From an uncultured Candidatus Saccharibacteria bacterium (GTDB taxonomy: Bacteria > Patescibacteriota > Minisyncoccia > Phycocordibacterales > SBAW01): a DNA stretch of 64,000 nt. The stretch lies in the NCBI GenBank assembly GCA_964650645.1, contig CAZYUH010000001.1:283032-347031 (forward strand). The letters are read 5' to 3'. Below the pieces are notes generated by a model. The model was not told the DNA's origin, did no database searches, and was given only the letters and a program-made list of their open reading frames with translations. How positions within the stretch are numbered: position 1 is the stretch's first letter; each line of letters opens with the position of its first letter. Positions 1 to 64,000 of the stretch are shown one piece after another. The position numbers and the translations under genes were made by a program.

Positions 1-2071
1 TGAGCCCATCCGAGCCGGGGGTCTGCCATATGCCATTAAGCACCGGCTTTGAGGTGGGCTGCGCTTCCGCGCGCGCGAACGGCTCCTGCGGCAGCCTGGT
101 AAGAGCGTAGCGCATGAATTCCGACCAGGCGGGGCCTATGATGAAGCCCGACACGCGGCGCACCATCGGCGTGTTGTCGTTGTTGCCCGCCCATGCGCCG
201 ACTGAAATGTTGGGGGTGAACCCGACGGTCCAGGCGTCGCGGTAGTTGTTGGTGGTACCGGTCTTCACCGCCACGTCGTGGCCCGGGAAGGTGAACAGGT
301 TGTTCTCGCCCAAGGGCGCGCGCGCGACCGGGTCTGAGAGGACGTCGGCGATTTCCTGGGCCACCAGGGGCGGTATGACCTGCACCCCGGGCGCCTGAGT
401 GTTGTCTTCTATGATGTTGCCCTGCGAGTCCTCAATCTTGAGTATCGACTGCTCCTCGTAGTGGAGGCCGTTGTTAGCGAACGCGCCGTACGCGTTGGTC
501 ATGTCCAAAGGCGTCACTTCGCCGCCGCCGAGCACTAAGGTGAGCCCGTACTGGTTGGGATCGCCCAGGGTCGAGATGCCCATGGCCTTGGCGAGGCGCA
601 GGGTGTCGGAGAGGCCGGCGAGGTACAGGGTCTTCACTGCAGGGACGTTGATGGACTGCGCGAGCGCGTTGCGCAGGGTCATGGGGCCGCGGAAGCCGTT
701 GTCGTAGTTCTGCGGCGCGTAGCAGGGCGCTTCGCTGTTGCGGTTGTCCGAGGGCTCGCAGGCGGTCGAGAACTGGGTCGGCAGGTCGAATACGACCGTG
801 TCGGGGGTGTAGCCCTCGGCGAAGGCCTGCGCGTAGGCGAACGGCTTGAACGAGGAGCCCGGCTGGCGGCCCGGCGCCATGGTGGCGACGTTGTAGGCGC
901 CCGGAATCTCCGTGTCGAAGTAGTCGCGCGAGCCGACCATCACCAGTATCTGCCCGTTGTGCGGGTCGGTGGCGACCATGGCCATGTTGGTGGCCGCGAA
1001 ATTCTCGACGTTCGCCAGGGCGTTGCGCTTCACTATCTCCTCGGCGTGCGCCTGCAGGTCCGCGTCGAGCGTAGTGGTGACCCTCCAGCCGCCGCGCTCA
1101 AGCGCCTCGGAGCCGTACTTGTCCTCGAGGTATTGCTGGACGTAGAAGACGAAGTGCGGAGCGAGGATCCCATTGCGCTTCTGCGGCTGGAAGGCGGCTT
1201 TCTGGCCCTGGTACTCGTCGCGCTCGGCGGCGGTTATGACGCCGTGCTCGTACATCTTCTCGATGACGAGGTTCTTGCGCGCCTCGAGCTCCTCTGGGTG
1301 CTTGCCGTAGGGCGAGTAGTGGGTGGGGGCGGGGAGCATGGCTGCCAGGTAGGCCGACTCGAGGACGGAGAGGTCGGCCGCGTGCTTGTCGAAGTAGGTC
1401 ATCGAGGCTTCCTCGACGCCGTAGAGCTGGCCGCCGAAGGGCGCCTGGTTGAGGTAGAGCTCCAGTATCTGGTCTTTGGTGAGCACGCGCTCCATCTTGA
1501 GCGCCAATATCCACTCCTTTATCTTGCGAATGGGGGACTTGTCGGAGGTGAGTATGGTGAGCTTGACCACCTGCTGGGTTATGGTCGAGCCGCCCTGGCC
1601 CGACAAGAGCTCGCCTTGCAGGAAGTTGGTCCATATGGCGCGGGCTATGGCCGTGGGCTTTATCCCGAGGTGCGTGTAGAAGTCAGGGTCCTCGATGGAG
1701 ATGATGGCCTGCTGGAGGTTGGTCGAGATGGAATCGAGCGGCACGGCGGTGCGCTGCATGTCCTTGTGGAGGTCGTAGAGAAGGACGGTGCCGGTGCGGT
1801 CGTATATCTTGACCGACTGCTCGACGCGGCGGGTTTCCAGGGAGTTGAGGTCGGGGAGCCGGAGGGTGGCGGCCCATATGAGGAGCCCGCCGCCTATGAT
1901 GAGGCATAGCCCGAACGCCCAGACGCCGAACGACTGCCAGTTGCGGCGCGCGTAGCGCGTCCAGTAGTCGAATGAGTCGTCCGCGCGGTCGAACAGTTTC
2001 CCGAATCGCGGATGGAGCGCCTTGTGGGCCTTATTGTAATAGCGGCGGTACATCGCCTTTAATGTGCGCAT
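1..2071 (-). CDS. Class A penicillin-binding protein (PBP1A, transglycosylase + transpeptidase). N-terminus at 2071; the C-terminal part runs past the window start, so the gene is partial.
   Basis: The reverse translation reads MRTLKAMYRRYYNKAHK, then a TM segment, a glycosyltransferase-51 motif (QGGSTITQQ), and a transpeptidase region (SSFKPF, KTGTTNN). There is no stop codon inside the window. Confidence 0.8.
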   Translation of the reverse strand, partial: MRTLKAMYRRYYNKAHKALHPRFGKLFDRADDSFDYWTRYARRNWQSFGVWAFGLCLIIGGGLLIWAATLRLPDLNSLETRRVEQSVKIYDRTGTVLLYDLHKDMQRTAVPLDSISTNLQQAIISIEDPDFYTHLGIKPTAIARAIWTNFLQGELLSGQGGSTITQQVVKLTILTSDKSPIRKIKEWILALKMERVLTKDQILELYLNQAPFGGQLYGVEEASMTYFDKHAADLSVLESAYLAAMLPAPTHYSPYGKHPEELEARKNLVIEKMYEHGVITAAERDEYQGQKAAFQPQKRNGILAPHFVFYVQQYLEDKYGSEALERGGWRVTTTLDADLQAHAEEIVKRNALANVENFAATNMAMVATDPHNGQILVMVGSRDYFDTEIPGAYNVATMAPGRQPGSSFKPFAYAQAFAEGYTPDTVVFDLPTQFSTACEPSDNRNSEAPCYAPQNYDNGFRGPMTLRNALAQSINVPAVKTLYLAGLSDTLRLAKAMGISTLGDPNQYGLTLVLGGGEVTPLDMTNAYGAFANNGLHYEEQSILKIEDSQGNIIEDNTQAPGVQVIPPLVAQEIADVLSDPVARAPLGENNLFTFPGHDVAVKTGTTNNYRDAWTVGFTPNISVGAWAGNNDNTPMVRRVSGFIIGPAWSEFMRYALTRLPQEPFARAEAQPTSKPVLNGIWQTPGSDGL

Positions 2072-2104
2072 GCGGCTATTCTACCACTGTGATACAGTAC
2101 CGCT

Positions 2105-3274
2105 ATGGGTTTTTTTAGTAAGCGCGCCGCTGTTTCTACCGACCGGGCGGCTATAGATGAACTCCTCAGCCGCGGCGTGGAGAACGTCCTGCCCAAGGAG
2201 CTGGCGCAGAAGAAGCTTGCGAGCGGAGAGCGCCTCCGCGTATACCTCGGCATAGACCCTACGGGAGCCAAGCTCCATTTAGGCCACTCGGTGCCGTTGC
2301 GCAAATTGCGCGCGTTCGCCGACCTGGGCCACGAGGTTATTTTCGTCGTAGGGAGCTTTACCGCGACGATAGGGGACCCGACGGGCCGCGACGCGGCGCG
2401 CGAGCCCCTGACCAAGAAGCAGGTGGAAGAGAACTTCAAGGACTACAAGCGCCAGGCGCAGAAGATACTGGACTTCTCCAATATAGAAGTGCGCTATAAC
2501 GGCGAGTGGCTCGAGCCCCTGAATTTCGCCGACATTGTAAGGCTCGCCAGCAACTACACGATAGGGCAGCTTATACAGCGCGACATGTTCCAGAGGCGCA
2601 TCAAGGACGGCAAGCCTATAAGCCTCCACGAGTTCCTCTATCCGCTCATGGTCGGGTACGACTCGGTCGTGCTCGACGTGGACTGCGAGCTCGGCGGCTC
2701 CGACCAGGAGTTCAATATGCTTTCAGGGCGGCACTTGCAGGAGCGCATGGGCAAGCGCGACAAGTTCATACTTACGACGCGGCTCATAGAGGGCCTTGAC
2801 GGGCGCAAGATGAGCAAGACGTACGATAACTGCGTGTACCTCGAGGACGAGCCGGCCGATATGTACGGAAAGATAATGGCGGTGAAGGACGAGCTTGTGG
2901 GCGCCTACTTTGAAACGGCCACCGGCGTGCCCATGGGCGAAGTGGAGGAGATACTGAAAGGCCACCCCAAGGAGGCGAAGATGCGCCTGGCGCGCGAGAT
3001 AGTGGCCATGTATCACGATGCGGCCGCGGCGCAGAAGGCTGAGGCTGATTGGCAAAACACATTCAGCCAGGGCGGCGTGCCCGCAAATATCCCGACCGTA
3101 GCCGCAGGCAAGCTGCGCGACATCGTGGACGGCGTTTCGATGAGCGAACTGCGCCGCCTCGTGGACGCGGGCGCGGTTTCCTACGTTGAGAGCGGCGAGA
3201 AGGTGCCGAGCATCGATGCGGAAGTGAAAGGCGTCATACGCATCGGCAAGCACCGGTTCCTGAAGGCGGAATAA
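2105..3274 (+). CDS. tyrS: Tyrosyl-tRNA synthetase with a C-terminal S4-like domain
   Basis: A class I HIGH-like motif (DPTGAKLHLGH), KMSKT, and a C-terminal S4-like tail (RIGKHRFLK). The 389-aa length fits TyrRS rather than TrpRS. Confidence 0.85.
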   Translation: MGFFSKRAAVSTDRAAIDELLSRGVENVLPKELAQKKLASGERLRVYLGIDPTGAKLHLGHSVPLRKLRAFADLGHEVIFVVGSFTATIGDPTGRDAAREPLTKKQVEENFKDYKRQAQKILDFSNIEVRYNGEWLEPLNFADIVRLASNYTIGQLIQRDMFQRRIKDGKPISLHEFLYPLMVGYDSVVLDVDCELGGSDQEFNMLSGRHLQERMGKRDKFILTTRLIEGLDGRKMSKTYDNCVYLEDEPADMYGKIMAVKDELVGAYFETATGVPMGEVEEILKGHPKEAKMRLAREIVAMYHDAAAAQKAEADWQNTFSQGGVPANIPTVAAGKLRDIVDGVSMSELRRLVDAGAVSYVESGEKVPSIDAEVKGVIRIGKHRFLKAE

Positions 3275-3280
3275 GCATGG

Positions 3281-3310
3281 AAAATCCCCGGCCTGCGCCG
3301 GGGATTTTCG
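3281..3310. terminator. Bidirectional rho-independent terminator between tyrS and the acidic micro-ORF
   Basis: AAAATCCCCGGCCTGCGCCGGGGATTTT, a GC-rich stem flanked by A and T tracts. Confidence 0.75.
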
Positions 3311-3447
3311 CTACATCTCCTCCTCGTCGAGGCCTTCTTCCTCCTCTTCGTCCTCGAGCTCTTCCTCGTCATCGCCCTCGCCGGTGGGGGAGTTGTCGAG
3401 CTCGGGCTCCTCGTCCAGCATCATCTCGGGGTCAAACTCTTCGTGCA
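3311..3447 (-). CDS. Small, highly acidic 45-aa ORF (MHEEFDPEMMLDEEPELD...EEEM). Hypothetical, and absent from the ORF track because it is under 60 aa.
   Basis: An ATG-to-stop frame on the minus strand lies between the bidirectional terminator at 3281..3310 and ruvC. Composition is extremely D/E-rich. No homology could be confirmed. Confidence 0.3.
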
Positions 3448-3506
3448 TGGGTGCTGTAACCTATTCTTATTAATTACGCGGACCTTAACGCCTCTGTTTT
3501 ACCAAA

Positions 3507-3977
3507 CTATCGGATTGACGCAAGGCAGGTAATCCCCACGGCTATGGCATCGAGCTCGTCGTCGAGGCGCTTGCCCGGCTGCATGCCCACGAGACGCGGG
3601 ACCATGAGCGCGATGCCCGCCTTGTCGCTGCGCCCGTTGCCGGTAATGGCGACTTTTACCTGGAGCGGCGTGTACTCGTGCGCCGGGAGATTGCTGCGGG
3701 CGGCGAGGTACAGGAGCATGCCGCGCACCGCCGAGACATTCATCGCCGTTTTCGCGTTGTTCTCGAAATACAGGCTCTCGAGCGCGACGCACGAGGGCGC
3801 CCATGCCGCGATGAGCGATTCCACCTCGCGGCCCAGAATCGCGAGGCGCGCGGGGAAGCTGTCCTTGGCGCTCGTGCGCGCGCATGCGGAGTACAGGAGC
3901 TTCTCCCTCCCGTTCCCCCTCTCCAGCACCGCGATGCCTAAGCGCTCGTAGCCGGGGTCAAAGGCAAGCACTCTCAT
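3507..3977 (-). CDS. ruvC: Holliday junction resolvase RuvC
   Basis: MRVLAFDPGYERLGIAVLE... shows the RuvC catalytic-fold signature. The gene sits in a ruvC-yebC-ruvB arrangement. Confidence 0.85.
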   Translation of the reverse strand: MRVLAFDPGYERLGIAVLERGNGREKLLYSACARTSAKDSFPARLAILGREVESLIAAWAPSCVALESLYFENNAKTAMNVSAVRGMLLYLAARSNLPAHEYTPLQVKVAITGNGRSDKAGIALMVPRLVGMQPGKRLDDELDAIAVGITCLASIR

Positions 3978-3985
3978 GCGGCTTA

Positions 3986-4510
3986 TTATGCCGCATTCGT
4001 ATAAATAGCGTTAACGTCGTCGTGCTCTTCGAGCGCCTCCATGAGGTCGGCGACCTTCTGGGTGTCCTCATCGCTCAGCTCGAGCGGGGAGAGCGGCTCC
4101 AGCGCGCCTTCTGCGTTCTTTGAAAATGCCCACAGCGCGGCGCCTTGCGTGGCCAGCGAGCCGCCGTGCAGCGACAGAAGATGCTTGAGTTCCTGCACGG
4201 TGCGGTTGCGGTTGTCGGTCATCGCCTCTATCACCATTGCGGTGCCGCCCGGGCCGTAGGCCTCGTAGGTGGCGGTTTCCATCTCGACCCCGTCGCTCTT
4301 GCTGAGAGCACGCTCGATGTTGTCCTTGGGCATGTTGTCCGCGAGCGCGCGGTCCACCGCATTGCGCACGCCGGCGGCGGTCTTGTCGCCCTTCGCCTTC
4401 TTGAGCTCCACGCCGATGATCTTCACGTGCTTGCTGAAGAGCTTCGCTTTCTGCGCGTCGGTCTTGCCCTTGGTGTGCTTTAATTTCGCCCATTTGGAAT
4501 GCCCTGCCAT
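3986..4510 (-). CDS. yebC: YebC/PmpR family transcriptional regulator (short form)
   Basis: An MAGHSKWAKLKH N-terminus, YEAYGPGGTAMVIEAMTDNRNRT, and its position between ruvC and ruvB. Confidence 0.8.
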   Translation of the reverse strand: MAGHSKWAKLKHTKGKTDAQKAKLFSKHVKIIGVELKKAKGDKTAAGVRNAVDRALADNMPKDNIERALSKSDGVEMETATYEAYGPGGTAMVIEAMTDNRNRTVQELKHLLSLHGGSLATQGAALWAFSKNAEGALEPLSPLELSDEDTQKVADLMEALEEHDDVNAIYTNAA

Positions 4511-4526
4511 ATGCTGGAAGTGTAAT

Positions 4527-5570
4527 TTATATGAGCCGCTCGTTCAAATCCTCCGGCGGGGTGAGCCCCAGGTGCTCGTAGGCGCGGCGCGTAGCGACGC
4601 GGCCGCGCTGGGTGCGCTCGATGAGGCCCAGCTGCAGGAGGAACGGCTCGTGCACCTCGCTTAAGGTCGCCGGCTCTTCCGAGAGCGCGGCGGCCAAAGC
4701 GTTCACGCCCGTGGGGCCACCGTTGAAGCGCTCGATGAGCGCCAAAAGAAGCTTGCGGTCCAAGGGCGTGAGGCCTAGCGCGTCTACTTCAAGCAAGCCG
4801 AGCGATTCGCCGACTATCTGCGCGGACAGCGGCGCGCGCTTGAGCTGGGCGTAGTCGCGGGCGCGCTTCAGGAGGTAGTTGGCCGTGCGCGGCGTGGAGC
4901 GGGAGCGCTTGGCGATTTCGCGCACGCCGCTCTCTTCTACCTCCACGCCTAGTATTGCGGCCGAGCGCGTAACGATGTCCGCGATATCGTCCTCGCTGTA
5001 GAACTCGAGGCGGTACACGCCGCCCGAGAAGCGCGAGCGAAGCGGCGCCGAGAGGTCCGCGACGCGCGTGGTGGCGGCCACGAGCGTGAACGGCGGCAGA
5101 GGAAGCTCGATGGTGCGCGCCGAGGGGCCCTTGCCGATGATGATATTGAGGACGCCCGACTCCATGGCGGGGTAGAGCACCTCTTCGATACTGCGCGAAA
5201 GGCGGTGTATCTCGTCAATGAACAGGATGTCGCCCTGCTGGAGATTGGTAAGCAGCGCCGCGAGGTCGCCGACGCGCTCAATGGCCGGGCCCGAGGTGGA
5301 GCGCAGGGCGCCGCCGAGCTCGCGGGCGATGAGGTGCGCCAGCGTGGTCTTGCCCAGCCCCGGCGGCCCGTAAAACAGCACGTGCTCGGGCGGGGTGCGA
5401 CGCTCCTTTGCGGCTGATATCAAAATATGCAGGTTGTTCTTGACCGATTCCTGGCCCACGTACTCGTCCCAGGAGGCGGGGCGCAGGGTCTGGTCCAAAT
5501 ACGAGGCGTCGGGGGCCGGGGAGGGGGATTCCGGCTCGAAGTCCTGGGGTTCCAAGGCGTCGCTTGACAT
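4527..5570 (-). CDS. ruvB: Holliday junction DNA helicase RuvB
   Basis: An AAA+ Walker A ([11 protein letters not shown]) and the DEIHRL motif, with RuvB-like N- and C-terminal domains. Confidence 0.9.
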
Positions 5571-5820
5571 AAAATAGATAGTATGATAGGCTACCCATTA
5601 GCCAGCACCTCCTATGGGGAGGTCTTTTCTTTTAGCTATTTGGGAGAAGTTCACCATCAAGCAATGCGGCTTAACCGTTTTGGAACCGTACCGAGGACCT
5701 CCTGGCGCCTGTTTTATACATGGACCGCGGGGAGTATCCTTAGATGCGACTTCCGCTTCATCGCTAGTCGATGATGTGCATTGCTTGGCGGTGAACTCTT
5801 CCTGAACCCACTCTACACCC

Positions 5821-5860
5821 AAACCCCCCGCCGCGGCAGATTGACCGGCGGGGGTTTTGT
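5821..5860 (-). terminator. Rho-independent terminator downstream of the GspE/PilB ATPase gene
   Basis: The hairpin CCCCGCCG...CGGCGGGG with flanking T/A tracts. Confidence 0.6.
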
Positions 5861-5864
5861 GGCC

Positions 5865-7535
5865 CTAGTCGAGGTCGACGACGCGCCTCAGTTCCTCGAG
5901 CGAGGTGATGCCGCGCAGGACCTTCATGATGCCGTCCTCCTGCATGGTCGGTATCCCTTGCGGCTTGGCCGCCGCGGCAATCTCGCGCCCCGAGGGCTTG
6001 GAGCGCAGGATGGCCTCTATCGCGGCGTCCATGAACACCGCCTCGAAGATGCCCACGCGCCCCCTGTAGCCGCGGCCGCGGCACTCCGCGCACCCCTCCG
6101 GGTTCGCGTCCCATACCGCGTCGGTCTTCTGCGGCACCAGCGCCTTGTCCGCGACGGTCGCCAGGTGCTTGTCTATCAGCGCCTTTTCCTCGGGCGTCGC
6201 GGGGCGCTCTTTCTTGCACGCGTTGCACAGCGTGCGCACGAGGCGCTGGGCCAATGCGGCGTTGACCGCCGAGGAGATGACCTTCTCGTCGACGCCCAGG
6301 TCGATGAGGCGGGGGAACGAGCCCGGCGCGTCGTTGGTGTGGAGCGTGGAGAACACCAGGTGGCCTGTGAGCGCGGCGTTAATGGCAACCTCCGCCACCT
6401 CGCCGTCTCTAATCTCGCCGACCATGATGATGTCGGGGTCCTGCCTGAGCGCCGAGCGCAATCCTTCGGCGAAGGTGTACTTGCCCTTTTCCACCTGGGT
6501 CTGCACGATGCCCTGCAGGTGGTACTCGATAGGGTCTTCTATGGTGATGATTTTCGAGCCGGGCGAGTTGACTTTGCGCAGGAACGCGTAGAGGCTGGTC
6601 GTCTTTCCCGAGCCGGTGGGGCCGGTCGTGAGTATCATGCCGTTGGGCTTGCTTATCTCCTTTTCAAGCCGCGTCCGGAGCTTCTCGCCCAGCCCGAGCG
6701 CCTCGAGCTCGACGCCTATCGCCTTGGGGTTGAGGATGCGCAGCACCAGGGTGTCCTGGTAGTTGCCCGGGAGTATCGAGGTGCGCAGCTCTATCTCGTC
6801 GCCCTTTATCTTGATGGAGAAGCGGCCGTCCTGCGCCTGGCCCTCGATGTTGAGCTTGAGGCCCGAGAGGAGCTTGAGGCGCGAGAGGATGAGGCGGTAG
6901 GTCTCGTGGTCGAAGGAGAGCATGTCCACCAGTACGCCGTCGAGGCGGTAGCGCAGGCGCACCTTCGCCTCCTCGGGCTCGAAGTGGATGTCGGAGGCGC
7001 CGGTCGAGAGTCCGCCTGCCAAAATAACCTCCAGTATGCGCGTGATGCGGTAGGCTTTCTTGAGCTCGATGGCCTCGGTGATGAGGGTAGTGATGTCCTC
7101 GGGCCCTTTGACTTTTTCAAGGAGCCCCTCGAGCTCCTCGTTTGAAAGCTCGAACACGCCCGCCTTCGTTTCCGTGGCGTAGGAAAGGTCGGCGTAGCGC
7201 TGGTACGCGCGCTTGAGCGATTCAAGCGAGCACATGAACAGCGCGACCTCGTAGCCCTGCTCCTCGAGCTTGCGCGCGAGCAGCTTCACCTTGTCGCTCT
7301 CGGGGGCGCGCACCGCGACCGAGAGCCGCTTGTTGACCTTGCCGAACGCCGCCGCTTCGGCCGCTTTCGCCTCGGCTTCGGGGATGACGCGCAGGGCGTC
7401 GGTGTTCACCGCCACCAGGGAAAGGTCGACGTACTCGACGCCGTACTTCCTCGAGAGCATCTGCGCCAGCTCCTCCTCCTCGCGCTTGCGCAGGAACTCC
7501 ACGCGCTTCTCGCCCTCATCGTTGAATTCCAGCAT
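5865..7535 (-). CDS. Type II secretion / type IV pilus assembly ATPase (GspE/PilB family)
   Basis: Walker A (GPTGSGKTT) and the GspE-type Asp/His boxes. A C-terminal tetracysteine is not obvious. Length is 556 aa. Confidence 0.85.
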   Translation of the reverse strand: MLEFNDEGEKRVEFLRKREEEELAQMLSRKYGVEYVDLSLVAVNTDALRVIPEAEAKAAEAAAFGKVNKRLSVAVRAPESDKVKLLARKLEEQGYEVALFMCSLESLKRAYQRYADLSYATETKAGVFELSNEELEGLLEKVKGPEDITTLITEAIELKKAYRITRILEVILAGGLSTGASDIHFEPEEAKVRLRYRLDGVLVDMLSFDHETYRLILSRLKLLSGLKLNIEGQAQDGRFSIKIKGDEIELRTSILPGNYQDTLVLRILNPKAIGVELEALGLGEKLRTRLEKEISKPNGMILTTGPTGSGKTTSLYAFLRKVNSPGSKIITIEDPIEYHLQGIVQTQVEKGKYTFAEGLRSALRQDPDIIMVGEIRDGEVAEVAINAALTGHLVFSTLHTNDAPGSFPRLIDLGVDEKVISSAVNAALAQRLVRTLCNACKKERPATPEEKALIDKHLATVADKALVPQKTDAVWDANPEGCAECRGRGYRGRVGIFEAVFMDAAIEAILRSKPSGREIAAAAKPQGIPTMQEDGIMKVLRGITSLEELRRVVDLD

Positions 7536-7648
7536 TGCCTATATTGTATACTCCTTTAGATATGGCCATACCGCCCCGCATAGCCGCCGCGCGCGAGACA
7601 TTCCGAAAGACATTACAAGCAGGCCCTCATTCTCCCGCTTTCTAGGCT

Positions 7649-8113
7649 ATGACCCGCGTGGCGCTCTATGAGCTGTCGTATTTCGTCCGCAACATGCTCG
7701 CGGTCCTGGCGCTCGCCGACAGCAAGGACTCCGCGACCGTGCTCGCGCTCAAGGGCGACCTCGGAGCAGGAAAGACGACGTTCACGCAGGCGCTCGCGCG
7801 CGAGCTGGGGGTGCAGGATGCGGTGCAGAGCCCGACGTACGTCCTCATGAAGAGCTACCCGCTGGAGCTTTCCGATGCGGGCGCGAACACGAACAAGAAG
7901 TTCACGAAGCTCGTGCACATAGACGCCTACCGGCTGGAGCGCCCGGAAGAGTTCGACGTCCTGCGGCCGCAGGAGTTCCTTAGCGACCCGTATGCGCTGG
8001 TGGTCGTCGAGTGGCCGGAGAAGCTTGAAGGCAGGCTCCCCAAGCCCGACATGACGCTGGTGTTTTCTGCCGACGGCGCGGCCCCCGACGAGCGGGACAT
8101 CGACGCGGTGTAA
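7649..8113 (+). CDS. tsaE: tRNA threonylcarbamoyladenosine biosynthesis protein TsaE (YjeE ATPase)
   Basis: A P-loop (LKGDLGAGKTTF) and a size of about 150 aa. Confidence 0.8.
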   Translation: MTRVALYELSYFVRNMLAVLALADSKDSATVLALKGDLGAGKTTFTQALARELGVQDAVQSPTYVLMKSYPLELSDAGANTNKKFTKLVHIDAYRLERPEEFDVLRPQEFLSDPYALVVVEWPEKLEGRLPKPDMTLVFSADGAAPDERDIDAV

Positions 8114-8141
8114 AATCCCTCCCAAGAGGTACAATGGCCCC

Positions 8142-10565
8142 ATGGCCAAAAAGGAGGCGAAAAAAGAGGAGCGGAAGCGGCTGGTCATCCTCGACACCCA
8201 TGCCATCCTGCACCGGGCGTACCACGCCCTGCCCGACTTCTCCTCGGGAAGGGGCGAGCCTACCGGCGCGCTGTACGGGCTCATTACGATGCTCGTGAGG
8301 ATAATCAACGACCTCAAGCCGGACTACATCGCCGCCGCGTACGACCTGCCCGGCGGCACGTTCCGGCACGCGGCATACGAGCACTACAAGGCCAACCGCA
8401 TCAAGGCCGACGACGACCTGTACGCGCAGATCAACCGCGCGCGCGACGTGCTGGGGGCGTTCGGCATCCCCGTGTACGACGCGGCGGGCTTCGAGGCCGA
8501 CGACGTGGTGGGCACTATTGCCGAGCAGGTGAAGAAAAAGAAGGGCGTGGATACCGTTATCGCATCGGGCGACCTCGACACGGTGCAGCTCGTGGACGGC
8601 ACGCAGACGCGCGTGTACACCCTGCGCAAGGGCCTGACCGATACGGTCTTCTATGACGAGGACGCGGTGCGGGCGCGCTTCGGCTTCGGGCCGGAGGCCA
8701 TACCGGACCTCAAGGGCATCGCGGGCGACGCCTCCGACAACATAAAGGGCGTGCCGGGCGTGGGCGAGGGGAGCGCGGTCAAGCTCCTGCAGGCGTACGG
8801 CAGCATAGAAAAGATATACGCGGCGATAAAGAAAGAGGGCGTCGAGAAGGTGGCGGAAAAGGCGGCCGTGCAGAAGCGCTTCGTACAGCTGGTGGCCGAC
8901 AACAAAGAAAGCGCCGAGTTCAGCAAGGAGCTAGCGACCATCAAGTGCGACGCGCCCGTTACGTTCACGATGCCTGAGAAGTCGTGGCATGAGGTTGCCG
9001 ACCAGGCAAAGATCATGGACATGCTCGCGGAATTCGATTTCCGCTCGCTGATGCCGCGGGTGAGGGAGATGCTCGGCTCCGGCGGGAATGGCGCGGAAGG
9101 CTTGGAGGAGTCTGGTGACGGGCTGGGTGGGGAGCCGGGGCAGGAGGGCATGTTCGGCGCCCCGCGCGAGGATGTGCCGCCCGAGGAATTGCATAAGGCG
9201 GCGCTCGCCGTGTCGGTCATCGACTCGAACATCGCCGAGCCCGACTACGACGACATTTTGCGCATGGGGCGGGCGGATACGTTCAACGAGGCGTACCAGG
9301 CCCTGCTTAAGGAGGTGTCCGCGCACGGGCAGGACTTCGTGTACTACCGGATGGAGCTTCCGCTTAGCCCGGTGCTGCGCCGCATGGAGGAGCGCGGCGT
9401 CCTGGTAGACACGGGCTTCCTGAAGAAGCTGTCCAAAGAGTACAAGGGCGAGCTCGATGCCATAAGCGAGCGTATCTACGCGCATGCGGGCGGCGAGTTC
9501 AATATAGGCTCGCCCAAGCAGCTGGGCGAGGTGCTGTTCGACAGGTTGGGGCTGGTTGCCAAGAAGAAGACCGCCGGCGGCCAGCGCTCCACGAAAGAAT
9601 CCGAGCTCCAGAAGCTCGCCGACGCGCATCCGATAATCGGGGACATTTTGGCGTACCGTGAGCTCTCGAAGCTCCTTTCAACGTACATCGATTCCATCCC
9701 GGCCCTGGTGGACGGCGAGAGCCGCCTGCACACGCGCTACGTGCAGATCGGCGCCGCGACCGGCCGCATCGCGTCCAAGGACCCGAACCTGCAGAACATC
9801 CCCGTAAAGACCGAGCTCGGCCGCCGTATCCGCCGCGCATTCGTGGCCAGCCCCGGCATGGCGCTCGTGTCGTTCGACTACAGCCAGATAGAATTGCGCA
9901 TCGCGGCGATACTCTCGGGGGACGAGGGGCTTCTGGACATTTTCCGCAACGGCCGCGACGTGCACGCCGAGGTCGCGGCGCGCGTCTTCGGCGCGGACAG
10001 CCCGCTTGATGCGCGCGAGCAGCGCCGCCGCGCAAAAGTCATCAACTTCGGCATCCTCTACGGCATGGGCATTACCGCGCTGCAGCAGGGCCTGGGCACC
10101 AGCCGCGCCGAGGCGCAGGCGTTCTATGACCAGTACTTCGAGGCGTTCCCCAAGCTGGCGGGCTACATAGAAGAGGTGAAGGGGCAGGCGAGCAGGCACG
10201 GCTACACCGAGACGATGTTCGGGAGGCGCCGCTACCTCGACGGCATCAAGTCGCCCATTCCGTACGTGCGCGCCGCGGCCGAGCGCATGGCGATAAACGC
10301 GCCAATGCAAGGGTCCCAGGCCGACATCATAAAGCTCGCGATGATTGATATAGACGCGATGCTCGGTACGGGCGCGGACGCCTACCAGCTCCTGCAGGTG
10401 CACGACGAATTGGTGTTCGAGATACGGAAGGACAAGGTGGCGGAGTACGCGCCGAAAATTAAGAAGATAATGGAAGACGCGTTGCCCGAGGACAAGCGCC
10501 AAGGCGTGCCCATCATCGCCGAGGGCAAGCAGGGGCCGACCTGGGGCGAGATGGAGAGGATATAG
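8142..10565 (+). CDS. polA: DNA polymerase I (5'-3' exonuclease plus polymerase domains)
   Basis: The N-terminal 5' nuclease region (ILDTHAILHRAYHAL) and family A polymerase motifs (DYSQIELRI, QVHDELVFE). A TACAAT -10 hexamer lies 6 nt before the ATG, indicating a leaderless mRNA. Confidence 0.9.
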   Translation: MAKKEAKKEERKRLVILDTHAILHRAYHALPDFSSGRGEPTGALYGLITMLVRIINDLKPDYIAAAYDLPGGTFRHAAYEHYKANRIKADDDLYAQINRARDVLGAFGIPVYDAAGFEADDVVGTIAEQVKKKKGVDTVIASGDLDTVQLVDGTQTRVYTLRKGLTDTVFYDEDAVRARFGFGPEAIPDLKGIAGDASDNIKGVPGVGEGSAVKLLQAYGSIEKIYAAIKKEGVEKVAEKAAVQKRFVQLVADNKESAEFSKELATIKCDAPVTFTMPEKSWHEVADQAKIMDMLAEFDFRSLMPRVREMLGSGGNGAEGLEESGDGLGGEPGQEGMFGAPREDVPPEELHKAALAVSVIDSNIAEPDYDDILRMGRADTFNEAYQALLKEVSAHGQDFVYYRMELPLSPVLRRMEERGVLVDTGFLKKLSKEYKGELDAISERIYAHAGGEFNIGSPKQLGEVLFDRLGLVAKKKTAGGQRSTKESELQKLADAHPIIGDILAYRELSKLLSTYIDSIPALVDGESRLHTRYVQIGAATGRIASKDPNLQNIPVKTELGRRIRRAFVASPGMALVSFDYSQIELRIAAILSGDEGLLDIFRNGRDVHAEVAARVFGADSPLDAREQRRRAKVINFGILYGMGITALQQGLGTSRAEAQAFYDQYFEAFPKLAGYIEEVKGQASRHGYTETMFGRRRYLDGIKSPIPYVRAAAERMAINAPMQGSQADIIKLAMIDIDAMLGTGADAYQLLQVHDELVFEIRKDKVAEYAPKIKKIMEDALPEDKRQGVPIIAEGKQGPTWGEMERI

Positions 10566-10567
10566 CC

Positions 10568-11116
10568 ATGCTGCAAGTCTTAGTCGGCAAAAAAGGAAAA
10601 GGGGAGGAGCTCAAGTGGGAAAGCATCTCGCAGGACGAGCTGCGCTCGCTGGCCTCGACCACGGGGCTCTTCGGCGAAGCCTCCGTATTCGTGCTTTCGG
10701 GCGCTATTAATTCCGCGCGCGGCGAGGAGTTCGTCGGCATGGCCGACGTTTTTATAGAGTCGCCGCACGCGTTCATCTTCGAAGAGGAGAAGCTTTTAAA
10801 GAAGGAAACCGACGCGCTGACCAGGGCGGGGGCGAAGATTGAAATACATAAGGCCGAAAAGAAGGCGTTTGCGTTCGACCAGTACGGCGTCGCCGCGGCG
10901 CTCGGCGCCAAGGACAAGAAGAAGCTGTGGCTCGGGCTGATGCAGAGCTTCAGGGCGGGGGAGAAAGCCGAAGCGGTGGCGGGGCTCATGGCCTGGAAGG
11001 CTCGCCAGATGCGCGACGCGAAGCTGTCGCGCGAGCTCGTGGTCCTGTACCACGACAGCCACAGGGGAGCGGGGGATTTGGAGCTCCTGCTGGAGCGCTT
11101 CGCACTGTCGCTTTAA
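10568..11116 (+). CDS. Hypothetical protein, translationally coupled to polA (its ATG starts 2 nt after the polA stop)
   Basis: A 182-aa ORF with coding-like codon usage. No motif was recognised. Confidence 0.5.
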   Translation: MLQVLVGKKGKGEELKWESISQDELRSLASTTGLFGEASVFVLSGAINSARGEEFVGMADVFIESPHAFIFEEEKLLKKETDALTRAGAKIEIHKAEKKAFAFDQYGVAAALGAKDKKKLWLGLMQSFRAGEKAEAVAGLMAWKARQMRDAKLSRELVVLYHDSHRGAGDLELLLERFALSL

Positions 11117-11179
11117 TTGCAGTTCCTGCGCTTGGGAGATACTATCCTTCGTAGAAGCACCAACGAAAGGGTAATAAAG

Positions 11180-12010
11180 ATGGATATAACCGCGCTTGCC
11201 AGGGACGGGTTCGTCTCAGTCGCGTATCCGGCGGCCCTGCGGCCTGTCGTGGCTAAAGCGATGGGTTCTTGGCAGGAGTTCTGCACCTTGCCGGACAGGA
11301 AGAAGAGCCTGCTTTCCGGCGGCGACCGGCTCAGGGATCTGGGCTACATGCGCCGGCAAGACCGGGGGAAGCGGGCCGACAACAAGGAGCTCTTCCATGC
11401 AAAGCTCTCCACGCTCGACATGCTCAACGGGCAGGCGAAGCTTCTTGAGGATAGGCGCGCGCTTGAGTTCATGTACGCCACGAGCGAGCTTATAGTGGCG
11501 GTATTGCCGCTTATTCGCGAGTTTGCTGCGGATGTGGAGAGCCGCTTCGGTCTCCCTGGCTTTGCCAAAGAGGTCGAGCAAAGCCAGCGGCATTGGACCT
11601 TCCGGTACCTCCACTACCTGGGCGGCGAGATGCTCGCGCATCCGCACGCCGACCGGGGCGGCTTCACCTTCCATATGTACGAGGATGCGCCGGGCGGAGA
11701 ATACCTTGACCATGGCGGTGCGTGGCAAGCGTGGCCTGTCGATCATGAGCGGACTATTATCTTCCCGAGCATGGGGTTGCAGTACCGCTCGCGCGGCAAG
11801 TTGAAGGCCTTGTGGCACCAGGTGGTGCCGACGCCGGAAACCCGCGTTAGCGGGCGGTATTCCATGGTGGCGTTCATAGACTTCGCCATGGGTCATCGCT
11901 ATAACGACGCGATAAGGAGGGTTCAGGATTTCAGTCCGGGCTTTAACTACGCCATGGGACGGGAAGAATTCGAGAGCCTTTTTATCCCTGCAGAATCGCA
12001 GACGGTTTAA
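11180..12010 (+). CDS. 2OG-Fe(II) oxygenase superfamily protein (HxD...H...RxS)
   Basis: HPHAD (an HxD motif), downstream His residues, and RYS (RxS). The ATG at 11180 is preferred over the TTG at 11117 given in the track. Confidence 0.55.
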   Translation: MDITALARDGFVSVAYPAALRPVVAKAMGSWQEFCTLPDRKKSLLSGGDRLRDLGYMRRQDRGKRADNKELFHAKLSTLDMLNGQAKLLEDRRALEFMYATSELIVAVLPLIREFAADVESRFGLPGFAKEVEQSQRHWTFRYLHYLGGEMLAHPHADRGGFTFHMYEDAPGGEYLDHGGAWQAWPVDHERTIIFPSMGLQYRSRGKLKALWHQVVPTPETRVSGRYSMVAFIDFAMGHRYNDAIRRVQDFSPGFNYAMGREEFESLFIPAESQTV

Positions 12011-12171
12011 CGCTCAATGCGCGGCTTCCAAGCCGCGCATTATTTTTATGGAAGGATAGGGTGATTTTTGCTATAGTGCTGTCAATCCGCAAGGATACGC
12101 GTTCTGGAGAGATGCTAAGAACGCTCGTTCGGGGTATTCAAACGCAAGCGCGTTTGCTGCCAGTTCCGCTC

Positions 12172-12244
12172 GCGCCTATAGCTCAGTCGGTAGAGCAGCT
12201 CCCTTTTAAGGAGACGGTCCCTGGTTCGAGTCCAGGTGGGCGCA
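12172..12244 (+). tRNA. tRNA-Lys (anticodon TTT)
   Basis: Cloverleaf: a GCGCCTA/TGGGCGC acceptor stem, a GCTC-AGTCGGTA-GAGC D-arm, a CUUUUAA anticodon loop, and a GGTTCGAGTCC T-arm. A rho-independent terminator follows it. Confidence 0.9.
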
Positions 12245-12249
12245 CAAGG

Positions 12250-12278
12250 TCAAAAAGGCGGACCGCTCCGCCTTTTTG
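12250..12278 (+). terminator. Rho-independent terminator after tRNA-Lys
   Basis: AAAAAGGCGGACCGCTCCGCCTTTTTG. Confidence 0.8.
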
Positions 12279-12285
12279 CATGCTT

Positions 12286-12376
12286 GTGCGGGCCGGAGCG
12301 TTGTATCGCATTTGCGGCACCGCGAGGCAGGGTCGTGCGGCAATTTGTACGACGGTACAAATTGAACGCCTGACCA
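12286..12376 (+). repeat. Hairpin element, copy A (a degenerate member of the tRNA-associated repeat family)
   Basis: GCCGGAGCG, hp1, CGCGAGGCAGGGTCGTGCGGC, hp2 (AATTTGTACGACGGTACAAATT), then GAACGCCTGACCA. It lies directly after tRNA-Lys and its terminator. Confidence 0.7.
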
Positions 12377-12411
12377 CTCGTGCAAACCGGTCCGACTTGC
12401 GGCAATGGGAA

Positions 12412-12879
12412 TCAGCGCAGGAGCGCGTACAGCGCGACGCCGCAGGCGACGGAGACGTTGAGCGAGTGCTTCTGCCCGCGCATGGGGATTTCAAGCACCT
12501 CGTCGCACAGCGCGAGTTCCTCGGGCGCGATGCCGTCCACCTCGTTGCCGAGCACGAGCGCGATCTTCTCACCCGCTTCGGGCTTGTAATCGAATATGTC
12601 CGCCGCGCCTTCCGCAAGCTCTATCGCCAGCACTGTGTAGCCGTCGGCCTTAAGCGCGGCAATAGCGTCGCGCAGTTCCGGCTCGCGCGAGTAGGGGACG
12701 AAGCGCTGGGCGCCAAGTGCCACCTTTGCAAAATCGGCGCGCTCGCGGCCCGCGGGGTCGAGATGGTCGGGAGTGTAGCCGCACAGCACGATGCGCCCCA
12801 CCCCCGCGCCGTCGGCGGTGCGGAACATGCTCCCCACGTTGTGGGCCGAGCGGATATTATGAAGCACGAGGACCGGCAT
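12412..12879 (-). CDS. SpoU/TrmH family RNA 2'-O-methyltransferase
   Basis: The SPOUT motifs HNVGSMFRTADGAGV, LVLGNE and SLNVSVA. Confidence 0.8.
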   Translation of the reverse strand: MPVLVLHNIRSAHNVGSMFRTADGAGVGRIVLCGYTPDHLDPAGRERADFAKVALGAQRFVPYSREPELRDAIAALKADGYTVLAIELAEGAADIFDYKPEAGEKIALVLGNEVDGIAPEELALCDEVLEIPMRGQKHSLNVSVACGVALYALLR

Positions 12880-12897
12880 GCGCCCACACTAGCAGAT

Positions 12898-13293
12898 TTA
12901 CAAAGGAAGGTCTTGCGCGAAGGCGCCCGCGCCAGAAAGGACGAGCGAAAGCGAGATGACGAGCATGAGGAGCCCGGCGGCGCGGCCCAGCGGGAAGAGG
13001 AGCGGATAGCGGCGCGCCCAGAACGTGTGCTTGAGGGAGATGAGGGCGCCAACCAGGGCGGCTACCTGCGTGTACAGTCCTATGACGAGCAATGCGGCCA
13101 CGGCGGCATGCGCCGCCACGGAGAACCATACCCACCAGCCGCCGCGGCCTACGACCGGCAGGTCTACCTGCGCTATTTGGTCGCGGCGGGCCCATTGCAG
13201 GTACGCGGCGGCCGCGAGCGCGGCGGCGAGGCCCAAGCGCAGCAAAAGCGGCGCGAGGAAGGGGATGAGGAGGCCGGGGAATACGTTCAGCAT
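12898..13293 (-). CDS. Small integral membrane protein (DoxX-like topology), hypothetical
   Basis: A 131-aa ORF with four predicted TM helices. Confidence 0.45.
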   Translation of the reverse strand: MLNVFPGLLIPFLAPLLLRLGLAAALAAAAYLQWARRDQIAQVDLPVVGRGGWWVWFSVAAHAAVAALLVIGLYTQVAALVGALISLKHTFWARRYPLLFPLGRAAGLLMLVISLSLVLSGAGAFAQDLPL

Positions 13294-13295
13294 GG

Positions 13296-13520
13296 CTATT
13301 GGTTCGCGGCGGGAATCATGGGGTTAGGCTGGCCCACCTCCGGGCCGTAGGCGTTGCCGGGGCCCACGGGCGCGGGGGGTGCCAGGAACATGCCGCGCAG
13401 GTCGGAGCGCTCAGGCCCGCCGTTGGCGAACCAGAGGATTACTAAAATGGCCAATATGCCGAGGATGGAGAGCGCCGCCTGGGCCGCAGTCTGCCCTCCT
13501 TCTTTCTTTTCTTCTGCCAT
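13296..13520 (-). CDS. Small membrane protein, hypothetical
   Basis: A 74-aa ORF with a single TM helix (LSILGILAILVILWF). Confidence 0.35.
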   Translation of the reverse strand: MAEEKKEGGQTAAQAALSILGILAILVILWFANGGPERSDLRGMFLAPPAPVGPGNAYGPEVGQPNPMIPAANQ

Positions 13521-13569
13521 GGTTTGGTCGAAATTAGGCCGCGTAACGTCCTTATGACGCGGCGACCCT

Positions 13570-14823
13570 TTAAGTATACCCGAGCTTTATAAGCTCTTCT
13601 TCCGCGACCTGCGCGTCGCTCCAGGCCTGCTTGGCGCCGTTCGGGCCCATGATGTAGGGGTCGGTGCCCTTGCCGGTTATGAGCACCGCGTCGTCCGCGT
13701 CCTTCGCCTCGGCCAGCGCCTCGGCGATAGCCTGGCGGCGGTCCATGGTGACGCGCGGCGCCCTGTTCGTGAAGCCTGCCGAGAGCTCTTCGATGATTTT
13801 CTTCGGGTCCTCGTCGTACGGGTCCTCGTCGGTGAGTATCGCGATATCGCACATCGCGTCGGCCATGGCGCCCATCTCGGGGCGCTTCCATGCGTCGCGC
13901 CCGCCGCCTGTCGAACCCAGCACGCACACGAGGCGCTTGCCCGCGCCGGCGTAGGTGTCGTACAGGGCCTTGAGGCTGTCGGGCGTGTGCGCGTAGTCGA
14001 CGACGACCGTGAACGGCTGGCCCTGCTCGATGCGCTGGGCGCGGCCCGCGACCGGCTGGACGCGCTCGAGCGCCTGCTTCATCTTTTCCGTGCCGAGCCC
14101 GAGCGCTTGGCCGAGCGCGAGCGCGGCGAGGCAGTTCTTGAGGTTGAACAGGCCGGGGAGGGGGACGGAGAACAGGACGTTCTTCCAGACGAAGCGCGCG
14201 CTCCTGTCGTCGGCGGTGTAGGGCTCGGCGTCCTTCAGCGAGAACGGCGCGCGTATGTCGGCGTCGACCGCGAGGAACTCGGCGCCGTACGCGTCGTCGG
14301 CGTTGGCCACGATGATGCGCGGGCGCTTGGGAGAGGCCGAAACCGCGCGAGCGAGCGAGAGCTTCGCGTCGGCGTACGCCTCGAAGCTGCCGTGCCGCTC
14401 GATGTGCTCGGGCGCGAGGTTGGTGAACACGAGCGCGTCGAGCTCCACTCCGGCGTGGCGGTGCTGGAGCGCGCCCTCGCTCGTAAGCTCCACGACGGCG
14501 TGCGTGCATCCGGCGTCGGCGGCCTGCCGCAGGAACTTCTGCAGGTAGCCGCGGCCGGGCATCGTCATCTTAAAGAGGTTGCGCTCGACGGCGTCGCCTA
14601 TCATGAAGCGGATGGTCGAGGCGAGCGCCACCTGGTGGCCGGTGCCGGCGAGCATGTGGCGTATGATTTCCGAGGTGGTGGACTTGCCTTTGGTGCCCGT
14701 GACGCCGATGACGACGAGCCGGCGCGAAGGGCGGCCGTACCACCACGCGGAGCCGTGGGCCCATGCCAGGTGGTAGGCGCTGAGCAGCCAGTCGGGCGTC
14801 ATGGAAAGTATGAGATTCTTCAT
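13570..14823 (-). CDS. Mur ligase family protein (MurE-like, lacking the usual N-terminal domain)
   Basis: The P-loop VTGTKGKSTT, a DYAHTPDSL motif and a Mur ligase C-terminal domain. At 417 aa it begins directly at the central domain. Confidence 0.7.
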   Translation of the reverse strand: MKNLILSMTPDWLLSAYHLAWAHGSAWWYGRPSRRLVVIGVTGTKGKSTTSEIIRHMLAGTGHQVALASTIRFMIGDAVERNLFKMTMPGRGYLQKFLRQAADAGCTHAVVELTSEGALQHRHAGVELDALVFTNLAPEHIERHGSFEAYADAKLSLARAVSASPKRPRIIVANADDAYGAEFLAVDADIRAPFSLKDAEPYTADDRSARFVWKNVLFSVPLPGLFNLKNCLAALALGQALGLGTEKMKQALERVQPVAGRAQRIEQGQPFTVVVDYAHTPDSLKALYDTYAGAGKRLVCVLGSTGGGRDAWKRPEMGAMADAMCDIAILTDEDPYDEDPKKIIEELSAGFTNRAPRVTMDRRQAIAEALAEAKDADDAVLITGKGTDPYIMGPNGAKQAWSDAQVAEEELIKLGYT

Positions 14824-14831
14824 CGGTGTGG

Positions 14832-15425
14832 TTATGCGGCGCGGCGCGTACCCAGGCGGCGCAAGGCGGCGCCCAGTCTTTCCTTAATGTTGCCCGCGCC
14901 TTCCGCGCCGATGGCGCGCAGGGCCTCGCGGCTCTCCTGGGAGCGGTAGCCGAGCGCCATGAGGGCCTCGATGACCTCGCCGTCGTCGCCCGACAATGTG
15001 TCGGCTTCGGCGGGCCTCTGCGCCTGCTCAAGCGAGAACGCGTCGCGCAGCTCGACCACGATGCGCTCGGCGCTCTTCTTGCCGATGCCGAAGACCTTGG
15101 TGAGCGCCGCCGCGTCGCCCGCGGCTATCGAGCGCTTGAGGCTCTTTATGTCCGATACGTTGAGCACGCCGAGCGCGGTCTTGGGCCCTATGCCCGACAC
15201 GCCCGTGAGCTGCCTGAAGAAGGAAAGCTCCTCCTTGGCGGCGAAGCCGAAGAGGTCCAAAGCGTCCTCGCGCACCGAAGTGTGTATATATAAGGAAAGC
15301 AGCGTGCCCGGCGGGGTGGAAAGAGTATAGAAGGGGACCCGTACCGCGTAGCCCACGCCGCCCACCTCGATGAGTCCCATGCCGTCCTCTGAGCCGCCCC
15401 AGGTGCCCGTGAGCTTGCCTATCAT
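14832..15425 (-). CDS. ruvA: Holliday junction branch-migration protein RuvA
   Basis: MIGKLTGTW... with HhH motifs (GIGPKTA, GIGKKSAERI) and a C-terminal domain III. Confidence 0.85.
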   Translation of the reverse strand: MIGKLTGTWGGSEDGMGLIEVGGVGYAVRVPFYTLSTPPGTLLSLYIHTSVREDALDLFGFAAKEELSFFRQLTGVSGIGPKTALGVLNVSDIKSLKRSIAAGDAAALTKVFGIGKKSAERIVVELRDAFSLEQAQRPAEADTLSGDDGEVIEALMALGYRSQESREALRAIGAEGAGNIKERLGAALRRLGTRRAA

Positions 15426-15518
15426 GCGTATAAGTGTACAGGCATCGCGGGCCGGGTGCTAGCCAAACCCCTCAGCCTATTGCCTAAAACGCCCCTGTGC
15501 GGTAGTATCCGCGTACAT

Positions 15519-15764
15519 ATGGCAATTACCAAATCGGCAAAGAAGGCCCACCGCCAGTCCCTGCGCAAGAAGGCCCAGAACGCCAAGCGCCGCGACGGCC
15601 TGCGCACGGCCATGAGGACCGCCCGCACGGGCGAGAAGGGCGACGCGAAGACCCTGTCCGAGGCCTACAAGGCTATAGACAAGGCCCTCAAGCGCGGCAT
15701 CATAAAGAAGAACACGGCGGCCCGCCGCAAGGCCCTCGCCTCCAAGCTCCTCAAGAAGGCCTAG
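15519..15764 (+). CDS. rpsT: 30S ribosomal protein S20
   Basis: MAITKSAKKAHRQSLRKKAQNAKRR is a typical S20 N-terminus. The ORF in the track is extended upstream of this start. Confidence 0.85.
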   Translation: MAITKSAKKAHRQSLRKKAQNAKRRDGLRTAMRTARTGEKGDAKTLSEAYKAIDKALKRGIIKKNTAARRKALASKLLKKA

Positions 15765-15765
15765 C

Positions 15766-15792
15766 AAAAACTCCCCGTCCGGGGAGTTTTTG
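15766..15792 (+). terminator. Rho-independent terminator after rpsT
   Basis: AAAAACTCCCCGTCCGGGGAGTTTTTGG. Confidence 0.8.
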
Positions 15793-15810
15793 GTATATAG
15801 TCCTGGAGTA

Positions 15811-15883
15811 CGCTCCTGTCGTTCAATGGATAGGATGCCTCCCTCCGAAGGAGGCGATGCAGGTTCGATTCCTGCCGGGAGCA
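15811..15883 (+). tRNA. tRNA-Arg (anticodon CCG)
   Basis: Acceptor GCTCCTG/CGGGAGC, D-stem GTTC/GGAT, anticodon stem CCTCC/GGAGG with loop CUCCGAA, and T-arm GCAGG-TTCGATT-CCTGC. Coordinates may be off by 1. Confidence 0.85.
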
Positions 15884-15926
15884 CAGCGTTTACTAAACAC
15901 GGTTTCTGGGTTAATCTTGCCTTGAC

Positions 15927-15998
15927 GCTCCCGTCGTTCAATGGATAGGACGCAAGCTTGCGGAGTTTGTGATGTAGGTTCGATTCCTACCGGGAGCA
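15927..15998 (+). tRNA. tRNA-Arg (anticodon GCG), a tandem paralog of the preceding tRNA
   Basis: Same scaffold as the neighbouring tRNA. The anticodon stem CAAGC/GUUUG has one G-U pair, and the loop UUGCGGA has U33 and anticodon GCG. The T-arm is GTAGG-TTCGATT-CCTAC. Confidence 0.7.
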
Positions 15999-16425
15999 CA
16001 AATCAGACACAAAACCAGCCCTGCGGCTGGTTTTGTGCTATTTGTGAGCCGGAGCGATGATTCGCCAGCGGGCGAATCCGCGAGGCAGGGTCGTGCGGCA
16101 ATGCGCGCGACGGCGCGCATTGAACGCCTGACCAAAAGACACAAAGAACCGCCTTGAGGCGGTTTTTGTGCTTATGTGCTGGCCGAAGCCATGTCCTGCA
16201 CTTGCAGGACGGCGAGGCGGGGTCGCGAGGCGTTTGCGCGACGGTGCAAACGAACTCGTGACCACAAAAAACACAAAACCAGCCCTGCGGCTGGTTTTGT
16301 GCTATTTGTGAGCCGGAGCGATGATTCGCCAGCGGGCGAATCCGCGAGGCAGGGTCGTGCGGCAATGCGCGCGACGGCGCGCATTGAACGCCTGACCAAA
16401 AGACACAAAACCGCCTTGAGGCGGT
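15996..16425 (+). repeat. Modular array T-E-T-E-T-E-T. Terminator-like hairpin modules (ACACAAA-stem-loop-stem-TTTGTGCT) alternate with hairpin elements B (16033..16124), C (16165..16254) and B' (16296..16387). Segments 15996..16124 and 16260..16387 are near-identical direct repeats.
   Basis: Each E module is GCCGGAGCG, a variable hairpin with an ACTTGC-type loop, the conserved core hairpin CGCGA-GGCRGGG-TCGYG, a variable hairpin with a GACG-type loop, then GAACNCNTGACCA. Stems differ between copies through compensatory changes. Confidence 0.8.
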
Positions 16426-16452
16426 TCTGTGCTACTTGCGACTATAGTAAAA

Positions 16453-16932
16453 CTAAAGCCCGAAGAGTTCCGCGAGGTGCTCGCCCAGGTGGGCGTCCTG
16501 CTCGACCTCCTGCGCGTGGCGGCGCATGAAGGCGCGCACGTTCTGCGCGCGGGTCCCGACGCCAAGCGGTATCACGAGCTGGGGCGAGAGCATCCCGCTC
16601 GTCGTCACGAGCATCCGCGCCTCGCGGGCCTCGGTTTCGGGCTGGACCCAGAAGGATTGTATAGCGGAGAAGCGGTAGAGCGTGCCGTCCACGGAAAGCC
16701 CGCGGCTGTCGAGGCGCATGCTGTGCTCGCGGGGCCCGCGCGCGGCGAGCACGCCGATAGAGCCCGCGCCTACGGCGATGACGACCGCGAACAATATGTT
16801 GCCGAAGAACAGCGAGAGGCCCGCCGCCGCCGCCGCGCCCAGTCCCAGGCCCCAGTACCAGTCGGCGCTGCGCTCGCGGTGCTCGTGGGTGAGCACGTTC
16901 CAGGATATGCCTTGTCCTTCGTGGCCGCTCAT
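16453..16932 (-). CDS. Hypothetical membrane protein
   Basis: A 159-aa ORF from the ATG at 16932 with two TM helices. The track's upstream GTG start was rejected. Confidence 0.45.
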   Translation of the reverse strand: MSGHEGQGISWNVLTHEHRERSADWYWGLGLGAAAAAGLSLFFGNILFAVVIAVGAGSIGVLAARGPREHSMRLDSRGLSVDGTLYRFSAIQSFWVQPETEAREARMLVTTSGMLSPQLVIPLGVGTRAQNVRAFMRRHAQEVEQDAHLGEHLAELFGL

Positions 16933-16967
16933 TGCTGTAAGTATACCCCCTGCGCTAGTATGGGCGC

Positions 16968-17654
16968 ATGAGTATTTCACTGGTACTGGCGTGGGCGTGC
17001 GCGATAGGGGTGTCCGTCCTGGGCGCGGCGTACTGGGCGCGCCGCTCGGGCCGCTCCGACCCGCTCATGGCGCTCTTCGTCACGCTGGTGCTCGTCTCCA
17101 ACCTCGTCGCCGCCAAGATAGTCGGCTTCGATTTCCTTGTGGCGACGCTCTACGCGCCGGCCGCGACCGTGTTCTTCTCGGTGACGTTCCTCGTCTCGGA
17201 CATCATAAACGAGCGCTTCGGCCGCGCCGAGGCCCAGCGCGCCATCATAATGGCGACGCTCGCGCAGATAGCGTTCATCGCGTTTTCCGAAATCGCGCTG
17301 AGCGCGGCGCCGGCGCCGTTCTTCACGGGGCAGATAGCGTTCGAGGCGGTCTTGGGCGCGGTGCCGCGCATCGCGCTGGCCGGGCTCATCACGTTCCTTA
17401 TAAGCGAGTCGCTCGACGCGTACCTCTATTCCTGGTTCAGGGAGAAGACCGAGGGCCGGCACCTGTGGATGCGCTATGCGTTCAGTTCGCTCCCCGCGAT
17501 GCTCATCGATAGCGTCCTGTTCGTCGTGCTCGCGTTCGCCGGCGTCCAGCCCCTTCTGCCGCTCATTATCGGGCTCACGGTCATAAAGTACCTGGTGGGG
17601 CTCGCCAACGCGCCGCTCATGTACGCGGCCCGCGCGGTCCTGCGCGGGGAATAG
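16968..17654 (+). CDS. Queuosine-precursor transporter family membrane protein (YhhQ/DUF165-like)
   Basis: Multi-TM protein with FFSVTFLVSDIINERFG and a DUF165-like layout. A TAGTAT -10 lies 6 nt before the ATG. Confidence 0.6.
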   Translation: MSISLVLAWACAIGVSVLGAAYWARRSGRSDPLMALFVTLVLVSNLVAAKIVGFDFLVATLYAPAATVFFSVTFLVSDIINERFGRAEAQRAIIMATLAQIAFIAFSEIALSAAPAPFFTGQIAFEAVLGAVPRIALAGLITFLISESLDAYLYSWFREKTEGRHLWMRYAFSSLPAMLIDSVLFVVLAFAGVQPLLPLIIGLTVIKYLVGLANAPLMYAARAVLRGE

Positions 17655-17707
17655 GGGAGCTCGCCGTCCTGGCTAATCGCGGCATTGGTGATATAAGCTA
17701 CGTATAC

Positions 17708-17792
17708 GGAGGGGTGCGTGAGTGGTCGAAACGAGCGGTCTTGAAAACCGCCAGGCCGCAAGGCCTCGTGGGTTCGAATCCCACCCCCTCCG
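17708..17792 (+). tRNA. tRNA-Ser (anticodon TGA)
   Basis: Acceptor GGAGGGG/CCCCTCC, anticodon loop CUUGAAA, a long variable arm (CAGGCCGCAAGGCCT), T-loop TTCGAATCC, and discriminator G. Confidence 0.9.
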
Positions 17793-17805
17793 CCGCGTCA
17801 TATAT

Positions 17806-18216
17806 ATGAAACACATCGGCATAGATTACGGAACCCGCCGCATCGGCATCGCCGTCTCGGACGAGACGGGCTCTTTGGCGTTCCCACTCGGGGTCGTAAA
17901 GGCGGGGCAGGGGGCGCTTGAGGAGGTTGCGAGCATTGCCCGCGAGAACGGCGTGCAGAAAATCGTCATCGGCGAGTCGCGCGACAACAGCGGCAGGGCA
18001 AACGAGGTAATGGAGGACATCGAGCAATTCAAAAGAGATATCGAGGAGCTGACGGGGCTTTCCGCGGACTACGAGCGCGAGTTCTTTACGAGCGCGCTGG
18101 CGGCGCGCCAGTTCGCCCCGGAGGCGAAGTCGCGAAAAAAGAACCCCTCGCACGACGACCTCGACGCGTCGGCCGCCGCCCTCATATTGCAGAGCTACCT
18201 GGACAGGGTAAAGTAA
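17806..18216 (+). CDS. yqgF: Putative pre-16S rRNA nuclease / Holliday junction resolvase-like YqgF (RuvX)
   Basis: MKHIGIDYGTRRIGIAVSD... shows the RNase H-like YqgF signature. The ORF in the track runs upstream into tRNA-Ser and was trimmed. Confidence 0.8.
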   Translation: MKHIGIDYGTRRIGIAVSDETGSLAFPLGVVKAGQGALEEVASIARENGVQKIVIGESRDNSGRANEVMEDIEQFKRDIEELTGLSADYEREFFTSALAARQFAPEAKSRKKNPSHDDLDASAAALILQSYLDRVK

Positions 18217-18220
18217 GCGT

Positions 18221-18553
18221 ATGGACCCTATCTCCATAGACGACGTCAAGAAGGTCGAGATAACGGTGGGCGAGATACGGAGCGCCGAGCGCATCGAGGG
18301 GAGCGACAAGCTCCTGAAGCTCTCGGTGGACTTCGGCGAGGAGTCTCCGCGCCAGGTGCTCTCGGGCATCGGCCGCCACTTCGAGGACGTGCAGGCTTTG
18401 GTGGGGAAGCGTTATCCGTTCGTCACCAACCTGGCGCCCCGCACCATGATGGGCCTTGAGAGCCAGGCGATGATACTAGCGACCGGCGGCTCGGGCGAGG
18501 AGCCGTTCAATCTATTCGAAACGAAGGCGTCTCCGGGCGCCAGGGCGAACTGA
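18221..18553 (+). CDS. Stand-alone tRNA-binding protein (CsaA / Trbp111 / MetRS-C-terminal-like OB fold)
   Basis: A 110-aa protein with VGEIRSAERIEGSDKLLKLSVDFGEE... and YPFVTNLAPRTMMGLESQAMIL, typical of the Myf/EMAP-II tRNA-binding domain. Confidence 0.7.
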   Translation: MDPISIDDVKKVEITVGEIRSAERIEGSDKLLKLSVDFGEESPRQVLSGIGRHFEDVQALVGKRYPFVTNLAPRTMMGLESQAMILATGGSGEEPFNLFETKASPGARAN

Positions 18554-18554
18554 C

Positions 18555-19175
18555 ATGGAGGTGCTGGAGCATATAACGCCGCCGCCCAAGCGCACCCGGC
18601 TGTGGCACTGGTTCAGGGAGCACGCGAGAAGCCGCATGGCGCTGGCGTGGCTGGCGCTCATCGCCTTTACCGACACGCTGTTCTCTCCCATTACGGCCGA
18701 GGCGTTCCTGACCGCGCTCATGCTCGCCCATCGCGACCGCTGGCGCGCGTACCTGCCCGTGGCGCTCGCGTTCTCCGTGCTCGGGACCGTGACGGGGTAC
18801 TGGCTCTTCTATTTCCTGTACCGGTCGTTCGGCGAGGCCCTGCTCGCGTCGTGGGGCTACGCGGGAGCCTTTTCGGCCGCGCAGGAGCTCGTGGGCGCGC
18901 ATATCTTCACCGCGCTCCTCGTCGCGTCGTTCACGCCGCTCCCCGACAAGGTGTTCATCTACGCGGCGGGCATACTGGGCGCGCCGTTCGCCCCGTTCAT
19001 CGCGGGCTTCGCCCTGGGCCGGGGCCTGCGCATGAGTGCCGTCACGTACATCGTCTGGAAGTTCGGCGAGCCCGTGCTCGATATCGCGGACCGCTACTGG
19101 ATGTACGCCAGCGCGGCAGCCGTGGCGCTGTTCGCGCTGTATGCTATCTTGAAATTCCACCTGCTGCCCCTGTAG
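18555..19175 (+). CDS. DedA/YqaA (VTT-domain) family membrane protein
   Basis: A 206-aa multi-TM protein with DedA-like conserved Gly/Phe spacing. Its stop codon overlaps the 5' end of tRNA-Arg(TCT). Confidence 0.5.
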   Translation: MEVLEHITPPPKRTRLWHWFREHARSRMALAWLALIAFTDTLFSPITAEAFLTALMLAHRDRWRAYLPVALAFSVLGTVTGYWLFYFLYRSFGEALLASWGYAGAFSAAQELVGAHIFTALLVASFTPLPDKVFIYAAGILGAPFAPFIAGFALGRGLRMSAVTYIVWKFGEPVLDIADRYWMYASAAAVALFALYAILKFHLLPL

Positions 19176-19237
19176 TTAAATGGATATAACTGCGGACTTC
19201 TAAGCCGCTGTTCGAGGTTCGATTCCTCGCGGGGGCA
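19166..19237 (+). tRNA. tRNA-Arg (anticodon TCT)
   Basis: Acceptor GCCCCTG/CGGGGGC, D-arm GTTA-AATGGATA-TAAC, anticodon loop CUUCUAA, and T-arm CGAGG-TTCGATT-CCTCG. The anticodon stem has one A-G mismatch. Confidence 0.75.
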
Positions 19238-19240
19238 CAG

Positions 19241-19560
19241 AAAAAACACAAAGACCTGCCTTGAGGCAGGTTTTGTGCTTTTCTGTGGGGCGCAGCCATG
19301 TCCCGCACTGGCGGGACGGCGAGCCGGGGTCGCGAGGCGTTTGCGCGGCGGCGCAAACGGACTTGTGACCAAAGTACACAAACAACCGCCTTGAGGCGGT
19401 TTTTGTGACTTGGTGCCGGCCGCAGCGGTGTTTTGCACTTGCAAAACCGCGAGGCGGGGTCGCGAAAAGTTTTTGCGACGACAAAAACTTATTCGTGACT
19501 GTAAAGCAGGCGGTCGCCTTAAGCTCAAGGCAGGTTTTGTGCTTTTCTGTGAGCCGGAGC
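19241..19560 (+). repeat. Modular array between tRNA-Arg(TCT) and tRNA-Val: element D (19281..19372), element E (19412..19500), and a truncated copy (19525..19560)
   Basis: The same conserved flanks and core are present. Hairpins are GTCCCGC/GCGGGAC and GTTTTGC/GCAAAAC in hp1, and GTTTGCGCG/CGCGCAAAC and GTTTTTGCG/CGACAAAAAC in hp2. Confidence 0.8.
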
Positions 19561-19613
19561 GCCGCCGCGCGCTGATAGGAAAAAAGCCGCGTTTCTGCTA
19601 AAGTGTGCCGTAC

Positions 19614-19686
19614 GGGCGATTAGCTCAGTTGGTAGAGCAACTCTTTTACACAGAGAAGGTCACAGGTTCGAGTCCTGTATCGCCCA
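19614..19686 (+). tRNA. tRNA-Val (anticodon TAC)
   Basis: Acceptor GGGCGAT/ATCGCCC, D-arm GCTC-AGTTGGTA-GAGC, anticodon loop UUUACAC, and T-arm ACAGG-TTCGAGT-CCTGT. Confidence 0.9.
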
Positions 19687-19696
19687 CAGATGACAT

Positions 19697-19727
19697 GCGA
19701 AAAAACGGCCGGGGGCCGTTTTTTTGC
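19697..19727 (+). terminator. Rho-independent terminator after tRNA-Val
   Basis: GAAAAAACGGCCGGGGGCCGTTTTTTTG. Confidence 0.8.
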
Positions 19728-19734
19728 ATTGTGT

Positions 19735-19870
19735 CACTGTGCGGCGATACAGAACTCGAAAGCGAGCGCGGGCACCCGCCGAGCGCGGCGGGTCGCGCGA
19801 GCAGGGCCGAGAAATTTTTTGCCGCGTCGGCGGCAAAAAATGTTCTTGGCCGAGTCCTGTATCGCGACGG
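19735..19870 (+). repeat. Variant element copy H after tRNA-Val; it ends in a duplicated tRNA-Val 3' segment (GAGTCCTGTATCGC at 19849..19862)
   Basis: A core-like GCGGCGGGTCGCGCGAGCAGGG, the hairpin TTTTTTGCCGC-GTCG-GCGGCAAAAAA, then a 14-nt exact repeat of the tRNA-Val T-arm and acceptor 3' end. Confidence 0.55.
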
Positions 19871-19944
19871 CTGCCTTTGAATGCCTGGCCACGCATGGCC
19901 CCCGCCTCCTCGACTTAAAACTATAAGAACGCTACAGTGCGCGT

Positions 19945-20634
19945 ATGGAGCCCGTAATCCTGTTCGAGGACGACCATCTGGTGGTCGTCGATAAGCCGGC
20001 GGGGATGATCGTATACCCGGACGGCCGGCACGACTATCCGGCCCTTTCGCATTGGCTCGAGGGCCGCTACGGCGAAGGCGGCTTCTTCTTCGTGCACCGC
20101 ATCGACCGCGAGACGTCGGGCGCGCTGGTCGTCGCAAAAACGGAAGAGGCGTTCGAATTCCTCAAGGAGCAGTTCAAGGGCCGGCAGGTCAAGAAGACGT
20201 ACCGCGCGTTCGTGCACGGCACCTTCAAGGAAGAGCGGGGAATAATAGACAAGCCCATAGGCTCCAGCCGCGGCGGCGCGGGCCCGCGCTCGGCCAAGCT
20301 TTCCTACGGGGTGCAGCGCGACGCGGTGACCATGTACAAGGTGCTTAAGAGCCGGCCGCATAGCGGCGGGACGCAGGAGCCTGTCTCGTACGTCGAAGTG
20401 TTCCCCAAGACAGGGCGCACGCACCAGATCCGCGTCCATTTCGCCTCGGTGGGCCGGCCCATCATCGCCGACAGGCTGTACGGCGCCGGCCGCCCCGCGC
20501 TCCTGGGCTTTGAGCGGCTCGCCCTGCACGCGCTTTCCCTGGCAATCATCCACCCGAGCGGCCAGGAGATGGTGTTCAAGGCCCCTCTGCCGCCCGATTT
20601 CGCCGCGGCGGAAGCGCAATTGCAGGGCAACTAG
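19945..20634 (+). CDS. rluA: RluA-family 23S rRNA/tRNA pseudouridine synthase
   Basis: The catalytic motif HRIDRETSGALVVAKT and a length of 229 aa. Confidence 0.8.
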   Translation: MEPVILFEDDHLVVVDKPAGMIVYPDGRHDYPALSHWLEGRYGEGGFFFVHRIDRETSGALVVAKTEEAFEFLKEQFKGRQVKKTYRAFVHGTFKEERGIIDKPIGSSRGGAGPRSAKLSYGVQRDAVTMYKVLKSRPHSGGTQEPVSYVEVFPKTGRTHQIRVHFASVGRPIIADRLYGAGRPALLGFERLALHALSLAIIHPSGQEMVFKAPLPPDFAAAEAQLQGN

Positions 20635-20742
20635 CTTTGTGTTACAGTCTTGTGGCAATATAAGCAGCTCTAGGCGCTCTTATATATCCGTCGCTCGCTC
20701 GGAAATAAAAGCGGGGCTTATATTTCTCTCACTCGCTAGGAT

Positions 20743-21237
20743 ATGAAAACGGCAGTCAAAACCTCTACGGTAGACATGGCAGCGCGCAAGGACCTCGGCA
20801 TCCGCTCGGGGGACACGGTGCGCGTCTGGCAGAACATCGTCGAGCTCAAGACCGGCAAGGCCGCCAACAAGAAGGAGGTCACCACCAAGAACGTCCGCCG
20901 CCAGGCGTTCGAGGGCCTTGTGCTCGCCGTCAAGCACGGCACCGAGGCGGGCGCCACGTTCACGGTGCGCAAGGTGTCCGGCGGCATCGGCGTAGAGAAG
21001 ATTTTCCCGCTGTACTCGCCGATGATCGACTCGGTCGAGGTGCTGCGCCGCACCCGCACCCGCCGCGCCAAGCTCTACTTCATCCGCGACAAGGCCGCCC
21101 GCGACCAGAAGCGCGCGATGCGCCGCCAGATGAGCGTGACGCCCAAGAAGGCGCTCGCCGATGAGGCTCCGGCAGAGGAGCTGGCAGCCGAGGCTCCGGC
21201 CGAGGCGGTAGAGGCAGGGGCAACTGCCCAGGAGTAA
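20743..21237 (+). CDS. rplS: 50S ribosomal protein L19 (with a C-terminal Ala/Glu-rich extension)
   Basis: [12 protein letters not shown]...[41 protein letters not shown] matches the L19 signature. Confidence 0.85.
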
Positions 21238-21242
21238 GAAGA

Positions 21243-21268
21243 ACCGGCGCTCGCCGGTTTTTTTAATT
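21243..21268 (+). terminator. Rho-independent terminator after rplS
   Basis: AACCGGCGCTCGCCGGTTTTTTT. Confidence 0.8.
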
Positions 21269-21274
21269 TTGCGT

Positions 21275-21303
21275 TTGAGAAATAGGGGAATATTGGGTAT
21301 AGT
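21275..21303 (+). promoter_or_regulatory. Sigma70-like promoter for tRNA-Leu: TTGAGA, a 17-bp spacer, then TATAGT
   Basis: Hexamers lie at 21275..21280 and 21298..21303. The tRNA starts about 18 nt downstream. Confidence 0.55.
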
Positions 21304-21320
21304 GGGGCGGTTCGGCATCT

Positions 21321-21404
21321 GCCCAGGTGGCGAAATTGGTAGACGCACTACCTTGAGGTGGTAGCCCCGGCAACGGGTTGGAGGTTCAAGTCCTCTCCTG
21401 GGCA
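21321..21404 (+). tRNA. tRNA-Leu (anticodon GAG)
   Basis: Acceptor GCCCAGG/CCTGGGC, anticodon stem CTACC/GGTAG with loop UUGAGGU, a long variable arm, and T-loop TTCAAGTCC. Confidence 0.9.
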
Positions 21405-21625
21405 CTAACGACACAAAGGCGCTCCCTGCGGAGCGCTTTGTGCGTTAGTGCCGGCCGCAGCGATGTTTTGCACTTGCAAAACCGCGAGGCGGGTTCGCGA
21501 GCGAATTTGGCGACGGCCAAATTCGACTTGTGAACGCAAACACGAATACTTTTGAACGCCTGACCAAAAAGACGCAAAGACCTGCCTTGAGGCAGGTTTT
21601 GTGCTTTAGTGCCCGAGCGAAGCCG
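21405..21625 (+). repeat. Array after tRNA-Leu: a T module, element F (21445..21571, with an extra partial 3' flank), a T module, and a truncated start of another element
   Basis: GCCGGCCGCAGCG, hp1 GTTTTGCACTTGCAAAAC, core CGCGAGGCGGGTTCGCGAG, hp2 AATTTGGCGACGGCCAAATT, then CGACTTGTGAAC ... GAACGCCTGACCAAAAAG. Confidence 0.75.
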
Positions 21626-21644
21626 CATATGGTAGTGTGTGGAA

Positions 21645-22625
21645 ATGCTTTGGATTATTTTCGCAGCGATAGTCGCGGTAGCCCTGCTCGTCGATTTTTT
21701 CGCCATGAACAGGCAGGGCGCGCACCGGGTCTCCATAAAGGAGGCGGGGCTGTGGTCGGCGGCGTGGGTGGGGCTTTCGTTCCTGTTCGTCGGATGGCTG
21801 TGGTGGTACATGGGCGGCGTCGGGGCCGATCTGGCTGCGCGGGCGGTGGCGCACACCAAGGCCGTCGAGTTCATAACCGGCTACCTCATAGAAAAGGCGC
21901 TGGCGGTCGACAACATCTTCGTCTTCCTGCTCGTGTTCACGTATTTCTCGGTTCCGGCGGAATTCCAGAAGCGCCTGCTCATGTTCGGCATCCTGTTCGC
22001 GCTCGTCCTGCGCGCGGTCATGATACTGCTGGGCGCGTGGCTCGTCTCGGAATTCCACTGGATACTCTACGTGTTCGGGGCGTTCCTGTTCTACACCGGC
22101 ATAAAGATATGGCGCTCGATAGGGAAGGAGCCGGACCTGGAGTCGAACCTGGCGCTCCGGTGGATCAACCGCACCTTCAAGCTGTCCCCGCGGCTGGACG
22201 GCGAGAAGCTCTTTACCGTCCGGGACGGCGTGAAGATGGCGACGCCGCTCTTCGCCGCCATGGTGCTCATCGGCATAGTGGACGTCCTCTTCGCGGTCGA
22301 CTCCATTCCGGCCATATTCGCGGTCACGACCGACCCGTTCATCGTGCTTAGCTCCAACGTGTTCGCCATACTCGGCCTGCGCGCCATGTACTTCCTGCTT
22401 GCTGGCATGCACGAGCGCTTCCACCTGCTCTCGTACGGCCTGTCCATAATCCTCGTGCTTATCGGCGCGAAGATGATGCTCATGGACGTGCTGAAGATCC
22501 ATATCGCCTGGTCGCTCGGCGCCACCGTCGCCGTGCTCGCCGCGTCGGTCGGACTGAGCCTGCTTATAAAGCCCAAGGGCGTGGTGGGGAGCGCGTACCC
22601 GTTCGATTCGAAGGAAGAGGCTTAA
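21645..22625 (+). CDS. TerC/Alx family integral membrane protein
   Basis: The multi-TM TerC signature (AVDNIFVFLLVF, DSIPAIFAVT). The ATG at 21645 is preferred over the GTG at 21639. Confidence 0.75.
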   Translation: MLWIIFAAIVAVALLVDFFAMNRQGAHRVSIKEAGLWSAAWVGLSFLFVGWLWWYMGGVGADLAARAVAHTKAVEFITGYLIEKALAVDNIFVFLLVFTYFSVPAEFQKRLLMFGILFALVLRAVMILLGAWLVSEFHWILYVFGAFLFYTGIKIWRSIGKEPDLESNLALRWINRTFKLSPRLDGEKLFTVRDGVKMATPLFAAMVLIGIVDVLFAVDSIPAIFAVTTDPFIVLSSNVFAILGLRAMYFLLAGMHERFHLLSYGLSIILVLIGAKMMLMDVLKIHIAWSLGATVAVLAASVGLSLLIKPKGVVGSAYPFDSKEEA

Positions 22626-22641
22626 ACACCGCGCCGTTGTG

Positions 22642-22650
22642 TGCTATAAC
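22642..22650 (+). promoter_or_regulatory. Extended -10 element TGCTATAAC for tRNA-His
   Basis: A TGn-TATAAC element ends about 8 nt before the tRNA 5' end. Related motifs are TGCTATAGT at 12069..12077 upstream of tRNA-Lys, and TGCTACACT at 22888..22896 and 59666..59674. Confidence 0.5.
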
Positions 22651-22658
22651 TGCTGCAC

Positions 22659-22731
22659 GGTGGTCGTAGCTCAATGGTAGAGCCCTGGTTTGTGGTACCA
22701 GTTGTTGTGGGTTCGAGTCCCATCGATCACC
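22659..22731 (+). tRNA. tRNA-His (anticodon GTG) with an encoded G-1
   Basis: A G at -1 then acceptor GTGGTCG/CGATCAC, discriminator C, anticodon loop UUGUGGU, and T-loop TTCGAGTCC. Confidence 0.9.
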
Positions 22732-22734
22732 CCT

Positions 22735-22766
22735 GAGAAAAAGCGGCCCATAGGCCGTCTTTTTCG
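22735..22766 (+). terminator. Rho-independent terminator after tRNA-His
   Basis: GAAAAAGCGGCCCATAGGCCGTCTTTTTCG. Confidence 0.75.
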
Positions 22767-22817
22767 TAAGAGGGCGGTCGAAGCGAGAGGCTTGAGCGTC
22801 TTGCGGTGGGACTCGAA

Positions 22818-22872
22818 AGCCGGAGCGATGCCCTGCACTTGCAGGGTAGCGAGGCGGGCGGCCTGGCCGCGC
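22818..22872 (+). repeat. Partial element copy G after tRNA-His and its terminator
   Basis: GCCGGAGCG, hp1 (CCCTGCACTTGCAGGG), then a degenerate core. Confidence 0.6.
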
Positions 22873-22907
22873 CTTTTCTGCATAAAGTGCTACACTAACC
22901 GCATTCC

Positions 22908-23399
22908 ATGGACCCAAAGCAAGACAATCTGCGCCGCGCCGTGTCCGCCACCACCCGCTGGGTGGGGTCGCCGCAGTCGGTGGTACTGCATACGGTGCTG
23001 TTCATAGGCAGCTTCGCGGTGGCGTTCATCGGCTGGATAGACACCGACCGCATGCTCCTCATCCTCACCACCATCGTCTCCCTCGAGGCGATATACCTCT
23101 CGCTGTTCATACAGATGACGGTCAACTACCAGCAGCAGAGCCTCGAGGAGGTGGGGCAGGACATCGAGGAAATCCAGGAGGATATCGACGAGATCGCCGA
23201 GGACGTTGACGAGATCGCGGAGGATGTCGATGAAATCGCCGAGGACGTGGATGAGATACAGGAGGACGTGTCGGAGATGTCGGAGGAGGATGCCGAAGAG
23301 GAGGCGCGCGAGCAGGCGCAGGACAGGACGCTCGAGGAGATACGCGGCACGCTGGGCGCGCTCATGAAGGATTTGGAGCGGTTGCAAAACAGGAAATAA
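22908..23399 (+). CDS. DUF1003-like membrane protein with a C-terminal acidic heptad-repeat tail
   Basis: Two TM helices, an LFIQMTVNYQQQ segment, then a (EDVDEIA)n coiled-coil-like tail encoded by 21-bp tandem repeats. Confidence 0.5.
   Translation: MDPKQDNLRRAVSATTRWVGSPQSVVLHTVLFIGSFAVAFIGWIDTDRMLLILTTIVSLEAIYLSLFIQMTVNYQQQSLEEVGQDIEEIQEDIDEIAEDVDEIAEDVDEIAEDVDEIQEDVSEMSEEDAEEEAREQAQDRTLEEIRGTLGALMKDLERLQNRK
23157..23282 (+). repeat. 21-bp tandem repeats (about 6 units) encoding the acidic heptad (E/Q)EDVDEIA repeats
   Basis: gaggacgttgacgagatcgcg-like units in direct tandem, inside the DUF1003 gene. Confidence 0.8.
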
Positions 23400-23415
23400 T
23401 TGCTATTACTGAGCT

Positions 23416-23856
23416 ATGACAAACAAAGTGATCTCCGGAACGCGCGGGCTTCTCGCCGAGTTCAAGAGCTTTGCCATTAAAGGCAACGCGTTCGAGTTGG
23501 CTATCGCGGTCGTCGTGGGCAACGCGTTTACCGGCGTGGTCAATTCGCTCGTCAAGGACCTCATTACGCCGTTCCTGGGGCTTCTCACGAACCACGTGGA
23601 CTTCAAGACCCTCGCGTGGGAGCCGCACGCGGGGCTCATCGTCACGTACGGCAACTTCCTGCAGGCGCTCATTAACTTCGTCATCGTCTCCCTTTCCATA
23701 TTCCTCGTGTTCAAGGCGCTTACCGTAGCGCGCAAGCGCGTCTTCGAGCGGGGCGAGGAAGGCGAGGTGCCTCCGCACGAGAAGCCTGAAGACGTCCGCC
23801 TGCTGGAGGAAATCCGCGATATACTGAAGGGCAATGCCAAAGAAACTGGAATTTAG
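23416..23856 (+). CDS. mscL: Large-conductance mechanosensitive channel
   Basis: FKSFAIKGNAFELAIAVVVGNAFTGVVNSLVKDLITP is the canonical MscL TM1 and loop. Confidence 0.85.
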   Translation: MTNKVISGTRGLLAEFKSFAIKGNAFELAIAVVVGNAFTGVVNSLVKDLITPFLGLLTNHVDFKTLAWEPHAGLIVTYGNFLQALINFVIVSLSIFLVFKALTVARKRVFERGEEGEVPPHEKPEDVRLLEEIRDILKGNAKETGI

Positions 23857-24526
23857 CCCGTCCATATCCATACTGGTCGCCGGCGCGCTCATCGCGGGCG
23901 CCATCGTGTTCGTCAACATGCGCCCCGGCGCGGCCGCCACGGCGGACGGCGGGGCGCTCCCGGGCAATGCCGCGGTCCCTGCGCCGTCGGCAAGCGACCA
24001 CATCATCGGCTCGCCCGACGCCCCCATCGTGCTCATAGAGTACAGCGACTTCCAGTGCGCGTACTGCTCCATGGTGTACCCGACCATCAAGAAGATTGTG
24101 GAGGAGAGTAACGGCCAGATAGCCTGGGTCATGCGCAACCTGCCGCTCGATTCCATACACCCCGAGGCGCGCCCCGCGGCCTTGGCGGCCGAGTGCATCG
24201 CCGAGCAGAAGGGGAGCGAGGGTTGGTGGCGGTTCGCCGACGCCATGTTCGCCGACCAGAGCAAGGTGGATTCCGCGGGCTACCTGGCCGAAGCCAAGGC
24301 TATCGGCGTCGACATGGCGCAGTACCTCTCGTGCGTTTCAAGCAAGAAGTACGACCAGAAGCTCAGCGACCAGTCCGCGGAAGCCCAGGTCGCGGGCGCG
24401 CAGGGCACGCCCTACACCATCGTGTACGGCAACGGCGCTTCGGTGCCGCTCTCGGGCGCCCTGCCCGAGGCGCAGTTCAGGGCGGTTATAAAGGCCGTCC
24501 AGAACAAGGGCCAGGCCGCGCAGTAA
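23834..24526 (+). CDS. DsbA-family thiol:disulfide oxidoreductase (membrane-anchored)
   Basis: An N-terminal TM helix and a CAYC (CxxC) active site inside a thioredoxin-like fold. Confidence 0.7.
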   Translation: MPKKLEFSPSISILVAGALIAGAIVFVNMRPGAAATADGGALPGNAAVPAPSASDHIIGSPDAPIVLIEYSDFQCAYCSMVYPTIKKIVEESNGQIAWVMRNLPLDSIHPEARPAALAAECIAEQKGSEGWWRFADAMFADQSKVDSAGYLAEAKAIGVDMAQYLSCVSSKKYDQKLSDQSAEAQVAGAQGTPYTIVYGNGASVPLSGALPEAQFRAVIKAVQNKGQAAQ

Positions 24527-24613
24527 GCCGCGACATCCGCGTCCTTGGTAATCGGGACGGCGAAGCGCCGTCAGCACCAGCACAGCCGCTTTACTAACTA
24601 GCACATCACGCAC

Positions 24614-25405
24614 ATGACTTGGTTCGATGATATCCAGTTCCGCAACGCCGTGCGCGCAGCTGCGTGGCTCCTCGTCGCGCTCCTTGCCGTTTCGCTCGTG
24701 TACCTCCTCAGCTCCATGCGCTACGTGGGCGCCGGCATCGCGCCGGGCAACACGATAAGCGTGTCGGGCTACGGCGAGAGCTACTCGACTCCGGACATCG
24801 CGACGTTCAATTACTCCGTCGCAAGCGAGAAGGCGACCGTCGCCGACGCGCAGGCCGACGCGACCGCGAAGGCGAACGCTATCCTCGACTACCTGAAGTC
24901 GGAAGGCGTCGACGAGAAGGATATACAGACCAGCAATTATTCCATAAACCCGCAGTACGACTACGCGGGCACGGTGTGCGCTAACGGCTACTGCCCTCCG
25001 GGCAGGCAGACCCTGCGCGGCTACGAGGTGCGCCAAACGACGACCATAAAGGTGCGCGATACCGCCAAAGCGGGCGGCCTCTTGGCGGGCATAGGAGGCA
25101 AGGGCGCGACCGAGGTGTCGGGCCTGCAGTTCACCTTCGATGATCCCCAGCAGGGCCAGCTTGAGGCGCGCGCCGAGGCCATAGCCGACGCAAAGGCGAA
25201 GGCGAATGAGCTCGCCAAGCAGCTCGGGGTCTCGATAGTCCGTGTTGTCTCGTTCAACGAATCGTCGGGCGGAGCGCCGGTGCCCATGTACGCGAAAATG
25301 CTCGACTCGGCGGCGGGGAACGCGGTGGCCCAGTCGGCCCCCGAGCTCTCGGTGGGGCAGAACAAGACCAGCTCGAACGTCTCGGTCACTTACGAGATTC
25401 GCTAA
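24614..25405 (+). CDS. SIMPL-domain (DUF541) protein
   Basis: An N-terminal TM helix and the SIMPL motifs (GYGESYSTPD...NYSVAS..., RQTLRGYEVRQTT). Confidence 0.7.
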   Translation: MTWFDDIQFRNAVRAAAWLLVALLAVSLVYLLSSMRYVGAGIAPGNTISVSGYGESYSTPDIATFNYSVASEKATVADAQADATAKANAILDYLKSEGVDEKDIQTSNYSINPQYDYAGTVCANGYCPPGRQTLRGYEVRQTTTIKVRDTAKAGGLLAGIGGKGATEVSGLQFTFDDPQQGQLEARAEAIADAKAKANELAKQLGVSIVRVVSFNESSGGAPVPMYAKMLDSAAGNAVAQSAPELSVGQNKTSSNVSVTYEIR

Positions 25406-25421
25406 CAGGAAAGGGTAGGGA

Positions 25422-25454
25422 GCGAAAACCGCCCTTATGCAGGGCGGTTTTCGC
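25422..25454 (+). terminator. Rho-independent terminator after the SIMPL gene
   Basis: GCGAAAACCGCCCTTATGCAGGGCGGTTTTCGC. Confidence 0.8.
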
Positions 25455-25457
25455 GTA

Positions 25458-25487
25458 TTTGACGCGATTCAAAAACGGCGGTACTAT
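25458..25487 (+). promoter_or_regulatory. Promoter for secE-nusG-rplK: TTGACG, a 17-18 bp spacer, then TACTAT
   Basis: Near-consensus hexamers. It is followed by a short hairpin (GGCCCCCGGAGGGCC plus a T tract at about 25491..25515) in the leader. Confidence 0.55.
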
Positions 25488-25557
25488 GGGGAAAAGGCCC
25501 CCGGAGGGCTTTTAAAAATGCTCGCGAGAGCGCGCAGGCAGCTAACACTAAGAACGT

Positions 25558-25728
25558 ATGTGGAATTACTTTAGGGATGTCAGGGCCGAAATGAAGCATG
25601 TCAGCTGGCCGAGCCGCCCGCTTATCGTCGCCTACACCATCGTCGTGGTCGGCGTCTCTATAGCGACGGCGCTCTACCTCGGGCTCCTCGACTACGTCTT
25701 CCGCCTCTTTATCGAGCAGCTAATCTAA
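25558..25728 (+). CDS. secE: Preprotein translocase subunit SecE (short 56-aa form). It is missing from the ORF track because it is under 60 aa.
   Basis: MWNYFRDVRAEMKHVSWPSRPLIVAYTIVVVGVSIATALYLGLLDYVFRLFIEQLI, sitting immediately upstream of nusG as in the conserved secE-nusG-rplK order. Confidence 0.7.
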   Translation: MWNYFRDVRAEMKHVSWPSRPLIVAYTIVVVGVSIATALYLGLLDYVFRLFIEQLI

Positions 25729-25734
25729 CCTCCC

Positions 25735-26286
25735 ATGTCCAAGCAAGATACATCAGTAGGGCGCGCCTGGTACGCCATACATACCTACGCCGGCTACGAG
25801 AACGCGGTGGCGCGCAACCTGCGCCAGCGCATCGAGTCCCTGGGCCTCTCGGAGAAGATATTCCAGGTCATCGTGCCGACCGAGAAGACCATCAAGATAA
25901 AGGGCGGCCGCCGCGTCGAGGAGGAGGAGAAGGTCTACCCGGGCTACGTGCTCGTGGACATGATAGTGGACGACCAGTCGTGGTACGTCGTGCGCAACAC
26001 GCCGCGCGTCACCGGCTTCGTGGGCTCGGGTGTCAACCCGGTGCCGCTTCGCCAGGACGAGGTGGACACGCTCCTGGGCCGCATGCAGGCGACCGAGGGC
26101 TCGGTCAAGCACGCCATAGACCTCAGCGCCGGCGACTCGGTCGTCATCGTGGACGGCCCGTTCAAGGACCTCGACGGCAAGGTGGGCGAGGTGGACGAGG
26201 CCCGCGGCAAGGTGAAGGTCCTGGTGGCGATGTTCGGCCGCGAGACCCCGGTGGAGCTGGACTTTTTGCAAATCAAGCGCATATAA
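25735..26286 (+). CDS. nusG: Transcription termination/antitermination factor NusG
   Basis: An NGN domain (WYAIHTYAGYENAV) and a KOW domain (GDSVVIVDGPFKDLDGKVGEVD). Confidence 0.9.
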   Translation: MSKQDTSVGRAWYAIHTYAGYENAVARNLRQRIESLGLSEKIFQVIVPTEKTIKIKGGRRVEEEEKVYPGYVLVDMIVDDQSWYVVRNTPRVTGFVGSGVNPVPLRQDEVDTLLGRMQATEGSVKHAIDLSAGDSVVIVDGPFKDLDGKVGEVDEARGKVKVLVAMFGRETPVELDFLQIKRI

Positions 26287-26308
26287 GGTATTGTCTTAAC
26301 TCACAGAT

Positions 26309-26731
26309 ATGGCCAAGAAAATAGTTAAAAAGATAAAGATTATCGCGCAGGGGGGCGCCGCCGCCATGACTCCGGCCATGGGCCAGGTGCTGGGTCCGGC
26401 CGGCATCAACATCGGCGAGTTCATCAAGCGCTTCAATGACGCGTCCAAAGAGATGCGCGGCGACTTGGTGCCGGCCGTCATCTCAGTCTATGAGGACCGC
26501 AGCTACGACTTCGTGCTGAAGACCCCTCCGGTCTCCTCGCTCATACTCAAGGCGCTCGGCAAGGAGAAGGGGAGCGGCAAGCCCAACACCCAGAAAATCG
26601 GCGCCCTTTCCAAGGCTCAGGTGCAGGAAATAGCCGAGAGGAAGATGCCCGACCTCAGCGCCCATGACATGGACCAGGCGGTGAAGACCGTCGCCGGGTC
26701 CGCCAGGTCTATGGGGGTTGAAGTGAAGTAG
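26309..26731 (+). CDS. rplK: 50S ribosomal protein L11
   Basis: MAKKIVKKIKIIAQGGAA...PPVSSLILKALG matches the L11 signature. Confidence 0.9.
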   Translation: MAKKIVKKIKIIAQGGAAAMTPAMGQVLGPAGINIGEFIKRFNDASKEMRGDLVPAVISVYEDRSYDFVLKTPPVSSLILKALGKEKGSGKPNTQKIGALSKAQVQEIAERKMPDLSAHDMDQAVKTVAGSARSMGVEVK

Positions 26732-26765
26732 AGGTTTCGCTGAGGCAAGGCAGGTTTGGAAAATT

Positions 26766-26805
26766 AAAAAGCGCCCGCGAGTTTCCGCTCGCGGGCGCTT
26801 TTTTG
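26766..26805 (+). terminator. Rho-independent terminator after rplK; it ends the secE-nusG-rplK unit and no rplA follows
   Basis: AAAAAGCGCCCGCGAGTTTCCGCTCGCGGGCGCTTTTTTG. Confidence 0.8.
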
Positions 26806-26885
26806 CCGCTTTTACTCGCCAACTTCCTTTTTGTTCGTATGTGTGGCATTATGTTTTCGGATACCGCACACCACAGGAGATTGTA

Positions 26886-27557
26886 ATGCAAAGAGGCAAA
26901 TTGCTCGCTTTCGAAGGACCCGGCGTCTCTGATAAGGATGGCCGAATCGAGCGCATACGGGAGAAATCCCCCGTCAAGTGCTTCCTTGTCCGGGATCCGT
27001 GGGGCGACAGCTTCGCTGAACTCGTTCAAGAGCTTCCTGCGTGGATGCGCGCGAACCCGTCGCGCGAGCCGGCCTGGGATTCCTTCCCCTTTTTCAAGGC
27101 CCGCGCGGAGTACGTGAAGAGCGTCATCGAGCCCAGGCTTGAAGAGGGTGTTAGCGTGTTCGCGAGCCCCTATGCGGCGTCAGCGTACGCTTCCCTGATA
27201 GCGGGGGACGGGCGGAGGGAGCTTGGATCGGCATTCGTTTCGATATGCGCTTCGCTTCCGCGCGCGCTGAAGCCCGATGCGTACATTGTCTTGAATATGC
27301 CGCCCGGGACCATGCATTCCCGCATGAAGCTGTGCGCTGAAGACGCGCTTGCGAGAGGGGAGGAGCTCGAGGTCAGGCCGCACAAGTACTACGAGGGCGT
27401 CAGGGACGGGCTTCTTAGGTTTGGAAGGCATGCCCGCGAGACCGAGAAATCCCAGCTTGTCGTCATCAGCGCTGAAAAGGACCCACTGTACATCGAAGAG
27501 AACCTGCGGCATTGGATAGGGGACGTGCTGGGGGTGGAGCAGGCGGCGACCGCGTAA
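26886..27557 (+). CDS. Thymidylate-kinase-like paralog with a degenerate P-loop (GPGVSDKDG instead of GxxGxGKT)
   Basis: It aligns to Tmk blocks (LLAFEG..., VRDPWGD versus TREPGGT, and a DAYIVLNMPPG lid region). A strong AGGAG SD lies 8 nt upstream of the ATG at 26886. Confidence 0.5.
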   Translation: MQRGKLLAFEGPGVSDKDGRIERIREKSPVKCFLVRDPWGDSFAELVQELPAWMRANPSREPAWDSFPFFKARAEYVKSVIEPRLEEGVSVFASPYAASAYASLIAGDGRRELGSAFVSICASLPRALKPDAYIVLNMPPGTMHSRMKLCAEDALARGEELEVRPHKYYEGVRDGLLRFGRHARETEKSQLVVISAEKDPLYIEENLRHWIGDVLGVEQAATA

Positions 27558-27598
27558 AAAAACGGCCCGTCCGGATACTTCCGGACGGGCCTTTGTTG
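27556..27598. terminator. Bidirectional terminator between the tmk-like gene (+) and thyX (-)
   Basis: AAAAAAACGGCCCGTCCGGATACTTCCGGACGGGCCTTTGTTG. Confidence 0.75.
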
Positions 27599-27608
27599 CC
27601 GCCGTTCC

Positions 27609-28982
27609 TCAGGCGCTTGCCGCCGGACGCTCGACGATGTCCTGCTCGCCCCGCTCGTAATAGAAGCGGTCGCCCTCGGTTTCCATGTAGAGATGGAGGC
27701 CGAGATCGCCGAACTCCTCAAGCATGAGCGCGCCGGTCTGCTGCGCGACGCGACGCATGGTTGCGTGGACGTCCAGCCTGGCGCGCCGCTCGACGAAGTA
27801 CGTCATCGCCGGCAGATCGCCGACTTTCTGGCATGGCACGAGCAAGCCCATGGGGCAATAGTACTGCCGCATGAAATCGTCCGAGAACATGTTTTTTACA
27901 TACCCCATCTGCTGGGCGAGGAACGGGCCTGTCTCGTCCCTGTACCTGTCCGGCAGCTGGCTTAGGTACCATGGCGAGAAGCCGTGGCCCGTCGTAAGGA
28001 GCGGCATGCGCTGAGCGACGGACCTGTGCCGCTGGTCGTCGCGGAACGACCCGAAGTCCAGCGCGTAATTGAACCGCATCGTCCCGCATTCGGCCAGGAA
28101 CTTTGGCAGCTCAGTCTGCTTCGGGCGCTTTGCGAGCAGGTCCCGGTGAGCGGCAAGCATGTCCTTGTCGAACCCCGAGAACGCGCCCGCTACGTCCGGG
28201 GAACCGGATTCCGGAGCGGTGTAGTAATAGGACTCCCTCATCCAGTAGTCGAGATAATCCTCGGTATCCCGGTAGCGCTTCTTTTGGAAGGAGCTCGGAT
28301 ACTTCTCATTCAGCGCGTCCTCGAGCGTCTCGGCGACAATGCGCACTTCCGCGAGCGGATGGTGGCGAAGTCTGTCGAGATGGTCGCTGATGTGCCGCAG
28401 TTCGCCGTGCCATGCGAGATTGGTCGACGCCCCCGCGGGGAGGAAGCCGCGCATGATATCGAAGGAGCGCGCCTTTATGGCCTTCTCGTATATGTCTTCC
28501 TTCTCACCCTCTCGCCGCGGGTGCCGCTGCACGAGCGCGTTCTGGACGACGCCAAGCCCCTGGAGGTAGCGCTGCCGCCATCGCTCGAGGAGCCATTTCG
28601 AGCTTTCCGAGCCCTGGGGATCGATGAAGGGCTGCGTCGCGAAGTCTATGTAGCGGGTCGAGGCCTCCTGCCCGTTATAGAGCATGAAGTCCTGTATCGC
28701 CTTGGCCGCGAGCATCGAAACGCCTTCGATAAAGAGCGTAGTCGAGCCGCAGTCGCCTATGGACTTGTGCCCGTAGCCGACATAGAACCGCGACATGAAC
28801 ATCTCGGGCCCGGATTTCCAGAGCTTCTCGAGATGCGCGCGCAAACCGCCGACCGAGCGCGAATGCAGGGCTTGGAGCATGGCCTCTGCTTCGGCGCCGA
28901 TAACCGCTCCGGTATTGAGCACGAATACTTCGCCGCTGCCGGGAAGGGGTCTTGCTGTGTGAATGAGGTCCTTAACCTGCAT
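27609..28982 (-). CDS. thyX: Flavin-dependent thymidylate synthase ThyX, tandem-domain (pseudo-dimeric) form
   Basis: The N-half carries GHKSIGDCGSTTLFIEGVS...EASTRY and LRxxxxxLAEVR ThyX-like blocks but no RHR motif. The C-half carries FRDDQRHRS, where RHR is present, and LDVHATMRRVAQ. The 457-aa length is about twice a single ThyX. Confidence 0.55.
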   Translation of the reverse strand: MQVKDLIHTARPLPGSGEVFVLNTGAVIGAEAEAMLQALHSRSVGGLRAHLEKLWKSGPEMFMSRFYVGYGHKSIGDCGSTTLFIEGVSMLAAKAIQDFMLYNGQEASTRYIDFATQPFIDPQGSESSKWLLERWRQRYLQGLGVVQNALVQRHPRREGEKEDIYEKAIKARSFDIMRGFLPAGASTNLAWHGELRHISDHLDRLRHHPLAEVRIVAETLEDALNEKYPSSFQKKRYRDTEDYLDYWMRESYYYTAPESGSPDVAGAFSGFDKDMLAAHRDLLAKRPKQTELPKFLAECGTMRFNYALDFGSFRDDQRHRSVAQRMPLLTTGHGFSPWYLSQLPDRYRDETGPFLAQQMGYVKNMFSDDFMRQYYCPMGLLVPCQKVGDLPAMTYFVERRARLDVHATMRRVAQQTGALMLEEFGDLGLHLYMETEGDRFYYERGEQDIVERPAASA

Positions 28983-29111
28983 CGTCCGTCCTTTCTGTAT
29001 GGTGAGCGTCCTCGTGCACGCTACCCTGCGGGGGAGGGCCGGTCAACTTCCTTTTTGCCCCGCACCGTGCCATCATGCCGGACGGGTACAGGCAACAGAT
29101 CGGAGCGAGTC

Positions 29112-29735
29112 ATGCCAAGAGGCAGGTTCATAGCGTTCGAGGGCGGGGAAGGGTCGGGCAAGGACTGCAACATAAGCCGGCTCATGGAGAAATATACCGG
29201 CCGCGACGATATCGTATTTACCCGCGAGCCGGGCGGAACGGAGGCGGGGGAAAGGCTCCGGTCTTTCCTGCTTACTCCCAGGGAGCGTGGGATAGATGTC
29301 GCTCGCGAACTCGTCGTATTCGTTGCCGCGCGCGCCATACTGATTGAAGAGGTGATCATTCCAGCCCTCGATGCGGGAAAGGCGGTGTTCAGCAACCGAT
29401 TCCATCTCTCTACGCTGGCGTATCAGATCCATGCCCGGCAAAGGCTCAACTACCTGCCGCTCCTTGAGGAAATGAGCAGGCTGGTGGTGCAAGACGTCGT
29501 TCCTTACTATATCCTGCTCGACGTAAAGCCGGAGGTCGGCTTGGCGCGGGTGCGGTCTCGCGGCGAGGAACTGACCAGCATCGACGCGGAAGACATCGCG
29601 TTCCATGCGCGCGTCAGGCAGGGATATCTCACGCACGTAAAGGAATTCCAGCATTGCGTCATAGACGCCGGCCAGCCGCCTGAAACGGTGTGGAGCGAAG
29701 TCGAGGCGGAAGTCGACCGGCTTTTCGCCGCATAG
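29112..29735 (+). CDS. tmk: Thymidylate kinase
   Basis: The P-loop IAFEGGEGSGK, TREPGGT and lid motifs. Only the 3' 207 aa of the 583-aa ORF in the track are real. Confidence 0.8.
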   Translation: MPRGRFIAFEGGEGSGKDCNISRLMEKYTGRDDIVFTREPGGTEAGERLRSFLLTPRERGIDVARELVVFVAARAILIEEVIIPALDAGKAVFSNRFHLSTLAYQIHARQRLNYLPLLEEMSRLVVQDVVPYYILLDVKPEVGLARVRSRGEELTSIDAEDIAFHARVRQGYLTHVKEFQHCVIDAGQPPETVWSEVEAEVDRLFAA

Positions 29736-29776
29736 GCCGGGTATTAAATATGTTGCGCGGTTAAATGCGCGGCCTA

Positions 29777-29813
29777 GGCGCCCCTCGCGGGGCGCCTTTC
29801 TCTTTGCTATGCT
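29777..29813 (+). promoter_or_regulatory. Terminator-plus-promoter cassette (GC hairpin GGCGCCCCTCGCGGGGCGCC, T tract, then TTGCTATGCTCGG). A second copy lies at 30239..30288.
   Basis: Two near-identical cassettes flank the Zn-ribbon gene, and a third related motif (TTGCCGTATGCGC) sits at 31591..31603 in front of dut. Confidence 0.5.
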
Positions 29814-29857
29814 CGGTATGGAACAGGTGGTGCGTTACTCAAAAGAGAGGAACAAGC

Positions 29858-30214
29858 ATGGATATCGGGCTTTCGCCTTCACCTTTCGCTGAAGACAAGC
29901 GGCCCTTGGGAGAGGTGTTCTCCCACAAGGATCCGGCGCCGGAGAGGGAGCTGCCGCCGGCATTCGACAGCGCTTGCAGGAAGTGCGGTACCGGCATGGA
30001 GCGGGTGGATCCCGTGTACTGCACGCGCCGCAAGCCGTACGCGACCTTCCAGTGCGCGAACGGCGCCTGCATGGAGCGCCTGCTCATATTCGACGCGCCG
30101 CGTGCGCCGTTCATCATACGGTCCGTTAACTTCCGCCAATGGACGAATTTCTCGGACCAGATCGATGCGGCAATAGAGCAGCGAGAAATCCAGCACGCTG
30201 CCCGCACCGCCTAG
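29858..30214 (+). CDS. Small zinc-ribbon protein (CxxC...CxxC), hypothetical
   Basis: The sequence CRKCGTGM...CANGAC, preceded by the SD-like AAAAGAGAGG. The gene sits between two copies of a terminator-plus-promoter cassette. Confidence 0.4.
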   Translation: MDIGLSPSPFAEDKRPLGEVFSHKDPAPERELPPAFDSACRKCGTGMERVDPVYCTRRKPYATFQCANGACMERLLIFDAPRAPFIIRSVNFRQWTNFSDQIDAAIEQREIQHAARTA

Positions 30215-30324
30215 GCCGGCCTGCGGCAAATGCATTACGGGGCGCCCGCGAGGGCGCCCTTTTTCTTTGCCTGCCGCTTTGGTATGCTCGGCTCGGATAC
30301 GAACCTCATAAAAGGAGTGCAGCG

Positions 30325-31470
30325 ATGGTCATGCCGTCACAAATGATACGCCGGAACGTGTTCGGCGCATCGCCGACGATACTAAGCGGCGCCGAGAATC
30401 CCATTACCGAAGACCAGATACAGCCGGCCTCGCTCGATTTGCGGCTCGGCAGCGCAGTCTACCGGGTGTGGTCGGCCGCCCTGCCAAGGAAGTACCAGCC
30501 CATACTCGACATGGTTTCTCCCAAGGAAAGGCATAAGTACACATTCAGCCTCGATAAGGAAACCACCAATTTCCTTGAGAAGGACAGCACGTACGTCGTC
30601 GAGCTCATGGAGTCGTGCGCGCTGCCCCAGCACGCGTGGATCGAATTCTCTCCGAAAAGCTCCACTGGCAGGTGCGACGTGTTCGCGCGGGTGCTGTGCA
30701 ATAACAACCCGCATTACGATATGACCCCGAAAGGGTACCAAGGGCCGTTGTGGCTCGAGATAACCCCCTTGTCGTTCGATGTCGGCGTGCGGGAAGGCCT
30801 TTCATTGGTGCAGGGCCGCATCAAGACCGAAGATACCCATATGCTCAGCAACAGGGAGCTCTCCGAGCTCCAGGTCGAGCACGGGGTGCTGTGCGGCATG
30901 GACGGCACGCCCCTTTGCCAAGGCGATCTCAGCATCCATGACAGCGAGCTGTATTACCATGTCGACCTCGACAGGCCGGTGGTCGGATTCGTTGCGAAGA
31001 CGAACGCCGGTATGAGCATTGACCTGACGCAGGGAGGCGGCAGCGGCCTCTTGCACGAGCCTAAGGACTTCTGGGTTCCCATCGAGCGGCCCAAGAACAA
31101 CCGTCTCGTGCTCGCGCCGGGGCTGTTCTACCTGCTCGCGACCAAGGAGCGCACGCGCATACCCCCGACGGTGTGCGGCCAGGTAACCTCGTTCAAGATA
31201 ACGACGGGGGAGATCAGGCCGCATTATGCCGGGTTCTTCGACCCGGGCTTCGGCGGGAGGAATGGCACCAACGGGGTGCTGGAAGTGAGGGCGCGGGACG
31301 TTCCGTTCGAGATAGCGGATGGGGCGCCTATCTGCTCGATGAAGTTCGAGCGGATGCTCGAGGTGCCCGATAAGCTCTACGGTACCGGCATAAAGAGCAG
31401 CTACCCGGGTTCCGGGCCATCGCTTTCCAAGCACTTCAATAGCAGATACGAAGCATGGCAGGCCAAATAA
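30325..31470 (+). CDS. dCTP deaminase / dUTPase-superfamily protein (long DCD-like form)
   Basis: The beta-clip nucleotide motif SLDLRLG, a length of about 381 aa, and an AAAGGAG SD 8 nt upstream of the ATG. The N-terminal extension in the track contains a terminator and was rejected. Confidence 0.6.
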   Translation: MVMPSQMIRRNVFGASPTILSGAENPITEDQIQPASLDLRLGSAVYRVWSAALPRKYQPILDMVSPKERHKYTFSLDKETTNFLEKDSTYVVELMESCALPQHAWIEFSPKSSTGRCDVFARVLCNNNPHYDMTPKGYQGPLWLEITPLSFDVGVREGLSLVQGRIKTEDTHMLSNRELSELQVEHGVLCGMDGTPLCQGDLSIHDSELYYHVDLDRPVVGFVAKTNAGMSIDLTQGGGSGLLHEPKDFWVPIERPKNNRLVLAPGLFYLLATKERTRIPPTVCGQVTSFKITTGEIRPHYAGFFDPGFGGRNGTNGVLEVRARDVPFEIADGAPICSMKFERMLEVPDKLYGTGIKSSYPGSGPSLSKHFNSRYEAWQAK

Positions 31471-31481
31471 GCCTTGTGCCA

Positions 31482-31517
31482 GCGGCCCGCGCACGCGCGG
31501 GCCGTTTTCTTTTTTTA
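31482..31517 (+). terminator. Rho-independent terminator after the dcd-like gene
   Basis: GCGGCCCGCGCACGCGCGGGCCGTTTTCTTTTTTT. Confidence 0.8.
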
Positions 31518-31597
31518 TAAACGGGCCGGATGCCGTTTCCGGTTTTACGGCCGCGTTCTTGGTGGAGGCGCCGGGTCAAGTCTGGTACGCTTGCCGT

Positions 31598-32026
31598 ATG
31601 CGCATACCTATAAAGCGGTTCGACGCGGGCCTGGAGCTGCCGCAGTACAAGACGCCGGGCGCGGCGGCGATGGACTGCCCGGTGCGCGAGGGCGGCGTCG
31701 TGCCGCCCAAGGGCCTCCTGTACCTGCCGCTCAACGTCGCGCTCAAGCCGCCGCCCGGGCACTTCGTGCTTATGGCGGCGCGCTCGTCGCTCCATAAGCG
31801 CGGGCTCATGATGGCCAACAACGTTGCCGTGTTCGACGAGGACTATTCGGGCGACAACGACGAATATAAAATCGTGCTCTACAATTTCACCGACAAGCCG
31901 GTGACTATCGAGAAGGGCGAGCGGCTCTCGCAGATCATCTGCATGCCGTACGACAAAATAGAATGGCAGGAGGTCGCGGCGCTGGGCGCCCCGGACCGCG
32001 GCGGTTACGGCACCACGGGCAAATAA
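31598..32026 (+). CDS. dut: dUTP diphosphatase
   Basis: The dUTPase motifs PGAAAMDC, GHFVLMAARSSL, VFDEDYSGDNDE and a C-terminal GGYGTTGK. Confidence 0.8.
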   Translation: MRIPIKRFDAGLELPQYKTPGAAAMDCPVREGGVVPPKGLLYLPLNVALKPPPGHFVLMAARSSLHKRGLMMANNVAVFDEDYSGDNDEYKIVLYNFTDKPVTIEKGERLSQIICMPYDKIEWQEVAALGAPDRGGYGTTGK

Positions 32027-32031
32027 CAACC

Positions 32032-33291
32032 ATGTACGATTTTATACAACAGCAGGACAAGGAGGCATACGACGCGCTTGCGGGCGAGGAGGCGCGCGAG
32101 GCTGCGGGGCTCGAGCTTATCCCGTCGGAGAATTACGCCTCCAAAGCGGTGCGCGAGGCGCAGGGGAGCATTTTCACCAACAAGTACTCGGAAGGGTATC
32201 CGGGCCGCCGCTACTACGGCGGGCAGGAGTTCGCCGATGCGGTCGAGACGCTCGCACAGGAGCGCGCCAAGAAGCTCTTTGGCGCGAAGTTCGCCAACGT
32301 CCAGCCGCACTCGGGCGCCAACGCCAACATGGCGCTCTACTTTGCTTTGCTTGAGCCGGGCGACACCGTGCTCGGCATGGACTTAAGCCACGGCGGGCAC
32401 CTGACGCATGGCGCGCCGGTGACCGCCGCCGCGAAAGTGTTCAACTTCGTTCGCTACAAGATGAAAGACGCCGAGACCGGCGAGATAGACTACGACGAGC
32501 TGCGCCGCCTCGCGCATGAGCATAACCCCAAGATTATATTGGCGGGCTTCAGCGCGTACTCGCGCGAGCTCGATTACGGGAGGTTCGCCGCCATAGCCAA
32601 GGAGGCCGGCGCGTACGCCGTGGCCGACATCGCGCACATCGCGGGGCTCATCGCGGGCGGGGCGCACAAGAACCCGTTCGAGTACGGGTTCGATGCGATG
32701 ACCTCGACGACGCACAAGACCCTGCGCGGCCCGCGCGGCGGGCTCATTCTCGTACGCGAAAGCGAAGAGATTGCAAAGAAGATAGACAAGGCGGTGTTCC
32801 CGGGCCTGCAGGGCGGGCCGCTCATGCACGCCGTTGCGGCGAAGGCGGTGGCGTTCGGCGAGGCGCTCGCGCCCGGCTTTAAGGACTACGCGGCGCAGAT
32901 TTTAAAGAACGCCAAGGCTATGGAAGAAGTGCTCAAAGCGCGCGGCGTGCGCATGCTCGGCGGCGGCACGTCCAACCATTTGATACTCGCCGACGTAACG
33001 GCATTCAGCATCGGCGGCCGCGAGGCGGAGCGTGTTTTGGATAGCGTCGGCATCACGCTCAACAAGAACATGATTGCGGGCGACGCGCGCAGCCCCGTGG
33101 ACCCCTCCGGCATCCGCTTCGGCACGCCGGCCGTAACCACGCGCGGATTCAAGGAGGCCGAGTGCGCCCGCGTGGCGCATCTCATGCTCGACGCGCTCGA
33201 GAACAGGGAAGACGCGACGAAGCTCGACGCCGTGCGCGCCGAGGTGCGCGCGCTGGCGGAGAAGTTCCCCATACCCGATTCATTCGCCTAA
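32032..33291 (+). CDS. glyA: Serine hydroxymethyltransferase
   Basis: LELIPSENYAS...GYPGRRYYGG, and TTHKTLRGPRGG containing the PLP-binding lysine. Confidence 0.9.
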   Translation: MYDFIQQQDKEAYDALAGEEAREAAGLELIPSENYASKAVREAQGSIFTNKYSEGYPGRRYYGGQEFADAVETLAQERAKKLFGAKFANVQPHSGANANMALYFALLEPGDTVLGMDLSHGGHLTHGAPVTAAAKVFNFVRYKMKDAETGEIDYDELRRLAHEHNPKIILAGFSAYSRELDYGRFAAIAKEAGAYAVADIAHIAGLIAGGAHKNPFEYGFDAMTSTTHKTLRGPRGGLILVRESEEIAKKIDKAVFPGLQGGPLMHAVAAKAVAFGEALAPGFKDYAAQILKNAKAMEEVLKARGVRMLGGGTSNHLILADVTAFSIGGREAERVLDSVGITLNKNMIAGDARSPVDPSGIRFGTPAVTTRGFKEAECARVAHLMLDALENREDATKLDAVRAEVRALAEKFPIPDSFA

Positions 33292-33307
33292 GGGGTACAA
33301 TGAGGCA

Positions 33308-34405
33308 ATGGCCTTCCGTGAGAGCAAAATATTCAAGTGGTGGGAGCGCTACGAGCACCAGCTGGGCATGGGCGCGCTCGCGGTGGGCTTCCTGTTTGAC
33401 CTCATCGTCGCCGACCGGCCCGACAGCATAGGGAACAACCTTTTGCTCCTCGCGTACCTCGTGGCGGCGGGCGCGGTAATCATCCTTCTTAACCGCCGCG
33501 AGATGCGCAGGAAGGAGCGCCAGCACTCGACCGAGCCGTTCTTCCTGCTCCTCCTTCTGCAGTTCTGCTTCGGCGGCCTGGCCAGCAACCTGCTCGTGCT
33601 GTACGGCAGGAGCGGCACGCTGGCCGTCAACGCGCTCTTTTTGGGGCTTCTGGCGGCGCTTTTGTTCGGTAACGAGTTCCTGCGCAGCCGCTACGCGCAG
33701 CTGCGCTTCAATGTCGGCGTGTACTACCTGCTCATCCTGACCTACTGCATCATCGCGGTGCCCGTCTTCCTCACGCATACCGTCAGCACGTGGGTGTTCC
33801 TGCTCAGCGGGCTCATAAGCCTCGGCATCATCGCGGGATTCCTCTTCCTGCTCCTTACCATAGTGTTCCGCAATAAGGAGCCGCAGAAGGTGTTCGGCGT
33901 CGCGGCCATGGTGCTCGGGATATTCCTGACCTTCAACCTGCTGTACTTCCTCAACATCATCCCGCCGGTGCCGCTCTCGCTGAAGGACATCGGTATCTAC
34001 CACTCGCTCTTGAAGAAGAGCGACGGCAACTACACCGGGCTCTACGAGCCGGCGCCGTGGTGGCAGGTCTGGCGCACCACTAACCGCGCCTACACGCTGA
34101 GCGCGGGGGAGAGCGCGTTCTGCTTCTCGTCGGTATTCGCGCCGACCAACCTGAGCGCGCCTATATACCACCGCTGGGAGAAGTACAACGACGCGAAGAA
34201 GGCGTGGGAGACGCAGTCGCTGGTGGCGTTCCCCATTGCGGGCGGGCGGGCCGACGGCTACCGCGGCTACTCGGTCAAGTCGGCGCTCGCGGAGGGCGAG
34301 TGGCGCTGCGATGTGGAGACCAAGAGCGGGGCGCTCATCGGCCGCAGCGTTTTCGAGGTGGTCGCATCGACCTCGGCTCCGGTGCTCAGCCAGAGGACGC
34401 TGTAG
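33308..34405 (+). CDS. Polytopic membrane protein with a C-terminal extracytoplasmic domain, hypothetical
   Basis: A 365-aa ORF with about 8 TM helices followed by a soluble region of roughly 120 aa. Confidence 0.5.
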   Translation: MAFRESKIFKWWERYEHQLGMGALAVGFLFDLIVADRPDSIGNNLLLLAYLVAAGAVIILLNRREMRRKERQHSTEPFFLLLLLQFCFGGLASNLLVLYGRSGTLAVNALFLGLLAALLFGNEFLRSRYAQLRFNVGVYYLLILTYCIIAVPVFLTHTVSTWVFLLSGLISLGIIAGFLFLLLTIVFRNKEPQKVFGVAAMVLGIFLTFNLLYFLNIIPPVPLSLKDIGIYHSLLKKSDGNYTGLYEPAPWWQVWRTTNRAYTLSAGESAFCFSSVFAPTNLSAPIYHRWEKYNDAKKAWETQSLVAFPIAGGRADGYRGYSVKSALAEGEWRCDVETKSGALIGRSVFEVVASTSAPVLSQRTL

Positions 34406-34446
34406 GAGCTTTGTTCTAACAGCGGCAGGTGCTAGATTAGGCGTAC

Positions 34447-36054
34447 ATGAAAGAGAGGATTGAACAGGCGGTGCGCGACGCGCTGAAGGGTCTCGGGGTC
34501 GAGGCGCCTTTCGCCGTAGAGCGCCCGCGCGCTATGGAGCACGGCGACTATTCGACCAATGCCGCGCTGGTCGGCAAGCTCGACGCGCAGGCGCTCGCGG
34601 ACAAGCTTTCAATAGACGGCGTCGAGAAGGTCGAGGTTGTGGGGAAGTTCATAAACTTCTTCCTGTCGCGCGAGGCGCTGGTGCCGCGCGAGGAAGGAAT
34701 CCCGCAGCTCTATGCCGGCAAGCAGGCGCTAATCGAGTACACGAGCCCCAATCTCTTCAAGCCGCTCCATATAGGGAACCTGGTGGGGAATATTTTGGGC
34801 GAATCGGTCGCGCGGCTGTACGCCGCCGCCGGCGCGGACGTGAAGAGGATAAACTACCCGTCCGATATCGGGCTCACCGTCGCCAAGGGCGTGTGGGGGC
34901 TCGCGACGCTCGGCCTTGATCCGGCGCGCATCAATGACCTGGGGAAGGCGTACGTCGCGGGCAATGCCGCGTACGAGGACGGCTCGGCCAAGGCGGAGAT
35001 TGAGGAGATAAACCGCGCGCTCTACGCGGATTCGAACCCCGAATGGAGCCGCCTGCGCGAGGCCGGCGTCGAAACGTCGCGCAGGCACCTGGACGAGCTG
35101 TGCAGGAAGCTCGGTACCGAGTTCGATGCGGAATTCTTCGAGAGCGAGGCCGCGCCCATAGGCAAGGAGCTGGTGCTCGCGCATATGGGCGCGGTATTCG
35201 AGGAAAGCGACGGCGCCACCGTGTACAAGGGCGAGCGGGACGGCCTGCATACGCGCGTGTTCCTCAATTCGCAGGGCCTGCCCACCTACGAGGCGAAGGA
35301 CCTCGGCCTGTTCGCGCTCAAGCTGAAAGCGTATCCTGATTTCGATATCACCGTCACTGACACGGGCTCCGAGCAGAAGGAGTACTTCAAGGTGCTGTAC
35401 GCGGCGGCGCGCCGCGTGTTTCCCGAGGCGGCGGGCAAGACGCTCCTGCATAGCGCGCACGGATTCCTCCGGCTGACCACCGGCAAGATGTCCTCGAGGC
35501 TCGGGAACGTAATAACCGGCGAGTCGCTGATAGAAGGGCTGGTGGCGGCGTCAAAGGAGAAGATGCGGGGCCGCGCGCTGGACGGCGTCGATGCGGTCGC
35601 CGAGGCGGTCGCGGTGGGCGCGATCAAGTACGCGGTACTCAAGCAGGGAAGCGGGCGCGACATCGTGTTCGACCCGGAGAAGTCGCTTTCGCTCGAGGGC
35701 GACAGCGGGCCCTATCTCCAGTACTCGCGGGTGCGCGCGCTGTCCCTCCTTAAAAAAGCGAAAGAGGCGGGCATAAGCGCGGGCACGGACGACGCGCCCG
35801 CGCAGGCGTCCGTCCTTGAGAGGACGCTCCTGCACTACCCCGCGGCGCTCGAGCGCGCCGCGCGCGAGCTGGAGCCGCACTACGTTACCACGTACCTGAC
35901 CGAGCTCGCGGGCGCGTTCAACTCCTGGTACGCGACCGAGCGCATCATCGGGGGCGCTTCTCCGCGCTACGGCGTGCTCCTGGCACAGGCGTTCGAAAGA
36001 ACGATGGCGCAGGGCCTTCACGCGCTGGGCATCCCGGCGCCCGAAGAGATGTAG
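34447..36054 (+). CDS. argS: Arginyl-tRNA synthetase
   Basis: A class I HIGH variant (PLHIGNLVGN), the KMSSRLGN (KMSKS) motif, an ArgRS-like N-terminal add-on domain, and a length of 535 aa. Confidence 0.85.
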   Translation: MKERIEQAVRDALKGLGVEAPFAVERPRAMEHGDYSTNAALVGKLDAQALADKLSIDGVEKVEVVGKFINFFLSREALVPREEGIPQLYAGKQALIEYTSPNLFKPLHIGNLVGNILGESVARLYAAAGADVKRINYPSDIGLTVAKGVWGLATLGLDPARINDLGKAYVAGNAAYEDGSAKAEIEEINRALYADSNPEWSRLREAGVETSRRHLDELCRKLGTEFDAEFFESEAAPIGKELVLAHMGAVFEESDGATVYKGERDGLHTRVFLNSQGLPTYEAKDLGLFALKLKAYPDFDITVTDTGSEQKEYFKVLYAAARRVFPEAAGKTLLHSAHGFLRLTTGKMSSRLGNVITGESLIEGLVAASKEKMRGRALDGVDAVAEAVAVGAIKYAVLKQGSGRDIVFDPEKSLSLEGDSGPYLQYSRVRALSLLKKAKEAGISAGTDDAPAQASVLERTLLHYPAALERAARELEPHYVTTYLTELAGAFNSWYATERIIGGASPRYGVLLAQAFERTMAQGLHALGIPAPEEM

Positions 36055-36096
36055 CCCGTTTTTCCTTTTGGCCGCAAAACGGCTATAGTTAAGGGC

Positions 36097-39553
<3,457 letters not shown>

Positions 39554-39561
<8 letters not shown>

Positions 39562-40132
39562 GATTTTCGTTACCGACGGCATAGTCTTGAGCAAGCGCGG
39601 GGTGGGGGAGGCGCACACGCTCGCCTCTGTCCTTACCTACGAGCTGGGGCTGGTGCGCGTCAAGGCGACCAGCGCGCGTGCCGAGGCGTCCAAGCTGCGC
39701 TACGGGCTCGAGCCCCTGAGCCTCGGGCGCTATGCCATGGTGCGCGGCAAAGCCGAGTGGAAGCTGACCGGCGCCGAGGATGTGTCGCACGAGCTCGCGC
39801 ACGGCGCCCACGGGAACCGCACGCGCTCAGGGAAGATTGCCCGGCTCCTCTTGCGGCTCATCCACGGCGAGGAGCGCGTGCCCGCCTTGTACAAGACGGT
39901 CGTTGAGGGCCTGCGCGCCATGGCGCGCGCGCAGAGCGCGGCCGACGCCGAGGCTGTAGAGACCGTGCTCGTCCTGCGCGTGCTCGCGCACTTGGGCTAC
40001 CTGCCGCGCACGCAGGCGCTCGCGCAGTTCATCGAGGGCGGCTATTCCGTCGAGCTGTCGGCGGAGGCGCTCAAGTCGCGCGCGCTTTTGGTGCGGGCCA
40101 TAAATGAGTCGCTCACGGCGACGGGGCTGTGA
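39554..40132 (+). CDS. recO: DNA repair protein RecO (short form)
   Basis: An N-terminal OB fold (GIVLSKRGVGEAHTLASVLTYELGLVRVKA...). It overlaps the ileS stop codon. Confidence 0.6.
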
Positions 40133-40151
40133 GTGCGATACAATACAACGG

Positions 40152-42077
40152 ATGGCACAGGATAAGGGCGGGGTAGAGCACCTCAAGGACAAGCTCTACT
40201 CGCGCAAGCACCAGGGCCCCATACAGGACATGCGCTCGACGCTCAGCCGGGGCGGCGCGGACGTTCCGGTCGCTTGGGAAGCGCCGCCTCCGCCCCCGCG
40301 CGCGCCGGAAGGCCCGCGGCAATTCGAAGGCGGCATGGATACCTCGAAGCAAAAGAAGGGCATGGCGTTCTCGACCAAGTTCTTCATCGCCTCCATGCTG
40401 TTCTTCGTCGCGGCGGCGGGCGCGGCGGCCTACTATTTCGTCGGCGGAGGCAATTTCGTGTCGCCCAACAACATAGACTTGCAGATAGTCGCGCCCTCGC
40501 TCGCGGACGGCGGCTCGCAGGTCGATTTCCAGATACTCGCGACCAACCGCAATTCCTCGCCGCTCATCCTCAGCGACCTCGTCATAACCTATCCCGCGGG
40601 CACGCGCGACCCCAAGGACCCGCAGAAGCCCCTGCAGACCGAGCGCCAGTCGGTGGGCACCATAGCGCCGGGCCAGGCCATTAAGCGCACGTCCTCGGCC
40701 ATACTGTACGGGCAGGAAGGCGGCGTGCAAAAAGTGCATGTGGCGCTCGAGTACTCGCTTGAAGGCTCCAACGCGGTGTTCGTGCGCGAGAGCGACGTGG
40801 AGCTCACGCTCGGCTCCTCGCCAGTGTCCGTCACGGTCGCCGCTCCCGAAACCGCCGCATCGGGGCAGTCCTTCACGATGGACGTGACCGTGCGGAGCAA
40901 TTCGCAGGAAACGGTCGACGACGTGGCGCTTGAGGCGCAGTACCCCTTCGGGTTCACGGTGCAGTCCGCGAGCCCTGCGGCCGACTCGGGGCAGAAGCTC
41001 TGGCACTTGGGGTCCTTGAAGCCCGGCGCCTCGACCGTGGTGCGCATAACCGGCGCGATAGACGGCCAGGACGGCGACCAGCGCATATTCAGGTTCCTGA
41101 CCGGCTCGGAGCCCGACCGCACGGCGGCGCACATAAAGATTCCGTTCATCAATACGCCGACCGCCATAACGGTAAGCAGGCCGTTCGTGTCGGCCCAGCT
41201 CGCCGTGGCGGGGAAGACCGGCAGCTCGGTCTCGGTGAGCCCTGGCCAGAACATACAAGGCACCGTCAGCTGGAAGAACAACCTCAGCGATTCGGTGTCA
41301 AACATAGAGGTGTCGCTCAAGCTCGACGGCCCCGCGCTCGATACGCAGTCGGTGCAGAGCCCCAACGGCTTCTACCAGTCCTCCGACAGCACGATAACGT
41401 GGACGAGCGCGCAGGACCCGTCCCTGGCGCAGGTGGCGCCGGGCGCGACGGGGAACCTGTCGTTCAGTTTCGCCACCCTGCCGCCCGGCACCGGGGGCAT
41501 CGTGTACACGAACCCCAAGGTAACGCTGACGCTCAATGTTAAGGGAACGCGTGGGAGCGACCAGTCGCCCGAGTCGGTGTCGGCGCTCACGACGACCGAC
41601 GTAGTAGTGGGCTCCCTACTGTCGCTCGAGGCGCAGTCGCGCTTCGGCGGCGGCCCGTACCAGAATTCGGGACCGACGCCACCGCGCGCCGAACAGCCCA
41701 CCACGTACACGGTGGCGTGGACCGCGAAGAACTCCTCTAATGCGATAGCCAACGCGCAGGTGTCGGCGGTACTGCCCCCGTACGTTTCCTACAAGACGGG
41801 CCAGGCGGGCGTTGCGTACGACGCGCCCAGCCGCACGGTGCGCTGGAGCCTGGGCGAGCTGAAGGCCGGCACGGGCTACACCACCGCGGCCCAGACCGCC
41901 GCCTTCCAGGTAACGCTCAATCCTTCCGTAAGCCAGGTAGGGCAGGCGCCCGCGCTTACCGGCACTGCCGAGCTGTCGGGCACTGACCGCTTCGCGCAGA
42001 TACAAGTGAGCGCCCAGGCGCAGGCGCCCACCACGCAGACCGCCGACGGCCAAAACGGCGTCGTGCAGGGCAAGTAG
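40152..42077 (+). CDS. Membrane-anchored large extracytoplasmic repeat protein (DUF11/CARDB-like beta-rich domains), hypothetical
   Basis: An 80-aa cytoplasmic N-terminus, one TM helix (FFIASMLFFVAAAGAAAYYFV), then about 550 aa of repetitive Ser/Thr/Gly/Val-rich beta-domain sequence. Confidence 0.5.
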   Translation: MAQDKGGVEHLKDKLYSRKHQGPIQDMRSTLSRGGADVPVAWEAPPPPPRAPEGPRQFEGGMDTSKQKKGMAFSTKFFIASMLFFVAAAGAAAYYFVGGGNFVSPNNIDLQIVAPSLADGGSQVDFQILATNRNSSPLILSDLVITYPAGTRDPKDPQKPLQTERQSVGTIAPGQAIKRTSSAILYGQEGGVQKVHVALEYSLEGSNAVFVRESDVELTLGSSPVSVTVAAPETAASGQSFTMDVTVRSNSQETVDDVALEAQYPFGFTVQSASPAADSGQKLWHLGSLKPGASTVVRITGAIDGQDGDQRIFRFLTGSEPDRTAAHIKIPFINTPTAITVSRPFVSAQLAVAGKTGSSVSVSPGQNIQGTVSWKNNLSDSVSNIEVSLKLDGPALDTQSVQSPNGFYQSSDSTITWTSAQDPSLAQVAPGATGNLSFSFATLPPGTGGIVYTNPKVTLTLNVKGTRGSDQSPESVSALTTTDVVVGSLLSLEAQSRFGGGPYQNSGPTPPRAEQPTTYTVAWTAKNSSNAIANAQVSAVLPPYVSYKTGQAGVAYDAPSRTVRWSLGELKAGTGYTTAAQTAAFQVTLNPSVSQVGQAPALTGTAELSGTDRFAQIQVSAQAQAPTTQTADGQNGVVQGK

Positions 42078-42112
42078 TTTTAATCGCCGCCGTGCGCTAT
42101 ATTGGGGAGGTT

Positions 42113-43510
42113 ATGGCAGGCCAAGACGCAATGGAGAAAGTCGTGTCGCTCGCCAAGCGGCGCGGCTTCGTGTACCAAGGGTCCGAGATTTACGGCGGCC
42201 TGGCCGGCACCTGGGACTACGGCCCTTTGGGCGTGGCGCTCAAGAAGAACATCGAGAACCTCTGGTGGAGGATGTTCGTCGAGAGCCGCGACGACATGTA
42301 CGGGCTCGACTCGGCCCTGCTCATGAATCCGAAGGTGTGGGAGGCATCGGGCCACGTGGGCGGCTTCAACGACCCGTTGGTGTCCGATTCAAAGACCAAG
42401 AAGCGCTTCCGCGCCGACCATCTTCTGGAGGAGGCAGGCGAGAACCCGACCGGGCTCTCGCTCGACCAGATGGCCGCGCTCATAAAGGAGAAGGGCATCA
42501 AGAGTCCTGACGGCAACGAGCTTTCCGCCCCCCAGCAGTTCAACATGATGTTCAGGACGTCGGTGGGCTCGGTCGACGGCTCGGACACCACCGTGTACCT
42601 GCGCCCCGAGACGGCGCAGGGCATGTTCGTCAATTTCAAGAACATCATCGACAGCTACCACCCCAAGCTGCCGTTCGGCATCGCGCAGATAGGCCGCAAC
42701 TTCCGCAACGAGATAGCGCCGCGCGACTTCATCTTCCGCGTGCGCGAGCTCGAGATAATGGAGCTCGAGTATTTCATAGAGGAGAAGGCGTGGGAGGAGA
42801 AATTCGAGTACTGGCGCAACGAGATGCAGGCGTGGTTCCGGGCGCTCGGCTTCGAGGCGGGGGACATACAGGAGGTGGAGATACCGGACGGCGAGCGCGC
42901 GCACTACTCCAAGCGCACGGTGGACTTCCATTTCCGCTACCCGCACAAGTTCGACGAGATAGGCGGGCTGGCGTACCGCACCGACTTCGACCTCAAGAAC
43001 CATATCGAGCACAGCGGCGCCGACCTGTCGTACCTCGATTCCGCCACCAATGAGCGCGTCGTGCCGCACGTGCTTGAGCCCACCTTCGGCTTGGGCCGCC
43101 ACCTCTTGGCGGTCATGACCAAGGCGTATACGGAAGACGAGCTCGGCGGCGAGGCGCGCGTCGTCATGAAGTTCCCGCCGCACCTGGCGCCCGTCAAGGC
43201 CGCGGTATTCCCGCTTTTGAAGAACAAGCCCGAGCTGGTGGGGAAGGCGCGCGAGGTGTACGCGGCGCTCAAGAAGGAGATTCCGCAGATAGTCTGGGAC
43301 GACAACGGCAACATCGGCAAGCGCTACCGCAGGCAGGACGAGATAGGCACGCCGTACTGCATTACGGTGGACTTCGATACGCTGGGCGAGAATCCGGAGC
43401 ATGCGGACACGGTGACCGTGCGCGACCGCGACACGGGCGGGCAGTCGCGTATGAGCATCGGCAGTCTTGCGGGCTTTTTGAGGGAAAAGATAAAAATGCC
43501 GCTTGCGTAG
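42113..43510 (+). CDS. glyQS: Glycyl-tRNA synthetase, alpha2 homodimeric (archaeal/eukaryote-like) type
   Basis: FVYQGSEIYGGLAGTWDYGPLG, class II motifs, and a C-terminal anticodon-binding domain. The ATG at 42113 has a GGGGAGG SD and is preferred over the GTG at 42092. Confidence 0.85.
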   Translation: MAGQDAMEKVVSLAKRRGFVYQGSEIYGGLAGTWDYGPLGVALKKNIENLWWRMFVESRDDMYGLDSALLMNPKVWEASGHVGGFNDPLVSDSKTKKRFRADHLLEEAGENPTGLSLDQMAALIKEKGIKSPDGNELSAPQQFNMMFRTSVGSVDGSDTTVYLRPETAQGMFVNFKNIIDSYHPKLPFGIAQIGRNFRNEIAPRDFIFRVRELEIMELEYFIEEKAWEEKFEYWRNEMQAWFRALGFEAGDIQEVEIPDGERAHYSKRTVDFHFRYPHKFDEIGGLAYRTDFDLKNHIEHSGADLSYLDSATNERVVPHVLEPTFGLGRHLLAVMTKAYTEDELGGEARVVMKFPPHLAPVKAAVFPLLKNKPELVGKAREVYAALKKEIPQIVWDDNGNIGKRYRRQDEIGTPYCITVDFDTLGENPEHADTVTVRDRDTGGQSRMSIGSLAGFLREKIKMPLA

Positions 43511-43532
43511 CGCGGCGCATGTTCCGGCAATA

Positions 43533-43560
43533 AAAAAGCGGCGGGCCTTGGCCCGCCGCG
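43533..43560. terminator. Bidirectional terminator between glyQS and the convergent hypothetical gene
   Basis: AAAAAAGCGGCGGGCCTTGGCCCGCCGCGTGCTG. Confidence 0.7.
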
Positions 43561-43567
43561 TGCTGCG

Positions 43568-44158
43568 TTATGCGCACTCCTTCATTAGGCTAGTCGTTGC
43601 GATGCTCTTTGAAACGGGGCAGATGCGCATGCGCGCTCCCTGCGCCGTCTCAAATTCGACATAGGGCTTGATGCCCGCGCCGTTGCTGCCGTCGCCCCAG
43701 GCGCGGTACGCCGCGCTGATAGCCTCTTTTTCGAGCAGCTTCCTGGCTTCTGAAAGGTACCCCAGAAGCCTCCTGCCCCTGTCGCTCAGCACGCATTTGC
43801 GCTCGTCGAACTGGTAGATGCCGTCGTGGCCTCTGGCGCCGCATTCGACGAGCCGGTCGTCCACGGCCAGCCTGGCCAGGGTCGGGTCGACCTCGTAATA
43901 CCCCAAGGGGTCCTCTCCTTCGACCGCGCCGTGCAGGCGCACTTCCACTTCGGGCCGCGGCTTCCTTGCCCACAGGCACCGCGTGGCGTGCGGGCGGAAG
44001 TCGCCCTCTTCCTTCGGCTTCAGCAGAGCGAGCAGTTCGTAGAGGTCTGATACAGGCTCCTCATTCTCCCAATGGGTAGAATGGTCGCGTCGGCGTCTAG
44101 TCACTTGAAACCCTTTCTTTGCTGGTACGGTCCGTACCGAGGATACCACCCGCACCAT
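43568..44158 (-). CDS. Hypothetical protein (start uncertain)
   Basis: A 196-aa ORF with no recognised motifs. Its ATG shares the CATG tetranucleotide with the divergent AI-2E gene's start. Confidence 0.35.
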   Translation of the reverse strand: MVRVVSSVRTVPAKKGFQVTRRRRDHSTHWENEEPVSDLYELLALLKPKEEGDFRPHATRCLWARKPRPEVEVRLHGAVEGEDPLGYYEVDPTLARLAVDDRLVECGARGHDGIYQFDERKCVLSDRGRRLLGYLSEARKLLEKEAISAAYRAWGDGSNGAGIKPYVEFETAQGARMRICPVSKSIATTSLMKECA

Positions 44159-45260
44159 GAAGAGTGCAATATGCTACAGTAGTGCCATGGACGGAACGAA
44201 GGGCGTCAGCGTGCACATCACTGCCGGAAGCATCGTCACGGTCTTCCTGTTCGGCGCGCTGGCCGCGCTTTTGTGGTTCCTGCGCGACATCGTGCTCATC
44301 GTGCTGACCTCCGTCGTCATCGCTTCGGCCATAGAGCCGGGGGTCCATTTCTTCCGCCGCTACGGGATAAACCGCATCTTCAGCGTCATCATCATCTACC
44401 TCTCCGTGGCGGCCGTCTTCTTCAGCATCGTGCTCCTGTTTATCCCGCCGCTCATAAACGACGCGCTGAGCTTCCTCGCGCGGCTCCCGCAGGCGCTGGC
44501 GGGCCTCAGCGTCTCGCAGGCGACCCACGGCCTCCTGCCCGATTTCAGCTTCTCGTTCTCCCCGAACGACGTATGGGGGAGCGTGTCGCAGTCGGTGTCG
44601 TCCGCAACGGGCGGCGTATTCTCGACCCTCTCGGCGTTCTTCGGCGGGGTAACCTCGTTCATACTCATCGTCGTGTTCGCGTTCTATTTCTCGGTGCAGG
44701 AGACGGGCGTCGACGACTTCCTGCGCCTCGTGACCCCGGCCCGGCACCAGGCGTACGTGCTCAACCTGTGGAAGCGCTCGCAGGACAAGATAGGCAAGTG
44801 GATGCAGGGCCAGCTCATACTCGGCGTCATCGTGGGCGTGCTTTTGTACCTCGGACTCACCATTTTGGGCGTGCCCAACGCGCTCCTTTTGGCCGTTCTG
44901 GCGGCGGCCTTCGAGCTCATACCGGTCTTCGGGCAGATACTGGCGGCGGTGCCGGCGGTCGCGCTGGGCTTCGTCGACGGCGGCCTCACGGGCGCCTTCC
45001 TGGTGGCCGGCCTCTACATGGTGGTCCAGCAGTTCGAGGCGCATCTCATCTACCCGGTGGTCGTCAAGAAGGTGGTGGGCGTGCCGCCGCTCATGGTCAT
45101 ACTGTCGCTCATCGTCGGCGCGAAGGTCGCCGGGTTCCTCGGCATACTGCTCTCGGTGCCCATCGCGGGCGCGATACAGGAGTTCGTCAACGACGTGGAC
45201 CGCCGCAAGTCGCGCGAGCTCGCGCGCGAGGGCTTGACCCCGGACGGCGCGCCGAAGTAG
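44157..45260 (+). CDS. AI-2E family transporter (PerM/UPF0118)
   Basis: An 8-TM layout with the conserved PerM features. The start could alternatively be 44187. Confidence 0.7.
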   Translation: MKSAICYSSAMDGTKGVSVHITAGSIVTVFLFGALAALLWFLRDIVLIVLTSVVIASAIEPGVHFFRRYGINRIFSVIIIYLSVAAVFFSIVLLFIPPLINDALSFLARLPQALAGLSVSQATHGLLPDFSFSFSPNDVWGSVSQSVSSATGGVFSTLSAFFGGVTSFILIVVFAFYFSVQETGVDDFLRLVTPARHQAYVLNLWKRSQDKIGKWMQGQLILGVIVGVLLYLGLTILGVPNALLLAVLAAAFELIPVFGQILAAVPAVALGFVDGGLTGAFLVAGLYMVVQQFEAHLIYPVVVKKVVGVPPLMVILSLIVGAKVAGFLGILLSVPIAGAIQEFVNDVDRRKSRELAREGLTPDGAPK

Positions 45261-45272
45261 GGTTAACCGGCT

Positions 45273-46718
45273 ATGGAAGGCACTAGACCGCTGTATCTCA
45301 CCACGACGCTCCCGTACGTGAACGCCGCGCCCCATATCGGCTTCGCGCTCGAAATCGTGCAGGCGGACATCATCGCGCGCTATCACCGCCTCGCGGGCCG
45401 GGACGTGTTCTTTTCGACCGGTACCGACGAGCACGGGCAGAAGATTGCGCAGAAGGCCGCTGAGGAGGGGAGGGGCGTGCAGGAGTACGTCGACCATTTC
45501 GCGGGACAGTTCGGCAGGCTAAAGGACGGCCTCAATCTCTCGAACGACGCATTCATCCGCACGACCGACCCTAAGCATGCCGCGGCGGCGCAGGAGTTAT
45601 GGAGGCGCTGCCAAGAGGCGGGCGATATATATAAGAAGAAGTACAAGGGCTTGTACTGCGTGGGCGACGAGATGTTCCTGAAAGACGGCGACCTGGTGGA
45701 CGGCAAATGCCCCAACCACCCGAACATGGAGCCGGTCGAGATAGAGGAGGAGAACTACTTCTTCAGGCTGAGCGCGTACCAGGACAGGCTCGGGGAGTAT
45801 CTTTCCCGGGAAGGCGCCGTCCTGCCCGAGTGGCGCCGGCAGGAAGCGCTCAATTTCGTCAACGGCGGGCTCGAGGATTTCAGCATCTCGCGCGAGCGAG
45901 CGCGCATGAGCTGGGGCGTTCCTGTGCCGGGCGACGAGAACCAGGTGATGTATGTCTGGTTTGACGCGCTCGCCAACTATATTTCGACGCTCGGCTGGCC
46001 CGATGACGCAAAGGGGGCGTTCGCGAAGTTCTGGGACGGCGGCGAGGCGGTGCAGATGGCCGGCAAGGATCAGGTGCGCTTCCAGTCGGTCATGTGGCAG
46101 GCGATGCTCATGTCGGCAAAGATAAAATGCACCGACAGGGTCGTGTACCACGGCTTCATTACCTCGGGCGGACAGAAGATGTCCAAGTCGCTTGGCAATG
46201 TCATCGAGCCGTTCGAGCTTATCGATGAGTATGGCACCGATGCCGTGCGCTACTTCCTGGCGCGGCACGTGCACCCGTTCGAGGACAGCGATTTCACGCT
46301 TGAGCGCTTCAGGGAGTTGTACAATGCGGGGCTCGCGAACGGCCTGGGCAACATGGCCTCGCGCGTCATGACGCTTTCTGAGAATTACGGAGTGCAGACC
46401 GCGCTGGCGGATGAGCAGGGGCGCTCTTCGCTTGAGCAAGACGTTGCGAAGGCGGTCGAGAAGTTCGAGCTTAACGAAGCACTGAACCGCATCTGGTCCG
46501 AGATAGACAGGATTGACAGGGGGATTACGGAAAAAGCGCCGTTCAGGGTGATAAAGACGGACGAGGCGCTCGGAAAGGCGCTTATCCAGGGGTTCGTGCA
46601 GGATCTGTACGCGGTTGCGAAAGCCCTCAAGCCGTTCATGCCTGACGCGTCCGAAAAGATCCTTGCCGCGATTAATGAGAACAAAAAGCCTGAAACGCTC
46701 TTCCCCCGCAAGGACTAG
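45273..46718 (+). CDS. metG: Methionyl-tRNA synthetase (minimal form lacking the C-terminal tRNA-binding domain)
   Basis: TTTLPYVNAAPHIGFALE (HIGH), KMSKSLGN, a length of 481 aa, and no Zn-knuckle cysteines. Confidence 0.85.
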   Translation: MEGTRPLYLTTTLPYVNAAPHIGFALEIVQADIIARYHRLAGRDVFFSTGTDEHGQKIAQKAAEEGRGVQEYVDHFAGQFGRLKDGLNLSNDAFIRTTDPKHAAAAQELWRRCQEAGDIYKKKYKGLYCVGDEMFLKDGDLVDGKCPNHPNMEPVEIEEENYFFRLSAYQDRLGEYLSREGAVLPEWRRQEALNFVNGGLEDFSISRERARMSWGVPVPGDENQVMYVWFDALANYISTLGWPDDAKGAFAKFWDGGEAVQMAGKDQVRFQSVMWQAMLMSAKIKCTDRVVYHGFITSGGQKMSKSLGNVIEPFELIDEYGTDAVRYFLARHVHPFEDSDFTLERFRELYNAGLANGLGNMASRVMTLSENYGVQTALADEQGRSSLEQDVAKAVEKFELNEALNRIWSEIDRIDRGITEKAPFRVIKTDEALGKALIQGFVQDLYAVAKALKPFMPDASEKILAAINENKKPETLFPRKD

Positions 46719-46720
46719 CT

Positions 46721-47494
46721 ATGGAGTTCAAATTGTTTGATTCGCATTGCCACCTCTACATGCCGCAGTTCGATGTGGACAGGGAAGAGGTGCTCGCGCG
46801 CATGCGCGAAAAGGAGATGGGCGCGGTCGTCATCGGCGTTGATTACGCGTCGAGCAAGGCTGCGCTCGAGCTTGCCCGGAAGCATGATTTCTTGTGGTCC
46901 TCGGTCGGCCTGCATCCCAACGACACGCCTTTAGAAGCATTCGACGCGGACGCGTTTGAGGCGCTCGCGCGCGACCCGAAGGTCGGCGCCGTAGGGGAGT
47001 GCGGCCTCGACTACTACCGCCAGGACCCGTCGCCAGAGGAGAAGGCGCGCCAGCGCGAGCGCTTCGAGGCCCACATCGCTTTGGCGGCTAAAGTTAACAA
47101 GGCGCTCGTCGTGCACTGCCGCGACGCCCACGAAGACTGTTTCGGTGTTTTGCAAAACACCGGCATAGCGCAGAAGGTGCCCGTCGTCATCCATTTCTTC
47201 GCCGGCTCGGGGGAGCTGGCGCGAAAGTACCTTAATCTGGGGTGCTACCTGTCGTTCCCGGGCCCTGTTACGTACGCCGACATGTACGACGATTCGATAC
47301 GCGCCGCGCCGATGGACAGAATCCTCATTGAAACCGACTCGCCGTACGCCGCCCCGGTACCCAACCGCGGCAAGCGCAACGAGCCGGCGTTCGTTTCCGG
47401 CGTTGCGGCAAAAATCGCCGCGCTCAAGGGCGTGCCTGCCGAGGAGGTGGCGCTGCACGCGGCGCGCAACGCCTCGTCTGTATTTTCCCTGTAG
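46721..47494 (+). CDS. tatD: TatD family metal-dependent DNase/hydrolase
   Basis: The HCHL motif (SHCHLYMPQFD), HCRDAH, and a TIM-barrel hydrolase signature. Confidence 0.85.
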   Translation: MEFKLFDSHCHLYMPQFDVDREEVLARMREKEMGAVVIGVDYASSKAALELARKHDFLWSSVGLHPNDTPLEAFDADAFEALARDPKVGAVGECGLDYYRQDPSPEEKARQRERFEAHIALAAKVNKALVVHCRDAHEDCFGVLQNTGIAQKVPVVIHFFAGSGELARKYLNLGCYLSFPGPVTYADMYDDSIRAAPMDRILIETDSPYAAPVPNRGKRNEPAFVSGVAAKIAALKGVPAEEVALHAARNASSVFSL

Positions 47495-47514
47495 CTTTGG
47501 TAGACTGGCCCCCT

Positions 47515-48969
47515 ATGCCGGAATTCCTGAAGAACCCGAAGGCTCTGGCCATGCTCGGCGCCATGCTCGCCATGCTTCTGGCGGCGCTTGACCAGACCAT
47601 CGTCTCGACCGCCCTGCCGACTATCGTGAAGGAGCTGGGCGGGCTCGAGCACCTTTCATGGGTGTTCACCGCCTACATGCTCGCCTCGACCGTGACGGTG
47701 CCGCTGTACGGCAAGCTGTCCGATACCTACGGCCGCAAGCCGTTCTTCATCGCGGGCATCATCATATTCCTCCTGGGCTCGGTGCTCTCTGGCGCTGCAA
47801 CCTCGATGTTCGAGCTCATACTCTTCCGTGGCCTCCAGGGCGTCGGCGGCGGCGCCATCATGGTCAACGCCTTCGCCGTAGTGGGGGATCTCTTCTCGCC
47901 GCGCGAGCGCGGGCGCTGGCAGGGGCTTTTGGGCGCCATGTGGGGGCTCTCAAGCGTCGTGGGACCGCTCTTGGGCGGCTGGCTTACCGACGCGGCGTCG
48001 TGGCGCTGGATCTTCTACATAAACATCCCGCTCGGGCTCCTCGCTCTGGGCGTCATCGCCTACGCGCTTCCCGCTATCGCGCGCCGGCACGAGAAGCCGC
48101 TCGACTACTTCGGCGGCCTGCTCATCGGCGCATCCTTGCTGCCGCTCCTGCTTGCTTTGGTGTGGGGCGGGTCAACGCATCCATGGATATCGCCCATAAT
48201 CATCTGGCTCTTCAGCGCGTTCGCCATCATCCTGTACTACTTTATCCGCGAGGAGCGCTATTTCGCCGAGGACCCGGTGCTCCCAATGTTCTTCTTCAGG
48301 ACGCGGGCTTACGTCGTATCGGTCGCGACGGTGTTCCTGACCGCCATAGGCATGTTCGGCTCCATAGTCTACCTGCCGCTTTTCGCGCAGAACGCGCTCG
48401 GCTCCTCGGCCACGGGAGCGGGGCTCATACTGACGCCGCTCATGCTCGGCATCGTCGTCGCTTCGACCGCGACGGGCCAGATAGTCTCGCGCACGGGCAA
48501 GTACAAATGGATAGCCGTCGGGGGCATGGCCCTGGCTACCGTTGCAATGTTCCTGTTTTCGCAGATGTCCGCGGACACGGGCTATTGGACCGTCGTGCGC
48601 AACATGGTGGTCATGGGCCTCGGGCTCGGCGTATCCTTCCCGATATTCACCGTGGTGGTGCAGGCGGCGTTCGAGCCGCGCTACCTCGGCGTCGCCACCG
48701 CCTCGGTGCAGATGTTCCGCACGGTGGGGGCTACCGTTGGCACCGCGCTTATGGGCGGGCTTCTCAACTACTATATGGCCGCCCAAGGCCTCGCGTTTAC
48801 GGACGCGCTCGACCGCGTGTTCCTGGTAGGCGCGGCAGCCATGGCGGGCGCCTTCGTCATGTCGCTCTTTCTGCCGCAGATACACTTGCGCCACAGCGAA
48901 CCTGAGGAGGGTCAATCGCTCGAAGAGATGGCGCGCGAATTCGAGGAGGCGTACGGGGCGCGCAGGTAG
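47515..48969 (+). CDS. MFS transporter (DHA2-like, 14 TM)
   Basis: MFS motif A (GKLSDTYGRKP) and a 14-helix profile. The ATG at 47515 is preferred over the TTG at 47497. Confidence 0.8.
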   Translation: MPEFLKNPKALAMLGAMLAMLLAALDQTIVSTALPTIVKELGGLEHLSWVFTAYMLASTVTVPLYGKLSDTYGRKPFFIAGIIIFLLGSVLSGAATSMFELILFRGLQGVGGGAIMVNAFAVVGDLFSPRERGRWQGLLGAMWGLSSVVGPLLGGWLTDAASWRWIFYINIPLGLLALGVIAYALPAIARRHEKPLDYFGGLLIGASLLPLLLALVWGGSTHPWISPIIIWLFSAFAIILYYFIREERYFAEDPVLPMFFFRTRAYVVSVATVFLTAIGMFGSIVYLPLFAQNALGSSATGAGLILTPLMLGIVVASTATGQIVSRTGKYKWIAVGGMALATVAMFLFSQMSADTGYWTVVRNMVVMGLGLGVSFPIFTVVVQAAFEPRYLGVATASVQMFRTVGATVGTALMGGLLNYYMAAQGLAFTDALDRVFLVGAAAMAGAFVMSLFLPQIHLRHSEPEEGQSLEEMAREFEEAYGARR

Positions 48970-49014
48970 GCCTTGCCTTGCCAAGCGGCTTGGCCTTTGG
49001 TATGGTGCTCTGGT

Positions 49015-49551
49015 ATGGAACAAACGTCGCAGGCCGATACGGCCTTTACCCAAGCGACAGACGCCAACTCCTTGGCCGATGTCAGCAGTGCCCCCATTAT
49101 TTATGAGGTCGGTTTTCATTTGGTGCCCACTATCGCCGAGGACGGAGTAGGGGCCGCGGTCGAGGGCGTTCGCCGGCTTATAGGCGATGATGCCGAGTTT
49201 ATCAGCGAGGGCTATCCGTCCAAGGTAGCCCTGGCCTACGTCATCGAGCGCGCCTCGCAGGGCAAGCGCGAGAAGTACAGCGAAGCGTGGTTCGGCTGGA
49301 TAAAGTTCGCCGCGACCCGCGACAAGATCCCCGCGCTCGAGGCCGCCCTTAACGCCTCCCGCGACGTCCTGCGCTCGCTCATCATTGAGACCGTCCGCGA
49401 GGATATCGTCGCGCCCAAGCCCCGCGCGGTATTCAGCTCCGACAGGCTCCAGGGCGAGACCATCAAGAAGCCGGATGCGCCCGCCGAGAAGGCCGTCCCG
49501 GTCTCCGAGGCGCAGCTTGATAAGTCCATCGATGCGCTTGCCGCCGAGTAG
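49015..49551 (+). CDS. rpsF: 30S ribosomal protein S6 (with N- and C-terminal extensions)
   Basis: The IYEVGFHLVP core, plus the conserved rpsF-ssb-rpsR gene order. Confidence 0.7.
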   Translation: MEQTSQADTAFTQATDANSLADVSSAPIIYEVGFHLVPTIAEDGVGAAVEGVRRLIGDDAEFISEGYPSKVALAYVIERASQGKREKYSEAWFGWIKFAATRDKIPALEAALNASRDVLRSLIIETVREDIVAPKPRAVFSSDRLQGETIKKPDAPAEKAVPVSEAQLDKSIDALAAE

Positions 49552-49563
49552 TACAATACCGGT

Positions 49564-50016
49564 ATGAACAAAGTCATCCTCTACGGCAACCTTACCCGCG
49601 ACCCCGAACTGAAGTCCCTTCCTTCGGGCATGCAGGTGGCCTCCTTCGGCGTAGCGACCAACCGCCGCGTCAAGAAGGACGAGCAGTGGACCGACGTGCC
49701 GGAGTTCCACAACGTGGTGGTGTTCGGCCGCCAGGCGGAGACGAGCGCGCAGTACCTCAAGAAGGGAAGCTCGGCGCTCATCGAGGGCCGCATCCAGACC
49801 CGCTCGTGGGACAGCCCCGAGAAGGGCAAGCAGTACCGCACCGAGATAGTGGCCGAGTCGGTCACCTTCGGCTCGCGCGCGTCGGGCGGCGGGGGAGCGC
49901 CGTCCGGCGGCTCGCGCGGTGGCTACTCGGACGCCGAGGCGCCGCAGAAGGCTCCCAAGGACGACGGCATCGACTACCCTGCAGAGGACATTAACCCTGA
50001 CGACATTCCCTTTTAA
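49564..50016 (+). CDS. ssb: Single-stranded DNA-binding protein
   Basis: [16 protein letters not shown], an OB fold, a Gly-rich tail, and the acidic C-terminus DDIPF. Confidence 0.9.
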
Positions 50017-50027
50017 TCCCAAGACTT

Positions 50028-50222
50028 ATGGCTAAAGAATACGCACCCCAGTTCGCGCGCATCGACTACAAGGATGCCGAGACGCTCAAGAAGTTCATCA
50101 ACCCGCACGGCAAGATACTGCCGCGCCGCCGCACCAACCTCTCCGCGCCCAACCAGCGCGCGGTCGCCGAGGCTATAAAGCGCGCGCGCTTCATGGCGCT
50201 TCTGCCCTACATCATCCGCTAG
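50028..50222 (+). CDS. rpsR: 30S ribosomal protein S18
   Basis: [25 protein letters not shown]. Confidence 0.9.
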
Positions 50223-50241
50223 CCCTGTCCGGGAGGCGCAA

Positions 50242-50275
50242 CGAAAAGGCCGCGGCGCATGCCGCGGCCTTTTCG
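50242..50275. terminator. Bidirectional terminator after rpsR
   Basis: CGAAAAGGCCGCGGCGCATGCCGCGGCCTTTTCG. Confidence 0.8.
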
Positions 50276-50303
50276 TATCCTGATGTGCGCCCGTGCTGAC
50301 TGC

Positions 50304-50486
50304 CTAGCGGTGCGCGAACGCGCTCTGGCTGTAGGCGGTTTCCTCTGCGGCGCTCCAGATGGAGAGTACGGCGACCACGAGGCCTGCGATGGCGAGCGTC
50401 CACGTCATGGCGCCGCTAGAGAGGCTTAAAAACGGGGTCGCTAGCACTGCAATTCCCGCGATTGCGTTTACCCATTGCTTCCACAT
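50304..50486 (-). CDS. Small two-TM membrane protein, hypothetical
   Basis: A 60-aa ORF with two hydrophobic helices. Confidence 0.3.
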   Translation of the reverse strand: MWKQWVNAIAGIAVLATPFLSLSSGAMTWTLAIAGLVVAVLSIWSAAEETAYSQSAFAHR

Positions 50487-50579
50487 ATGCCTTTGTAAGT
50501 TAGCTGGCTCGTAATGTCGACCTGGAGCCAGGATAGCGCAGGGCAGGTGTCGCGCGGATGAAGCAATGGCGCCGCTTTC

Positions 50580-51710
50580 CTAGAGTTCCTGGTACGCAGG
50601 GATAAGCCCTGCCGTCGCCTGCTCGGAGACGCTTCCGCATGACAGGGTGTAGGTAATCGATCCGGTTATGGGGCCTATGGCTACGGAGTGTTCGGCGCCA
50701 TCCGCGGTAACGGGATAGGAAGAGCCGTCCGTGCCGGATATGGCGCAGGAAGCGCCCGTGGCCTTATATAGGAGGCTTGATGCGCCCCCGCTGCGCACGC
50801 GCGAGGGCGAAACGATGAACTCATCAACGCTGTCGGGGGGCACGCACTGGCTTGGATCGCCGGTCTGGAGGCCCGGCATAAGGGGGCATACATCCACCTC
50901 CGCCGAGAGCGCCGGTGACGTCGAGCAGGAGCTTGCTCCCGAGAGGCTCGCTACGTCCATGGTGTAAGTATACGAGCCGGCGCTCGATGGGGCGGTGGCG
51001 CTTACGGCGCCGGAAGGGGCGGTCGCGCCGCTTGTTATGGTGGCGCCTCCCGCGTCCTTTATAACGCCCGTGTCCGGAGTATTGGTGGTTGTGTAATTAA
51101 GGGTAATAGATGAGCCGGTGGCGGCAGGATTAGGCGCGACGCTCAGCGTGCAGGTGGGGCTCCCGGCGCCGCCATAGACGACCGCGTAGGGGCTGCCGTC
51201 TGTCGCTGTGCCGGAAAAGCTCAGCCAGCCCACGACGTCGCTGCCCCATGCATAGCCGGTAAACGTGGTGCCGGAAAGGGTTACGCCGTAGGCCGGCGAC
51301 GCGCCGCTTAAGGAAATGCACCCGTCCCAGCCGCCGCCCGCGCCGGTCGCCTGAGCGAAGCCGGAGAGCGCCCCTGCGCTGAAGTTCGCCTGCGCGCCGC
51401 ATGAGTTGGGGCCGAAGGTTATCCAGCCGATGTTGTCGCTCCAGGCGTAGCCCGAGAGGACGCCGCCCCCGCCGACCGTTACCCCGTACGGGCTGCCGTT
51501 TGCGGCCGTGCCCGAAAAGCTCACCCAGCCTATAGTGTCGCTCCAGGCGTAGCCGGTTATGGCAATGTCGGCTGCATGCGCGGTCGCGGGCGCAAGGCGC
51601 GGATGCTTGGGTCCGTACTCGACAAGCAGGGCGGCGCAGGCCGCCAGCAACAGGAGTCCGGCCAGGGTCGCGAGCTCCCTATAGGTGCGCGTACGCAAAA
51701 ATTTCCGCAT
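50580..51710 (-). CDS. Secreted repeat protein with GYAWSxxIGWxSF repeats
   Basis: A signal/anchor (MRKFLRT...LLLAACAALLV) followed by at least three copies of a roughly 40-aa GYAWS(D/N)xIGW(V/I)SF repeat. The track's N-terminal extension overlaps a plus-strand gene and was trimmed. Confidence 0.6.
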   Translation of the reverse strand: MRKFLRTRTYRELATLAGLLLLAACAALLVEYGPKHPRLAPATAHAADIAITGYAWSDTIGWVSFSGTAANGSPYGVTVGGGGVLSGYAWSDNIGWITFGPNSCGAQANFSAGALSGFAQATGAGGGWDGCISLSGASPAYGVTLSGTTFTGYAWGSDVVGWLSFSGTATDGSPYAVVYGGAGSPTCTLSVAPNPAATGSSITLNYTTTNTPDTGVIKDAGGATITSGATAPSGAVSATAPSSAGSYTYTMDVASLSGASSCSTSPALSAEVDVCPLMPGLQTGDPSQCVPPDSVDEFIVSPSRVRSGGASSLLYKATGASCAISGTDGSSYPVTADGAEHSVAIGPITGSITYTLSCGSVSEQATAGLIPAYQEL

Positions 51711-51828
51711 ACGGCTAGTATACCGCCGTATTTCACCGCTATTCCCGCATACCGGCGGTACTGCGGCAGTGTGTGGATAAGGAGGCGCAGGCGTTCCGTG
51801 GGAGAGTATAGTTACAAGTGACGCTAGT

Positions 51829-52431
51829 ATGAATACTTTTAATATTGTCTCCCGTGTTTTTGCGGTACTGGCAGTGGCGGCGATAGCCGCCCCCGTTGCG
51901 GCATGGACCGGCCCCAGCACGGCGCCTCCCGGCGGCAACGTGGCGGCGCCTATCAACGTGGGCGGCACGGCGCAAGCGAAGAGCGGCTCCTTGATCCTTA
52001 ATGGCAATTCGGGAACATATCCCCTTAACGTCAGCGGGTGGGCGAGCCAGTGGACTGCTTTATTCAATTGGCCGCCCTCCTCTGCCCCCGCAAGCAGCTA
52101 TGGCATCCTCGTAGGCACAAGTGCAGGCGGCTACTCGCTATTCCAGAATGCTTCAGGATATTATGCCCAGCTTGCCCAAAGCAGCTACGGCCTATACACC
52201 AACGGGAACGTGTACGCGTCCGACGTGTATAGTTCCGCTGCGGGCATATGGATGAGTACGCTGGTCGCCAACAACCCGCGCAACGGCGGGCAGTACTGGT
52301 ACGGCGCGTACAGCTATATCCCTAACCCCGCGACCGGCGGATACAGCTGCCCCTCCGGGTTCTCCGCGTACGGGCCGTACACGATAGACATGTCGGACGG
52401 ACACTTCTCGTACACGTATATGTGCCGATAA
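51829..52431 (+). CDS. Secreted Gly/Tyr/Ser-rich protein, hypothetical
   Basis: A signal peptide (MNTFNIVSRVFAVLAVAAIAAPVAA) followed by low-complexity Tyr-rich sequence. Confidence 0.5.
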   Translation: MNTFNIVSRVFAVLAVAAIAAPVAAWTGPSTAPPGGNVAAPINVGGTAQAKSGSLILNGNSGTYPLNVSGWASQWTALFNWPPSSAPASSYGILVGTSAGGYSLFQNASGYYAQLAQSSYGLYTNGNVYASDVYSSAAGIWMSTLVANNPRNGGQYWYGAYSYIPNPATGGYSCPSGFSAYGPYTIDMSDGHFSYTYMCR

Positions 52432-52440
52432 TCATCCCGT

Positions 52441-53013
52441 ATGAATCAAAAGGAAAAACTATTGTGGGGCGTTATAGCGGTACTGGGCGCAACCCAGCTC
52501 CTTGTGCTGTGGAGCGTATTCCGGCCTTCCATGCAGCCCCAGGGGCCGGCGGGGCAGGAGGTCGCGGGCGCGCCTTCCGCGCCCGAGGCCACCACTACGC
52601 CTCCCGTGCTGCCGGGTTCGAGCCTGGCTCTCGTGAGGGGCAAGGTGCAGTTGGTAAGCGGCCAGACGCTGACCCTGAGCACGTCTGAAGATGGGTCCAC
52701 TGCCGCGGCGCGCATTACGCCTGAAACGAGAATCGTCAAATCTGACGGGTCGCAGAAGGACCCGGGGATTCAAAAGGCGGAACTTGACGCGTATAACGCC
52801 AAGATAGACGAGCTGAGGAAGGACGAGGAGAAGAACAGAGCGGCGCTCGAGACGCTCATGATGCCGAACCCGTTCGTCGAGAAGGCTATACAGCTCTCTG
52901 ATATAAAAGCGGGGGATTCGGTTACGGTCTTCTCGTTCAATAAAAACAGCGACGGCTCGTACGATGCGCGGCAGGTGGTCGTGCTCGTCTCCACCGAGGC
53001 GTTCCGGCAGTAG
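52441..53013 (+). CDS. Membrane-anchored hypothetical protein
   Basis: An N-terminal TM helix (LLWGVIAVLGATQLLVLW) and a soluble domain with a charged helix. Confidence 0.45.
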   Translation: MNQKEKLLWGVIAVLGATQLLVLWSVFRPSMQPQGPAGQEVAGAPSAPEATTTPPVLPGSSLALVRGKVQLVSGQTLTLSTSEDGSTAAARITPETRIVKSDGSQKDPGIQKAELDAYNAKIDELRKDEEKNRAALETLMMPNPFVEKAIQLSDIKAGDSVTVFSFNKNSDGSYDARQVVVLVSTEAFRQ

Positions 53014-53016
53014 GGT

Positions 53017-53592
53017 TTATTTCTTGTCGGCGCGCTCGACGTACTCGCCGGTCTGGGTGTTGATGCGCAGGACGTCGCCCTCGTTTATGAACATGGGGAC
53101 GAAGAGGGTGGCGCCAGTCTCGAGCGTCACCTGCTTCGTGCCGCCCTGGGCGGTGTTGCCCTTGACCGCGGCAGCCGCTTCGGTCACCTTGAGGTCCATT
53201 TTAATGGGGAGCTTGATGCCGATGATCCGCTCGTCGAAGACGAGCGCCTCGACGATGCTGTTCGCTTTCAGGAATTGGGCCGGCGCGCCAATGAGGTCGT
53301 TGGAGAGCGTGAAGCGGTCTGCGGGGTTGTCTTCCGCGCAGAACCAGCGCTCGCCCTTGTTGGAATAGAGGTATTTGACCCCTTTGGTGGAAAGGTCGGC
53401 CTCCTCGGCCTTTTCCGAGACATGGAAGGCCTGCTCGGTCACCTTGCCGGTAATGATGTTGCGCAGCTTGGTCTGGTTGACCGGCTTGCGCTGCTGCTTG
53501 CGGAATACGTGCGCGTCGAGGACTTCGTACGGCTCGCCATTGAAGAGGATGACCCTTCCCTTGAGTATCTCGTTGTATTCAAGCATCGCCAT
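53017..53592 (-). CDS. efp: Elongation factor P
   Basis: MAMLEYNEILKGRVILFNGEPYEVLDAHVF...KVTEAAAAVKG. The track's 68-aa N-terminal extension was rejected. Confidence 0.85.
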   Translation of the reverse strand: MAMLEYNEILKGRVILFNGEPYEVLDAHVFRKQQRKPVNQTKLRNIITGKVTEQAFHVSEKAEEADLSTKGVKYLYSNKGERWFCAEDNPADRFTLSNDLIGAPAQFLKANSIVEALVFDERIIGIKLPIKMDLKVTEAAAAVKGNTAQGGTKQVTLETGATLFVPMFINEGDVLRINTQTGEYVERADKK

Positions 53593-53642
53593 AATGTGTG
53601 TCGCAAAAAAATGAGCCCTTGGGGCTAATGGGGCAATAGTAC

Positions 53643-54287
53643 TTGAAACCAGGGCGGCGTTCAAGCGGTTGCAATGGGTATCCCATGATATACAGTGTGG
53701 CAATGGACCGCCTCTCTTCGGGGGAGCAGGGGGAAGCGAGAAGCGACGAGGAGCTTCTGGCGCTTTCCGTGTCGCACCCGGGCCTGTTCGCATTGCTTGT
53801 GCGCCGGTACGAGGAGCCGTTCCTGCGCAAGGCGCGCGGCATCATACGGGATGCCCATGAGGCCGAGGATATAGTGCAGGAGGCGTTTACCAAAATCTAC
53901 ATAAACGCGAACAAGTTCAAGAAGCAGGAAGGCGCGCAGTTCTCTTCCTGGGCGTACCGCATACTCATCAATACCGCGCTCACGCACTACGCGAAGAAGA
54001 AGAAGGGCTGGGAGCGCGAGGCGCGGCTCGACGAGGAGATATGGGCGCTCGTGCCCGACCGTTCGCTCAAGCAGTTCGAGAAGAAGGAGCTTGCTGACCT
54101 GGTGGCGTCGGTCCTCTCGCGCATGCCGGCGCCCATGGCACGGGCCCTGTCGAGCTTCTTTTTGGACGGCAAGACGCAGGAAGAAATCGCGCGCGAGGAG
54201 GGCGTGGGCGTGGGCGCCGTCAAGACGCGCGTGCACCGCGCGAAGGCCGAGTTCAGGAGGATATTCGAAACTATCAGCCCTAAGTAA
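53643..54287 (+). CDS. ECF-type RNA polymerase sigma factor (sigma-70 regions 2 and 4). The true start is probably 53685 or 53703.
   Basis: Region 2 (DAHEAEDIVQEAFTKIY) and a region 4 HTH (EEIAREEGVGVGAVKTRVHRAK). Confidence 0.7.
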   Translation: MKPGRRSSGCNGYPMIYSVAMDRLSSGEQGEARSDEELLALSVSHPGLFALLVRRYEEPFLRKARGIIRDAHEAEDIVQEAFTKIYINANKFKKQEGAQFSSWAYRILINTALTHYAKKKKGWEREARLDEEIWALVPDRSLKQFEKKELADLVASVLSRMPAPMARALSSFFLDGKTQEEIAREEGVGVGAVKTRVHRAKAEFRRIFETISPK

Positions 54288-54300
54288 CCGTTATAGAGGC

Positions 54301-54627
54301 ATGCAATCGAAGATAGAGCGTCAGGTAATGGCATCGGTCGGCGCGGTGTACGCGGCGCGCCGCCTCGCGTCCGCGACGGCGCTCAAGCTCTACGCGCTCG
54401 CCGCGTCGGCGTACGCCCTGGGTGCGCTCGTGTGGGTGTCGGAAATAAAGGCAAACCTGCTCCATGTGATGAACGGCGGCGTGCTGGCGGTAGGCAACTT
54501 CGTCCTGTACGCGGTGTTGCATACGACCGTCGCGGTGCAGGCGGTGCTCCTGGTCGCGGTGCTGGCGCTCGCCTCGCTCGCGCTCGATGCGGCGCGCTCC
54601 GTCTCCTCCGGGCAGGCCGCTGCATAA
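54301..54627 (+). CDS. Putative anti-sigma factor / small membrane protein
   Basis: A 109-aa ORF immediately after the ECF sigma gene, with three hydrophobic helices. Confidence 0.4.
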   Translation: MQSKIERQVMASVGAVYAARRLASATALKLYALAASAYALGALVWVSEIKANLLHVMNGGVLAVGNFVLYAVLHTTVAVQAVLLVAVLALASLALDAARSVSSGQAAA

Positions 54628-54667
54628 CCCTTTTGCGCGCGGGTCCCGCCGGGTGTACTGTTTTTCC

Positions 54668-55786
54668 ATGACAAGCAGGGAGAAGGCGGCCGAGCTTTTG
54701 GGCAAGGCGGGCGTCGCCATAAACGGCCCCAAGCCCACGGACGTGCGGGTAGCGGACGAGCGCTTGTACGACCGGGTGCTCTCGGGCGGCACCCTGGCCG
54801 TCGGCGAGGCGTACATGGACGGCTGGTGGGAGGCGGAGGACCTCTCCGGATTCCTCAGCCTCATGCTGCGCGCGCATATAGACGAGTCGCTCAAGAGCTT
54901 CTCGACGCTGTTCTACATAGCGCGGGCGCGGGCGCTCAATCTCCAGAACAAAAACAGGGCGTTCGAGGTGGGCAAGAGGCACTACGACATCGGCAACGAC
55001 CTTTACGAGCGCATGCTCGATAGCCGCATGGTCTACACCTGCGGCTACTGGAGCGGCCCGGCGCCGGCGCAGACACTGGACGACGCGCAGGAGGCCAAGC
55101 TCGACCTGGTGTGTCGCAAAATAGGGCTCAAGGCGGGCGACACGGTGCTTGACGTGGGGTGCGGGTGGGGGAGCTTTGCGAAGTTCGCGGCCGAGCGCTA
55201 CGGCGCCAAGGTGGCGGGCATTACGGTGTCGAAGGAGCAGGCCGAGCTTGCCCGCGCGCGCTGCGCGGGGCTCGATGTCGAGATACGTGTCGAGGATTAC
55301 CGCGACACGCAAGGCCGGTTCGACCATATAGTGTCTTTGGGGATGTTCGAGCACGTGGGCCCCAAGAACTACCGCGCGTACATGGAGAAGATGCACGGGC
55401 TTTTAAAAGACGGCGGGATATTCCTCCTGCACTGCATCGGCGGCAACGAAAGCGTCCTGTGGAGCGACCCGTGGATAGACCGCTACATTTTCCCCAACGG
55501 GGTCCTGCCGTCCATAGCGCAGATAGGGAAGGCCGCGGAGCGGCTGTTCGTCATGGAGGACTGGCACAATTTCGGCCCCGACTACGACCGGACGCTCATG
55601 GCGTGGTGGCGCAACTTCGATAGCCGCTGGCCTGAAATAGCGGACCGCTACGGCGAGCGGTTTTACCGCATGTGGAAGTTCTACCTCCATTCATGCGCGG
55701 CGGGGTTCCGCACCCGCCACACCCAGCTCTGGCAGGTCGCGCTTTCCAAGGGCGGCCTAGAGGGCGGCTACCGTTCGGTGCGCTAG
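54668..55786 (+). CDS. cfa: Cyclopropane-fatty-acyl-phospholipid synthase
   Basis: The SAM motif VLDVGCGWGSFAKFAAERYGAKVAGITVS and a CFA-synthase C-terminal region. Confidence 0.8.
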   Translation: MTSREKAAELLGKAGVAINGPKPTDVRVADERLYDRVLSGGTLAVGEAYMDGWWEAEDLSGFLSLMLRAHIDESLKSFSTLFYIARARALNLQNKNRAFEVGKRHYDIGNDLYERMLDSRMVYTCGYWSGPAPAQTLDDAQEAKLDLVCRKIGLKAGDTVLDVGCGWGSFAKFAAERYGAKVAGITVSKEQAELARARCAGLDVEIRVEDYRDTQGRFDHIVSLGMFEHVGPKNYRAYMEKMHGLLKDGGIFLLHCIGGNESVLWSDPWIDRYIFPNGVLPSIAQIGKAAERLFVMEDWHNFGPDYDRTLMAWWRNFDSRWPEIADRYGERFYRMWKFYLHSCAAGFRTRHTQLWQVALSKGGLEGGYRSVR

Positions 55787-55797
55787 GGCGCATGCGC

Positions 55798-55832
55798 AAA
55801 AAACGGCCCGGGTATCCGGGCCGTTTTTTTTT
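55798..55832. terminator. Bidirectional terminator between cfa and recA
   Basis: AAAAAACGGCCCGGGTATCCGGGCCGTTTTTTTTT. Confidence 0.8.
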
Positions 55833-55836
55833 GCTC

Positions 55837-56922
55837 TTATTCCTCGTCCTCGTCTCCCGAAGCGGGCGGCGCTTTCTTCGCGTCGGCGTTCTCCTTGAGC
55901 GCCTTGCGTATCTCGCCCATGAGCGCGGCGGCGGTCTTCTTGTTCTCGCGCAGGTACGTGCGGCTGGCGTCGTAGCCGCGGCCTAGCTTCTCCTCGCCGA
56001 AGGAGTACGAGCTGCCGGACTTAGACACGATGCCGTACTTCTCGCCGAGCGCCAGGAGCTCGCCCTCCTTGGAGATGCCCTCGTTGTACATGAGGTCGAA
56101 CTCGGTCGTGCGGAACGGGGGAGCGACCTTGTTCTTGACCACCTTGATGCGGTGGCGGCCGCCCACGACCTCCTCGCCCTTCTTAATCTGGGCGATGCGG
56201 CGTATGTCGAGGCGCACCGAGGTGTAGAACTTGAGCGCCTTGCCGCCGGTCGTCGTCTCGGGGTTGCCGAACATGACGCCTATCTGCATGCGTATCTGGT
56301 TGATGAATATGACGATGGTCTTCGATTTGGACACGATGGCCGTGAGCTTGCGCAGGGCCTGGCTCATGAGGCGGGCCTGCTTGCCCACCTGGTAGGAGCC
56401 CATGTCGCCCTCTATCTCGTCCTTGGGGGTGAGCGCGGCGACCGAGTCCACGACGATGATGTCTATTTTCCCCGAGCGCACGAGGCTCTCGGTAATCTCG
56501 AGCGCCTGCTCGCCGGTATCCGGCTGGGAGATGAGGAGCTCGTCGAGCTTCACGCCGAGCTTGCGGGCGTATTCCGGGTCGAGCGCGTGCTCGGCGTCTA
56601 TGAAGGCGCAGATGCCGCCCTTCTTCTGCGCCTCGGCAATAGCGTGGAGGGTCAGCGTGGTCTTGCCCGATGACTCGGGGCCGAAGACCTCGATGATGCG
56701 GCCGCGCGGGTAGCCGCCGATGCCGAGCGCCCAGTCGAGGCCTATCGAGCCCGAGGGGACGGTGTCTACGTTCACCTTGGGCTGCTCGCCGAGCATCATA
56801 ATGGACTCGTCGCCGAACTTGGTCTTGATGGCGCGCAGGGCTGCGTCTATCGCGGTGCTGTCCTTCTTGTTCTCCTGCGGGGAGACCTTCGCTGCCTTTT
56901 CCTTTCCTTTTTTAAGTGCCAT
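55837..56922 (-). CDS. recA: Recombinase RecA
   Basis: [17 protein letters not shown] (Walker A), loops L1 and L2, and a length of 361 aa. Confidence 0.9.
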
Positions 56923-56958
56923 AGGGGTGTGTGCGTGTGCTATGCGGGCCGCGGGCGC

Positions 56959-57303
56959 CTACAGTGTAACCGGGCAATACGTTAATAAAGTGAACGAGAC
57001 GCGCTTCTGCGTCTGCCGGCCGAACCGGTCCGTGGCCAGCACGGTGGCGACAGTATACCCCACGGGAGGGGAATAGCGGTACACAAATCGGCCCTCCTCG
57101 TTTGCCGCGGCCGCATGGCCGTTTATGGTCAGAAAAGAGATGTTCTCGACGCGGCCTGAAATGGTCACGAGGGAAGTGGAGGTGGCCGACCCGTCTATGG
57201 GGGAGTCTATGACAAGCTCCGGCCCGGATATGATGCGCCGGGCCTCGAACAGGGCGTAGCCCGCGATGAGGACGAGGGCGGCGATGACGAGCAGGCGTTT
57301 CAC
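56959..57303 (-). CDS. Small secreted protein, hypothetical
   Basis: A signal peptide (MKRLLVIAALVLIAGYA) and a total of 114 aa. Confidence 0.4.
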   Translation of the reverse strand: MKRLLVIAALVLIAGYALFEARRIISGPELVIDSPIDGSATSTSLVTISGRVENISFLTINGHAAAANEEGRFVYRYSPPVGYTVATVLATDRFGRQTQKRVSFTLLTYCPVTL

Positions 57304-57316
57304 TCAGCCAGTATAC

Positions 57317-59569
57317 CTACAACGCCTCTTCCGGGGAGGGGGCGGCCGCGGGTGCGGGGCCGGCGCCCTTGTCCAATATGTCGCGGGGCTTGGCGCCGTT
57401 TGCCGGGCCTATGACGCCTTTCGCCTCGAGCGCGTCCATGATGCGCGCCGCGCGCGCGTACCCGATGCTGAGCCGCCGCTGCAGGAACGAGGTGGAGGCC
57501 TTGCCGCTTTCAACGACCACGCGGCGCGCCTGCTCGACCATGTCGTCGTCCACGTCCTCATCGTCGCCGAAGCCGCCGCTCGAGCCGCCCGCGGACGAGC
57601 CCAGGCCCACGCCGTCCGAGCCCTGCTGGGCGGGCGCTATCTCGACCGGCACCTCGGCCTCGTTGTTGTCGGCGATGAAGTCCACAATCTTCTTCACCTC
57701 CGCCTCGCTTACGAACGCGTTCTGGAGGCGCACCGGCTTGTTCATGTCGGCCGACAGGTACAGCATGTCGCCCGCGCCCAAAAGGCTCTCGGCGCCGCCC
57801 TGGTCGAGTATCGTGCGGCTGTCTATCTGGCTGGCGACCTGCAAGGCGATGCGGGCGGGCACGTTGGCCTTAATAAGGCCCGTGATGACGTTAACGGAGG
57901 GGCGCTGGGTCGAGAGTATGAGGTGTATGCCCACGGCGCGCGACATCTGCGCCAGGCGCACGATGCCGGCCTCCAGCTCGCGCGGGTAGCTCTGCATGAT
58001 GTCGGCAAGCTCGTCTATGACGATGACGATGTAGGGCATGGCCTCGGGGACCGGCTCGCCCTCAGTCGCGCCCTGCTTCTTTATCTTTTCAAGCTGGGGC
58101 GCCAGCACGGTGGTGTGGTACGACTCGATGTCGCGCACGCGGTGCTCCTCAAGCAGGTTGTAGCGCCGCTCCATTTCCTTGCCGGCCCAGCGCAGGGCCA
58201 TAATCGCCTTCTTGGCATCGGTGATGACGGGGGTCAGAAGGTGGGGAAGCGAGCGGTACAGGGTAAGTTCCACGCGCTTGGGGTCGATGAATATGAAGCG
58301 AAGCTGCGAGGGGCCGCACCTATAAAGAAGGGAGGTGATGATGGTATGGATGGCGACCGACTTGCCCGAGCCGGTGGCGCCCGCAATGAGCGCGTGCGGC
58401 ATTTTTGCCACGTTAGAAAACAGCGAGCCGCCCGCAATGTCGCGCCCGAGCGCCACCATGAGCGGCTTGTGCGAGTCCTGGAACTCGGAGGCCTCCAGGA
58501 GCGTGCCGAGGCCCACGGTCACTTTGGCCGAGTTGGGGACCTCGATGCCTACCAGCGCCTTGCCGGGTATGGGCGCCTCGATGCGGATGCCGCCCTTTGC
58601 GGCCAGGGCAAGGGCGAGGTTCTGCTGGAGCGCGACTATTTTAGAAAGCCGCACGCCCTCGGCCGGCTTTATGGCGTAGCGCGTGACCGACGGGCCTATG
58701 GATATCTCGTCGAGCTCTATCTGCACGCCGAAGTTGGCCAGCGTGCGCTTGATGATGTTGGCGTTCCCTTTTATGTCGCCGACGCCCGGGCGGCCCTTGT
58801 CGCGCTCAAGAAGCGACAGGGGCGGGGGCGTATATGTGCCCAAAAGGGACTTCAGCGAGAGCGCGGCGGCCTTGGCCTGCTGTGCGGCCGTATCCACCTT
58901 GGCTGCGGCCGCGGCCATGGCCGGGCGCGGCGGCACCGGCTCGCCGGCTTGGGCGGGCTCGGGCCTCTGGGCCGCTCCGGCATCTTCTTCGTCCTCGTCC
59001 TCCTCTCCGGTAAAGCCTGTTACGACAGGCTCGCCGCCTGCCTCCTTTTTGCGCCACAGCGACGACACGAGCGCCCATGCGCCCGCGAAGGGCTGCATGC
59101 TGATGCGCCCCTCAAGCAATAAGAGGAGCGATATGAGGAGCAGGCCGCCGAGCCCGATGACCGCCGCGTATATATCGAAGTACTTGACCGCCGGGTCGGC
59201 TATGGCCCGGCCGAAGAACCCTCCCTTGCCTGACACTATCTGTATGAACCCGAGCCCGGTGACCAAAAAGAGCACGCTCGATACGAGCTTGAGCGGGCCC
59301 ACGCTCGGGCGTTCCTCGCGCAGGGCCGCCCCGCCGAGCATGAAGAAGAGTATAGGCAGAAGGAAGTACCCGACGCCCAGGAGGTTGCCGAACAGTATGT
59401 AGGCGTCCGAGCCCGCGGGCCCGGCGGCGCCGAACCCCGCCAGGGTAAGCACCGCGCCCACAATAATAAGGAGCACTGCCACTATGGCCCTGAAGGTGTC
59501 TTTGGGTACGCTGGCAAGCGGCTTCTTGCCGGAGGAGGACTTGCCGTTCTTCTTTGCCATGATGTGCAA
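57317..59569 (-). CDS. ftsK: DNA translocase FtsK/SpoIIIE
   Basis: N-terminal TM helices, a Pro/Ala linker, a motor domain (GATGSGKSV, and DELAD for Walker B), and a C-terminal gamma wHTH. Confidence 0.85.
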   Translation of the reverse strand: MHIMAKKNGKSSSGKKPLASVPKDTFRAIVAVLLIIVGAVLTLAGFGAAGPAGSDAYILFGNLLGVGYFLLPILFFMLGGAALREERPSVGPLKLVSSVLFLVTGLGFIQIVSGKGGFFGRAIADPAVKYFDIYAAVIGLGGLLLISLLLLLEGRISMQPFAGAWALVSSLWRKKEAGGEPVVTGFTGEEDEDEEDAGAAQRPEPAQAGEPVPPRPAMAAAAAKVDTAAQQAKAAALSLKSLLGTYTPPPLSLLERDKGRPGVGDIKGNANIIKRTLANFGVQIELDEISIGPSVTRYAIKPAEGVRLSKIVALQQNLALALAAKGGIRIEAPIPGKALVGIEVPNSAKVTVGLGTLLEASEFQDSHKPLMVALGRDIAGGSLFSNVAKMPHALIAGATGSGKSVAIHTIITSLLYRCGPSQLRFIFIDPKRVELTLYRSLPHLLTPVITDAKKAIMALRWAGKEMERRYNLLEEHRVRDIESYHTTVLAPQLEKIKKQGATEGEPVPEAMPYIVIVIDELADIMQSYPRELEAGIVRLAQMSRAVGIHLILSTQRPSVNVITGLIKANVPARIALQVASQIDSRTILDQGGAESLLGAGDMLYLSADMNKPVRLQNAFVSEAEVKKIVDFIADNNEAEVPVEIAPAQQGSDGVGLGSSAGGSSGGFGDDEDVDDDMVEQARRVVVESGKASTSFLQRRLSIGYARAARIMDALEAKGVIGPANGAKPRDILDKGAGPAPAAAPSPEEAL

Positions 59570-59697
59570 ATAATACCATGGGCGCGCCTCAAAATTCCGT
59601 ACCCTTTAAAGCTTGCCTCCGGCACGCGCGGCCTAATGGCGAACCTTGTCTTTGGGCGCTCCCTTGCTACACTTAGGGACATACTCTGTCCAATAAA

Positions 59698-59717
59698 GTC
59701 CTTTAAATGTAAAGGAC
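59698..59717. promoter_or_regulatory. Perfect palindrome GTCCTTTaaatgtAAAGGAC; a candidate operator for the adjacent wHTH protein
   Basis: An inverted repeat of the AAAGGAC half-site. A second palindrome TCCTTTttAAAGGA lies at 59801..59814, and AAAGGTCAAAA direct repeats at 59742..59775. Confidence 0.5.
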
Positions 59718-59754
59718 AACATACAGACAACGGAGCGCAATAAAGGTCAAAAGA

Positions 59755-60471
59755 ATGTCAGACAAAAGGTCAAAATTCCATGAATTCGCTTTAAAATCAA
59801 TCCTTTTTAAAGGACGCTATGACTGGTATTTCTGTTACCTAAAAACTGAGAAAATAGCCCATGTGCTCGCGGTGCTGGAGCGCAGGGTGGAGGGAGGCGA
59901 GGGCCGTGTCCAGGAAATAGCGACCCGCGCCGCCGCCTTGCCCGGCGACATCGCCCACTTGGCCGCCGGCGAAATAGACGCGCCGGTGGTGCTTGCGGAT
60001 ATATTCTCGCTCCTGTGCGCGGTGCGCCTGGCCACGACGGAAGAGCTTATCCATAAGGAAACCGGCTCTATTTTAGAGTCCGAGTACGAAGCCGTGGCCG
60101 AACGGCTCATGGCGGGGAGCCACCCGTCGCCGTTCGTCAGGGTAGAGGACTTCCATGTGCCGCACCTCTCGCTTGAAAGCGGCCACACACGCATAACGGA
60201 CGACGACATGCCGCATACTGTCTTTGAGCGTCCTATAAAACAGGACACCCGAAAAGGACAATCAGGCGAGCCATATAAAGGACAAAATGAGCGGGCTGAG
60301 CGCATTCTTGACTATATCCGCCTTAAGAAGAGCGTCTCTATAAAAGAAATTGCCGCAACTATAAAGGGGTGTAGTGAAAAGACTATTCAGCGCGAGCTCA
60401 TACTATTAATACAGAAGGGGCTAGTGCGGCGGGTAGGCGAGCGTCGTTGGAGCCAGTACGAGCCTGTCTAA
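59755..60471 (+). CDS. Winged-HTH (DeoR/Rep-like) DNA-binding protein in a low-GC islet; possible autoregulator or replication-initiator-like protein. The start is uncertain, and a GTG near 59866 is an alternative.
   Basis: A C-terminal wHTH (VSIKEIAATIKGCSEKTIQRELILLIQKGLVRRV). AAAGGAC palindromes and direct repeats sit upstream and inside the 5' end. Local GC content drops markedly. Confidence 0.5.
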   Translation: MSDKRSKFHEFALKSILFKGRYDWYFCYLKTEKIAHVLAVLERRVEGGEGRVQEIATRAAALPGDIAHLAAGEIDAPVVLADIFSLLCAVRLATTEELIHKETGSILESEYEAVAERLMAGSHPSPFVRVEDFHVPHLSLESGHTRITDDDMPHTVFERPIKQDTRKGQSGEPYKGQNERAERILDYIRLKKSVSIKEIAATIKGCSEKTIQRELILLIQKGLVRRVGERRWSQYEPV

Positions 60472-60875
60472 GAATAAGCGCTTAAAATCGAGGCAGGCGT
60501 ACGGCTTTACAACAACACACGCTATTTATTTTGTCTATTGCCTCCAAGGTTCCGCTGATGTAGGGTAGGCGGGTCCTCTGGACCTTGGGTAACGGGCTGT
60601 TGAGAGCCTTCAAGTGAGGGTCCTCCAGTCTAAAAATCCAATACGCTTTACGCGCGTTGTCCACAGGGCGTGTGCGTTCGCCTTTAATTGCTCAGCTATA
60701 CTACTGAGTGACCTCTGAGTTAGAGGGGCGCGTTCGTTGACAATTGCCCTGCATACATACTCCCGCTTCACCTTGTCCCGTCACGGAAAGATTACGACTG
60801 ATACTCCGTCTACATTTTTGCTACCCAACCTCCTGCCCGAAGAGTCGAGAGGCTCCACAGCAGGGGAGGTAGAAC

Positions 60876-62993
60876 ATGTTCTACGTGCGGTTCGATTACT
60901 CGTGTTTACCAGTAATTATTCGTTGCAGTAAGAAGATTATGACTATTACCAACAGCTCCACCCGCCTCGCTGCGCTCGTCGCAGGCGTCGCAGTTGCTAT
61001 CGCGCTCATGGGCGCAGTTGCAGTTGCTCCGGCGCAGGCCGCAGGCCTTTCGGCCTCGCAGGTCCAGGCAATCGTATCCCTGCTCGCATCGTTCGGTGCT
61101 GACCAGGCTACGATAAGCAACGTTACCGCGGCCCTCAACGGCCAGGCAACGACGGGCACTGGCTCCACCGGCGGTTCCACCACCGGCGGCACCTGCCCGG
61201 TCCTTACCCGCTCCCTTCAGTTGGGCTCCACTGGCGCGGACGTCCTGTCCCTCCAGCAGTTCCTCAACGCTAACGCAAGCACCCGCGTATCGGTATCCGG
61301 CGCAGGCTCTCCCGGCATGGAGACCACCTACTTCGGCCCGGCTACCCAGGCTGCGGTTATCAAGTTCCAGGCCGCTAACAACGTCTCCGCAATCGGCGTA
61401 GTCGGTCCGGCTACCCGTGCGGCTATCGCGGCAGTCTGCGGCACGACCGGCGGTTCTACCGGCGGCTCGACCGGCGGCAGCACCGGCGGTTCTACCGGCG
61501 GCGCCCTCTCGGGCGGCGAGGCGGACCTCCGCGACTTCGACCTCATCTCGGGCGACGACCTCATGGAGGGCGACTCGAACGTTGAGATCGCTGTTGCTCG
61601 CTTCGATGTCGACGGCGGCGATGCCCAGGTGCAGCGCGTAACCCTCGACTTCCAGGCCACCAATGGCAGCCTTGAGGAGCAGCCGTGGAAGTTCATCGAC
61701 ACGCTCGCCGTCTACAACGGCAGCACCAAGGTGGGCTCGGTTGACGCCTCCTCGAAGTCCGACTGGGACAAGGAGGATGATGACGCCGACCACGCTGGCT
61801 CGGTCGACTTCTACACCATCGACATCCCGGTCAACACGATCATCCGCGAGGATGACCGCGCAGAGCTCTCTATCCGCGCTGACGCGCAGAGCAACATCGA
61901 TGATGCTGACGAGGCTCAGACCTTCTATGTCCAGGTTCCGACCGACGGCATCCGCGCTGTCGATGCCAAGGGCATCCAGCAGTACACCGGCGACGGTGAG
62001 GAGGTTACCCTCGGCTTCGATGCCGCAGAGAACGGCGACATCACCATCCGCGAGACCTCTGACAACCCTGACGCGACCGTGCTTGTTGCTGACAGCGATG
62101 AGACTTCGAATGAGTTCACCGTCCTCGCGGGCGAGTTCAAGAACGATGATGACGCTGACGCGCTCCTCAACAGCTTGACCTTCCAGGTTGCGACTTCGTC
62201 CGCTACCGGCGGCGCAGGCGACATCAGCGATATCATCCGCACCGCTACCCTTACGGTAGACGGCGATGACTTCGACTGCGATGTCAATGCGAACAACACC
62301 GTTGACTGCGATGACCTCGACGTTACCCTCGCGGGCGACGACACGACGGACTTCTCGCTCGCTATCGAGCTCTTCGCTCAGAGCGGCCGCTACGCTGCGA
62401 CCGGTGAGTCCCTCACCTTCTCGCTCGCGAACGCCGATGCTGATATCGAGGGCGAGGACACTGGCGATGCTTCGACCAAGTCCGGCTCCGTACAGGGCGA
62501 GCAGCAGTCCATCACGACTGATGCTGGCATCAACGTAGCAGGCAGCACGATGAGCGGCGCTGAGACCTACAACAGCACTTCTCCGGCAAGCAGCTACGGT
62601 ACCTTCACCCTGAAGTTCAGCGTCACCGCAGACGGCGATGATGTGTACATTCCTAAGACCGTTGGCGATAGCGTTACGACCGCTTCTACCACTTACCTCG
62701 GCGTAATAGTGGATACGGACATCAACGCTTCGTCCACCTCTTCGGGTGTTACCACGTCGGTCACCTCGACTGCTGACTCTGAGAACTCCATGTTCTACGT
62801 CATCCACGACGGCGACTCGGAGACCTTCACGATCAGCGTCCGCATCGATCCGACCGATACTGGCTTCTACCAGGTCGGCCTCGACAAGGTCCGCTTCTCG
62901 ACCACGGCTACCGACCTCAACAGTCTCCAGACTCTCGAGGTTGACCAGACCAAGGACGAGTTCCAGACCAGCCCGGTCAGCATCTCTAACTAA
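60876..62993 (+). CDS. Cell-surface protein: signal peptide, a peptidoglycan-binding (PG_binding_1-like) domain, a GGSTGG linker, and a long acidic Asp-rich beta-repeat region
   Basis: The ATG at 60876 has a perfect GGGGAGG SD. An alternative start at 60939 would give a canonical signal peptide (MTITNSSTRLAALVAGVAVAIALMGAVAVAPAQA). The PG-binding motif is LQQFLNANAS...YFGPATQAAVIKFQAAN. Confidence 0.6.
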   Translation: MFYVRFDYSCLPVIIRCSKKIMTITNSSTRLAALVAGVAVAIALMGAVAVAPAQAAGLSASQVQAIVSLLASFGADQATISNVTAALNGQATTGTGSTGGSTTGGTCPVLTRSLQLGSTGADVLSLQQFLNANASTRVSVSGAGSPGMETTYFGPATQAAVIKFQAANNVSAIGVVGPATRAAIAAVCGTTGGSTGGSTGGSTGGSTGGALSGGEADLRDFDLISGDDLMEGDSNVEIAVARFDVDGGDAQVQRVTLDFQATNGSLEEQPWKFIDTLAVYNGSTKVGSVDASSKSDWDKEDDDADHAGSVDFYTIDIPVNTIIREDDRAELSIRADAQSNIDDADEAQTFYVQVPTDGIRAVDAKGIQQYTGDGEEVTLGFDAAENGDITIRETSDNPDATVLVADSDETSNEFTVLAGEFKNDDDADALLNSLTFQVATSSATGGAGDISDIIRTATLTVDGDDFDCDVNANNTVDCDDLDVTLAGDDTTDFSLAIELFAQSGRYAATGESLTFSLANADADIEGEDTGDASTKSGSVQGEQQSITTDAGINVAGSTMSGAETYNSTSPASSYGTFTLKFSVTADGDDVYIPKTVGDSVTTASTTYLGVIVDTDINASSTSSGVTTSVTSTADSENSMFYVIHDGDSETFTISVRIDPTDTGFYQVGLDKVRFSTTATDLNSLQTLEVDQTKDEFQTSPVSISN
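61445..61504 (+). repeat. 12-bp tandem repeats (accggcggttct x5) encoding a (TGGS)n linker
   Basis: A direct tandem repeat inside the surface protein gene. A shorter copy sits at 61150..61195. Confidence 0.75.
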
Positions 62994-63035
62994 TAGCTTC
63001 GAGAGCGATCTCAACAGCTTAAGTTAGCTGACGCA

Positions 63036-63067
63036 AGCAAAAACTCCCCCGCAAGGGGGAGTTTTTG
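63036..63067 (+). terminator. Rho-independent terminator after the surface protein gene
   Basis: GCAAAAACTCCCCCGCAAGGGGGAGTTTTTGC. Confidence 0.8.
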
Positions 63068-63168
63068 CGTTATGGGGCAGGGGACAAGGGTGCGTGCAGG
63101 ACAGGAAGGGAGGTATGATTAGGGTAGTTGTTGTTTGGTCTGCATTTATTTCCTAACCCCTTATCGCC

Positions 63169-64000
63169 ATGCCTTCATCATTATCCTCATCGCTCATCAG
63201 GAGCATTGCGCTCGCGGCGCTCGCCGTCCTTGCGCTCCTCGTGTCCTTTGCGGCTGCACCGCACCGGGCCCGTGCCGCAGCCCTAACCCTGTCGACCGCG
63301 ACAACCACCTCAAGCAACGCCTCAACCACGCTCGCCAAGGTGGGCGATACCGTTTCCTACCGGATCGTGCTCTCCGGCACTCCCTGGGAAGCTCCTAAGA
63401 TAAACATCCTGAACATGGGCACGACTACCATGTCCGGTTCGGGAACCGCGTACATCTACTCGACGACGACCACGAGCGCGTGGACTAACGGTGCGGTGCC
63501 GTTCTACTTCTCGTTCGGCGGGACGACCGCGGGAGACGCGACCACTACCAAGTCGCAGGCCGACATAACGAGCGGCGGCAATGTCCGCTTCGACAAGACC
63601 GCGCCTACCGTCAACTCCCTCGCGTCCGATGCGGGCTCGGCAGGAGTGCTCAAGGTGGGCGATACGATCGTCTTTACCATGACGCCCGCCGCGCCCGAAT
63701 ACGGCGCTACGATGACCGGCTCCTATAACGGCCGCTCGCTTACGTGGAGCACCGCCAACAGCGGGACGACGTATACGGCAACCTATACCGTAACCGAAGG
63801 GGATACCGACCAGGCTTCCGCCCTCCAGATGACTGGCGCTGTCATTACCGATGCGGCGGGCAATGCCGCAGGCGCCGCAGCAACCCTTAACGTCGCAAAG
63901 ACAATCGATGCCAATTCGCCGGCAACTCCCACGGCAGGCACGCCTGCCGGCTCCTACTCGTCCAGCCGGAGCGTCACGCTCTCCTCGACCGGCTCCGACA
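63169..64000 (+). CDS. Cell-surface Ig-like/Thr-rich protein with a signal peptide. The gene runs past the window end, so it is partial.
   Basis: MPSSLSSSLIRSIALAALAVLALLVSFAAAPHRARA, then Thr/Ser/Gly-rich beta sequence. No stop codon lies inside the window. Confidence 0.55.
   Translation, partial: MPSSLSSSLIRSIALAALAVLALLVSFAAAPHRARAAALTLSTATTTSSNASTTLAKVGDTVSYRIVLSGTPWEAPKINILNMGTTTMSGSGTAYIYSTTTTSAWTNGAVPFYFSFGGTTAGDATTTKSQADITSGGNVRFDKTAPTVNSLASDAGSAGVLKVGDTIVFTMTPAAPEYGATMTGSYNGRSLTWSTANSGTTYTATYTVTEGDTDQASALQMTGAVITDAAGNAAGAAATLNVAKTIDANSPATPTAGTPAGSYSSSRSVTLSSTGSD

Follow-up and report, generated by a model that had tools for sequence, protein, structure and literature searches.

What is the hairpin repeat that follows one tRNA gene after another in this 64-kb stretch of DNA (the window, by which we mean the whole stretch analysed), and why does it keep to that place? 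A preliminary description, made from the letters alone, had proposed a family of hairpin repeats beside tRNA genes. It had offered three candidates for their nature: a small RNA family co-transcribed with tRNAs, a processing or termination module, and a structured mobile repeat.

Copies behind the tRNA genes of the window

The window was searched with a covariance model built from 81 sequences, three of them derived from the window itself. This search revealed nine significant copies with E values from 1e-8 to 1e-26; the best match that is not a copy reached E = 0.39. All nine copies are located on the plus strand, each downstream of a same-strand tRNA gene predicted by ARAGORN, and no copy was detected by the model in the 52 kb of the window that are devoid of tRNA genes. 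Thus, the proposed family is real. Seven typical copies scored 78-98 bits, the diverged copy behind tRNA-Val 47.6 bits and the copy behind tRNA-His 35 bits. The conserved centre GCGAGSCRGGKTCGYG was found in seven exact matches, all on the plus strand, at 12322, 16080, 16212, 16344, 19319, 19449 and 21484. The genes for tRNA-Ser and tRNA-Arg(CCG) (15812-15884, tRNA prediction) carry no copy behind them.

In every copy a 5' arm is the antisense of the 3'-terminal stretch of the gene before it, and two starting points occur, tRNA position 70 and the T loop. Pairing by arms of the acceptor-end class begins at tRNA position 70-71 and continues via C72-A73 into the trailer; in the T-loop class it extends from U54/C56 to the 3' end. 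The features that follow all lie on the plus strand.

The gene for tRNA-Lys(UUU) at 12172..12245 (ARAGORN; Rfam tRNA 68.4 bits) precedes the first copy. Its trailer at 12246..12291 contains a terminator hairpin and then the antisense arm CTTGTGCG, which pairs with the tRNA-Lys end CGCACAAG. Copy A (12292..12376; model match 12279-12388, 86.9 bits, E 2.8e-23) belongs to the acceptor-end class and has an A56/U63/C97 core.

The tRNA-Arg(GCG) gene at 15927..15999 (ARAGORN) heads an array of three copies. Sequence and pattern scan place a terminator-like hairpin with the loop CUGC at 16007..16047, together with the arm ATTTGTG, antisense to the tRNA end CACAAAT. Copy B follows at 16048..16134 (match 16035-16146, 97.4 bits). 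The next terminator-like hairpin (loop UUGA) is located at 16139..16180 and carries the arm CTTATGTGCT, which is perfectly antisense to the tRNA end as it occurs in strain L122, AGCACATAAG. Copy C (16181..16264; match 16169-16276, 92.9 bits) has a G56/C63/G97 core and GCC/GGC as its second helix. The hairpin (CUGC) and arm at 16271..16311 have the same sequence as 16007-16047, and copy D (16312..16398; match 16299-16410, 98.1 bits) is identical to copy B. Judged from these identities, copies B to D represent a 264-nt dimer of B and C that was recently duplicated in tandem. A further terminator-like hairpin (UUGA) at 16403..16433, again recognized by sequence and pattern scan, closes the array.

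Behind tRNA-Arg(UCU) (19166..19238, ARAGORN) two copies are present. The terminator-like hairpin (UUGA) at 19246..19288 bears the arm TTTTCTGTG, antisense to the tRNA end CACAGAAAA, and leads into copy E1 (19289..19371; match 19276-19383, 77.9 bits), in which the first helix is flipped to GGC/GCC. A second hairpin with arm, recognized by sequence at 19376..19417, precedes copy E2 (19418..19501; match 19406-19513, 82.7 bits), which ends in GTGACTG and not in GTGACCA. At 19516..19563 a degenerate hairpin is followed by the start of a truncated copy, GTGAGCCGGAGCG, that runs into unrelated sequence.

The T-loop-class copy behind tRNA-Val(UAC) (19614..19687, ARAGORN) occupies 19743..19866 (match 19749-19864; RNAfold z = -6.1) and has an orthologue in L127. 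Its 5' strand, GGCGATA plus CAGAACTCG, is antisense to CGAGTCCTGTATCGC, the repeat of the tRNA-Val 3' segment behind the core, and the pairing of arm and repeat forms a closing helix of 15 bp. The base of its second domain is GCC/GGC, replacing GUC/GAC. Directly adjacent, at 19867..19891, lies the sequence GACGGCTGCCTTTGAATGCCTGGCCA, a 3' fragment of an older acceptor-end-class copy, a sign of nested insertion or replacement.

At the tRNA-Leu(GAG) gene (21321..21405, ARAGORN) a terminator-like hairpin (CUGC) with the arm CGTTAGTGCC, antisense to the tRNA end GGCACTAACG, was found at 21411..21452. It is followed by copy G (21453..21536; match 21441-21548, 82.8 bits), by an extra 3' fragment of a second copy ending in GAACGCCTGACCA (21537..21566) and by the closing terminator-like hairpin of the locus (21572..21605). 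The last copy, behind tRNA-His(GUG) (22660..22733, ARAGORN), is a decaying member of the T-loop class at 22774..22872 (match 22806-22881, 35.1 bits). It retains an acceptor-5'-like strand, GGCGGTCG, a hairpin with the loop CUUGAG and an intact first domain, and has lost the second domain by deletion. Its arm, GGTGGGACTCG, is the antisense of the tRNA-His T loop and T stem.

Fold and covariation of the core

The centre of the core pairs with the 5' strand GCCGNAGC and with the 3' strand YGAC, which results in two helical domains and a closing helix. Domain 1 consists of GCC/GGC, an internal loop GNA/GA, GC(N)/(N)GC and a variable hairpin. Domain 2 consists of GGUCGYG/..YGAC with an invariant G.U pair, and also bears a variable hairpin. 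The core strands GCCGNAGC, GCGAGGCRGGGUCGYG and YGAC are near-invariant, in part as a result of the search, since an exact pattern covering part of the core served to retrieve the loci.

In the alignment of the 81 sequences 90.7% of the paired cells were indeed paired, compared to 34-44% with slid partners. Double-sided changes numbered 491 versus 146 in shuffles, and none of the 500 shuffles reached the observed value. Covariation was observed for the 5' GCC with GGC (the tRNA-Arg(TCT) copy has this helix flipped, GGC/GCC), for GCG/CGC, which changes to GCC/GGC, and for GGUCGYG with the 3' ..YGACC. Consequently, the preliminary description was right that the variable stems differ between copies and yet stay complementary, and the true compensatory changes identify a structured element and not a plain DNA repeat. 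The conserved core hairpin it had postulated (stem CGCGA/TCGYG, loop GGCRGGG) is possible on paper but had to be abandoned: it showed no double-sided change, its first pair is broken in 27 of the 81 sequences, and it excludes the covarying pairings.

Among the variable pairs G.U/U.G were counted 53 times versus 16 times for A.C/C.A, and one G.U pair is present in all 81 sequences. Both observations point to folding on the sense strand. The positions R56, Y63 and N97 form a linked triple in the same alignment (G-C-G 53 times, A-U-C 24 times), a pattern that hints at a tertiary contact. The strand between closing helix and domain 1 is variable (CGA, CGG, AAA, AAG, TGA and others), and the interdomain strand reads R-G-G. 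For the acceptor-end class the closing helix is weak, with a median of 4 bp by strict count and 74.8% of the cells paired; this class may therefore not form a three-way junction.

Six copies from tRNA-Arg(UCU) loci were aligned. The differences between them are mostly compensatory; they are 96.8% paired, with 16 of 31 pairs changed on both sides. The flip of the first helix to GGC/GCC is common to copy E1 of the window and the same-tRNA copies in L124, L127, L130 and L035, thus to five of the six; L013 has the usual GCC/GGC. Compensatory change at one locus indicates selection on the resident copies. A purely selfish repeat does not need such selection, which favours a role for the host or a requirement in cis.

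The near-invariant core (with conservation partly set by the exact-pattern search), the invariant G.U pair and the linked triple R56/Y63/N97 would suit a new self-cleaving and re-ligating ribozyme, although we consider this explanation rather improbable. The arm would bind the substrate, and the cut would fall behind ..GAC and in front of the following C, ahead of the target repeat. Tandem units would be cut to unit length as in hammerhead retrozymes or satellites, and the RNA would be the mobile intermediate. The target junction does lie at the foot of the helix formed by the arm. Furthermore, at least two other conserved cores, unrelated to this one, occupy the same junction with the same arm design, and different ribozyme classes are interchangeable within the same genetic contexts. 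Theta ribozymes adopt the nested double-pseudoknot fold of the HDV family and begin at the tRNA 3' end. These minimal HDV-like ribozymes offer a precedent, as they sit directly behind phage tRNA genes and process the trailer (PMC10879173). Like them, the element is a conserved structured RNA directly downstream on the same strand and is tied to the tRNA trailer; unlike them, it has hairpin domains side by side and a hairpin between tRNA and core, and its catalysis is putative. No HDV-family match was obtained with Rfam for the elements of the window or for the other cores at the same position.

Retrozymes and satellite repeats are small non-coding tandem units with a hammerhead three-way-junction RNA. 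The element shares with retrozymes the small non-coding tandem units and a conserved three-way-junction RNA, and they are a possible model for the arrays. It differs from them by the lack of a hammerhead core and of LTRs, by its bacterial host and by its tie to tRNA 3' ends. A three-way junction is possible, but its strands are variable, unlike a hammerhead core with its conserved junction strands CUGANGA and GAA and its UH cleavage site, and Rfam gave no hammerhead match. RNA circles with ribozymes have been described (PMC7761336). Further points against a ribozyme are that no Rfam ribozyme family showed similarity at E up to 5, that no reverse transcriptase gene is nearby (30 ORFs), and that group II introns are reported to be absent from Patescibacteria (PMC13011429).

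In a wider version, to which we would assign a slightly lower and still small probability, the core and the two other cores would be new classes of small cleaving and ligating ribozymes. With the arm as internal guide they would constitute a protein-independent, RNA-guided cut-and-join mobile element. Such an element would attach to the 3' parts of abundant RNAs (tRNA, tmRNA, ribosomal-protein mRNA) and then become fixed in DNA, and the hairpin-element arrays would represent multimeric precursors cut to unit length.

Antisense arm, terminator-like hairpin and repeated target end

The module ACACAAA...TTTGTGCT had been described as a second, terminator-like module between the copies. Nine occurrences are present in the window, and most of them were flagged as terminator-like by a pattern scan. 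The module is not a separate spacer, however, since it forms a long hairpin with the 5' arm. In the acceptor-end class arm and hairpin often constitute one perfect stem of 17-24 bp, the 5' strand of which begins inside the tRNA acceptor strand, and the core starts one base past the 3' foot of the hairpin. The hairpin separates tRNA and core by 20-50 nt, and the loop between arm and target measures from 3 to more than 40 nt. Pairing of the arm extends to exactly two more bases of the tRNA (positions 70-71) in 43 of the 81 copies, and these bases covary with the tRNA (cg/cg, cc/gg, ac/gt, tg/ca, ca/tg). The pairing partner of the arm lies mostly downstream of the junction. Alternatively, ordinary terminators could have become perfect long hairpins through quasi-palindrome correction, with no guide present beforehand.

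Since the terminator-like hairpin lies upstream of the core, it should limit transcription of the core from the tRNA promoter, and no sigma-70-like promoter was detected upstream of the cores. Some copies are found between two tRNA genes of one operon, for example in L047 and L057. Where the spacers between element and tRNA genes measure about 5-13 nt and contain no terminator, an element in such a position is almost certainly transcribed with both genes. Kissing of the CUGC and CAGCAG loops was also considered and was dismissed because the loops are not consistently complementary across loci.

Behind the core a 3' segment of the target, 4 to 85 nt in length, is repeated, and it may pair with the same arm to close a three-way junction. 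The arms of T-loop copies read as the reverse complement of two parts of the tRNA, T loop and 3' T-stem strand. Repeats of 15-31 nt which begin at C56 of the T loop were found behind tRNA genes at L018, L030, L047, L053, L056, L060, L074, L075, L097, L111 and L113, and the tmRNA gene at L008 shows the same layout. The repeats of the acceptor-end class comprise 4-8 nt at C72-A73. Behind a zinc-finger gene (L004) a perfect repeat of 32 nt is followed by a diverged, still open copy of the last ~70 nt of the gene; in L052 an element occupies the equivalent place in a homologous zinc-finger gene, with an imperfect repeat. The preliminary description had overlooked these most telling features: the antisense arm, the repetition of the target 3' segment and the existence of two insertion sites, one in the T loop and one at the acceptor end.

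GACCA, which had been taken as the end of the element, has last two bases that vary with the target (CA or CG). Because they track the target, they are part of the repeated target segment and do not belong to the element. The tRNA-Val copies of the window and L127 end in CG, and the copy behind rplK ends in GGGTT. For the same reason a mimic of a CCA end or minihelix, with GACCA as discriminator plus CCA, was rejected. Reverse transcription of mature tRNA was discarded as well, since the repeats of CCA-less genes lack CCA and match the gene sequence (L030, L047). The gene-end copies at L004 do not differ specifically at adenines, which argues against a diversity-generating retroelement.

According to a 2002 account by Williams, integrase-borne elements reportedly use three sublocations in tRNA and tmRNA genes: the anticodon loop, the T loop and the 3' end. 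The elements described here resemble tRNA-targeting integrative elements in their position at the T loop or the extreme 3' end, in the use of tmRNA and in a direct repeat that leaves the gene intact. They differ from them in that only ~100-200 nt of non-coding sequence, without an integrase or any other gene, lie between the repeats, and by the covarying three-way RNA-type fold, the antisense arm, the repeat length of 4-85 nt and the sites in protein genes. The element might still be a folded site for recombination of single-stranded DNA, either a miniature integrative element or a site of the attC or CTX-phage type. A tyrosine recombinase or HUH enzyme acting in trans would join it at the T loop or 3' end, and arm plus repeat would recreate the target duplex. 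The positions, the use of tmRNA and the gene-restoring direct repeat are hallmarks of integrases, DNA hairpins tolerate G.T pairs, and both gene-end copies at L004 are open and differ like orthologues from different lineages. Nevertheless we regard such a site as improbable, and more so than either ribozyme reading: an element of ~100-200 nt encodes no recombinase and none was found nearby (30 ORFs scanned), direct repeats of 4-85 nt and arm-target loops of 3 to more than 40 nt are unlike a fixed crossover site, and compensatory evolution of resident copies is not expected of a site that is used once.

The tRNA-like features also allow the idea of a stable small RNA that acts in trans on a tRNA-like scaffold, borrows the enzymes of tRNA processing and has its own cellular target or protein partner. 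Around the core, both acceptor strands and a T-stem-like helix are present in T-loop-class copies at L030, L074 and L008 and, in the window, in those behind tRNA-Val and tRNA-His. A protein could bind to the conserved loops and core, and precedents exist in tmRNA and Y-RNA-like RNAs, which carry tRNA-like modules. We nonetheless consider this highly improbable. An acceptor mimic is missing from the majority of copies, which are of the acceptor-end class, many copies per genome have differing scaffolds, arrays and decayed copies occur, and an acceptor-like 5' strand is evident in only a minority of the T-loop copies examined. An acceptor-mimicking 5' strand as a general trait of T-loop copies was rejected for that reason; some of the automated boundaries are unreliable.

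Distribution, strain differences and probable nature of the element

The family extends beyond this locus. A motif scan yielded more than 119 loci among the matches listed, and the model detected 144 matches in the motif-seeded loci of 100 searched sources, which comprise many lineages of Patescibacteria and two Elusimicrobia MAGs. Of these matches 98 are located within 130 nt downstream of a same-strand tRNA or tmRNA gene, 14 lie behind another copy and one is near a tRNA gene on the opposite strand. The chance expectation for such proximity is about 1.7% (213 tRNA/tmRNA genes in 799,246 nt). A copy is occasionally found behind a protein gene (rplK, a peptidase gene, a zinc-finger gene). Among 2.9 million viral contigs there were just two pattern matches, of which the model confirmed one as a true copy and did not confirm the other; a phage origin was therefore dismissed.

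The view that no known family has this architecture withstood the searches. With Rfam 15 at E up to 5 only tRNAs and noise were found in window positions 11500-23500 and nothing on the elements. At gathering scores the elements had no match in the whole window or in 18 loci, and in six further loci the other cores, which share this position, had none at E up to 0.5. No description of the element was found in the literature. The pair GGCAGGGU...AACGCCUG resembles what we take to be the P8-P9 region of E. coli RNase P RNA; as Rfam gave no RNase P match, the resemblance was treated as coincidence.

Strain comparison revealed differences of single units. Strain L122 lacks exactly one 132-nt unit which is present in the window and in L123 (hairpin, arm and copy B, about 16001-16132, with CA at both bounds), and the rest is almost identical. 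L125 has different elements behind tRNA-Val. In L130 the ATG of the next gene follows tRNA-Val directly; the corresponding interval in L127 and in the window holds element sequence, about 250-300 nt. A copy behind rplK is present in L127 and absent from the window, L122 and L130; behind tRNA-His, L127 and L130 have no element. Copies are variously nested, truncated or identical in tandem, with fragments at 19549 and 21537. Between 959 and 27557 a total of 30 ORFs were scanned; all are housekeeping genes or have no Pfam match, and no integrase, transposase or reverse-transcriptase gene was detected among them. The lack of a mobilising gene nearby fits a non-autonomous element.

One explanation of these findings is a cis-acting module of the host for the formation of tRNA 3' ends. 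Hairpin and core would mark the transcript for an endonuclease, or would terminate or stabilise it. The stem of 17-24 bp could be a substrate of RNase III, or the tRNA-like helix one of RNase P or RNase Z. Trimming and CCA addition would follow release of the tRNA, and the features that resemble mobility would be by-products of recombination between repeats. In line with this, position and orientation behind tRNA and tmRNA genes are strict, pairing of the arm invariably involves the last four bases of the tRNA or runs from the T loop to the 3' end, with covariation between the two, copies at the same locus evolve by compensatory change, and the element is present in many lineages of Patescibacteria. 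CCA-less tRNA genes require endonucleolytic 3' processing, and the tRNA genes of the window do not encode CCA, so that this requirement applies to them. Copies between tRNA genes of one operon (L047, L057) agree with the module too. It is at odds with the many tRNA genes that have no element (tRNA-Ser and tRNA-Arg(CCG) in the window, tRNA-Val in L130, tRNA-His in L127 and L130), with copy numbers that vary among near-identical strains, with decayed copies (the truncated tRNA-His copy, the fragments at 19549 and 21537) and with the same core behind rplK, peptidase and zinc-finger genes. Tandem arrays of up to three units are also hard to explain. Overall, we judge a processing module unlikely, though it deserves serious consideration.

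Among the three original candidates the structured mobile repeat fits best, on account of the one-unit strain difference, the filled and empty orthologous sites, the nested and truncated copies and the duplicated ends of protein genes. We give an even chance to the explanation that the repeats are mobile elements of Patescibacteria, small (about 75-130 nt), non-coding and dependent on their structure, that they form a family not described before, and that their sites are the 3' ends of tRNA genes, tmRNA genes and, in occasional cases, protein genes. The element is most likely non-autonomous and co-transcribed as the trailer of the tRNA. It would spread via a single-stranded intermediate, RNA or DNA, and the arm would select the target by pairing across the future junction. 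Joining would leave the gene intact, with its 3' segment on both sides of the element, and only such insertions would survive. After insertion the fold would be kept by selection, probably because the downstream repeat holds the antisense arm and keeps the tRNA 3' strand untrapped; long hairpin and core might also serve as the end of the tRNA transcript. Candidates for the catalyst are the conserved core and, acting in trans, a recombinase, a reverse transcriptase or a nuclease.

A mobile element of this kind has partial counterparts. REP and BIME sequences of enterobacteria and pseudomonads are imperfect palindromes of 20-40 nt with a GTAG head, which are mobilised by RAYT and found behind many kinds of genes. 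Like these, the elements are short structured repeats at the 3' ends of transcription units, single or in mosaic arrays, with compensatory stem changes and strain-variable copy number. Unlike REP, they possess a two-domain fold of 75-130 nt, long invariant strands and a target-specific arm, and they are almost confined to tRNA and tmRNA genes. The alignment consensus has no GTAG head, and the 30 scanned ORFs (959-27557) include no RAYT (IS200-like) gene.

Group IIC introns insert just after terminator hairpins, and group II introns and IS200/IS605 elements choose their targets by guide pairing. The core likewise starts just past a terminator-like hairpin, and the target is matched by a strand of the element. 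In contrast to group II introns, it has no intron domains and no ORF, is only ~100 nt long and has a direct repeat of the target. Non-autonomous IS200/IS605 elements and TnpB guide RNAs are marked by hairpins at the left and right ends, by insertion 3' of a tetranucleotide with no duplication and by tnpA/tnpB in the genome. Guide-like pairing as in IS200/IS605 is present, but so is the direct repeat; no IS605-associated Rfam family matched, and tnpA and tnpB were not found in the scanned region 959-27557. Introns of group I (P3-P9) and group II (domains I-VI) interrupt their gene with core domains; in the window neither Intron_gpI nor group-II families of Rfam gave a match, and the tRNA gene is uninterrupted and complete. 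The group I tRNA introns of Patescibacteria were rejected since size, position and structure all differ.

The element is also no MITE, which would carry its own terminal inverted repeats and a target-site duplication of one length, because its inverted repeat is locus-specific, being formed by the element arm and host sequence, and the direct repeat spans 4-85 nt. An attC site, a single imperfect hairpin with R''/L''-L'/R' boxes, is equally excluded by a consensus that has no R boxes (RYYYAAC / GTTRRRY) and by a fold with two or three helices; the neighbours are tRNA and housekeeping genes, unlike the cassette ORFs or intI beside integron attC sites. TIGR arrays consist of tandem 36-nt box C/D-like units with two spacers beside a Tas (Nop-domain) gene (PMC12045711). 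This candidate was rejected, since the units described here measure 132 nt on tRNA genes and no Nop-domain gene is nearby (30 ORFs).

At least two more conserved cores in the same setting suggest that such elements form an entire class. A new annotated RNA family could be founded on the alignment and the covariance model; they should aid the reading of pseudo-tRNA 3' fragments beside these tRNA genes and provide a strain-level marker. Patescibacteria make up a large part of bacterial diversity, and their tiny genomes leave little room for junk. Nonetheless, they retain a near-invariant folded element behind many tRNA genes. As a processing or termination module, the element would point to a new pathway of tRNA 3'-end formation in organisms from which much of the common machinery for RNA processing is missing. 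As a non-coding mobile element with a guide, it would represent a new way for a parasite of ~100 nt to pick its targets by pairing, with insertion that spares an essential single-copy gene, and it might be programmable.

Copies of the element and where they occur

The window is a chromosome segment with a G+C content of 62.7%, which was assigned to the Patescibacteria via its RuvX homologues; the nearest named sources are Paceibacterota and Adlerbacteria. Its gene content is that of ordinary housekeeping (polA, ruvABC, murein ligase, rpsT, rplS, nusG, rplK), and all eight tRNA genes within 12.1–22.8 kb are on the + strand. The conserved centre of the repeat has seven exact matches in the window, invariably on the + strand. 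A covariance model constructed from 81 members of the family, of which the window contributed three, revealed nine copies with E values from 1e-8 to 1e-26, the next match having an E value of 0.39. According to this model one copy is located downstream of tRNA-Lys and three downstream of tRNA-Arg(GCG) (B, 16048..16134; C, 16181..16264; D, 16312..16398). tRNA-Arg(UCU) is followed by two copies and the truncated start of another, tRNA-Val by one diverged copy and a 3' fragment of another, tRNA-Leu by one copy and a 3' fragment, and tRNA-His by one truncated copy. No copy was detected by the model behind tRNA-Ser and tRNA-Arg(CCG). The copies are nested, truncated or tandemly identical, B being the same as D. 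The terminator-like hairpin occurs nine times. These counts bear out the preliminary description of a repeat family that lies next to tRNA genes together with terminator-like hairpins.

When one genome per species was scanned for the exact pattern, more than 119 loci were among the matches listed. Nearly all of these belong to Patescibacteria (Saccharibacteria, Paceibacterota, Kaiser-, Nomura-, Adler-, Taylor-, Yanofsky-, Lloyd-, Niyogi- and Berkelbacteria), and two Elusimicrobia MAGs were also listed. About seven listed matches inside proteobacterial genes are due to chance, as judged from their flanks; of two matches on viral contigs one is a true copy according to the model. In the 100 searched sources, whose sequence G+C ranges from 33 to 74%, the model found 144 copies. 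Of these, 98 start at most 130 nt (median 36) downstream of a tRNA or tmRNA gene on the same strand, for which our own estimate from tRNA density gives a chance expectation of about 1.7%. A further 14 come after another copy, 10 are too close to a contig end for their context to be judged, and one is near a tRNA on the opposite strand. The tRNAs trailed by the element cover 15 amino-acid specificities, and tmRNA is trailed as well. Rfam holds no family matching the element and the literature searched gave no description of it, in agreement with the earlier statement that no described family was known.

Fold of the core and selection on resident copies

One and the same fold resulted from the alignment of 81 sequences, from RNAalifold and from explicit counting of pairs. 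Domain 1 consists of GCC/GGC, an internal loop GNA/GA, GC(N)/(N)GC and a variable hairpin. In domain 2 one purine and GG are followed by GGUCGYG, which pairs with ..YGACC, and by a variable hairpin; a G.U pair inside this domain is present in 81 of 81 sequences. Overall, 90.7% of the cells in the alignment are paired, compared to 34–44% when the partners are slid, and 491 double-sided changes were observed versus 146 in shuffles. Thus, the variable stems indeed covary as proposed for a structured RNA. A closing helix between the core flanks is possible, with 74.8% of its cells paired. The 'invariant' helices are confirmed by rare compensated variants: the first helix is reversed to GGC/GCC in tRNA-Arg(UCU) copies, and at the base of domain 2 the rplK copy of L127, a more distant relative, carries CCC/GGG and the window tRNA-Val copy GCC/GGC. 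At variable pairs G.U outnumbers A.C by 53 to 16; consequently, the folding strand is the tRNA-sense strand.

The central hairpin drawn initially (stem CGCGA/TCGYG, loop GGCRGGG) did not hold. It is built from invariant bases only, lacks compensatory changes and is incompatible with the helices that covary; single-sequence folding produced the two domains instead. It may represent an alternative conformer of the core. Alignment columns 56, 63 and 97 (purine, pyrimidine, base) are tightly linked, as G-C-G in 53 sequences and A-U-C in 24, and both core types are present in the window. This linkage may be due to a base triple or just to two old lineages.

Five of the six aligned tRNA-Arg(UCU) copies (window, L124, L127, L130 and L035) carry the flipped first helix; the sixth, from L013, has the usual GCC/GGC. 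The five copies sharing it therefore probably descend from one insertion. Among the six, 96.8% of cells are paired and both sides have changed in 16 of 31 pairs. Such compensatory change indicates that the fold matters where the element sits, and not only during movement. The hairpin and core would form the 3' region of a transcript, which would account for selection on the fold. Co-transcription with the upstream gene is likely because copies occur within tRNA operons, flanked by a tRNA gene on either side with about 5–13 nt of spacer. One main alternative to the guided insertion proposed below is that the element is a host processing or termination module, and another that it is a folded-DNA recombination site for a trans-acting recombinase.

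Pairing of the arm with the upstream gene

Two arrangements were observed. About 60 of 115 motif-matched copies, a set that includes some chance hits in coding sequence, form the acceptor-end class. Here the arm, directly 5' of the core, is antisense to tRNA C72-A73 and the trailer, and in 43 of 81 sequences it also pairs with exactly two preceding tRNA bases, positions 70–71, covarying with the tRNA. In many loci the pairing extends through the terminator-like hairpin to give a perfect stem of 17–24 bp (for example L012, L028, L035, L084, L096, L104 and L118). A short repeat CA(C)AAA comes after the core. None of the eight window tRNA genes encodes CCA; five have CA right after the discriminator A73 (12245, 15884, 15999, 19238 and 19687), so that their ends read ..C-A-C-A, which is the sequence paired by the arm of this class (..UGUG).

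About 26 copies make up the T-loop class. Their arm reads as the reverse complement of the T loop plus the T-stem 3' strand, and behind the core 15–31 nt of the tRNA, running from C56 up to the end, are repeated. Some of these copies have an acceptor-5'-like strand and a hairpin with the loop CUGC ahead of the arm, so that the whole looks like an acceptor/T minihelix whose loop contains the core (for example L030, L074, the tmRNA loci L008 and L102, and the window tRNA-Val and tRNA-His). Both classes can be read as a long hairpin whose 5' strand is the upstream gene end and whose 3' strand leads into the core.

We infer that the target is chosen by pairing of the arm across the future junction, with matches to two bases upstream and 7–20 bases downstream of it. 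Insertion would place the 3' segment of the gene on both sides of the element, and the gene would thus stay whole. Presumably only such gene-preserving insertions survive in genomes with single-copy tRNA genes. After insertion the downstream repeat and the real tRNA end would compete for the arm.

At L010:1980-2250 tRNA-Ser(GGA) is partly duplicated upstream of the intact gene, and a copy separates the D arm from the anticodon stem of this duplicate; the intact gene comes about 70 nt later. This may be a third insertion position and is not explained by the simple model. Two other tRNA-Ser-linked copies (L017, ~690-745, - strand; L079, ~1600-1650, - strand) have their tRNA-end repeat broken by a similar extra hairpin, CCUGCC..GGCAGG, between its T-stem and acceptor parts.

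Gain, loss and similarly placed elements

The window and L123 carry three copies behind tRNA-Arg(GCG). The near-identical strain L122, which comes from a sister sample and matches almost completely elsewhere, lacks exactly one 132-nt hairpin-plus-element unit (window 16001-16132 versus L122:8326-8340). CA stands on both sides of the unit, and the breakpoint is this shared CA just past the discriminator base; the next copy of L122 has an arm with perfect antisense complementarity to the tRNA end. In L125 RuvX and its flanks are almost identical to the window, yet a different element combination follows tRNA-Val.

The more distant relatives L127 and L130 have RuvX identities of 86% and 80%. Among these, only L127 has a copy between the two tRNA-Arg genes. 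Behind tRNA-Val, L127 and the window possess about 250–300 nt of terminator, element and element remnant, and in L130 the start codon of the next gene follows directly. The tRNA-His copy is decaying in the window and L122 and missing in L130; a still more degenerate stretch in L127 may be a relic of a copy. In L130 the tRNA-Arg pair and tRNA-Leu (3905-4171 and 13089-13316) are inverted relative to the window, each with its own element, so tRNA and element move as one block.

Copies also occur at protein genes. A minimal copy in L127 (18560-18690) starts 5 nt past the rplK stop codon; its arm is antisense to the final codons, and 17 nt of the gene end recur after the core. The site is empty in the window (26725-26800), L122 and L130. 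The element is also present at L004:3560-3950 and at L052:7300-7700, within the final ~70 nt of a zinc-finger (topoisomerase-like C-terminal) gene that has its end in two copies. In L004 the repeat is perfect over its first 32 nt; beyond these the second gene end has diverged but still forms an open frame, as would be seen had one copy come from another lineage together with the element.

Several known systems share single features with the element. Integrase-borne islands in tRNA and tmRNA genes are alike in insertion positions and the gene-restoring repeat, and REP/BIME in repeat-array behaviour. An element start right behind a hairpin and the proposed choice of target by base pairing are reminiscent of group IIC introns and IS200/IS605. 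Theta ribozymes are found behind tRNAs (PMC10879173) and so are alike in position; a self-cleaving ribozyme is the third main alternative. Wherever membership could be tested, the element lacked at least one defining feature of the known system, and it is therefore filed as a new kind. Its mobilising machinery may be a known one after all.

Four different genomes carry one and the same 25-nt hairpin, AGCAAGCAAACTGCTTTGCTTGCGT, immediately 5' of the antisense arm and beside either kind of core (L017:861-885, L028:53-77, L038:1782-1806, L102:7287-7311). The second core reads ..ACCUU, variable hairpin, AAGGUGUAC-AGAAUC-UGUAAG-GAUUC and is found behind tRNA genes (L001:2690-2900, L007, L028:50-220, L038:1780-1920, L055:380-560, L057:5560-5760, L077, L083, L104). 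Its 5' design is that of the element, namely acceptor-like strand, CUGC-loop hairpin and T-loop-antisense arm, then AAA; in L055 the junction lies before C56 with the repeat CGAATCCCTCAGCGCCCACA. The third core, GGGGUCGGG..CCCGYGGAGGAAGG..GGAAAACCGUGGG..GUGAGAUAGCGAAG, is situated between a T-loop-antisense arm and a tRNA 3'-end repeat behind tRNA-Glu (L003, ~5470-5590, + strand) and tRNA-Arg (L062, ~700-825, - strand). Neither core had a match in Rfam. At least two further cores, conserved and unrelated, are thus located where the element is, and they share its arm design and its junction before C56. The element may therefore belong to a wider class of small structured elements attached to tRNA 3' ends in Patescibacteria.

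Follow-up and report, generated by a model that had tools for sequence, protein, structure and literature searches.

Duplicated 3' segments of tRNA genes that lie next to an intact copy of the gene are the textbook footprint of integration, and the T loop is a classical integrase crossover region at tRNA att sites. In the 64,000-nt stretch of DNA analysed here (the window), the 3' end of an intact tRNA-Val gene recurs a short distance downstream in the same orientation, which raises the question of whether the repeat is the scar of an integrated element or a working part of something else. An earlier note had described it as an exact 14-nt duplication: The duplication is real but in fact 15 nt long, and the position given for its second copy (19849–19862) was off by 3 nt. 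The 14-mer GAGTCCTGTATCGC has two exact plus-strand matches in the window, at 19670–19683 and 19852–19865, and one extra identical base on the 5' side extends the repeat to CGAGTCCTGTATCGC (19669–19683 and 19851–19865), with 182 nt from start to start and 167 nt in between. Copy 1 covers the T loop from C56 to G59/T60, then the T-stem 3' strand, and ends after the first 5 nt of the acceptor's 3' side. In 64 kb, ~1e-4 exact occurrences of a 15-mer would be expected, and the 14-mer at up to two mismatches matches five times in the window versus 0.40 expected, a count reached in none of 100 shuffles; the repeat is not due to chance. Near-matches at 28687 and 45171 sit within long ORFs and look like chance matches.

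We conclude that the 15-nt repeat is probably the 3' arm of a conserved tRNA-trailer RNA module of ~185 nt in Patescibacteria (Paceibacteria-type CPR), closed by a helix that resembles a tRNA acceptor, and not an integrase att scar. Here A denotes the 3' end of the tRNA gene, T the hairpin that follows it, and A' and A'' the inverted and direct copies of that end, which flank a core of two hairpins (Table 1).

Table 1. Positions in the window of the tRNA-Val locus, its module and related elements.
Feature	Position	Strand	Evidence
tRNA-Val(tac), intact gene	19614..19687	+	ARAGORN; Rfam tRNA 71.2 bits
A, tRNA-Val 3' end from the T loop on, source of both copies	19667-19688	+	sequence
Direct repeat copy 1, CGAGTCCTGTATCGC, inside tRNA-Val	19669..19683	+	sequence, match search
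Hairpin T, here a canonical intrinsic terminator (ACGGCC-ggg-GGCCGT, then T7)	19689..19737	+	sequence
A', inverted tRNA-Val 3'-end copy, TGTGcGGCGATACAGaACTCGAA	19738..19760	+	minus-strand match 19744-19757; fold
Core hairpin A	19761..19804	+	covariance model R1 match 19754-19851, 111.7 bits; covariation
Core hairpin B	19805..19851	+	covariance model R1, covariation
A'', second, direct tRNA-Val 3'-end copy; 3' strand of the closing helix	19851..19865	+	sequence, fold
3' half of a type C element, CGCGACGGctgcctttgAAtGCCTGgCCA, joined to A'' at a common CGC	19863..19891	+	repeat family D10
5' start of a type C element, GCCGGAGCGCCGCCGCGCGCTG, stranded just 5' of the tRNA-Val promoter region	19553..19574	+	repeat family D5
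Segment non-homologous to L001	19696..19821	+	BLAST
Second armed module, behind tRNA-His (22660-22733)	22772..22865	+	sequence; L004 orthologue
Armless canonical (type C) example	16182..16263	+	R1 match, repeats, folds
Further type C elements	12292-12376, 16048-16134, 16312-16398, 19289-19370, 19419-19500, 21454-21535		repeat search, folds

Between the two copies, where a terminator and a hairpin element had previously been described, both are indeed present (the terminator hairpin at ~19700–19727), and the 167-bp interior is non-coding. Overlooked until now was an inverted copy of the tRNA end, one of the five matches to the 14-mer: GCGATACAGAACTC at 19744–19757, with one mismatch, lies within TGTGCGGCGATACAGAACTCGAA (19738–19760), the reverse complement of the T loop, T stem and acceptor 3' strand of tRNA-Val plus CA (in tRNA numbering T54 through A73 and CA, apart from a single inserted base and a single mismatch). 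The same string is identical to the plus-strand text of an inverted tRNA-Val in L005. The flanks of hairpin T extend the palindrome that links A to A', and the resulting long hairpin (19667–19760) was flagged by an Rfam E-value scan. In the predicted fold, A' supplies the 5' strand of a closing helix and pairs with A'', and the two conserved hairpins complete a three-way junction; the segment 19735–19875, with the inverted and direct copies as its closing helix, folds at -84.7 kcal/mol (z = -7.8). Core hairpin A comprises GC, a GA/GA internal loop, a stem of 4–5 bp, an internal loop, a variable 7-bp stem, its loop and an AGCAGG linker, and core hairpin B is invariant at its base (GGCCGAGAA/TTCTTGGCC, including a G.U pair and one bulged G) and has a variable upper stem whose loop is GTCG in the window copy and GACG in most copies. 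Downstream of A'', the window continues with GACGGCTGCC (GACGG..., a type C fragment), not with CCACA, and because the remaining tRNA end does not come next, the second copy cannot be an intact displaced tRNA 3' end. The second copy in L013 does run on into the remaining tRNA end and the native flank, and A'' measures 19 nt there versus a truncated 15 nt in the window genome.

The same arrangement recurs behind many other tRNAs. Scanning genome contigs with the core pattern returned 38 stretches, 37 of them from Patescibacteria MAGs, and a covariance model, R1 (hairpin A with the GA/GA loop, linker, and hairpin B with loop GACG), has 66 matches in 45 related loci. A same-strand tRNA lies within a few hundred nt upstream of 36 of the 43 instances, which together cover 15 isoacceptor types, and the distance from tRNA to core is 101–130 nt in all but three of these 36 (typically ~104 nt). 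The order is tRNA (A), hairpin T, A', core, A'' at all loci. Behind tRNA-Leu(CAA) the module is orthologously retained in seven genomes, and copies behind different tRNAs of one genome have common cores and locus-specific T hairpins and arms, L030 and L033 included. The isoacceptors show a bias towards Leu and Ser tRNAs.

At each locus the arms match the neighbouring tRNA. A'' aligns to its own tRNA end with a mean local-alignment score of 14.6, compared to 6.9 against other isoacceptors, and for A', aligned to tRNA ends in reverse complement, the corresponding means are 14.3 and 7.9; the longest exact A'' runs reach 19–20 nt, and A':A'' duplexes from the same locus average -21.6 kcal/mol versus -15.5 for pairs drawn from different loci. 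A' follows the T-loop variants ACTCGAA, ACTTGAA, ACTTGCA and AATCGAA, and a lineage-specific change in a T-stem pair of the L013 tRNA-Val is also present in its 19-nt A''. Two other origins of A' were ruled out. It is not an internally deleted tRNA copy with the 5' strands of the acceptor and T stems as its source: A' includes the complete T loop in reverse complement and follows the variants of that loop, and at the position of G3:U70 in the tRNA-Ala of L022 it has A, not G. Nor is it a retrovirus-like primer binding site copied from mature tRNA, since A-T-A' forms one continuous palindrome that runs through the gene's trailer (CAAAA...) and has no complement of CCA. A sizeable share of loci have a degenerate A' (e.g., L021, L013 and L049), and because mismatches between the arms show no bias towards G.U (~17 G.U versus 13 A.C), copying, and not selection on RNA pairing, may be what maintains the closing helix.

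The core, in contrast, has G.U and U.G in ~83 cells of its helices and A.C or C.A in 4, as read on the tRNA-sense strand, with one G.U invariant. RNAalifold proposes 40 pairs, 25 of them with compensatory changes; 97.4% of the cells in the core alignment are paired, versus 85.1% in shuffles (none of 500 reached 97.4%), and 17 pairs change on both sides, versus 4–9 with the partner slid. Sequence and structure of the core are conserved over order- or class-level diversity, an invariance that is partly a product of the search pattern used. Together, and as part of the conclusion stated above, these patterns make it probable that the structure of the core exists at the RNA level, on the tRNA-sense strand.

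At least one copy has the features of a transcription unit. In L029, a stand-alone copy with no tRNA within 8 kb, a promoter-like TTGAAA-16 nt-TGgTACAAT directly adjoins T on its upstream side, and A'-core-A'' ends in GGCACCA, followed by a hairpin with a T run. The stand-alone copies L029 and L025 encode CCA, as do copies behind tRNA genes that encode their own CCA; the window copy has none. The proposal that a terminator always lies 3' of A'' was dropped on testing, and since a terminator directly follows A'' in only 5 of 41 copies (versus 26 of 410 random windows), the 3' end of the transcript is undefined at most loci. A simple promoter scan of the locus detected no promoter for the window module, and this copy may be silent, because its hairpin T is a strong terminator.

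The module belongs to a superfamily of hairpins in which we name the armed elements type V and the armless ones type C. R1 matches the window's canonical repeats over its full length at 27–34 bits (E 1.7e-5 to 5e-4), with matches to type C at 16174–16263 (34.2 bits, E 1.8e-5), 19411–19500 (34.3 bits) and 19279–19370 (27.5 bits); judged by these matches, the armless repeats are homologous to the core of the armed variant. The ACCA at the end of the repeat family had been likened to a tRNA 3' terminus. In the canonical repeats, the GACC within ...CTGACCA pairs with GGTC, both in folds and in R1, as the 3' side of the helix at the base of hairpin 2, and is no free tail; the idea holds in spirit for the armed variant, whose stand-alone copies end in an acceptor-like strand plus CCA. 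In the second armed module of the window, the inverted tRNA-His 3'-end copy is split into GGGCGGTCGA and GGTGGGACTCGAA by an inserted hairpin of 23 nt; its type C-like core is truncated and A'' is lost. Its full orthologue (L004, 4690–4838) has kept both arms around an armed type C-like core.

Comparison across strains, named beforehand as the check for insertion, revealed empty, occupied and replaced alleles at tRNA-Val. RluA begins 1–3 nt after an identical or near-identical tRNA-Val in L010, L095, L074 and L104 (empty sites), L013 has a fuller copy with a 19-nt repeat, and in L001, with flanks 97–98% identical, 182 bp consisting of another terminator and a type C element take the place of 19696–19821. 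The earlier note had regarded its reading as lost if, besides an absence of such polymorphism, no other copy had flanking direct repeats; other copies are in fact flanked by repeats of the 3' end of their own tRNA. Further rearrangements comprise tandem module arrays in L032 and L015, a core-deleted remnant in L013 in which A' is joined directly to A'', a T1/T2 rearrangement at the tRNA-His locus and a dispersed copy in L028, and many copies are eroded or fragmentary. Because the tRNA-Val 3' end is widespread, a metagenome scan with it mostly gave unrelated taxa, and was informative only for L071, L095, L074, L101, L104 and L105. Searching with the neighbouring cyclic phosphodiesterase gene yielded no empty-site relative of the recently shared L030/L033 cores, the sole homologue being that gene.

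These alleles could also be expected of a mobile, non-autonomous DNA element with tRNA 3' ends as its integration sites, for example as a small, possibly single-stranded circle T-A'-core-A in which the A'/A duplex mimics the 3' end of a tRNA gene, a host or trans-acting recombinase exchanges strands with that gene, as with the attP of CTX-phi or IMEX, and the core is the recognition site of a protein. A circle recombining within A predicts the order seen at every locus; empty versus occupied sites with an insert bounded by the repeat, the tandem arrays and dispersed copy, the common cores behind different tRNAs of one genome and the inner boundary of the repeat in the T loop also fit. However, we regard such an element as unlikely: A fixed attP cannot account for arms specific for 15 isoacceptor types, T varies between core-sharing copies (L030 and L033), and the G.U asymmetry and compensatory changes of the core indicate selection on a tRNA-sense RNA, and a stand-alone copy has a putative promoter, CCA and terminator. 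Moreover, Pfam identified no integrase, transposase, recombinase or reverse transcriptase in the 29 genes surrounding the L001 locus or in 20 further large ORFs of the window, nor was a Rep found among them, and the core pattern had 0 matches in viral contigs.

It is still less probable that the modules are a neutral by-product, in which template switching or fold-back replication at a palindromic terminator and T arm produced the copies, the hairpins being functionless selfish or junk repeats and the window copy a decaying one. The continuous A-T-A' palindrome, which includes the trailer and not CCA, is what copying at the DNA level predicts, and the absence of G.U bias among arm mismatches and the many eroded or fragmentary copies agree with it; against it stand the conservation of the core, with compensatory changes, at order- or class-level diversity, its invariant G.U pair, bulged G and GA/GA loops, the retention behind tRNA-Leu(CAA) in seven genomes and the putative stand-alone transcription unit of L029. 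A classical attL/attR scar, left by a tyrosine-integrase prophage or island that entered the T loop and 3' end of tRNA-Val and was later almost wholly deleted, would explain the duplicated segment from the T loop beside an intact tRNA and an interior polymorphic between strains, but is very hard to credit given that the same ~185-nt interior, with its structured core and inverted copy, lies behind 15 isoacceptor types in 37 MAG stretches at a constant ~104 nt from the tRNA, that the second window copy continues as GACGG... and not as a tRNA end, and that no integrase was found among the 29 genes and 20 large ORFs. The claim of a site-specific integration footprint thus survives to the extent that the repeat marks DNA inserted beside a tRNA; it fails on the missing recombinase, on an interior that is a conserved module and on the inverted copy, which is integral to that module and is not a product of simple integration.

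We return to the conserved trailer module as the favored reading. In it, A' covers T54 through the discriminator and the first trailer bases, while A'' starts near C56 and runs past the discriminator by C or CA; the predicted A'/A'' helix reproduces a tRNA acceptor stem stacked on the T stem and closes the three-way junction with the core hairpins. The module would be transcribed as the 3' trailer of the tRNA or, in some genomes, from its own promoter, and the tRNA-like closing helix could let RNase Z, RNase P and the CCA-adding enzyme set its ends. Recombination between the direct repeats A and A'' could lead to loss, tandem duplication and rearrangement and would keep A'' equal to the tRNA sequence, while template-switch correction within the quasi-palindromes A-T-A' and A'-core-A'' would keep A' matched. 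On the same reading, the window copy is probably a partly eroded member of the family, with an ordinary terminator as T, A'' shortened to 15 nt through its fusion with a type C fragment, and an interior swapped in the sister strain.

The element is apparently undescribed to date and widespread in Patescibacteria. Our literature search, sequence strings included, retrieved no published description of the module; Rfam 15 at gathering score reported only tRNAs in the whole 64-kb window, and at E<=10 on 19230–19950 only sub-threshold chance matches (the best, mir-2733, at 27 bits versus a threshold of 73). ARAGORN and the Rfam tRNA and tmRNA models called genuine tRNAs only and left the module unrecognised. 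The core does not fit hammerhead, HDV-like or twister ribozymes, as judged by eye. Tentatively, and with about even expectations that stop short of favoring it, we propose a new class of element in Patescibacteria: an RNA core behind tRNAs that acquires inverted and direct copies of the stretch from T loop to 3' end, and so a locus-specific mimic of the acceptor and T stems with an N-C(CA) end, which may be processed like a tRNA into a small RNA that could serve as decoy, regulator, primer or charged carrier, or whose arms may be a target-copying insertion device. In both versions, no described RNA family or mobile element works alike. If so, a conserved RNA module missed by annotation is common in a large bacterial radiation about which little is understood, and it rewrites its own closing stem to match the neighbouring tRNA. 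Are RNase Z, RNase P and the CCA-adding enzyme then recruited to a non-tRNA, and perhaps also, in view of the Leu and Ser bias, those synthetases for which the anticodon does not matter? What mechanism copies the target sequence into both arms, and is this a new, integrase-free route for small elements into tRNA loci? The module accounts for "tRNA 3' end duplications" in CPR that would otherwise be taken as prophage scars, and R1 can be used to annotate such modules.

Several known systems share part of this architecture. TIGR arrays of TIGR-Tas systems, reported in CPR bacteria too (PMC12045711), are likewise tandem structured RNA units that match both strands of a target, but module units are 85–185 nt long and their variable parts are paired rather than single-stranded; identity with TIGR-Tas was rejected on this difference in architecture (PMC12045711), on box C/D motifs, none of which were seen by eye, and on the lack of a Nop-domain Tas gene among the 29 and 20 annotated genes and ORFs. 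REP/BIME and MITE-like repeats (ERIC, Correia, BOX) are also short, multi-copy, hairpin-forming and intergenic, often co-transcribed, with tandem and fragmentary copies. Unlike in these, the terminal inverted repeats of the module are copied from the adjacent tRNA and not constant across copies, its "target duplication" is 15–22 nt and always a tRNA 3' end, with no short fixed length as in MITE/TIR elements, and it is strictly tRNA-associated, in a single orientation.

The folded attP of CTX-phi and IMEX has inverted half-sites, comparable to A' and A'', that lie ~90–100 nt apart and fold into a target-like duplex, and it results in the same integrated order. However, the target of the module is a tRNA end and not dif, its arms vary with that target, and it shows no phage genome, replication genes or sign of Xer, and no matches in viral contigs. 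Integrase attL/attR sites have in common with it a direct repeat from T loop to 3' end, next to an intact tRNA and bounding extra DNA, and empty and occupied alleles; the module differs in an interior of ~185 nt that is conserved, structured and non-coding instead of cargo, in its integral inverted copy, in being one family with arms matching each of 15 isoacceptor types, and in that no integrase was found.

A similar genomic setting is found in tRNA 3'-trailer RNAs and dicistronic tRNA-ncRNA genes, in which a structured RNA directly follows the tRNA on the same strand, as in the module, which RNase Z could release by cutting at the tRNA 3' end. E. coli 3'ETS-leuZ is a functional RNA made from a tRNA 3' trailer. 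Plant tRNA-snoRNA genes processed by RNase Z are among those cited in the literature (refs 66-67 in PMC12045711). Those trailers, however, are without copies of the tRNA end and do not form a repeated, rearranging family. In its predicted form the module resembles tRNA-like RNAs, namely the tRNA-like domain of tmRNA, the bacterial Y RNA YrlA (PMC4201824) and viral TLS: The acceptor-like helix predicted for it would likewise be built from 5' and 3' strands, with a tRNA-like arm that bears a foreign domain, and some module copies encode N-CCA. The module departs from them in having many copies per genome, outside any Ro, SmpB or viral context, in a 90-nt core that replaces the T loop, and in a helix that copies the neighbouring tRNA instead of carrying one fixed identity.

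The 3' end of tRNA-Val(tac) recurs downstream of the gene as the earlier note had described, but the identity covers 15 nt rather than 14 (CGAGTCCTGTATCGC, 19669-19683 and 19851-19865), and the second copy of the 14-mer (GAGTCCTGTATCGC, first copy 19670-19683) lies at 19852-19865, not 19849-19862. With up to two mismatches, the 14-mer has five matches in the window against 0.40 expected (five was reached in 0 of 100 shuffles), one of them on the opposite strand (19744-19757), within an inverted copy (A') that is absent from the earlier note. Folding of 19735-19875 gave -84.7 kcal/mol (z = -7.8), and in this predicted fold two internal hairpins are enclosed by a ~15-bp helix between A' and A'', the second of the direct copies.

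Features of the tRNA-Val and tRNA-His loci, and full-length matches of R1, the covariance model of the armed (type V) core
Feature	Position	Remark
5' start of a type C element	19553-19574	upstream of tRNA-Val
tRNA-Val(tac)	19614-19687	
A', inverted copy, TGTGcGGCGATACAGaACTCGAA	19738-19760	reverse complement of tRNA positions T54 (T loop) to discriminator plus the next CA
Type C fragment	19863-19891	fused to A''
Second armed module, eroded orthologue of the L004 copy	22772-22865	behind tRNA-His, 22660-22733
R1 match	19411-19500	34.3 bits, E 1.7e-5
R1 match	16174-16263	34.2 bits
R1 match	19279-19370	27.5 bits

The gene downstream of tRNA-Val encodes an RluA-family pseudouridine synthase, whose homologues bear names pointing to Patescibacteria (Ca. 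Paceibacterota or Adlerbacteria), and we built an allelic series from contigs with RluA relatives. Presence/absence polymorphism among related strains, to which the earlier note had looked, is found in the form of empty, occupied and replaced alleles. The window's allele is also that of L002, and L004 (RluA 93%) has one of the same type; in L001 and L003, whose flanks are 97-98% identical to the window, a non-homologous 182-bp segment with a different terminator and a canonical two-hairpin element replaces 19696-19821, TGAGTCCTGTATCGC-GACGG being kept and the inverted arm absent. L011 (RluA 84%) combines a canonical element with 11-12 nt left over from the repeat. The most complete form among the alleles is that of L013 (RluA 82%), where the second copy, AGAGTCCTGCATCGCCCACA, agrees with the 3' end of that genome's tRNA-Val exactly over 19 nt (GAGTCCTGCATCGCCCACA), spanning a lineage-specific T-stem change (CCTGC for CCTGT) and the full CCCACA. 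L010 (RluA 87%) is an empty site, reading tRNA-Val ...CCCACA-ct-ATG(RluA), as are L095, L074 and L104 from a metagenome scan, the tRNA-Val of L095 being identical to the window's. Given these empty sites, direct abutment is likely the ancestral state. The ~257 nt separating tRNA-Val from RluA in the window are inserted DNA. In L005 (RluA 85%; GCA_040384045.1), tRNA-Val is inverted at the same locus (5875-5948, opposite strand), separated by 9 nt from tRNA-Arg(tct) before it and by 52 nt from RluA after it, without a module; this single-tRNA inversion may be related to the palindromic A-T-A' arrangement of the family, described below. Elsewhere in L005, tRNA-Leu(gag) is preceded by an AT-rich insert (7290-8030, with a run of N) that starts with a fragment like the 5' part of tRNA-Leu, contains an ORF-like stretch and could be an intron or homing-endonuclease remnant. 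An unrelated metagenome contig (L083, 4078-4174, minus strand) has a partial second tRNA-Val 3' half 56 nt downstream of the tRNA, without the hairpin core, and this duplication is of a different kind.

From the junction and second hairpin of the core, in which AGCAGG joins hairpins A and B, we derived a search pattern (AGCAGGGCCGAGAAA N6-24 GNCG N6-24 TTCTTGGC) and ran it over 185,579 species genomes. It matched 38 stretches, 37 of them in Patescibacteria MAGs (labelled Adlerbacteria, Kaiserbacteria, Yonathbacteria, Nomurabacteria, Parcubacteria, Paceibacterota, Minisyncoccia or 'Saccharibacteria') and one a chance match inside a Sinorhizobium coding region. A same-strand tRNA stood upstream of the AGCAGG motif in 36 of 43 instances, at 101-130 nt with three exceptions, and the remaining instances were mostly contig ends or stand-alone copies. 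These tRNAs are of 15 isoacceptor types (Val-tac, Val-gac, Leu-gag/caa/taa/tag, Ser-gct/cga, Ala, Arg, Tyr, Ile, Asn, Trp and Glu), with Leu, Ser and Tyr accounting for 23 of the 32 scored loci. Every locus reads, in order, the tRNA 3' end from the T loop onward (A), a hairpin (T), A', core and A''. As for flanking repeats at other copies, raised in the earlier note, A'' is a copy of each own tRNA's 3' end, usually starting at C56 or R57 and running through the discriminator to one further C or CA, with longest exact runs of 19-20 nt; A' holds the T loop in full as its reverse complement and follows the loop's variants (ACTCGAA, ACTTGAA, ACTTGCA, AATCGAA, GGTCGAA). Alignment of A'' to its own tRNA end scored 14.6 on average vs 6.9 for other isoacceptors (95th percentile 12), that of A' to the reverse complement 14.3 vs 7.9, and A':A'' duplexes averaged -21.6 kcal/mol for own vs -15.5 for non-own pairs. 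At seven tRNA-Leu(CAA) loci, T-stem differences between lineages are mirrored in both arms. The main rival explanation, a small mobile DNA element whose paired arms mimic its target, predicts the same gene order but is weakened by arms this target-specific.

It is also weakened by covariation of the RNA type. RNAalifold predicted 40 pairs in the 38-sequence alignment, 25 with compensatory changes; in a core-only alignment, paired cells reached 97.4% vs 85.1% in column shuffles (observed value reached in 0 of 500) and 39-50% with partners slid, and 17 core pairs were changed on both sides vs 4-9 in slid controls. G.U/U.G exceed A.C/C.A cells by ~83 to 4 in core helices, a bias not seen in the arms (~17 vs 13 A.C). 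Hairpin B has an invariant lower stem (GCCGAGAA/TTCTTGGC) that includes a bulged G and a G.U pair, the invariance being in part imposed by the search pattern; conserved beyond the pattern are GAAAGCGAGCGCGGGCACC, GGTCGCGCG and GAGCGACGGCGA, and the core retains two GA/GA internal loops and a GACG loop. The core is a conserved structure of a single strand, the tRNA-sense one. The GA/GA loops are symmetric in armed copies, one at the hairpin A base (window 19763-19766 with 19798-19801) and one below the hairpin B GACG loop (apex in L029 and L036; replaced by Watson-Crick pairs in the window copy), and may represent a k-turn-like protein-binding motif built of tandem sheared pairs. In L033, hairpin A of the tRNA-Asn module holds an additional hairpin (3474-3510), and immediately downstream (3668-4183) lies the gene for an RNA-end enzyme, a cyclic phosphodiesterase/2'-5' RNA ligase-like protein (PF13563, PF07823); this adjacency may be coincidence. 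No Rfam family matches the element, the core pattern was absent from the viral contigs scanned, and no description was found in the literature searched.

By the R1 matches, the window's canonical (type C) elements are armless homologues of the armed core, with their hairpins 1 and 2 equivalent to A and B. The ACCA of their 3' flank, once likened to a tRNA terminus, is not a free tail, since the GACC in ...CTGACCA is base-paired to GGTC at the foot of hairpin 2. Intermediate forms are an armed copy with the GGTC/GACC base behind tRNA-Ile (L025) and a type C-like core with both tRNA-His arms complete (L004, 4690-4838). In the orthologous copy in the window, a 23-nt hairpin has been inserted into the inverted tRNA-His 3' end; the type C-like core behind it is truncated, and A'' is missing. 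L101 combines an AT-rich, highly divergent core with unchanged architecture and an A'' exact over 19 nt, suggesting a superfamily broader than the search pattern. The window also holds an exact 139-nt direct repeat (16007-16145 and 16271-16409, 264-nt period), in which a terminator and two canonical elements are duplicated; L001 lacks one unit, and such arrays therefore expand and contract between 98%-identical strains.

Tandem arrays of T-A'-core-A'' occur in L032 and L015, and a dispersed copy in L028 retains the last 7 nt of tRNA-Tyr. The tRNA-His locus is empty in L008, has only A' joined to A'' in L013, and reads A-T1-A'-core-A''-T2 in L004, T2 being the hairpin directly after the tRNA in the window. 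Cores of same-genome copies behind different tRNAs were more alike than average, at 0.87 (L023/L049) and 0.81 (L019/L031) vs a mean of 0.69, and hairpin B is identical in L030 and L033, with T and arms locus-specific in all these pairs. Arrays, losses and shared cores fit A/A'' recombination, which would cause loss and duplication and would homogenise A''; gene conversion or movement of the core would fit them as well. Because A-T-A' is a single continuous palindrome through the gene's trailer, without a complement of CCA, the copying template was DNA or a primary transcript rather than mature tRNA.

The window copy is a partly eroded family member. Its T is an ordinary, strong terminator in place of the family hairpin, its A'' is cut to 15 nt at the CGC shared with the loop side of the fused type C fragment, its interior is swapped out in the sister strain, and a promoter scan of the locus found none recognisable. 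Elsewhere in the window, a class I aminoacyl-tRNA synthetase (36097-39558, plus strand; Ile/Leu/Val/Met type, 1154 aa) has a histidine-phosphatase domain (PF00300, residues 514-679) inserted within its catalytic domain. Neither integrase, transposase nor reverse transcriptase was found among the 29 annotated genes around the locus and 20 further large window ORFs. The lack of a recombinase there further weakens the mobile-element explanation and counts against the classical integrase footprint at tRNA-Val that had been proposed from the duplicated end; such a scar is also poorly compatible with the recurrence and conservation of the element. A purely neutral by-product fits the same recurrence and conservation poorly.

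Some copies stand alone. In L029 (Nomurabacteria), with no tRNA within 8 kb, a promoter-like TTGAAA-16 nt-TGgTACAAT (10 of 12 matches) ends 6 nt before T, and A'-core-A'', ending in GGCACCA, is followed by a hairpin with a T run; L025 and L035 have similar copies with Ser-like arms and encoded CCA. Such a module looks like an independent RNA gene with T internal, a picture that is not cleanly general, as a clear terminator right after A'' was seen in only 5 of 41 copies vs 26 of 410 random windows. The stand-alone modules of L025 (~6730-6900, minus strand), L035 (~1760-1950) and L029 (~5700-5800, minus strand) have in common a conserved upstream region with a long hairpin (GCCGAGGCAGGGCGAA ... 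TTTCGCCCTGCCGAGTCCGC), which suggests that several genomes share an orthologous locus independent of tRNA genes.

On the best-supported reading, the element is an RNA module of the tRNA trailer, closed by a helix that imitates the preceding tRNA in its acceptor and T stems. Going by known tRNA processing, RNase Z would release the module, RNase P would trim it and CCA would be added to its 3' end; recombination and template switching, as in known quasi-palindrome mutagenesis, could maintain the arms. The Leu/Ser/Tyr bias and the encoded CCA of stand-alone copies are leads to function, not results. In the mobile-element explanation, the paired arms would instead serve as a target mimic, in the manner of CTX-phi.

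Follow-up and report, generated by a model that had tools for sequence, protein, structure and literature searches.

What does a thymidylate kinase (Tmk) paralog with a degenerate P-loop do beside thyX, when a bona fide tmk lies only 1.5 kb away? This is the question raised by the locus analysed here. All coordinates are positions within the window, the whole stretch of 64,000 nt that was analysed, and the product of the gene at 26886-27557 on the forward strand is named TmkL. A sequence-only reading of this DNA had given the reading frame, the residues of the LLAFEG strand and of VRDPWGD, and the two neighbours, and on all these points it proved accurate. The coding sequence starts with ATG at 26886, ends with TAA at 27557 and encodes a protein of 223 aa with a thymidylate-kinase fold and degenerate catalytic motifs. 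The sequence of residues 6-19 is LLAFEGPGVSDKDG, and VRDPWGD occupies residues 35-41.

The gene order in the window is nusG, rplK, TmkL, thyX, tmk, an ORF of 118 aa, dCTP deaminase, dut and glyA. TmkL and thyX are convergent, and tmk has the same orientation as TmkL. The thyX gene (27609-28982, reverse strand) encodes a long ThyX of 457 aa, which scores 41.3 bits against PF02511 (cut-off 24.8) and has 3,828 relatives labelled in their source names as ThyX of Patescibacteria. From these names, among them Kaiserbacteria and Paceibacterota, the organism probably belongs to the Patescibacteria. The bona fide tmk (29112-29735, forward strand) encodes 207 aa with the P-loop GGEGSGKD and an NRF motif; with 120.4 bits for PF02223 and 123 bits for TIGR00041 its product lies above both curated cut-offs (27 and 83.25, respectively). 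A protein identical to TmkL is encoded by 17 contigs, one of which is an NCBI contig of 754,089 bp, and one source, JGI/IMG, labels it 'thymidylate kinase'.

Homology and catalytic motifs of TmkL

The relationship of TmkL to Tmk, and the degenerate P-loop GPGVSDKDG, were both confirmed. TmkL matches PF02223 with an E-value of 9.4e-5 and TIGR00041 with an E-value of 1.1e-8; the respective scores of 22.6 and 35 bits fall short of the gathering score (27) and of the cut-off (83.25). The best solved relative is the Tmk of P. aeruginosa 4e5u (E 5.9e-10), and the neighbouring Tmk aligns over 208 columns with 28% identity (E 4e-12). An AlphaFold2 model, which was built from an alignment of 11 sequences, reached a pLDDT of 85.0 and a pTM of 0.81. 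The order of strands and helices in this model is that of Tmk, and the Tmk fold, a five-stranded P-loop kinase core with LID, is thus predicted to be present. All of the best 50 matches of the model in the Foldseek search of the PDB were thymidylate kinases (TM-scores 0.58-0.76).

We also considered whether TmkL belongs to another P-loop kinase family with a non-canonical Walker A, or to a different kinase or defence family. None fits. Pfam and NCBIfam give Tmk alone, the PHROGs match only as 'thymidylate kinase', PADLOC returned no match for TmkL, and the Foldseek matches agree.

The motifs were compared with those of the P. aeruginosa enzyme (G13-P-E-G-A-G18-K19-S20-T21) and of 18 canonical Tmks. 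The degenerate Walker A, as located by the alignments, covers residues 11-19 (26916-26942, forward strand) with the sequence G11-P-G-V-S-D16-K17-D18-G19. Of the P. aeruginosa motif it still has the first Gly, the Pro and the Lys. Asp16 stands in place of the Gly that precedes the Lys, and Gly in place of the Thr which follows GK[DG] in the canonical Tmks of the lineage. TmkL therefore does not satisfy the Walker A pattern GxxxxGK[ST], which in the lineage takes the form G.DGSGK[DG]T and in the closest canonical relatives G[LI]DGSGK[DG]T. The canonical Tmk of the lineage has itself already moved away from GK[ST], to GKD or GKG followed by T. Within the TmkL family the loop is GPGVSDKDG in the window, APYGSDRDA in P0271, GPDGSDKDA in P0272 and GPGGSGIDT in P0122. 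The damage is thus of two kinds, a Gly to Asp replacement in three lineages and a Lys to Ile replacement in P0122. That the lesions are of two types and lie in separate branches suggests that selection has ceased to act on ATP binding.

The second lesion concerns the catalytic [DN]R[YF] motif, whose Arg in Tmk clamps and bridges the donor and acceptor phosphates. In the alignment [DN]R[YFG] is found in 18 of 18 canonical sequences, and the Arg is absent in all four lineages of the TmkL family. The window protein has SPY at residues 94-96 (27165-27173, forward strand), as have P0271 and P0272, S94, P95 and Y96 being invariant among the three, and P0122 has SGY. Furthermore, EPGGT is changed to DPWGD in the window protein and to PWG[DS]S in the family, and the Gln of the AFQ segment is missing in clade A, which comprises the window protein, P0271 and P0272.

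Several residues of the active site are nevertheless kept. TmkL retains the acidic E10 at the end of strand 1, Lys17 (Arg in P0271) and, among the dTMP-binding residues, R36 (the Arg of REPGG) together with F69/F70 and R73 (the stacking Phe and the Arg of FxxARA). For R36 and R73 at the NMP site this applies to the window protein; P0271 and P0272 have H-N and H-S in place of R-E, the counterpart of R73 is His in P0272, and 13 residues of the NMP-binding helix are missing from P0122. In the LID, which we compared with KRARAR153 of E. coli on a presumed mapping to R153, R146 and K148 are kept, and position 150 is occupied by Cys in the window protein and by Arg in P0271, P0272 and the strain variants P0283 and P0288. 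The R-x-K-x-R of the LID appears to be largely kept in the family. The Arg of the downstream xRF[DE] is lost, though it is not universal in canonical Tmks either. The kept Lys17, E10, R36, R73 and LID basic residues leave room for a residual or altered activity.

Two further stretches deserve attention. The sequence S-D-[KR]-D in the damaged P-loop is conserved throughout the three lineages of clade A and could, as a conserved motif, be a new functional site rather than a product of decay. The helices of the NMP pocket (ELPAW.R.NP.R.P..D.FPFFK) are remodelled and yet form the most conserved stretch of clade A.

Family, genetic setting and selection

TmkL is a very narrowly distributed variant of the well-known Tmk family. 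A HMMER scan of 1.84 billion representatives recovered its family as three clusters at 50% identity, which are nearer to TmkL than ordinary Tmks are (P0001 with 99%, P0122 with 42% and P0123 with 49% identity). The next matches of that scan are about 400 ordinary Tmks with at most 30% identity. A profile search of a set of 5.8 billion proteins added the intact full-length proteins P0271 (225 aa) and P0272 (224 aa) with 52-56% identity, and a word-indexed protein search with the single TmkL sequence found only the 99% twin. No further members were found in two scans of genome contigs and in two of metagenome contigs, the latter with protein patterns and with a 30-base promoter pattern. With clade A and P0122 there are four divergent lineages only, and the conservation statistics of TmkL are therefore weak.

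Frameshifts in orthologs would have pointed to a pseudogene, and the sequences were inspected for them. The frame of the window gene is intact, as are those of three divergent orthologs. GPGVSDKDG is invariant in all nine strain variants which cover it, and the full-length variants are intact (8 of 8); two shorter entries are cut off early and contain no frameshift. Frameshifted records are limited to two, P0123 from locus L008, which breaks at a C7 run, and P0290, which breaks at a G5 run. The contig of L008 has a coverage of about 2x, and intact near-identical siblings of the frameshifted records exist. Because the homopolymers differ, one of the contigs is covered only about 2x and intact siblings are at hand, both frameshifts look like assembly errors, and the pseudogene reading was not borne out.

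The rplK gene belongs to a secE-nusG-rplK unit 5' of TmkL and is followed by an intrinsic terminator (26766-26803, forward strand) with a 17-bp stem and a T-run (-31.2 kcal/mol, z -7.2), by which TmkL is isolated from that unit. At the other end a bidirectional terminator, GGCCCGTCCGGA-N4-TCCGGACGGGCC at 27564-27591 (-28.7 kcal/mol, z = -6.6), is common to TmkL and the convergent thyX. This hairpin, GGCCCGYCCGGA, accompanies the TmkL gene from locus to locus. It is also present 3' of TmkL in L009, L012 and L013, with an extra copy on the 5' side in L009 and L013, and it was not found in the TmkL-free loci L003-L007. The hairpin is specific for the TmkL family. A REP-like genome-wide repeat as its source was rejected, since it occurs as a single copy in the window.

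Upstream of the coding sequence lies a promoter/leader element, CTTCCTTTTT..TGGCATTAT..CGGATACCGCACACCACAGGAGA (26823-26880, forward strand), which ends in the GGAG ribosome-binding site 7 nt 5' of the ATG. In an alignment of five TmkL loci the approximately 60 nt from CTTCCTTTTT to GGAG contain 47 invariant columns. The element is homologous to the one 5' of the canonical tmk and can be aligned with the tmk upstream regions of the window, L012, L005, L003 and L007. Exact matches of CTTCCTTTTT in the window are found only at 26823 and at 29047, where the tmk promoter/leader element begins (29047-29111, forward strand); on the basis of this exact match and of the upstream alignments the tmk element is taken to be the parent of that of TmkL. 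A strict sigma-70 consensus was not found in the TmkL upstream element, and TGgCATTAT may represent an extended -10. A riboswitch or other structure in the leader RNA was tried as an explanation and rejected, because the leader, with only about 30 nt, is folded no more stably than shuffled sequences (z +1.06). Judged from the common promoter element, TmkL is probably co-regulated with tmk. The sequence-only reading had described TmkL as an independent, expressed unit. Its independence is backed by the ribosome-binding site, the conserved promoter-like element and the terminators, while expression can only be deduced from these signals.

The setting of the gene differs between relatives. TmkL and the long ThyX converge in the window, in its strain variants and in L012, and in these the canonical Tmk lies beyond ThyX. 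In L013 and L009 it is convergent with a DHFR gene, and the cluster of L013 also encodes dCMP deaminase, ThyA and dUTPase. TmkL is thus always located among genes of dTMP synthesis, either by ThyX or by DHFR/ThyA. Promoter, coding sequence and hairpin are found together in both settings, which means that the unit occurs in two thymidylate contexts. The convergent layout with thyX or DHFR is by itself weak evidence of a functional link. Co-occurrence with the long ThyX, which had been suggested as a check, is not general: more than 3,800 ThyX relatives stand against a handful of TmkL proteins, and two members lie beside DHFR/ThyA. Relatives with a ThyX 71-82% identical to that of the window have no TmkL and contain an AAA_28/CYTH gene in the slot. 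TmkL as a remnant of this slot gene was rejected, as tblastn found no trace of it in the window; the same search rejected remnants of the 198-aa and 101-aa neighbours present in L012 and L013.

Selection on TmkL was estimated as dN/dS according to Nei-Gojobori with 1,000 bootstrap replicates. The values are 0.40 for the pair window-L012, 0.36 for window-L013 and 0.34 for L012-L013; the upper 95% bounds do not exceed 0.57 and none of the 1,000 replicates reached 1. All indels in the DNA alignment of the three lineages are multiples of 3, the differences are distributed over codon positions 1/2/3 as 30/29/39%, and the GC3 of 0.74 is as in the neighbouring genes. For the pair window-L012 the dN/dS of other genes is lower, with 0.16 for Tmk, 0.115 for ThyX and 0.09 for L11. 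The dN of TmkL is 0.335 compared to 0.126 for Tmk, a 2.7-fold difference which indicates a relaxed constraint. The identity kept is 53-56% for TmkL, 80% for Tmk and 87% for ThyX. These substitution patterns are those of a gene under relaxed purifying selection and not of a pseudogene.

Origin and possible role

In the neighbour-joining (NJ) tree, which with 210 columns and long branches is not decisive, clade A has 100% bootstrap and joins a canonical clade of Patescibacteria Tmks, P0273-P0277, with a support of 84.5%. One member of the latter, P0274, is the Tmk adjoining ThyX in the relative L005. TmkL is 38% identical to this P0274-type Tmk at the syntenic position and 25-28% identical to the Tmk of its own genome, and the Tmks of the window and of L012 are placed on a separate long branch. 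P0122 groups inside the canonical clade (90% bootstrap). Its genomic position is that of P0272, and it has derived residues in common with clade A, namely P140, G158, E160/E162 and the Ser of S-x-Y. It may be a slow-evolving member, may have been inactivated independently or through gene conversion, or may be a true pseudogene. The tmk-like element upstream of TmkL points to a copy made from tmk together with its promoter/leader.

The explanation which we favour, and regard as probable though far from settled, is that TmkL is a pseudokinase, a paralog which descends from tmk, no longer catalyses and is kept under relaxed purifying selection for a binding role in dTMP metabolism. This reading draws on the two catalytic elements lost in all members, the branch-specific lesions of Walker A, the constrained but fast evolution and the retained promoter element. 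A native-type, P0274-like tmk of Patescibacteria would have been duplicated together with its promoter/leader, and the duplicate would then have lost the residues for phosphoryl transfer and been retained as a non-catalytic protein under relaxed purifying selection. TmkL would be transcribed together with tmk, would no longer transfer phosphate and would act by binding. Tmk enzymes are homodimers. Conceivable partners would be Tmk itself in a heterodimer, ThyX or DHFR by direct contact, or a pyrimidine nucleotide in the NMP pocket, and the remodelled but conserved pocket of helix 2 and helix 3 is a candidate nucleotide-binding place. Two features expected of a pseudoenzyme are found in TmkL, namely a clear relationship to an active enzyme whose catalytic residues it has lost, and purifying selection; the lack of catalysis and a non-catalytic function are predicted.

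The sequence-only reading had left the choice between a pseudo-kinase or regulatory paralog and a kinase of altered specificity. The former is favoured, since the Arg of DR[YF] is lost in all members and Walker A is broken in two ways. We consider an active kinase with a non-canonical P-loop, which would use for instance a modified pyrimidine nucleotide or another phosphate donor, to be improbable. The kept Lys17 (or Arg), E10 and LID basic residues would suit it, as would the remodelled NMP-pocket helices which are best conserved in clade A, the persistence of S-D-[KR]-D in three lineages, and the fact that the canonical Tmk of the lineage itself manages with GKD or GKG before its Thr. However, the Arg of DR[YF] is Pro or Gly in every member, the Asp before the P-loop Lys places a negative charge at the site of the beta-phosphate, P0122 has neither the Lys nor the NMP helix, the searches gave no match to a known kinase family with a P-loop of this kind, and the dN of TmkL is 2.7-fold that of Tmk. 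Even less probable in our view is a functionless redundant duplicate on the way to its loss, whose frame has stayed open by chance in a GC-rich genome. The GC content of the window is indeed 62.7% and many long spurious ORFs are present, TmkL evolves fast (53-56% identity, compared to 80% for Tmk and 87% for ThyX), two records are frameshifted, P0122 has a deletion of 13 residues and close relatives do not contain the gene. Chance is hard to reconcile with a dN/dS of 0.34-0.40 and no bootstrap replicate at 1, with indels in multiples of 3 among the three lineages, or with third codon positions which differ most and a GC3 raised as in real genes. Moreover, conservation across lineages extends to the promoter element, the ribosome-binding site and the terminator, the frameshifts fall in two different runs, C7 and G5, with intact siblings and one contig at about 2x, and TmkL is kept in a streamlined genome of 754 kb.

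A different history is conceivable, although we regard it as doubtful: TmkL may be the displaced native Tmk, kept although it had lost its former task, and the working Tmk of the window a newcomer or a fast-diverging copy, in which case Tmk types would often be swapped at this locus in these bacteria. The 38% identity of TmkL to the P0274-type Tmk of L005 against 25-28% to its own Tmk fits well with that view, and so does the separate long branch of the window and L012 Tmks. In addition, three types of Tmk are found in one slot among genomes whose ThyX proteins are 71-82% identical. On the other hand, the tmk of the window has the promoter element of the lineage and its place by thyX, which favours descent in situ, and the tree is weak for the reasons given above. 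This scenario concerns the history of the gene only and is compatible with the pseudokinase reading.

The pseudokinase reading can be carried further, in a form which is speculative and which we think rather unlikely to hold as a whole. TmkL could be the first regulatory pseudokinase derived from an NMP kinase in bacteria, co-transcribed with tmk from the duplicated promoter, which would tune the dTTP supply in the ultra-small genome of a Patescibacterium via a heterodimer with Tmk, docking to ThyX/DHFR or sensing of a pyrimidine nucleotide; the S-D-[KR]-D loop would then be a built-in phosphate mimic.

A dead-looking paralog which is selected in a dTMP cluster would imply that thymidylate metabolism has a step of control or assembly which has gone unrecognised, and the Patescibacteria with their streamlined genomes depend on a tight nucleotide economy. 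TmkL would add a case derived from an NMP kinase to the bacterial pseudoenzymes. For annotation, the label 'thymidylate kinase' on TmkL would over-count Tmk activity and conceal which copy is the working one and which the degenerate one. With so narrow a family and a function that is putative only, the wider impact is modest.

Comparison with known systems

The searchable literature yielded no pseudoenzyme derived from Tmk, no bacterial one derived from an NMP kinase, and no Tmk paralogs in these bacteria. Compared to the bacterial Tmks (PF02223/TIGR00041, for instance 4EDH from P. aeruginosa and 4TMK from E. coli), TmkL is alike in fold, in the full-length order of the domain and in length class (Foldseek E 2e-10, TM 0.6-0.75), and it keeps the acidic end of strand 1, the P-loop Lys, R146 and K148 of the LID and the C-terminal helix. 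It differs from them by its scores below the cut-offs, Asp instead of Gly before the Lys, Gly instead of Thr at position +2, Pro instead of the Arg of DR[YF], DPWGD, the missing Gln of AFQ and an insertion of 2 residues in helix 2.

The closest canonical relatives are the native-type Tmks of Patescibacteria, P0273-P0277, with 32-40% identity. Like TmkL, they have a long insert in the LID (ARAEEALxQ..) and the segment ARETGSQ, and the promoter element lies upstream of their genes as well. In contrast to TmkL they keep G.DGSGKDT, [TS][ND]RY, EPGGT and FFLFWASRA, and their source annotation is dTMP kinase.

A precedent from outside the family is the delta-prime subunit of DNA polymerase III (HolB), an inactive P-loop paralog which is often encoded beside tmk. 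Pseudoenzymes of the HolB type resemble TmkL in being conserved paralogs of an active P-loop protein which have lost nucleotide-handling motifs. They work by binding, and by analogy TmkL may do the same.

The hairpin and the TmkL unit

A hairpin with a 12-bp stem, GGCCCGYCCGGA-N3/4-TCCGGRCGGGCC, accompanies the gene of TmkL, the degenerate Tmk paralog. In two of the related loci that contain TmkL, L009 (363-389 and 1122-1148) and L013 (1141-1168 and 1952-1963), the hairpin flanks the TmkL unit at both ends, while in the window (27564-27591) and in a further locus, L012, it is located downstream of the gene. None of the TmkL-free loci fetched contains it. This distribution suggests that promoter, TmkL and hairpin moved together as one cassette. 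Directly upstream of TmkL both L012 (533-1129) and L013 (99-695) encode on the minus strand a 198-aa protein with a Cys-rich C-terminus, which precedes TmkL despite the differing downstream context of these loci. This protein is assigned to no Pfam family and is not encoded in the window.

Two records of TmkL orthologs, one from locus L008 (at about 846-850) and P0290, are frameshifted at separate homopolymers, C7 and G5, and have the out-of-frame tail RGAGSRVV in common. The coverage of the L008 contig is about 2x. These frameshifts are probably sequencing errors; real alleles, either phase-variable or decaying, are a conceivable alternative.

Tmk types and the promoter/leader element

Three markedly unlike Tmk types share one position adjoining ThyX in the window, L012 and the TmkL-free loci L003, L005 and L007. 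The identity among the three types is 30-35%, and the Tmk proteins of L003 and L007 are 50% identical, whereas ThyX is 71-87% identical in the genomes carrying these differing types. Either the Tmk beside ThyX evolves unusually fast or its coding sequence was repeatedly replaced in situ. The P-loop of the window Tmk (29112-29735) reads GKDC and not GK[DG]T.

The promoter/leader element is present in the window in two copies (26823-26880 and 29047-29111) and upstream of tmk in L003, L005, L007 and L012, with the layout GGTCAACTTCCTTTTTG..GTGCCACCATGC..CGGATA..ACAACA..GGAG. It is kept ahead of tmk even though the Tmk proteins of these genomes share just 30-50% identity; at tmk the regulatory DNA is more conserved than the coding sequence among the genomes compared. 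The element could be the binding site of a putative regulator of the divergent thyX-tmk pair.

Between tmk and the dCTP deaminase gene a 118-aa ORF (29858-30214, plus strand) bears a zinc ribbon-like CxxC...C-x4-C pattern and has no Pfam match. It is 100% identical in L010, where it is called as a gene; L012 keeps the region, with 54% identity when read in antisense.

The long ThyX and the rplK-thyX slot

ThyX of the window (27609-28982, minus strand) comprises 457 aa, twice the usual length, and its Pfam match is confined to residues 66-229. The N-terminal half contains the S-x-R-Y motif (residue 108) and DFM where RHR normally sits; the single RHR is found in the C-terminal half at residue 318. 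Such a layout would fit a fused pseudo-dimer whose two half-sites complement each other. The two halves show no similarity to one another by BLAST, and no sequence relatives were found in the PDB at E <= 0.01. The long form is frequent among Patescibacteria (3,828 hits).

In L003 (7485-8582), L005 (7500-8585) and L007 (6477-7562) the slot between rplK and thyX is filled by a gene on the thyX strand, encoding a 361-365-aa protein in which an AAA_28 P-loop domain is fused to a CYTH-like domain (E 2.4e-4 for the latter, narrowly below the cut-off). By tblastn this gene is absent from the 64-kb window. The usual gene order is secE-nusG-rplK-rplA. That order is disrupted in the window and in all related loci fetched, and at the window junction downstream of rplK (26731-26886) a terminator is followed by the dTMP cluster in place of rplA.
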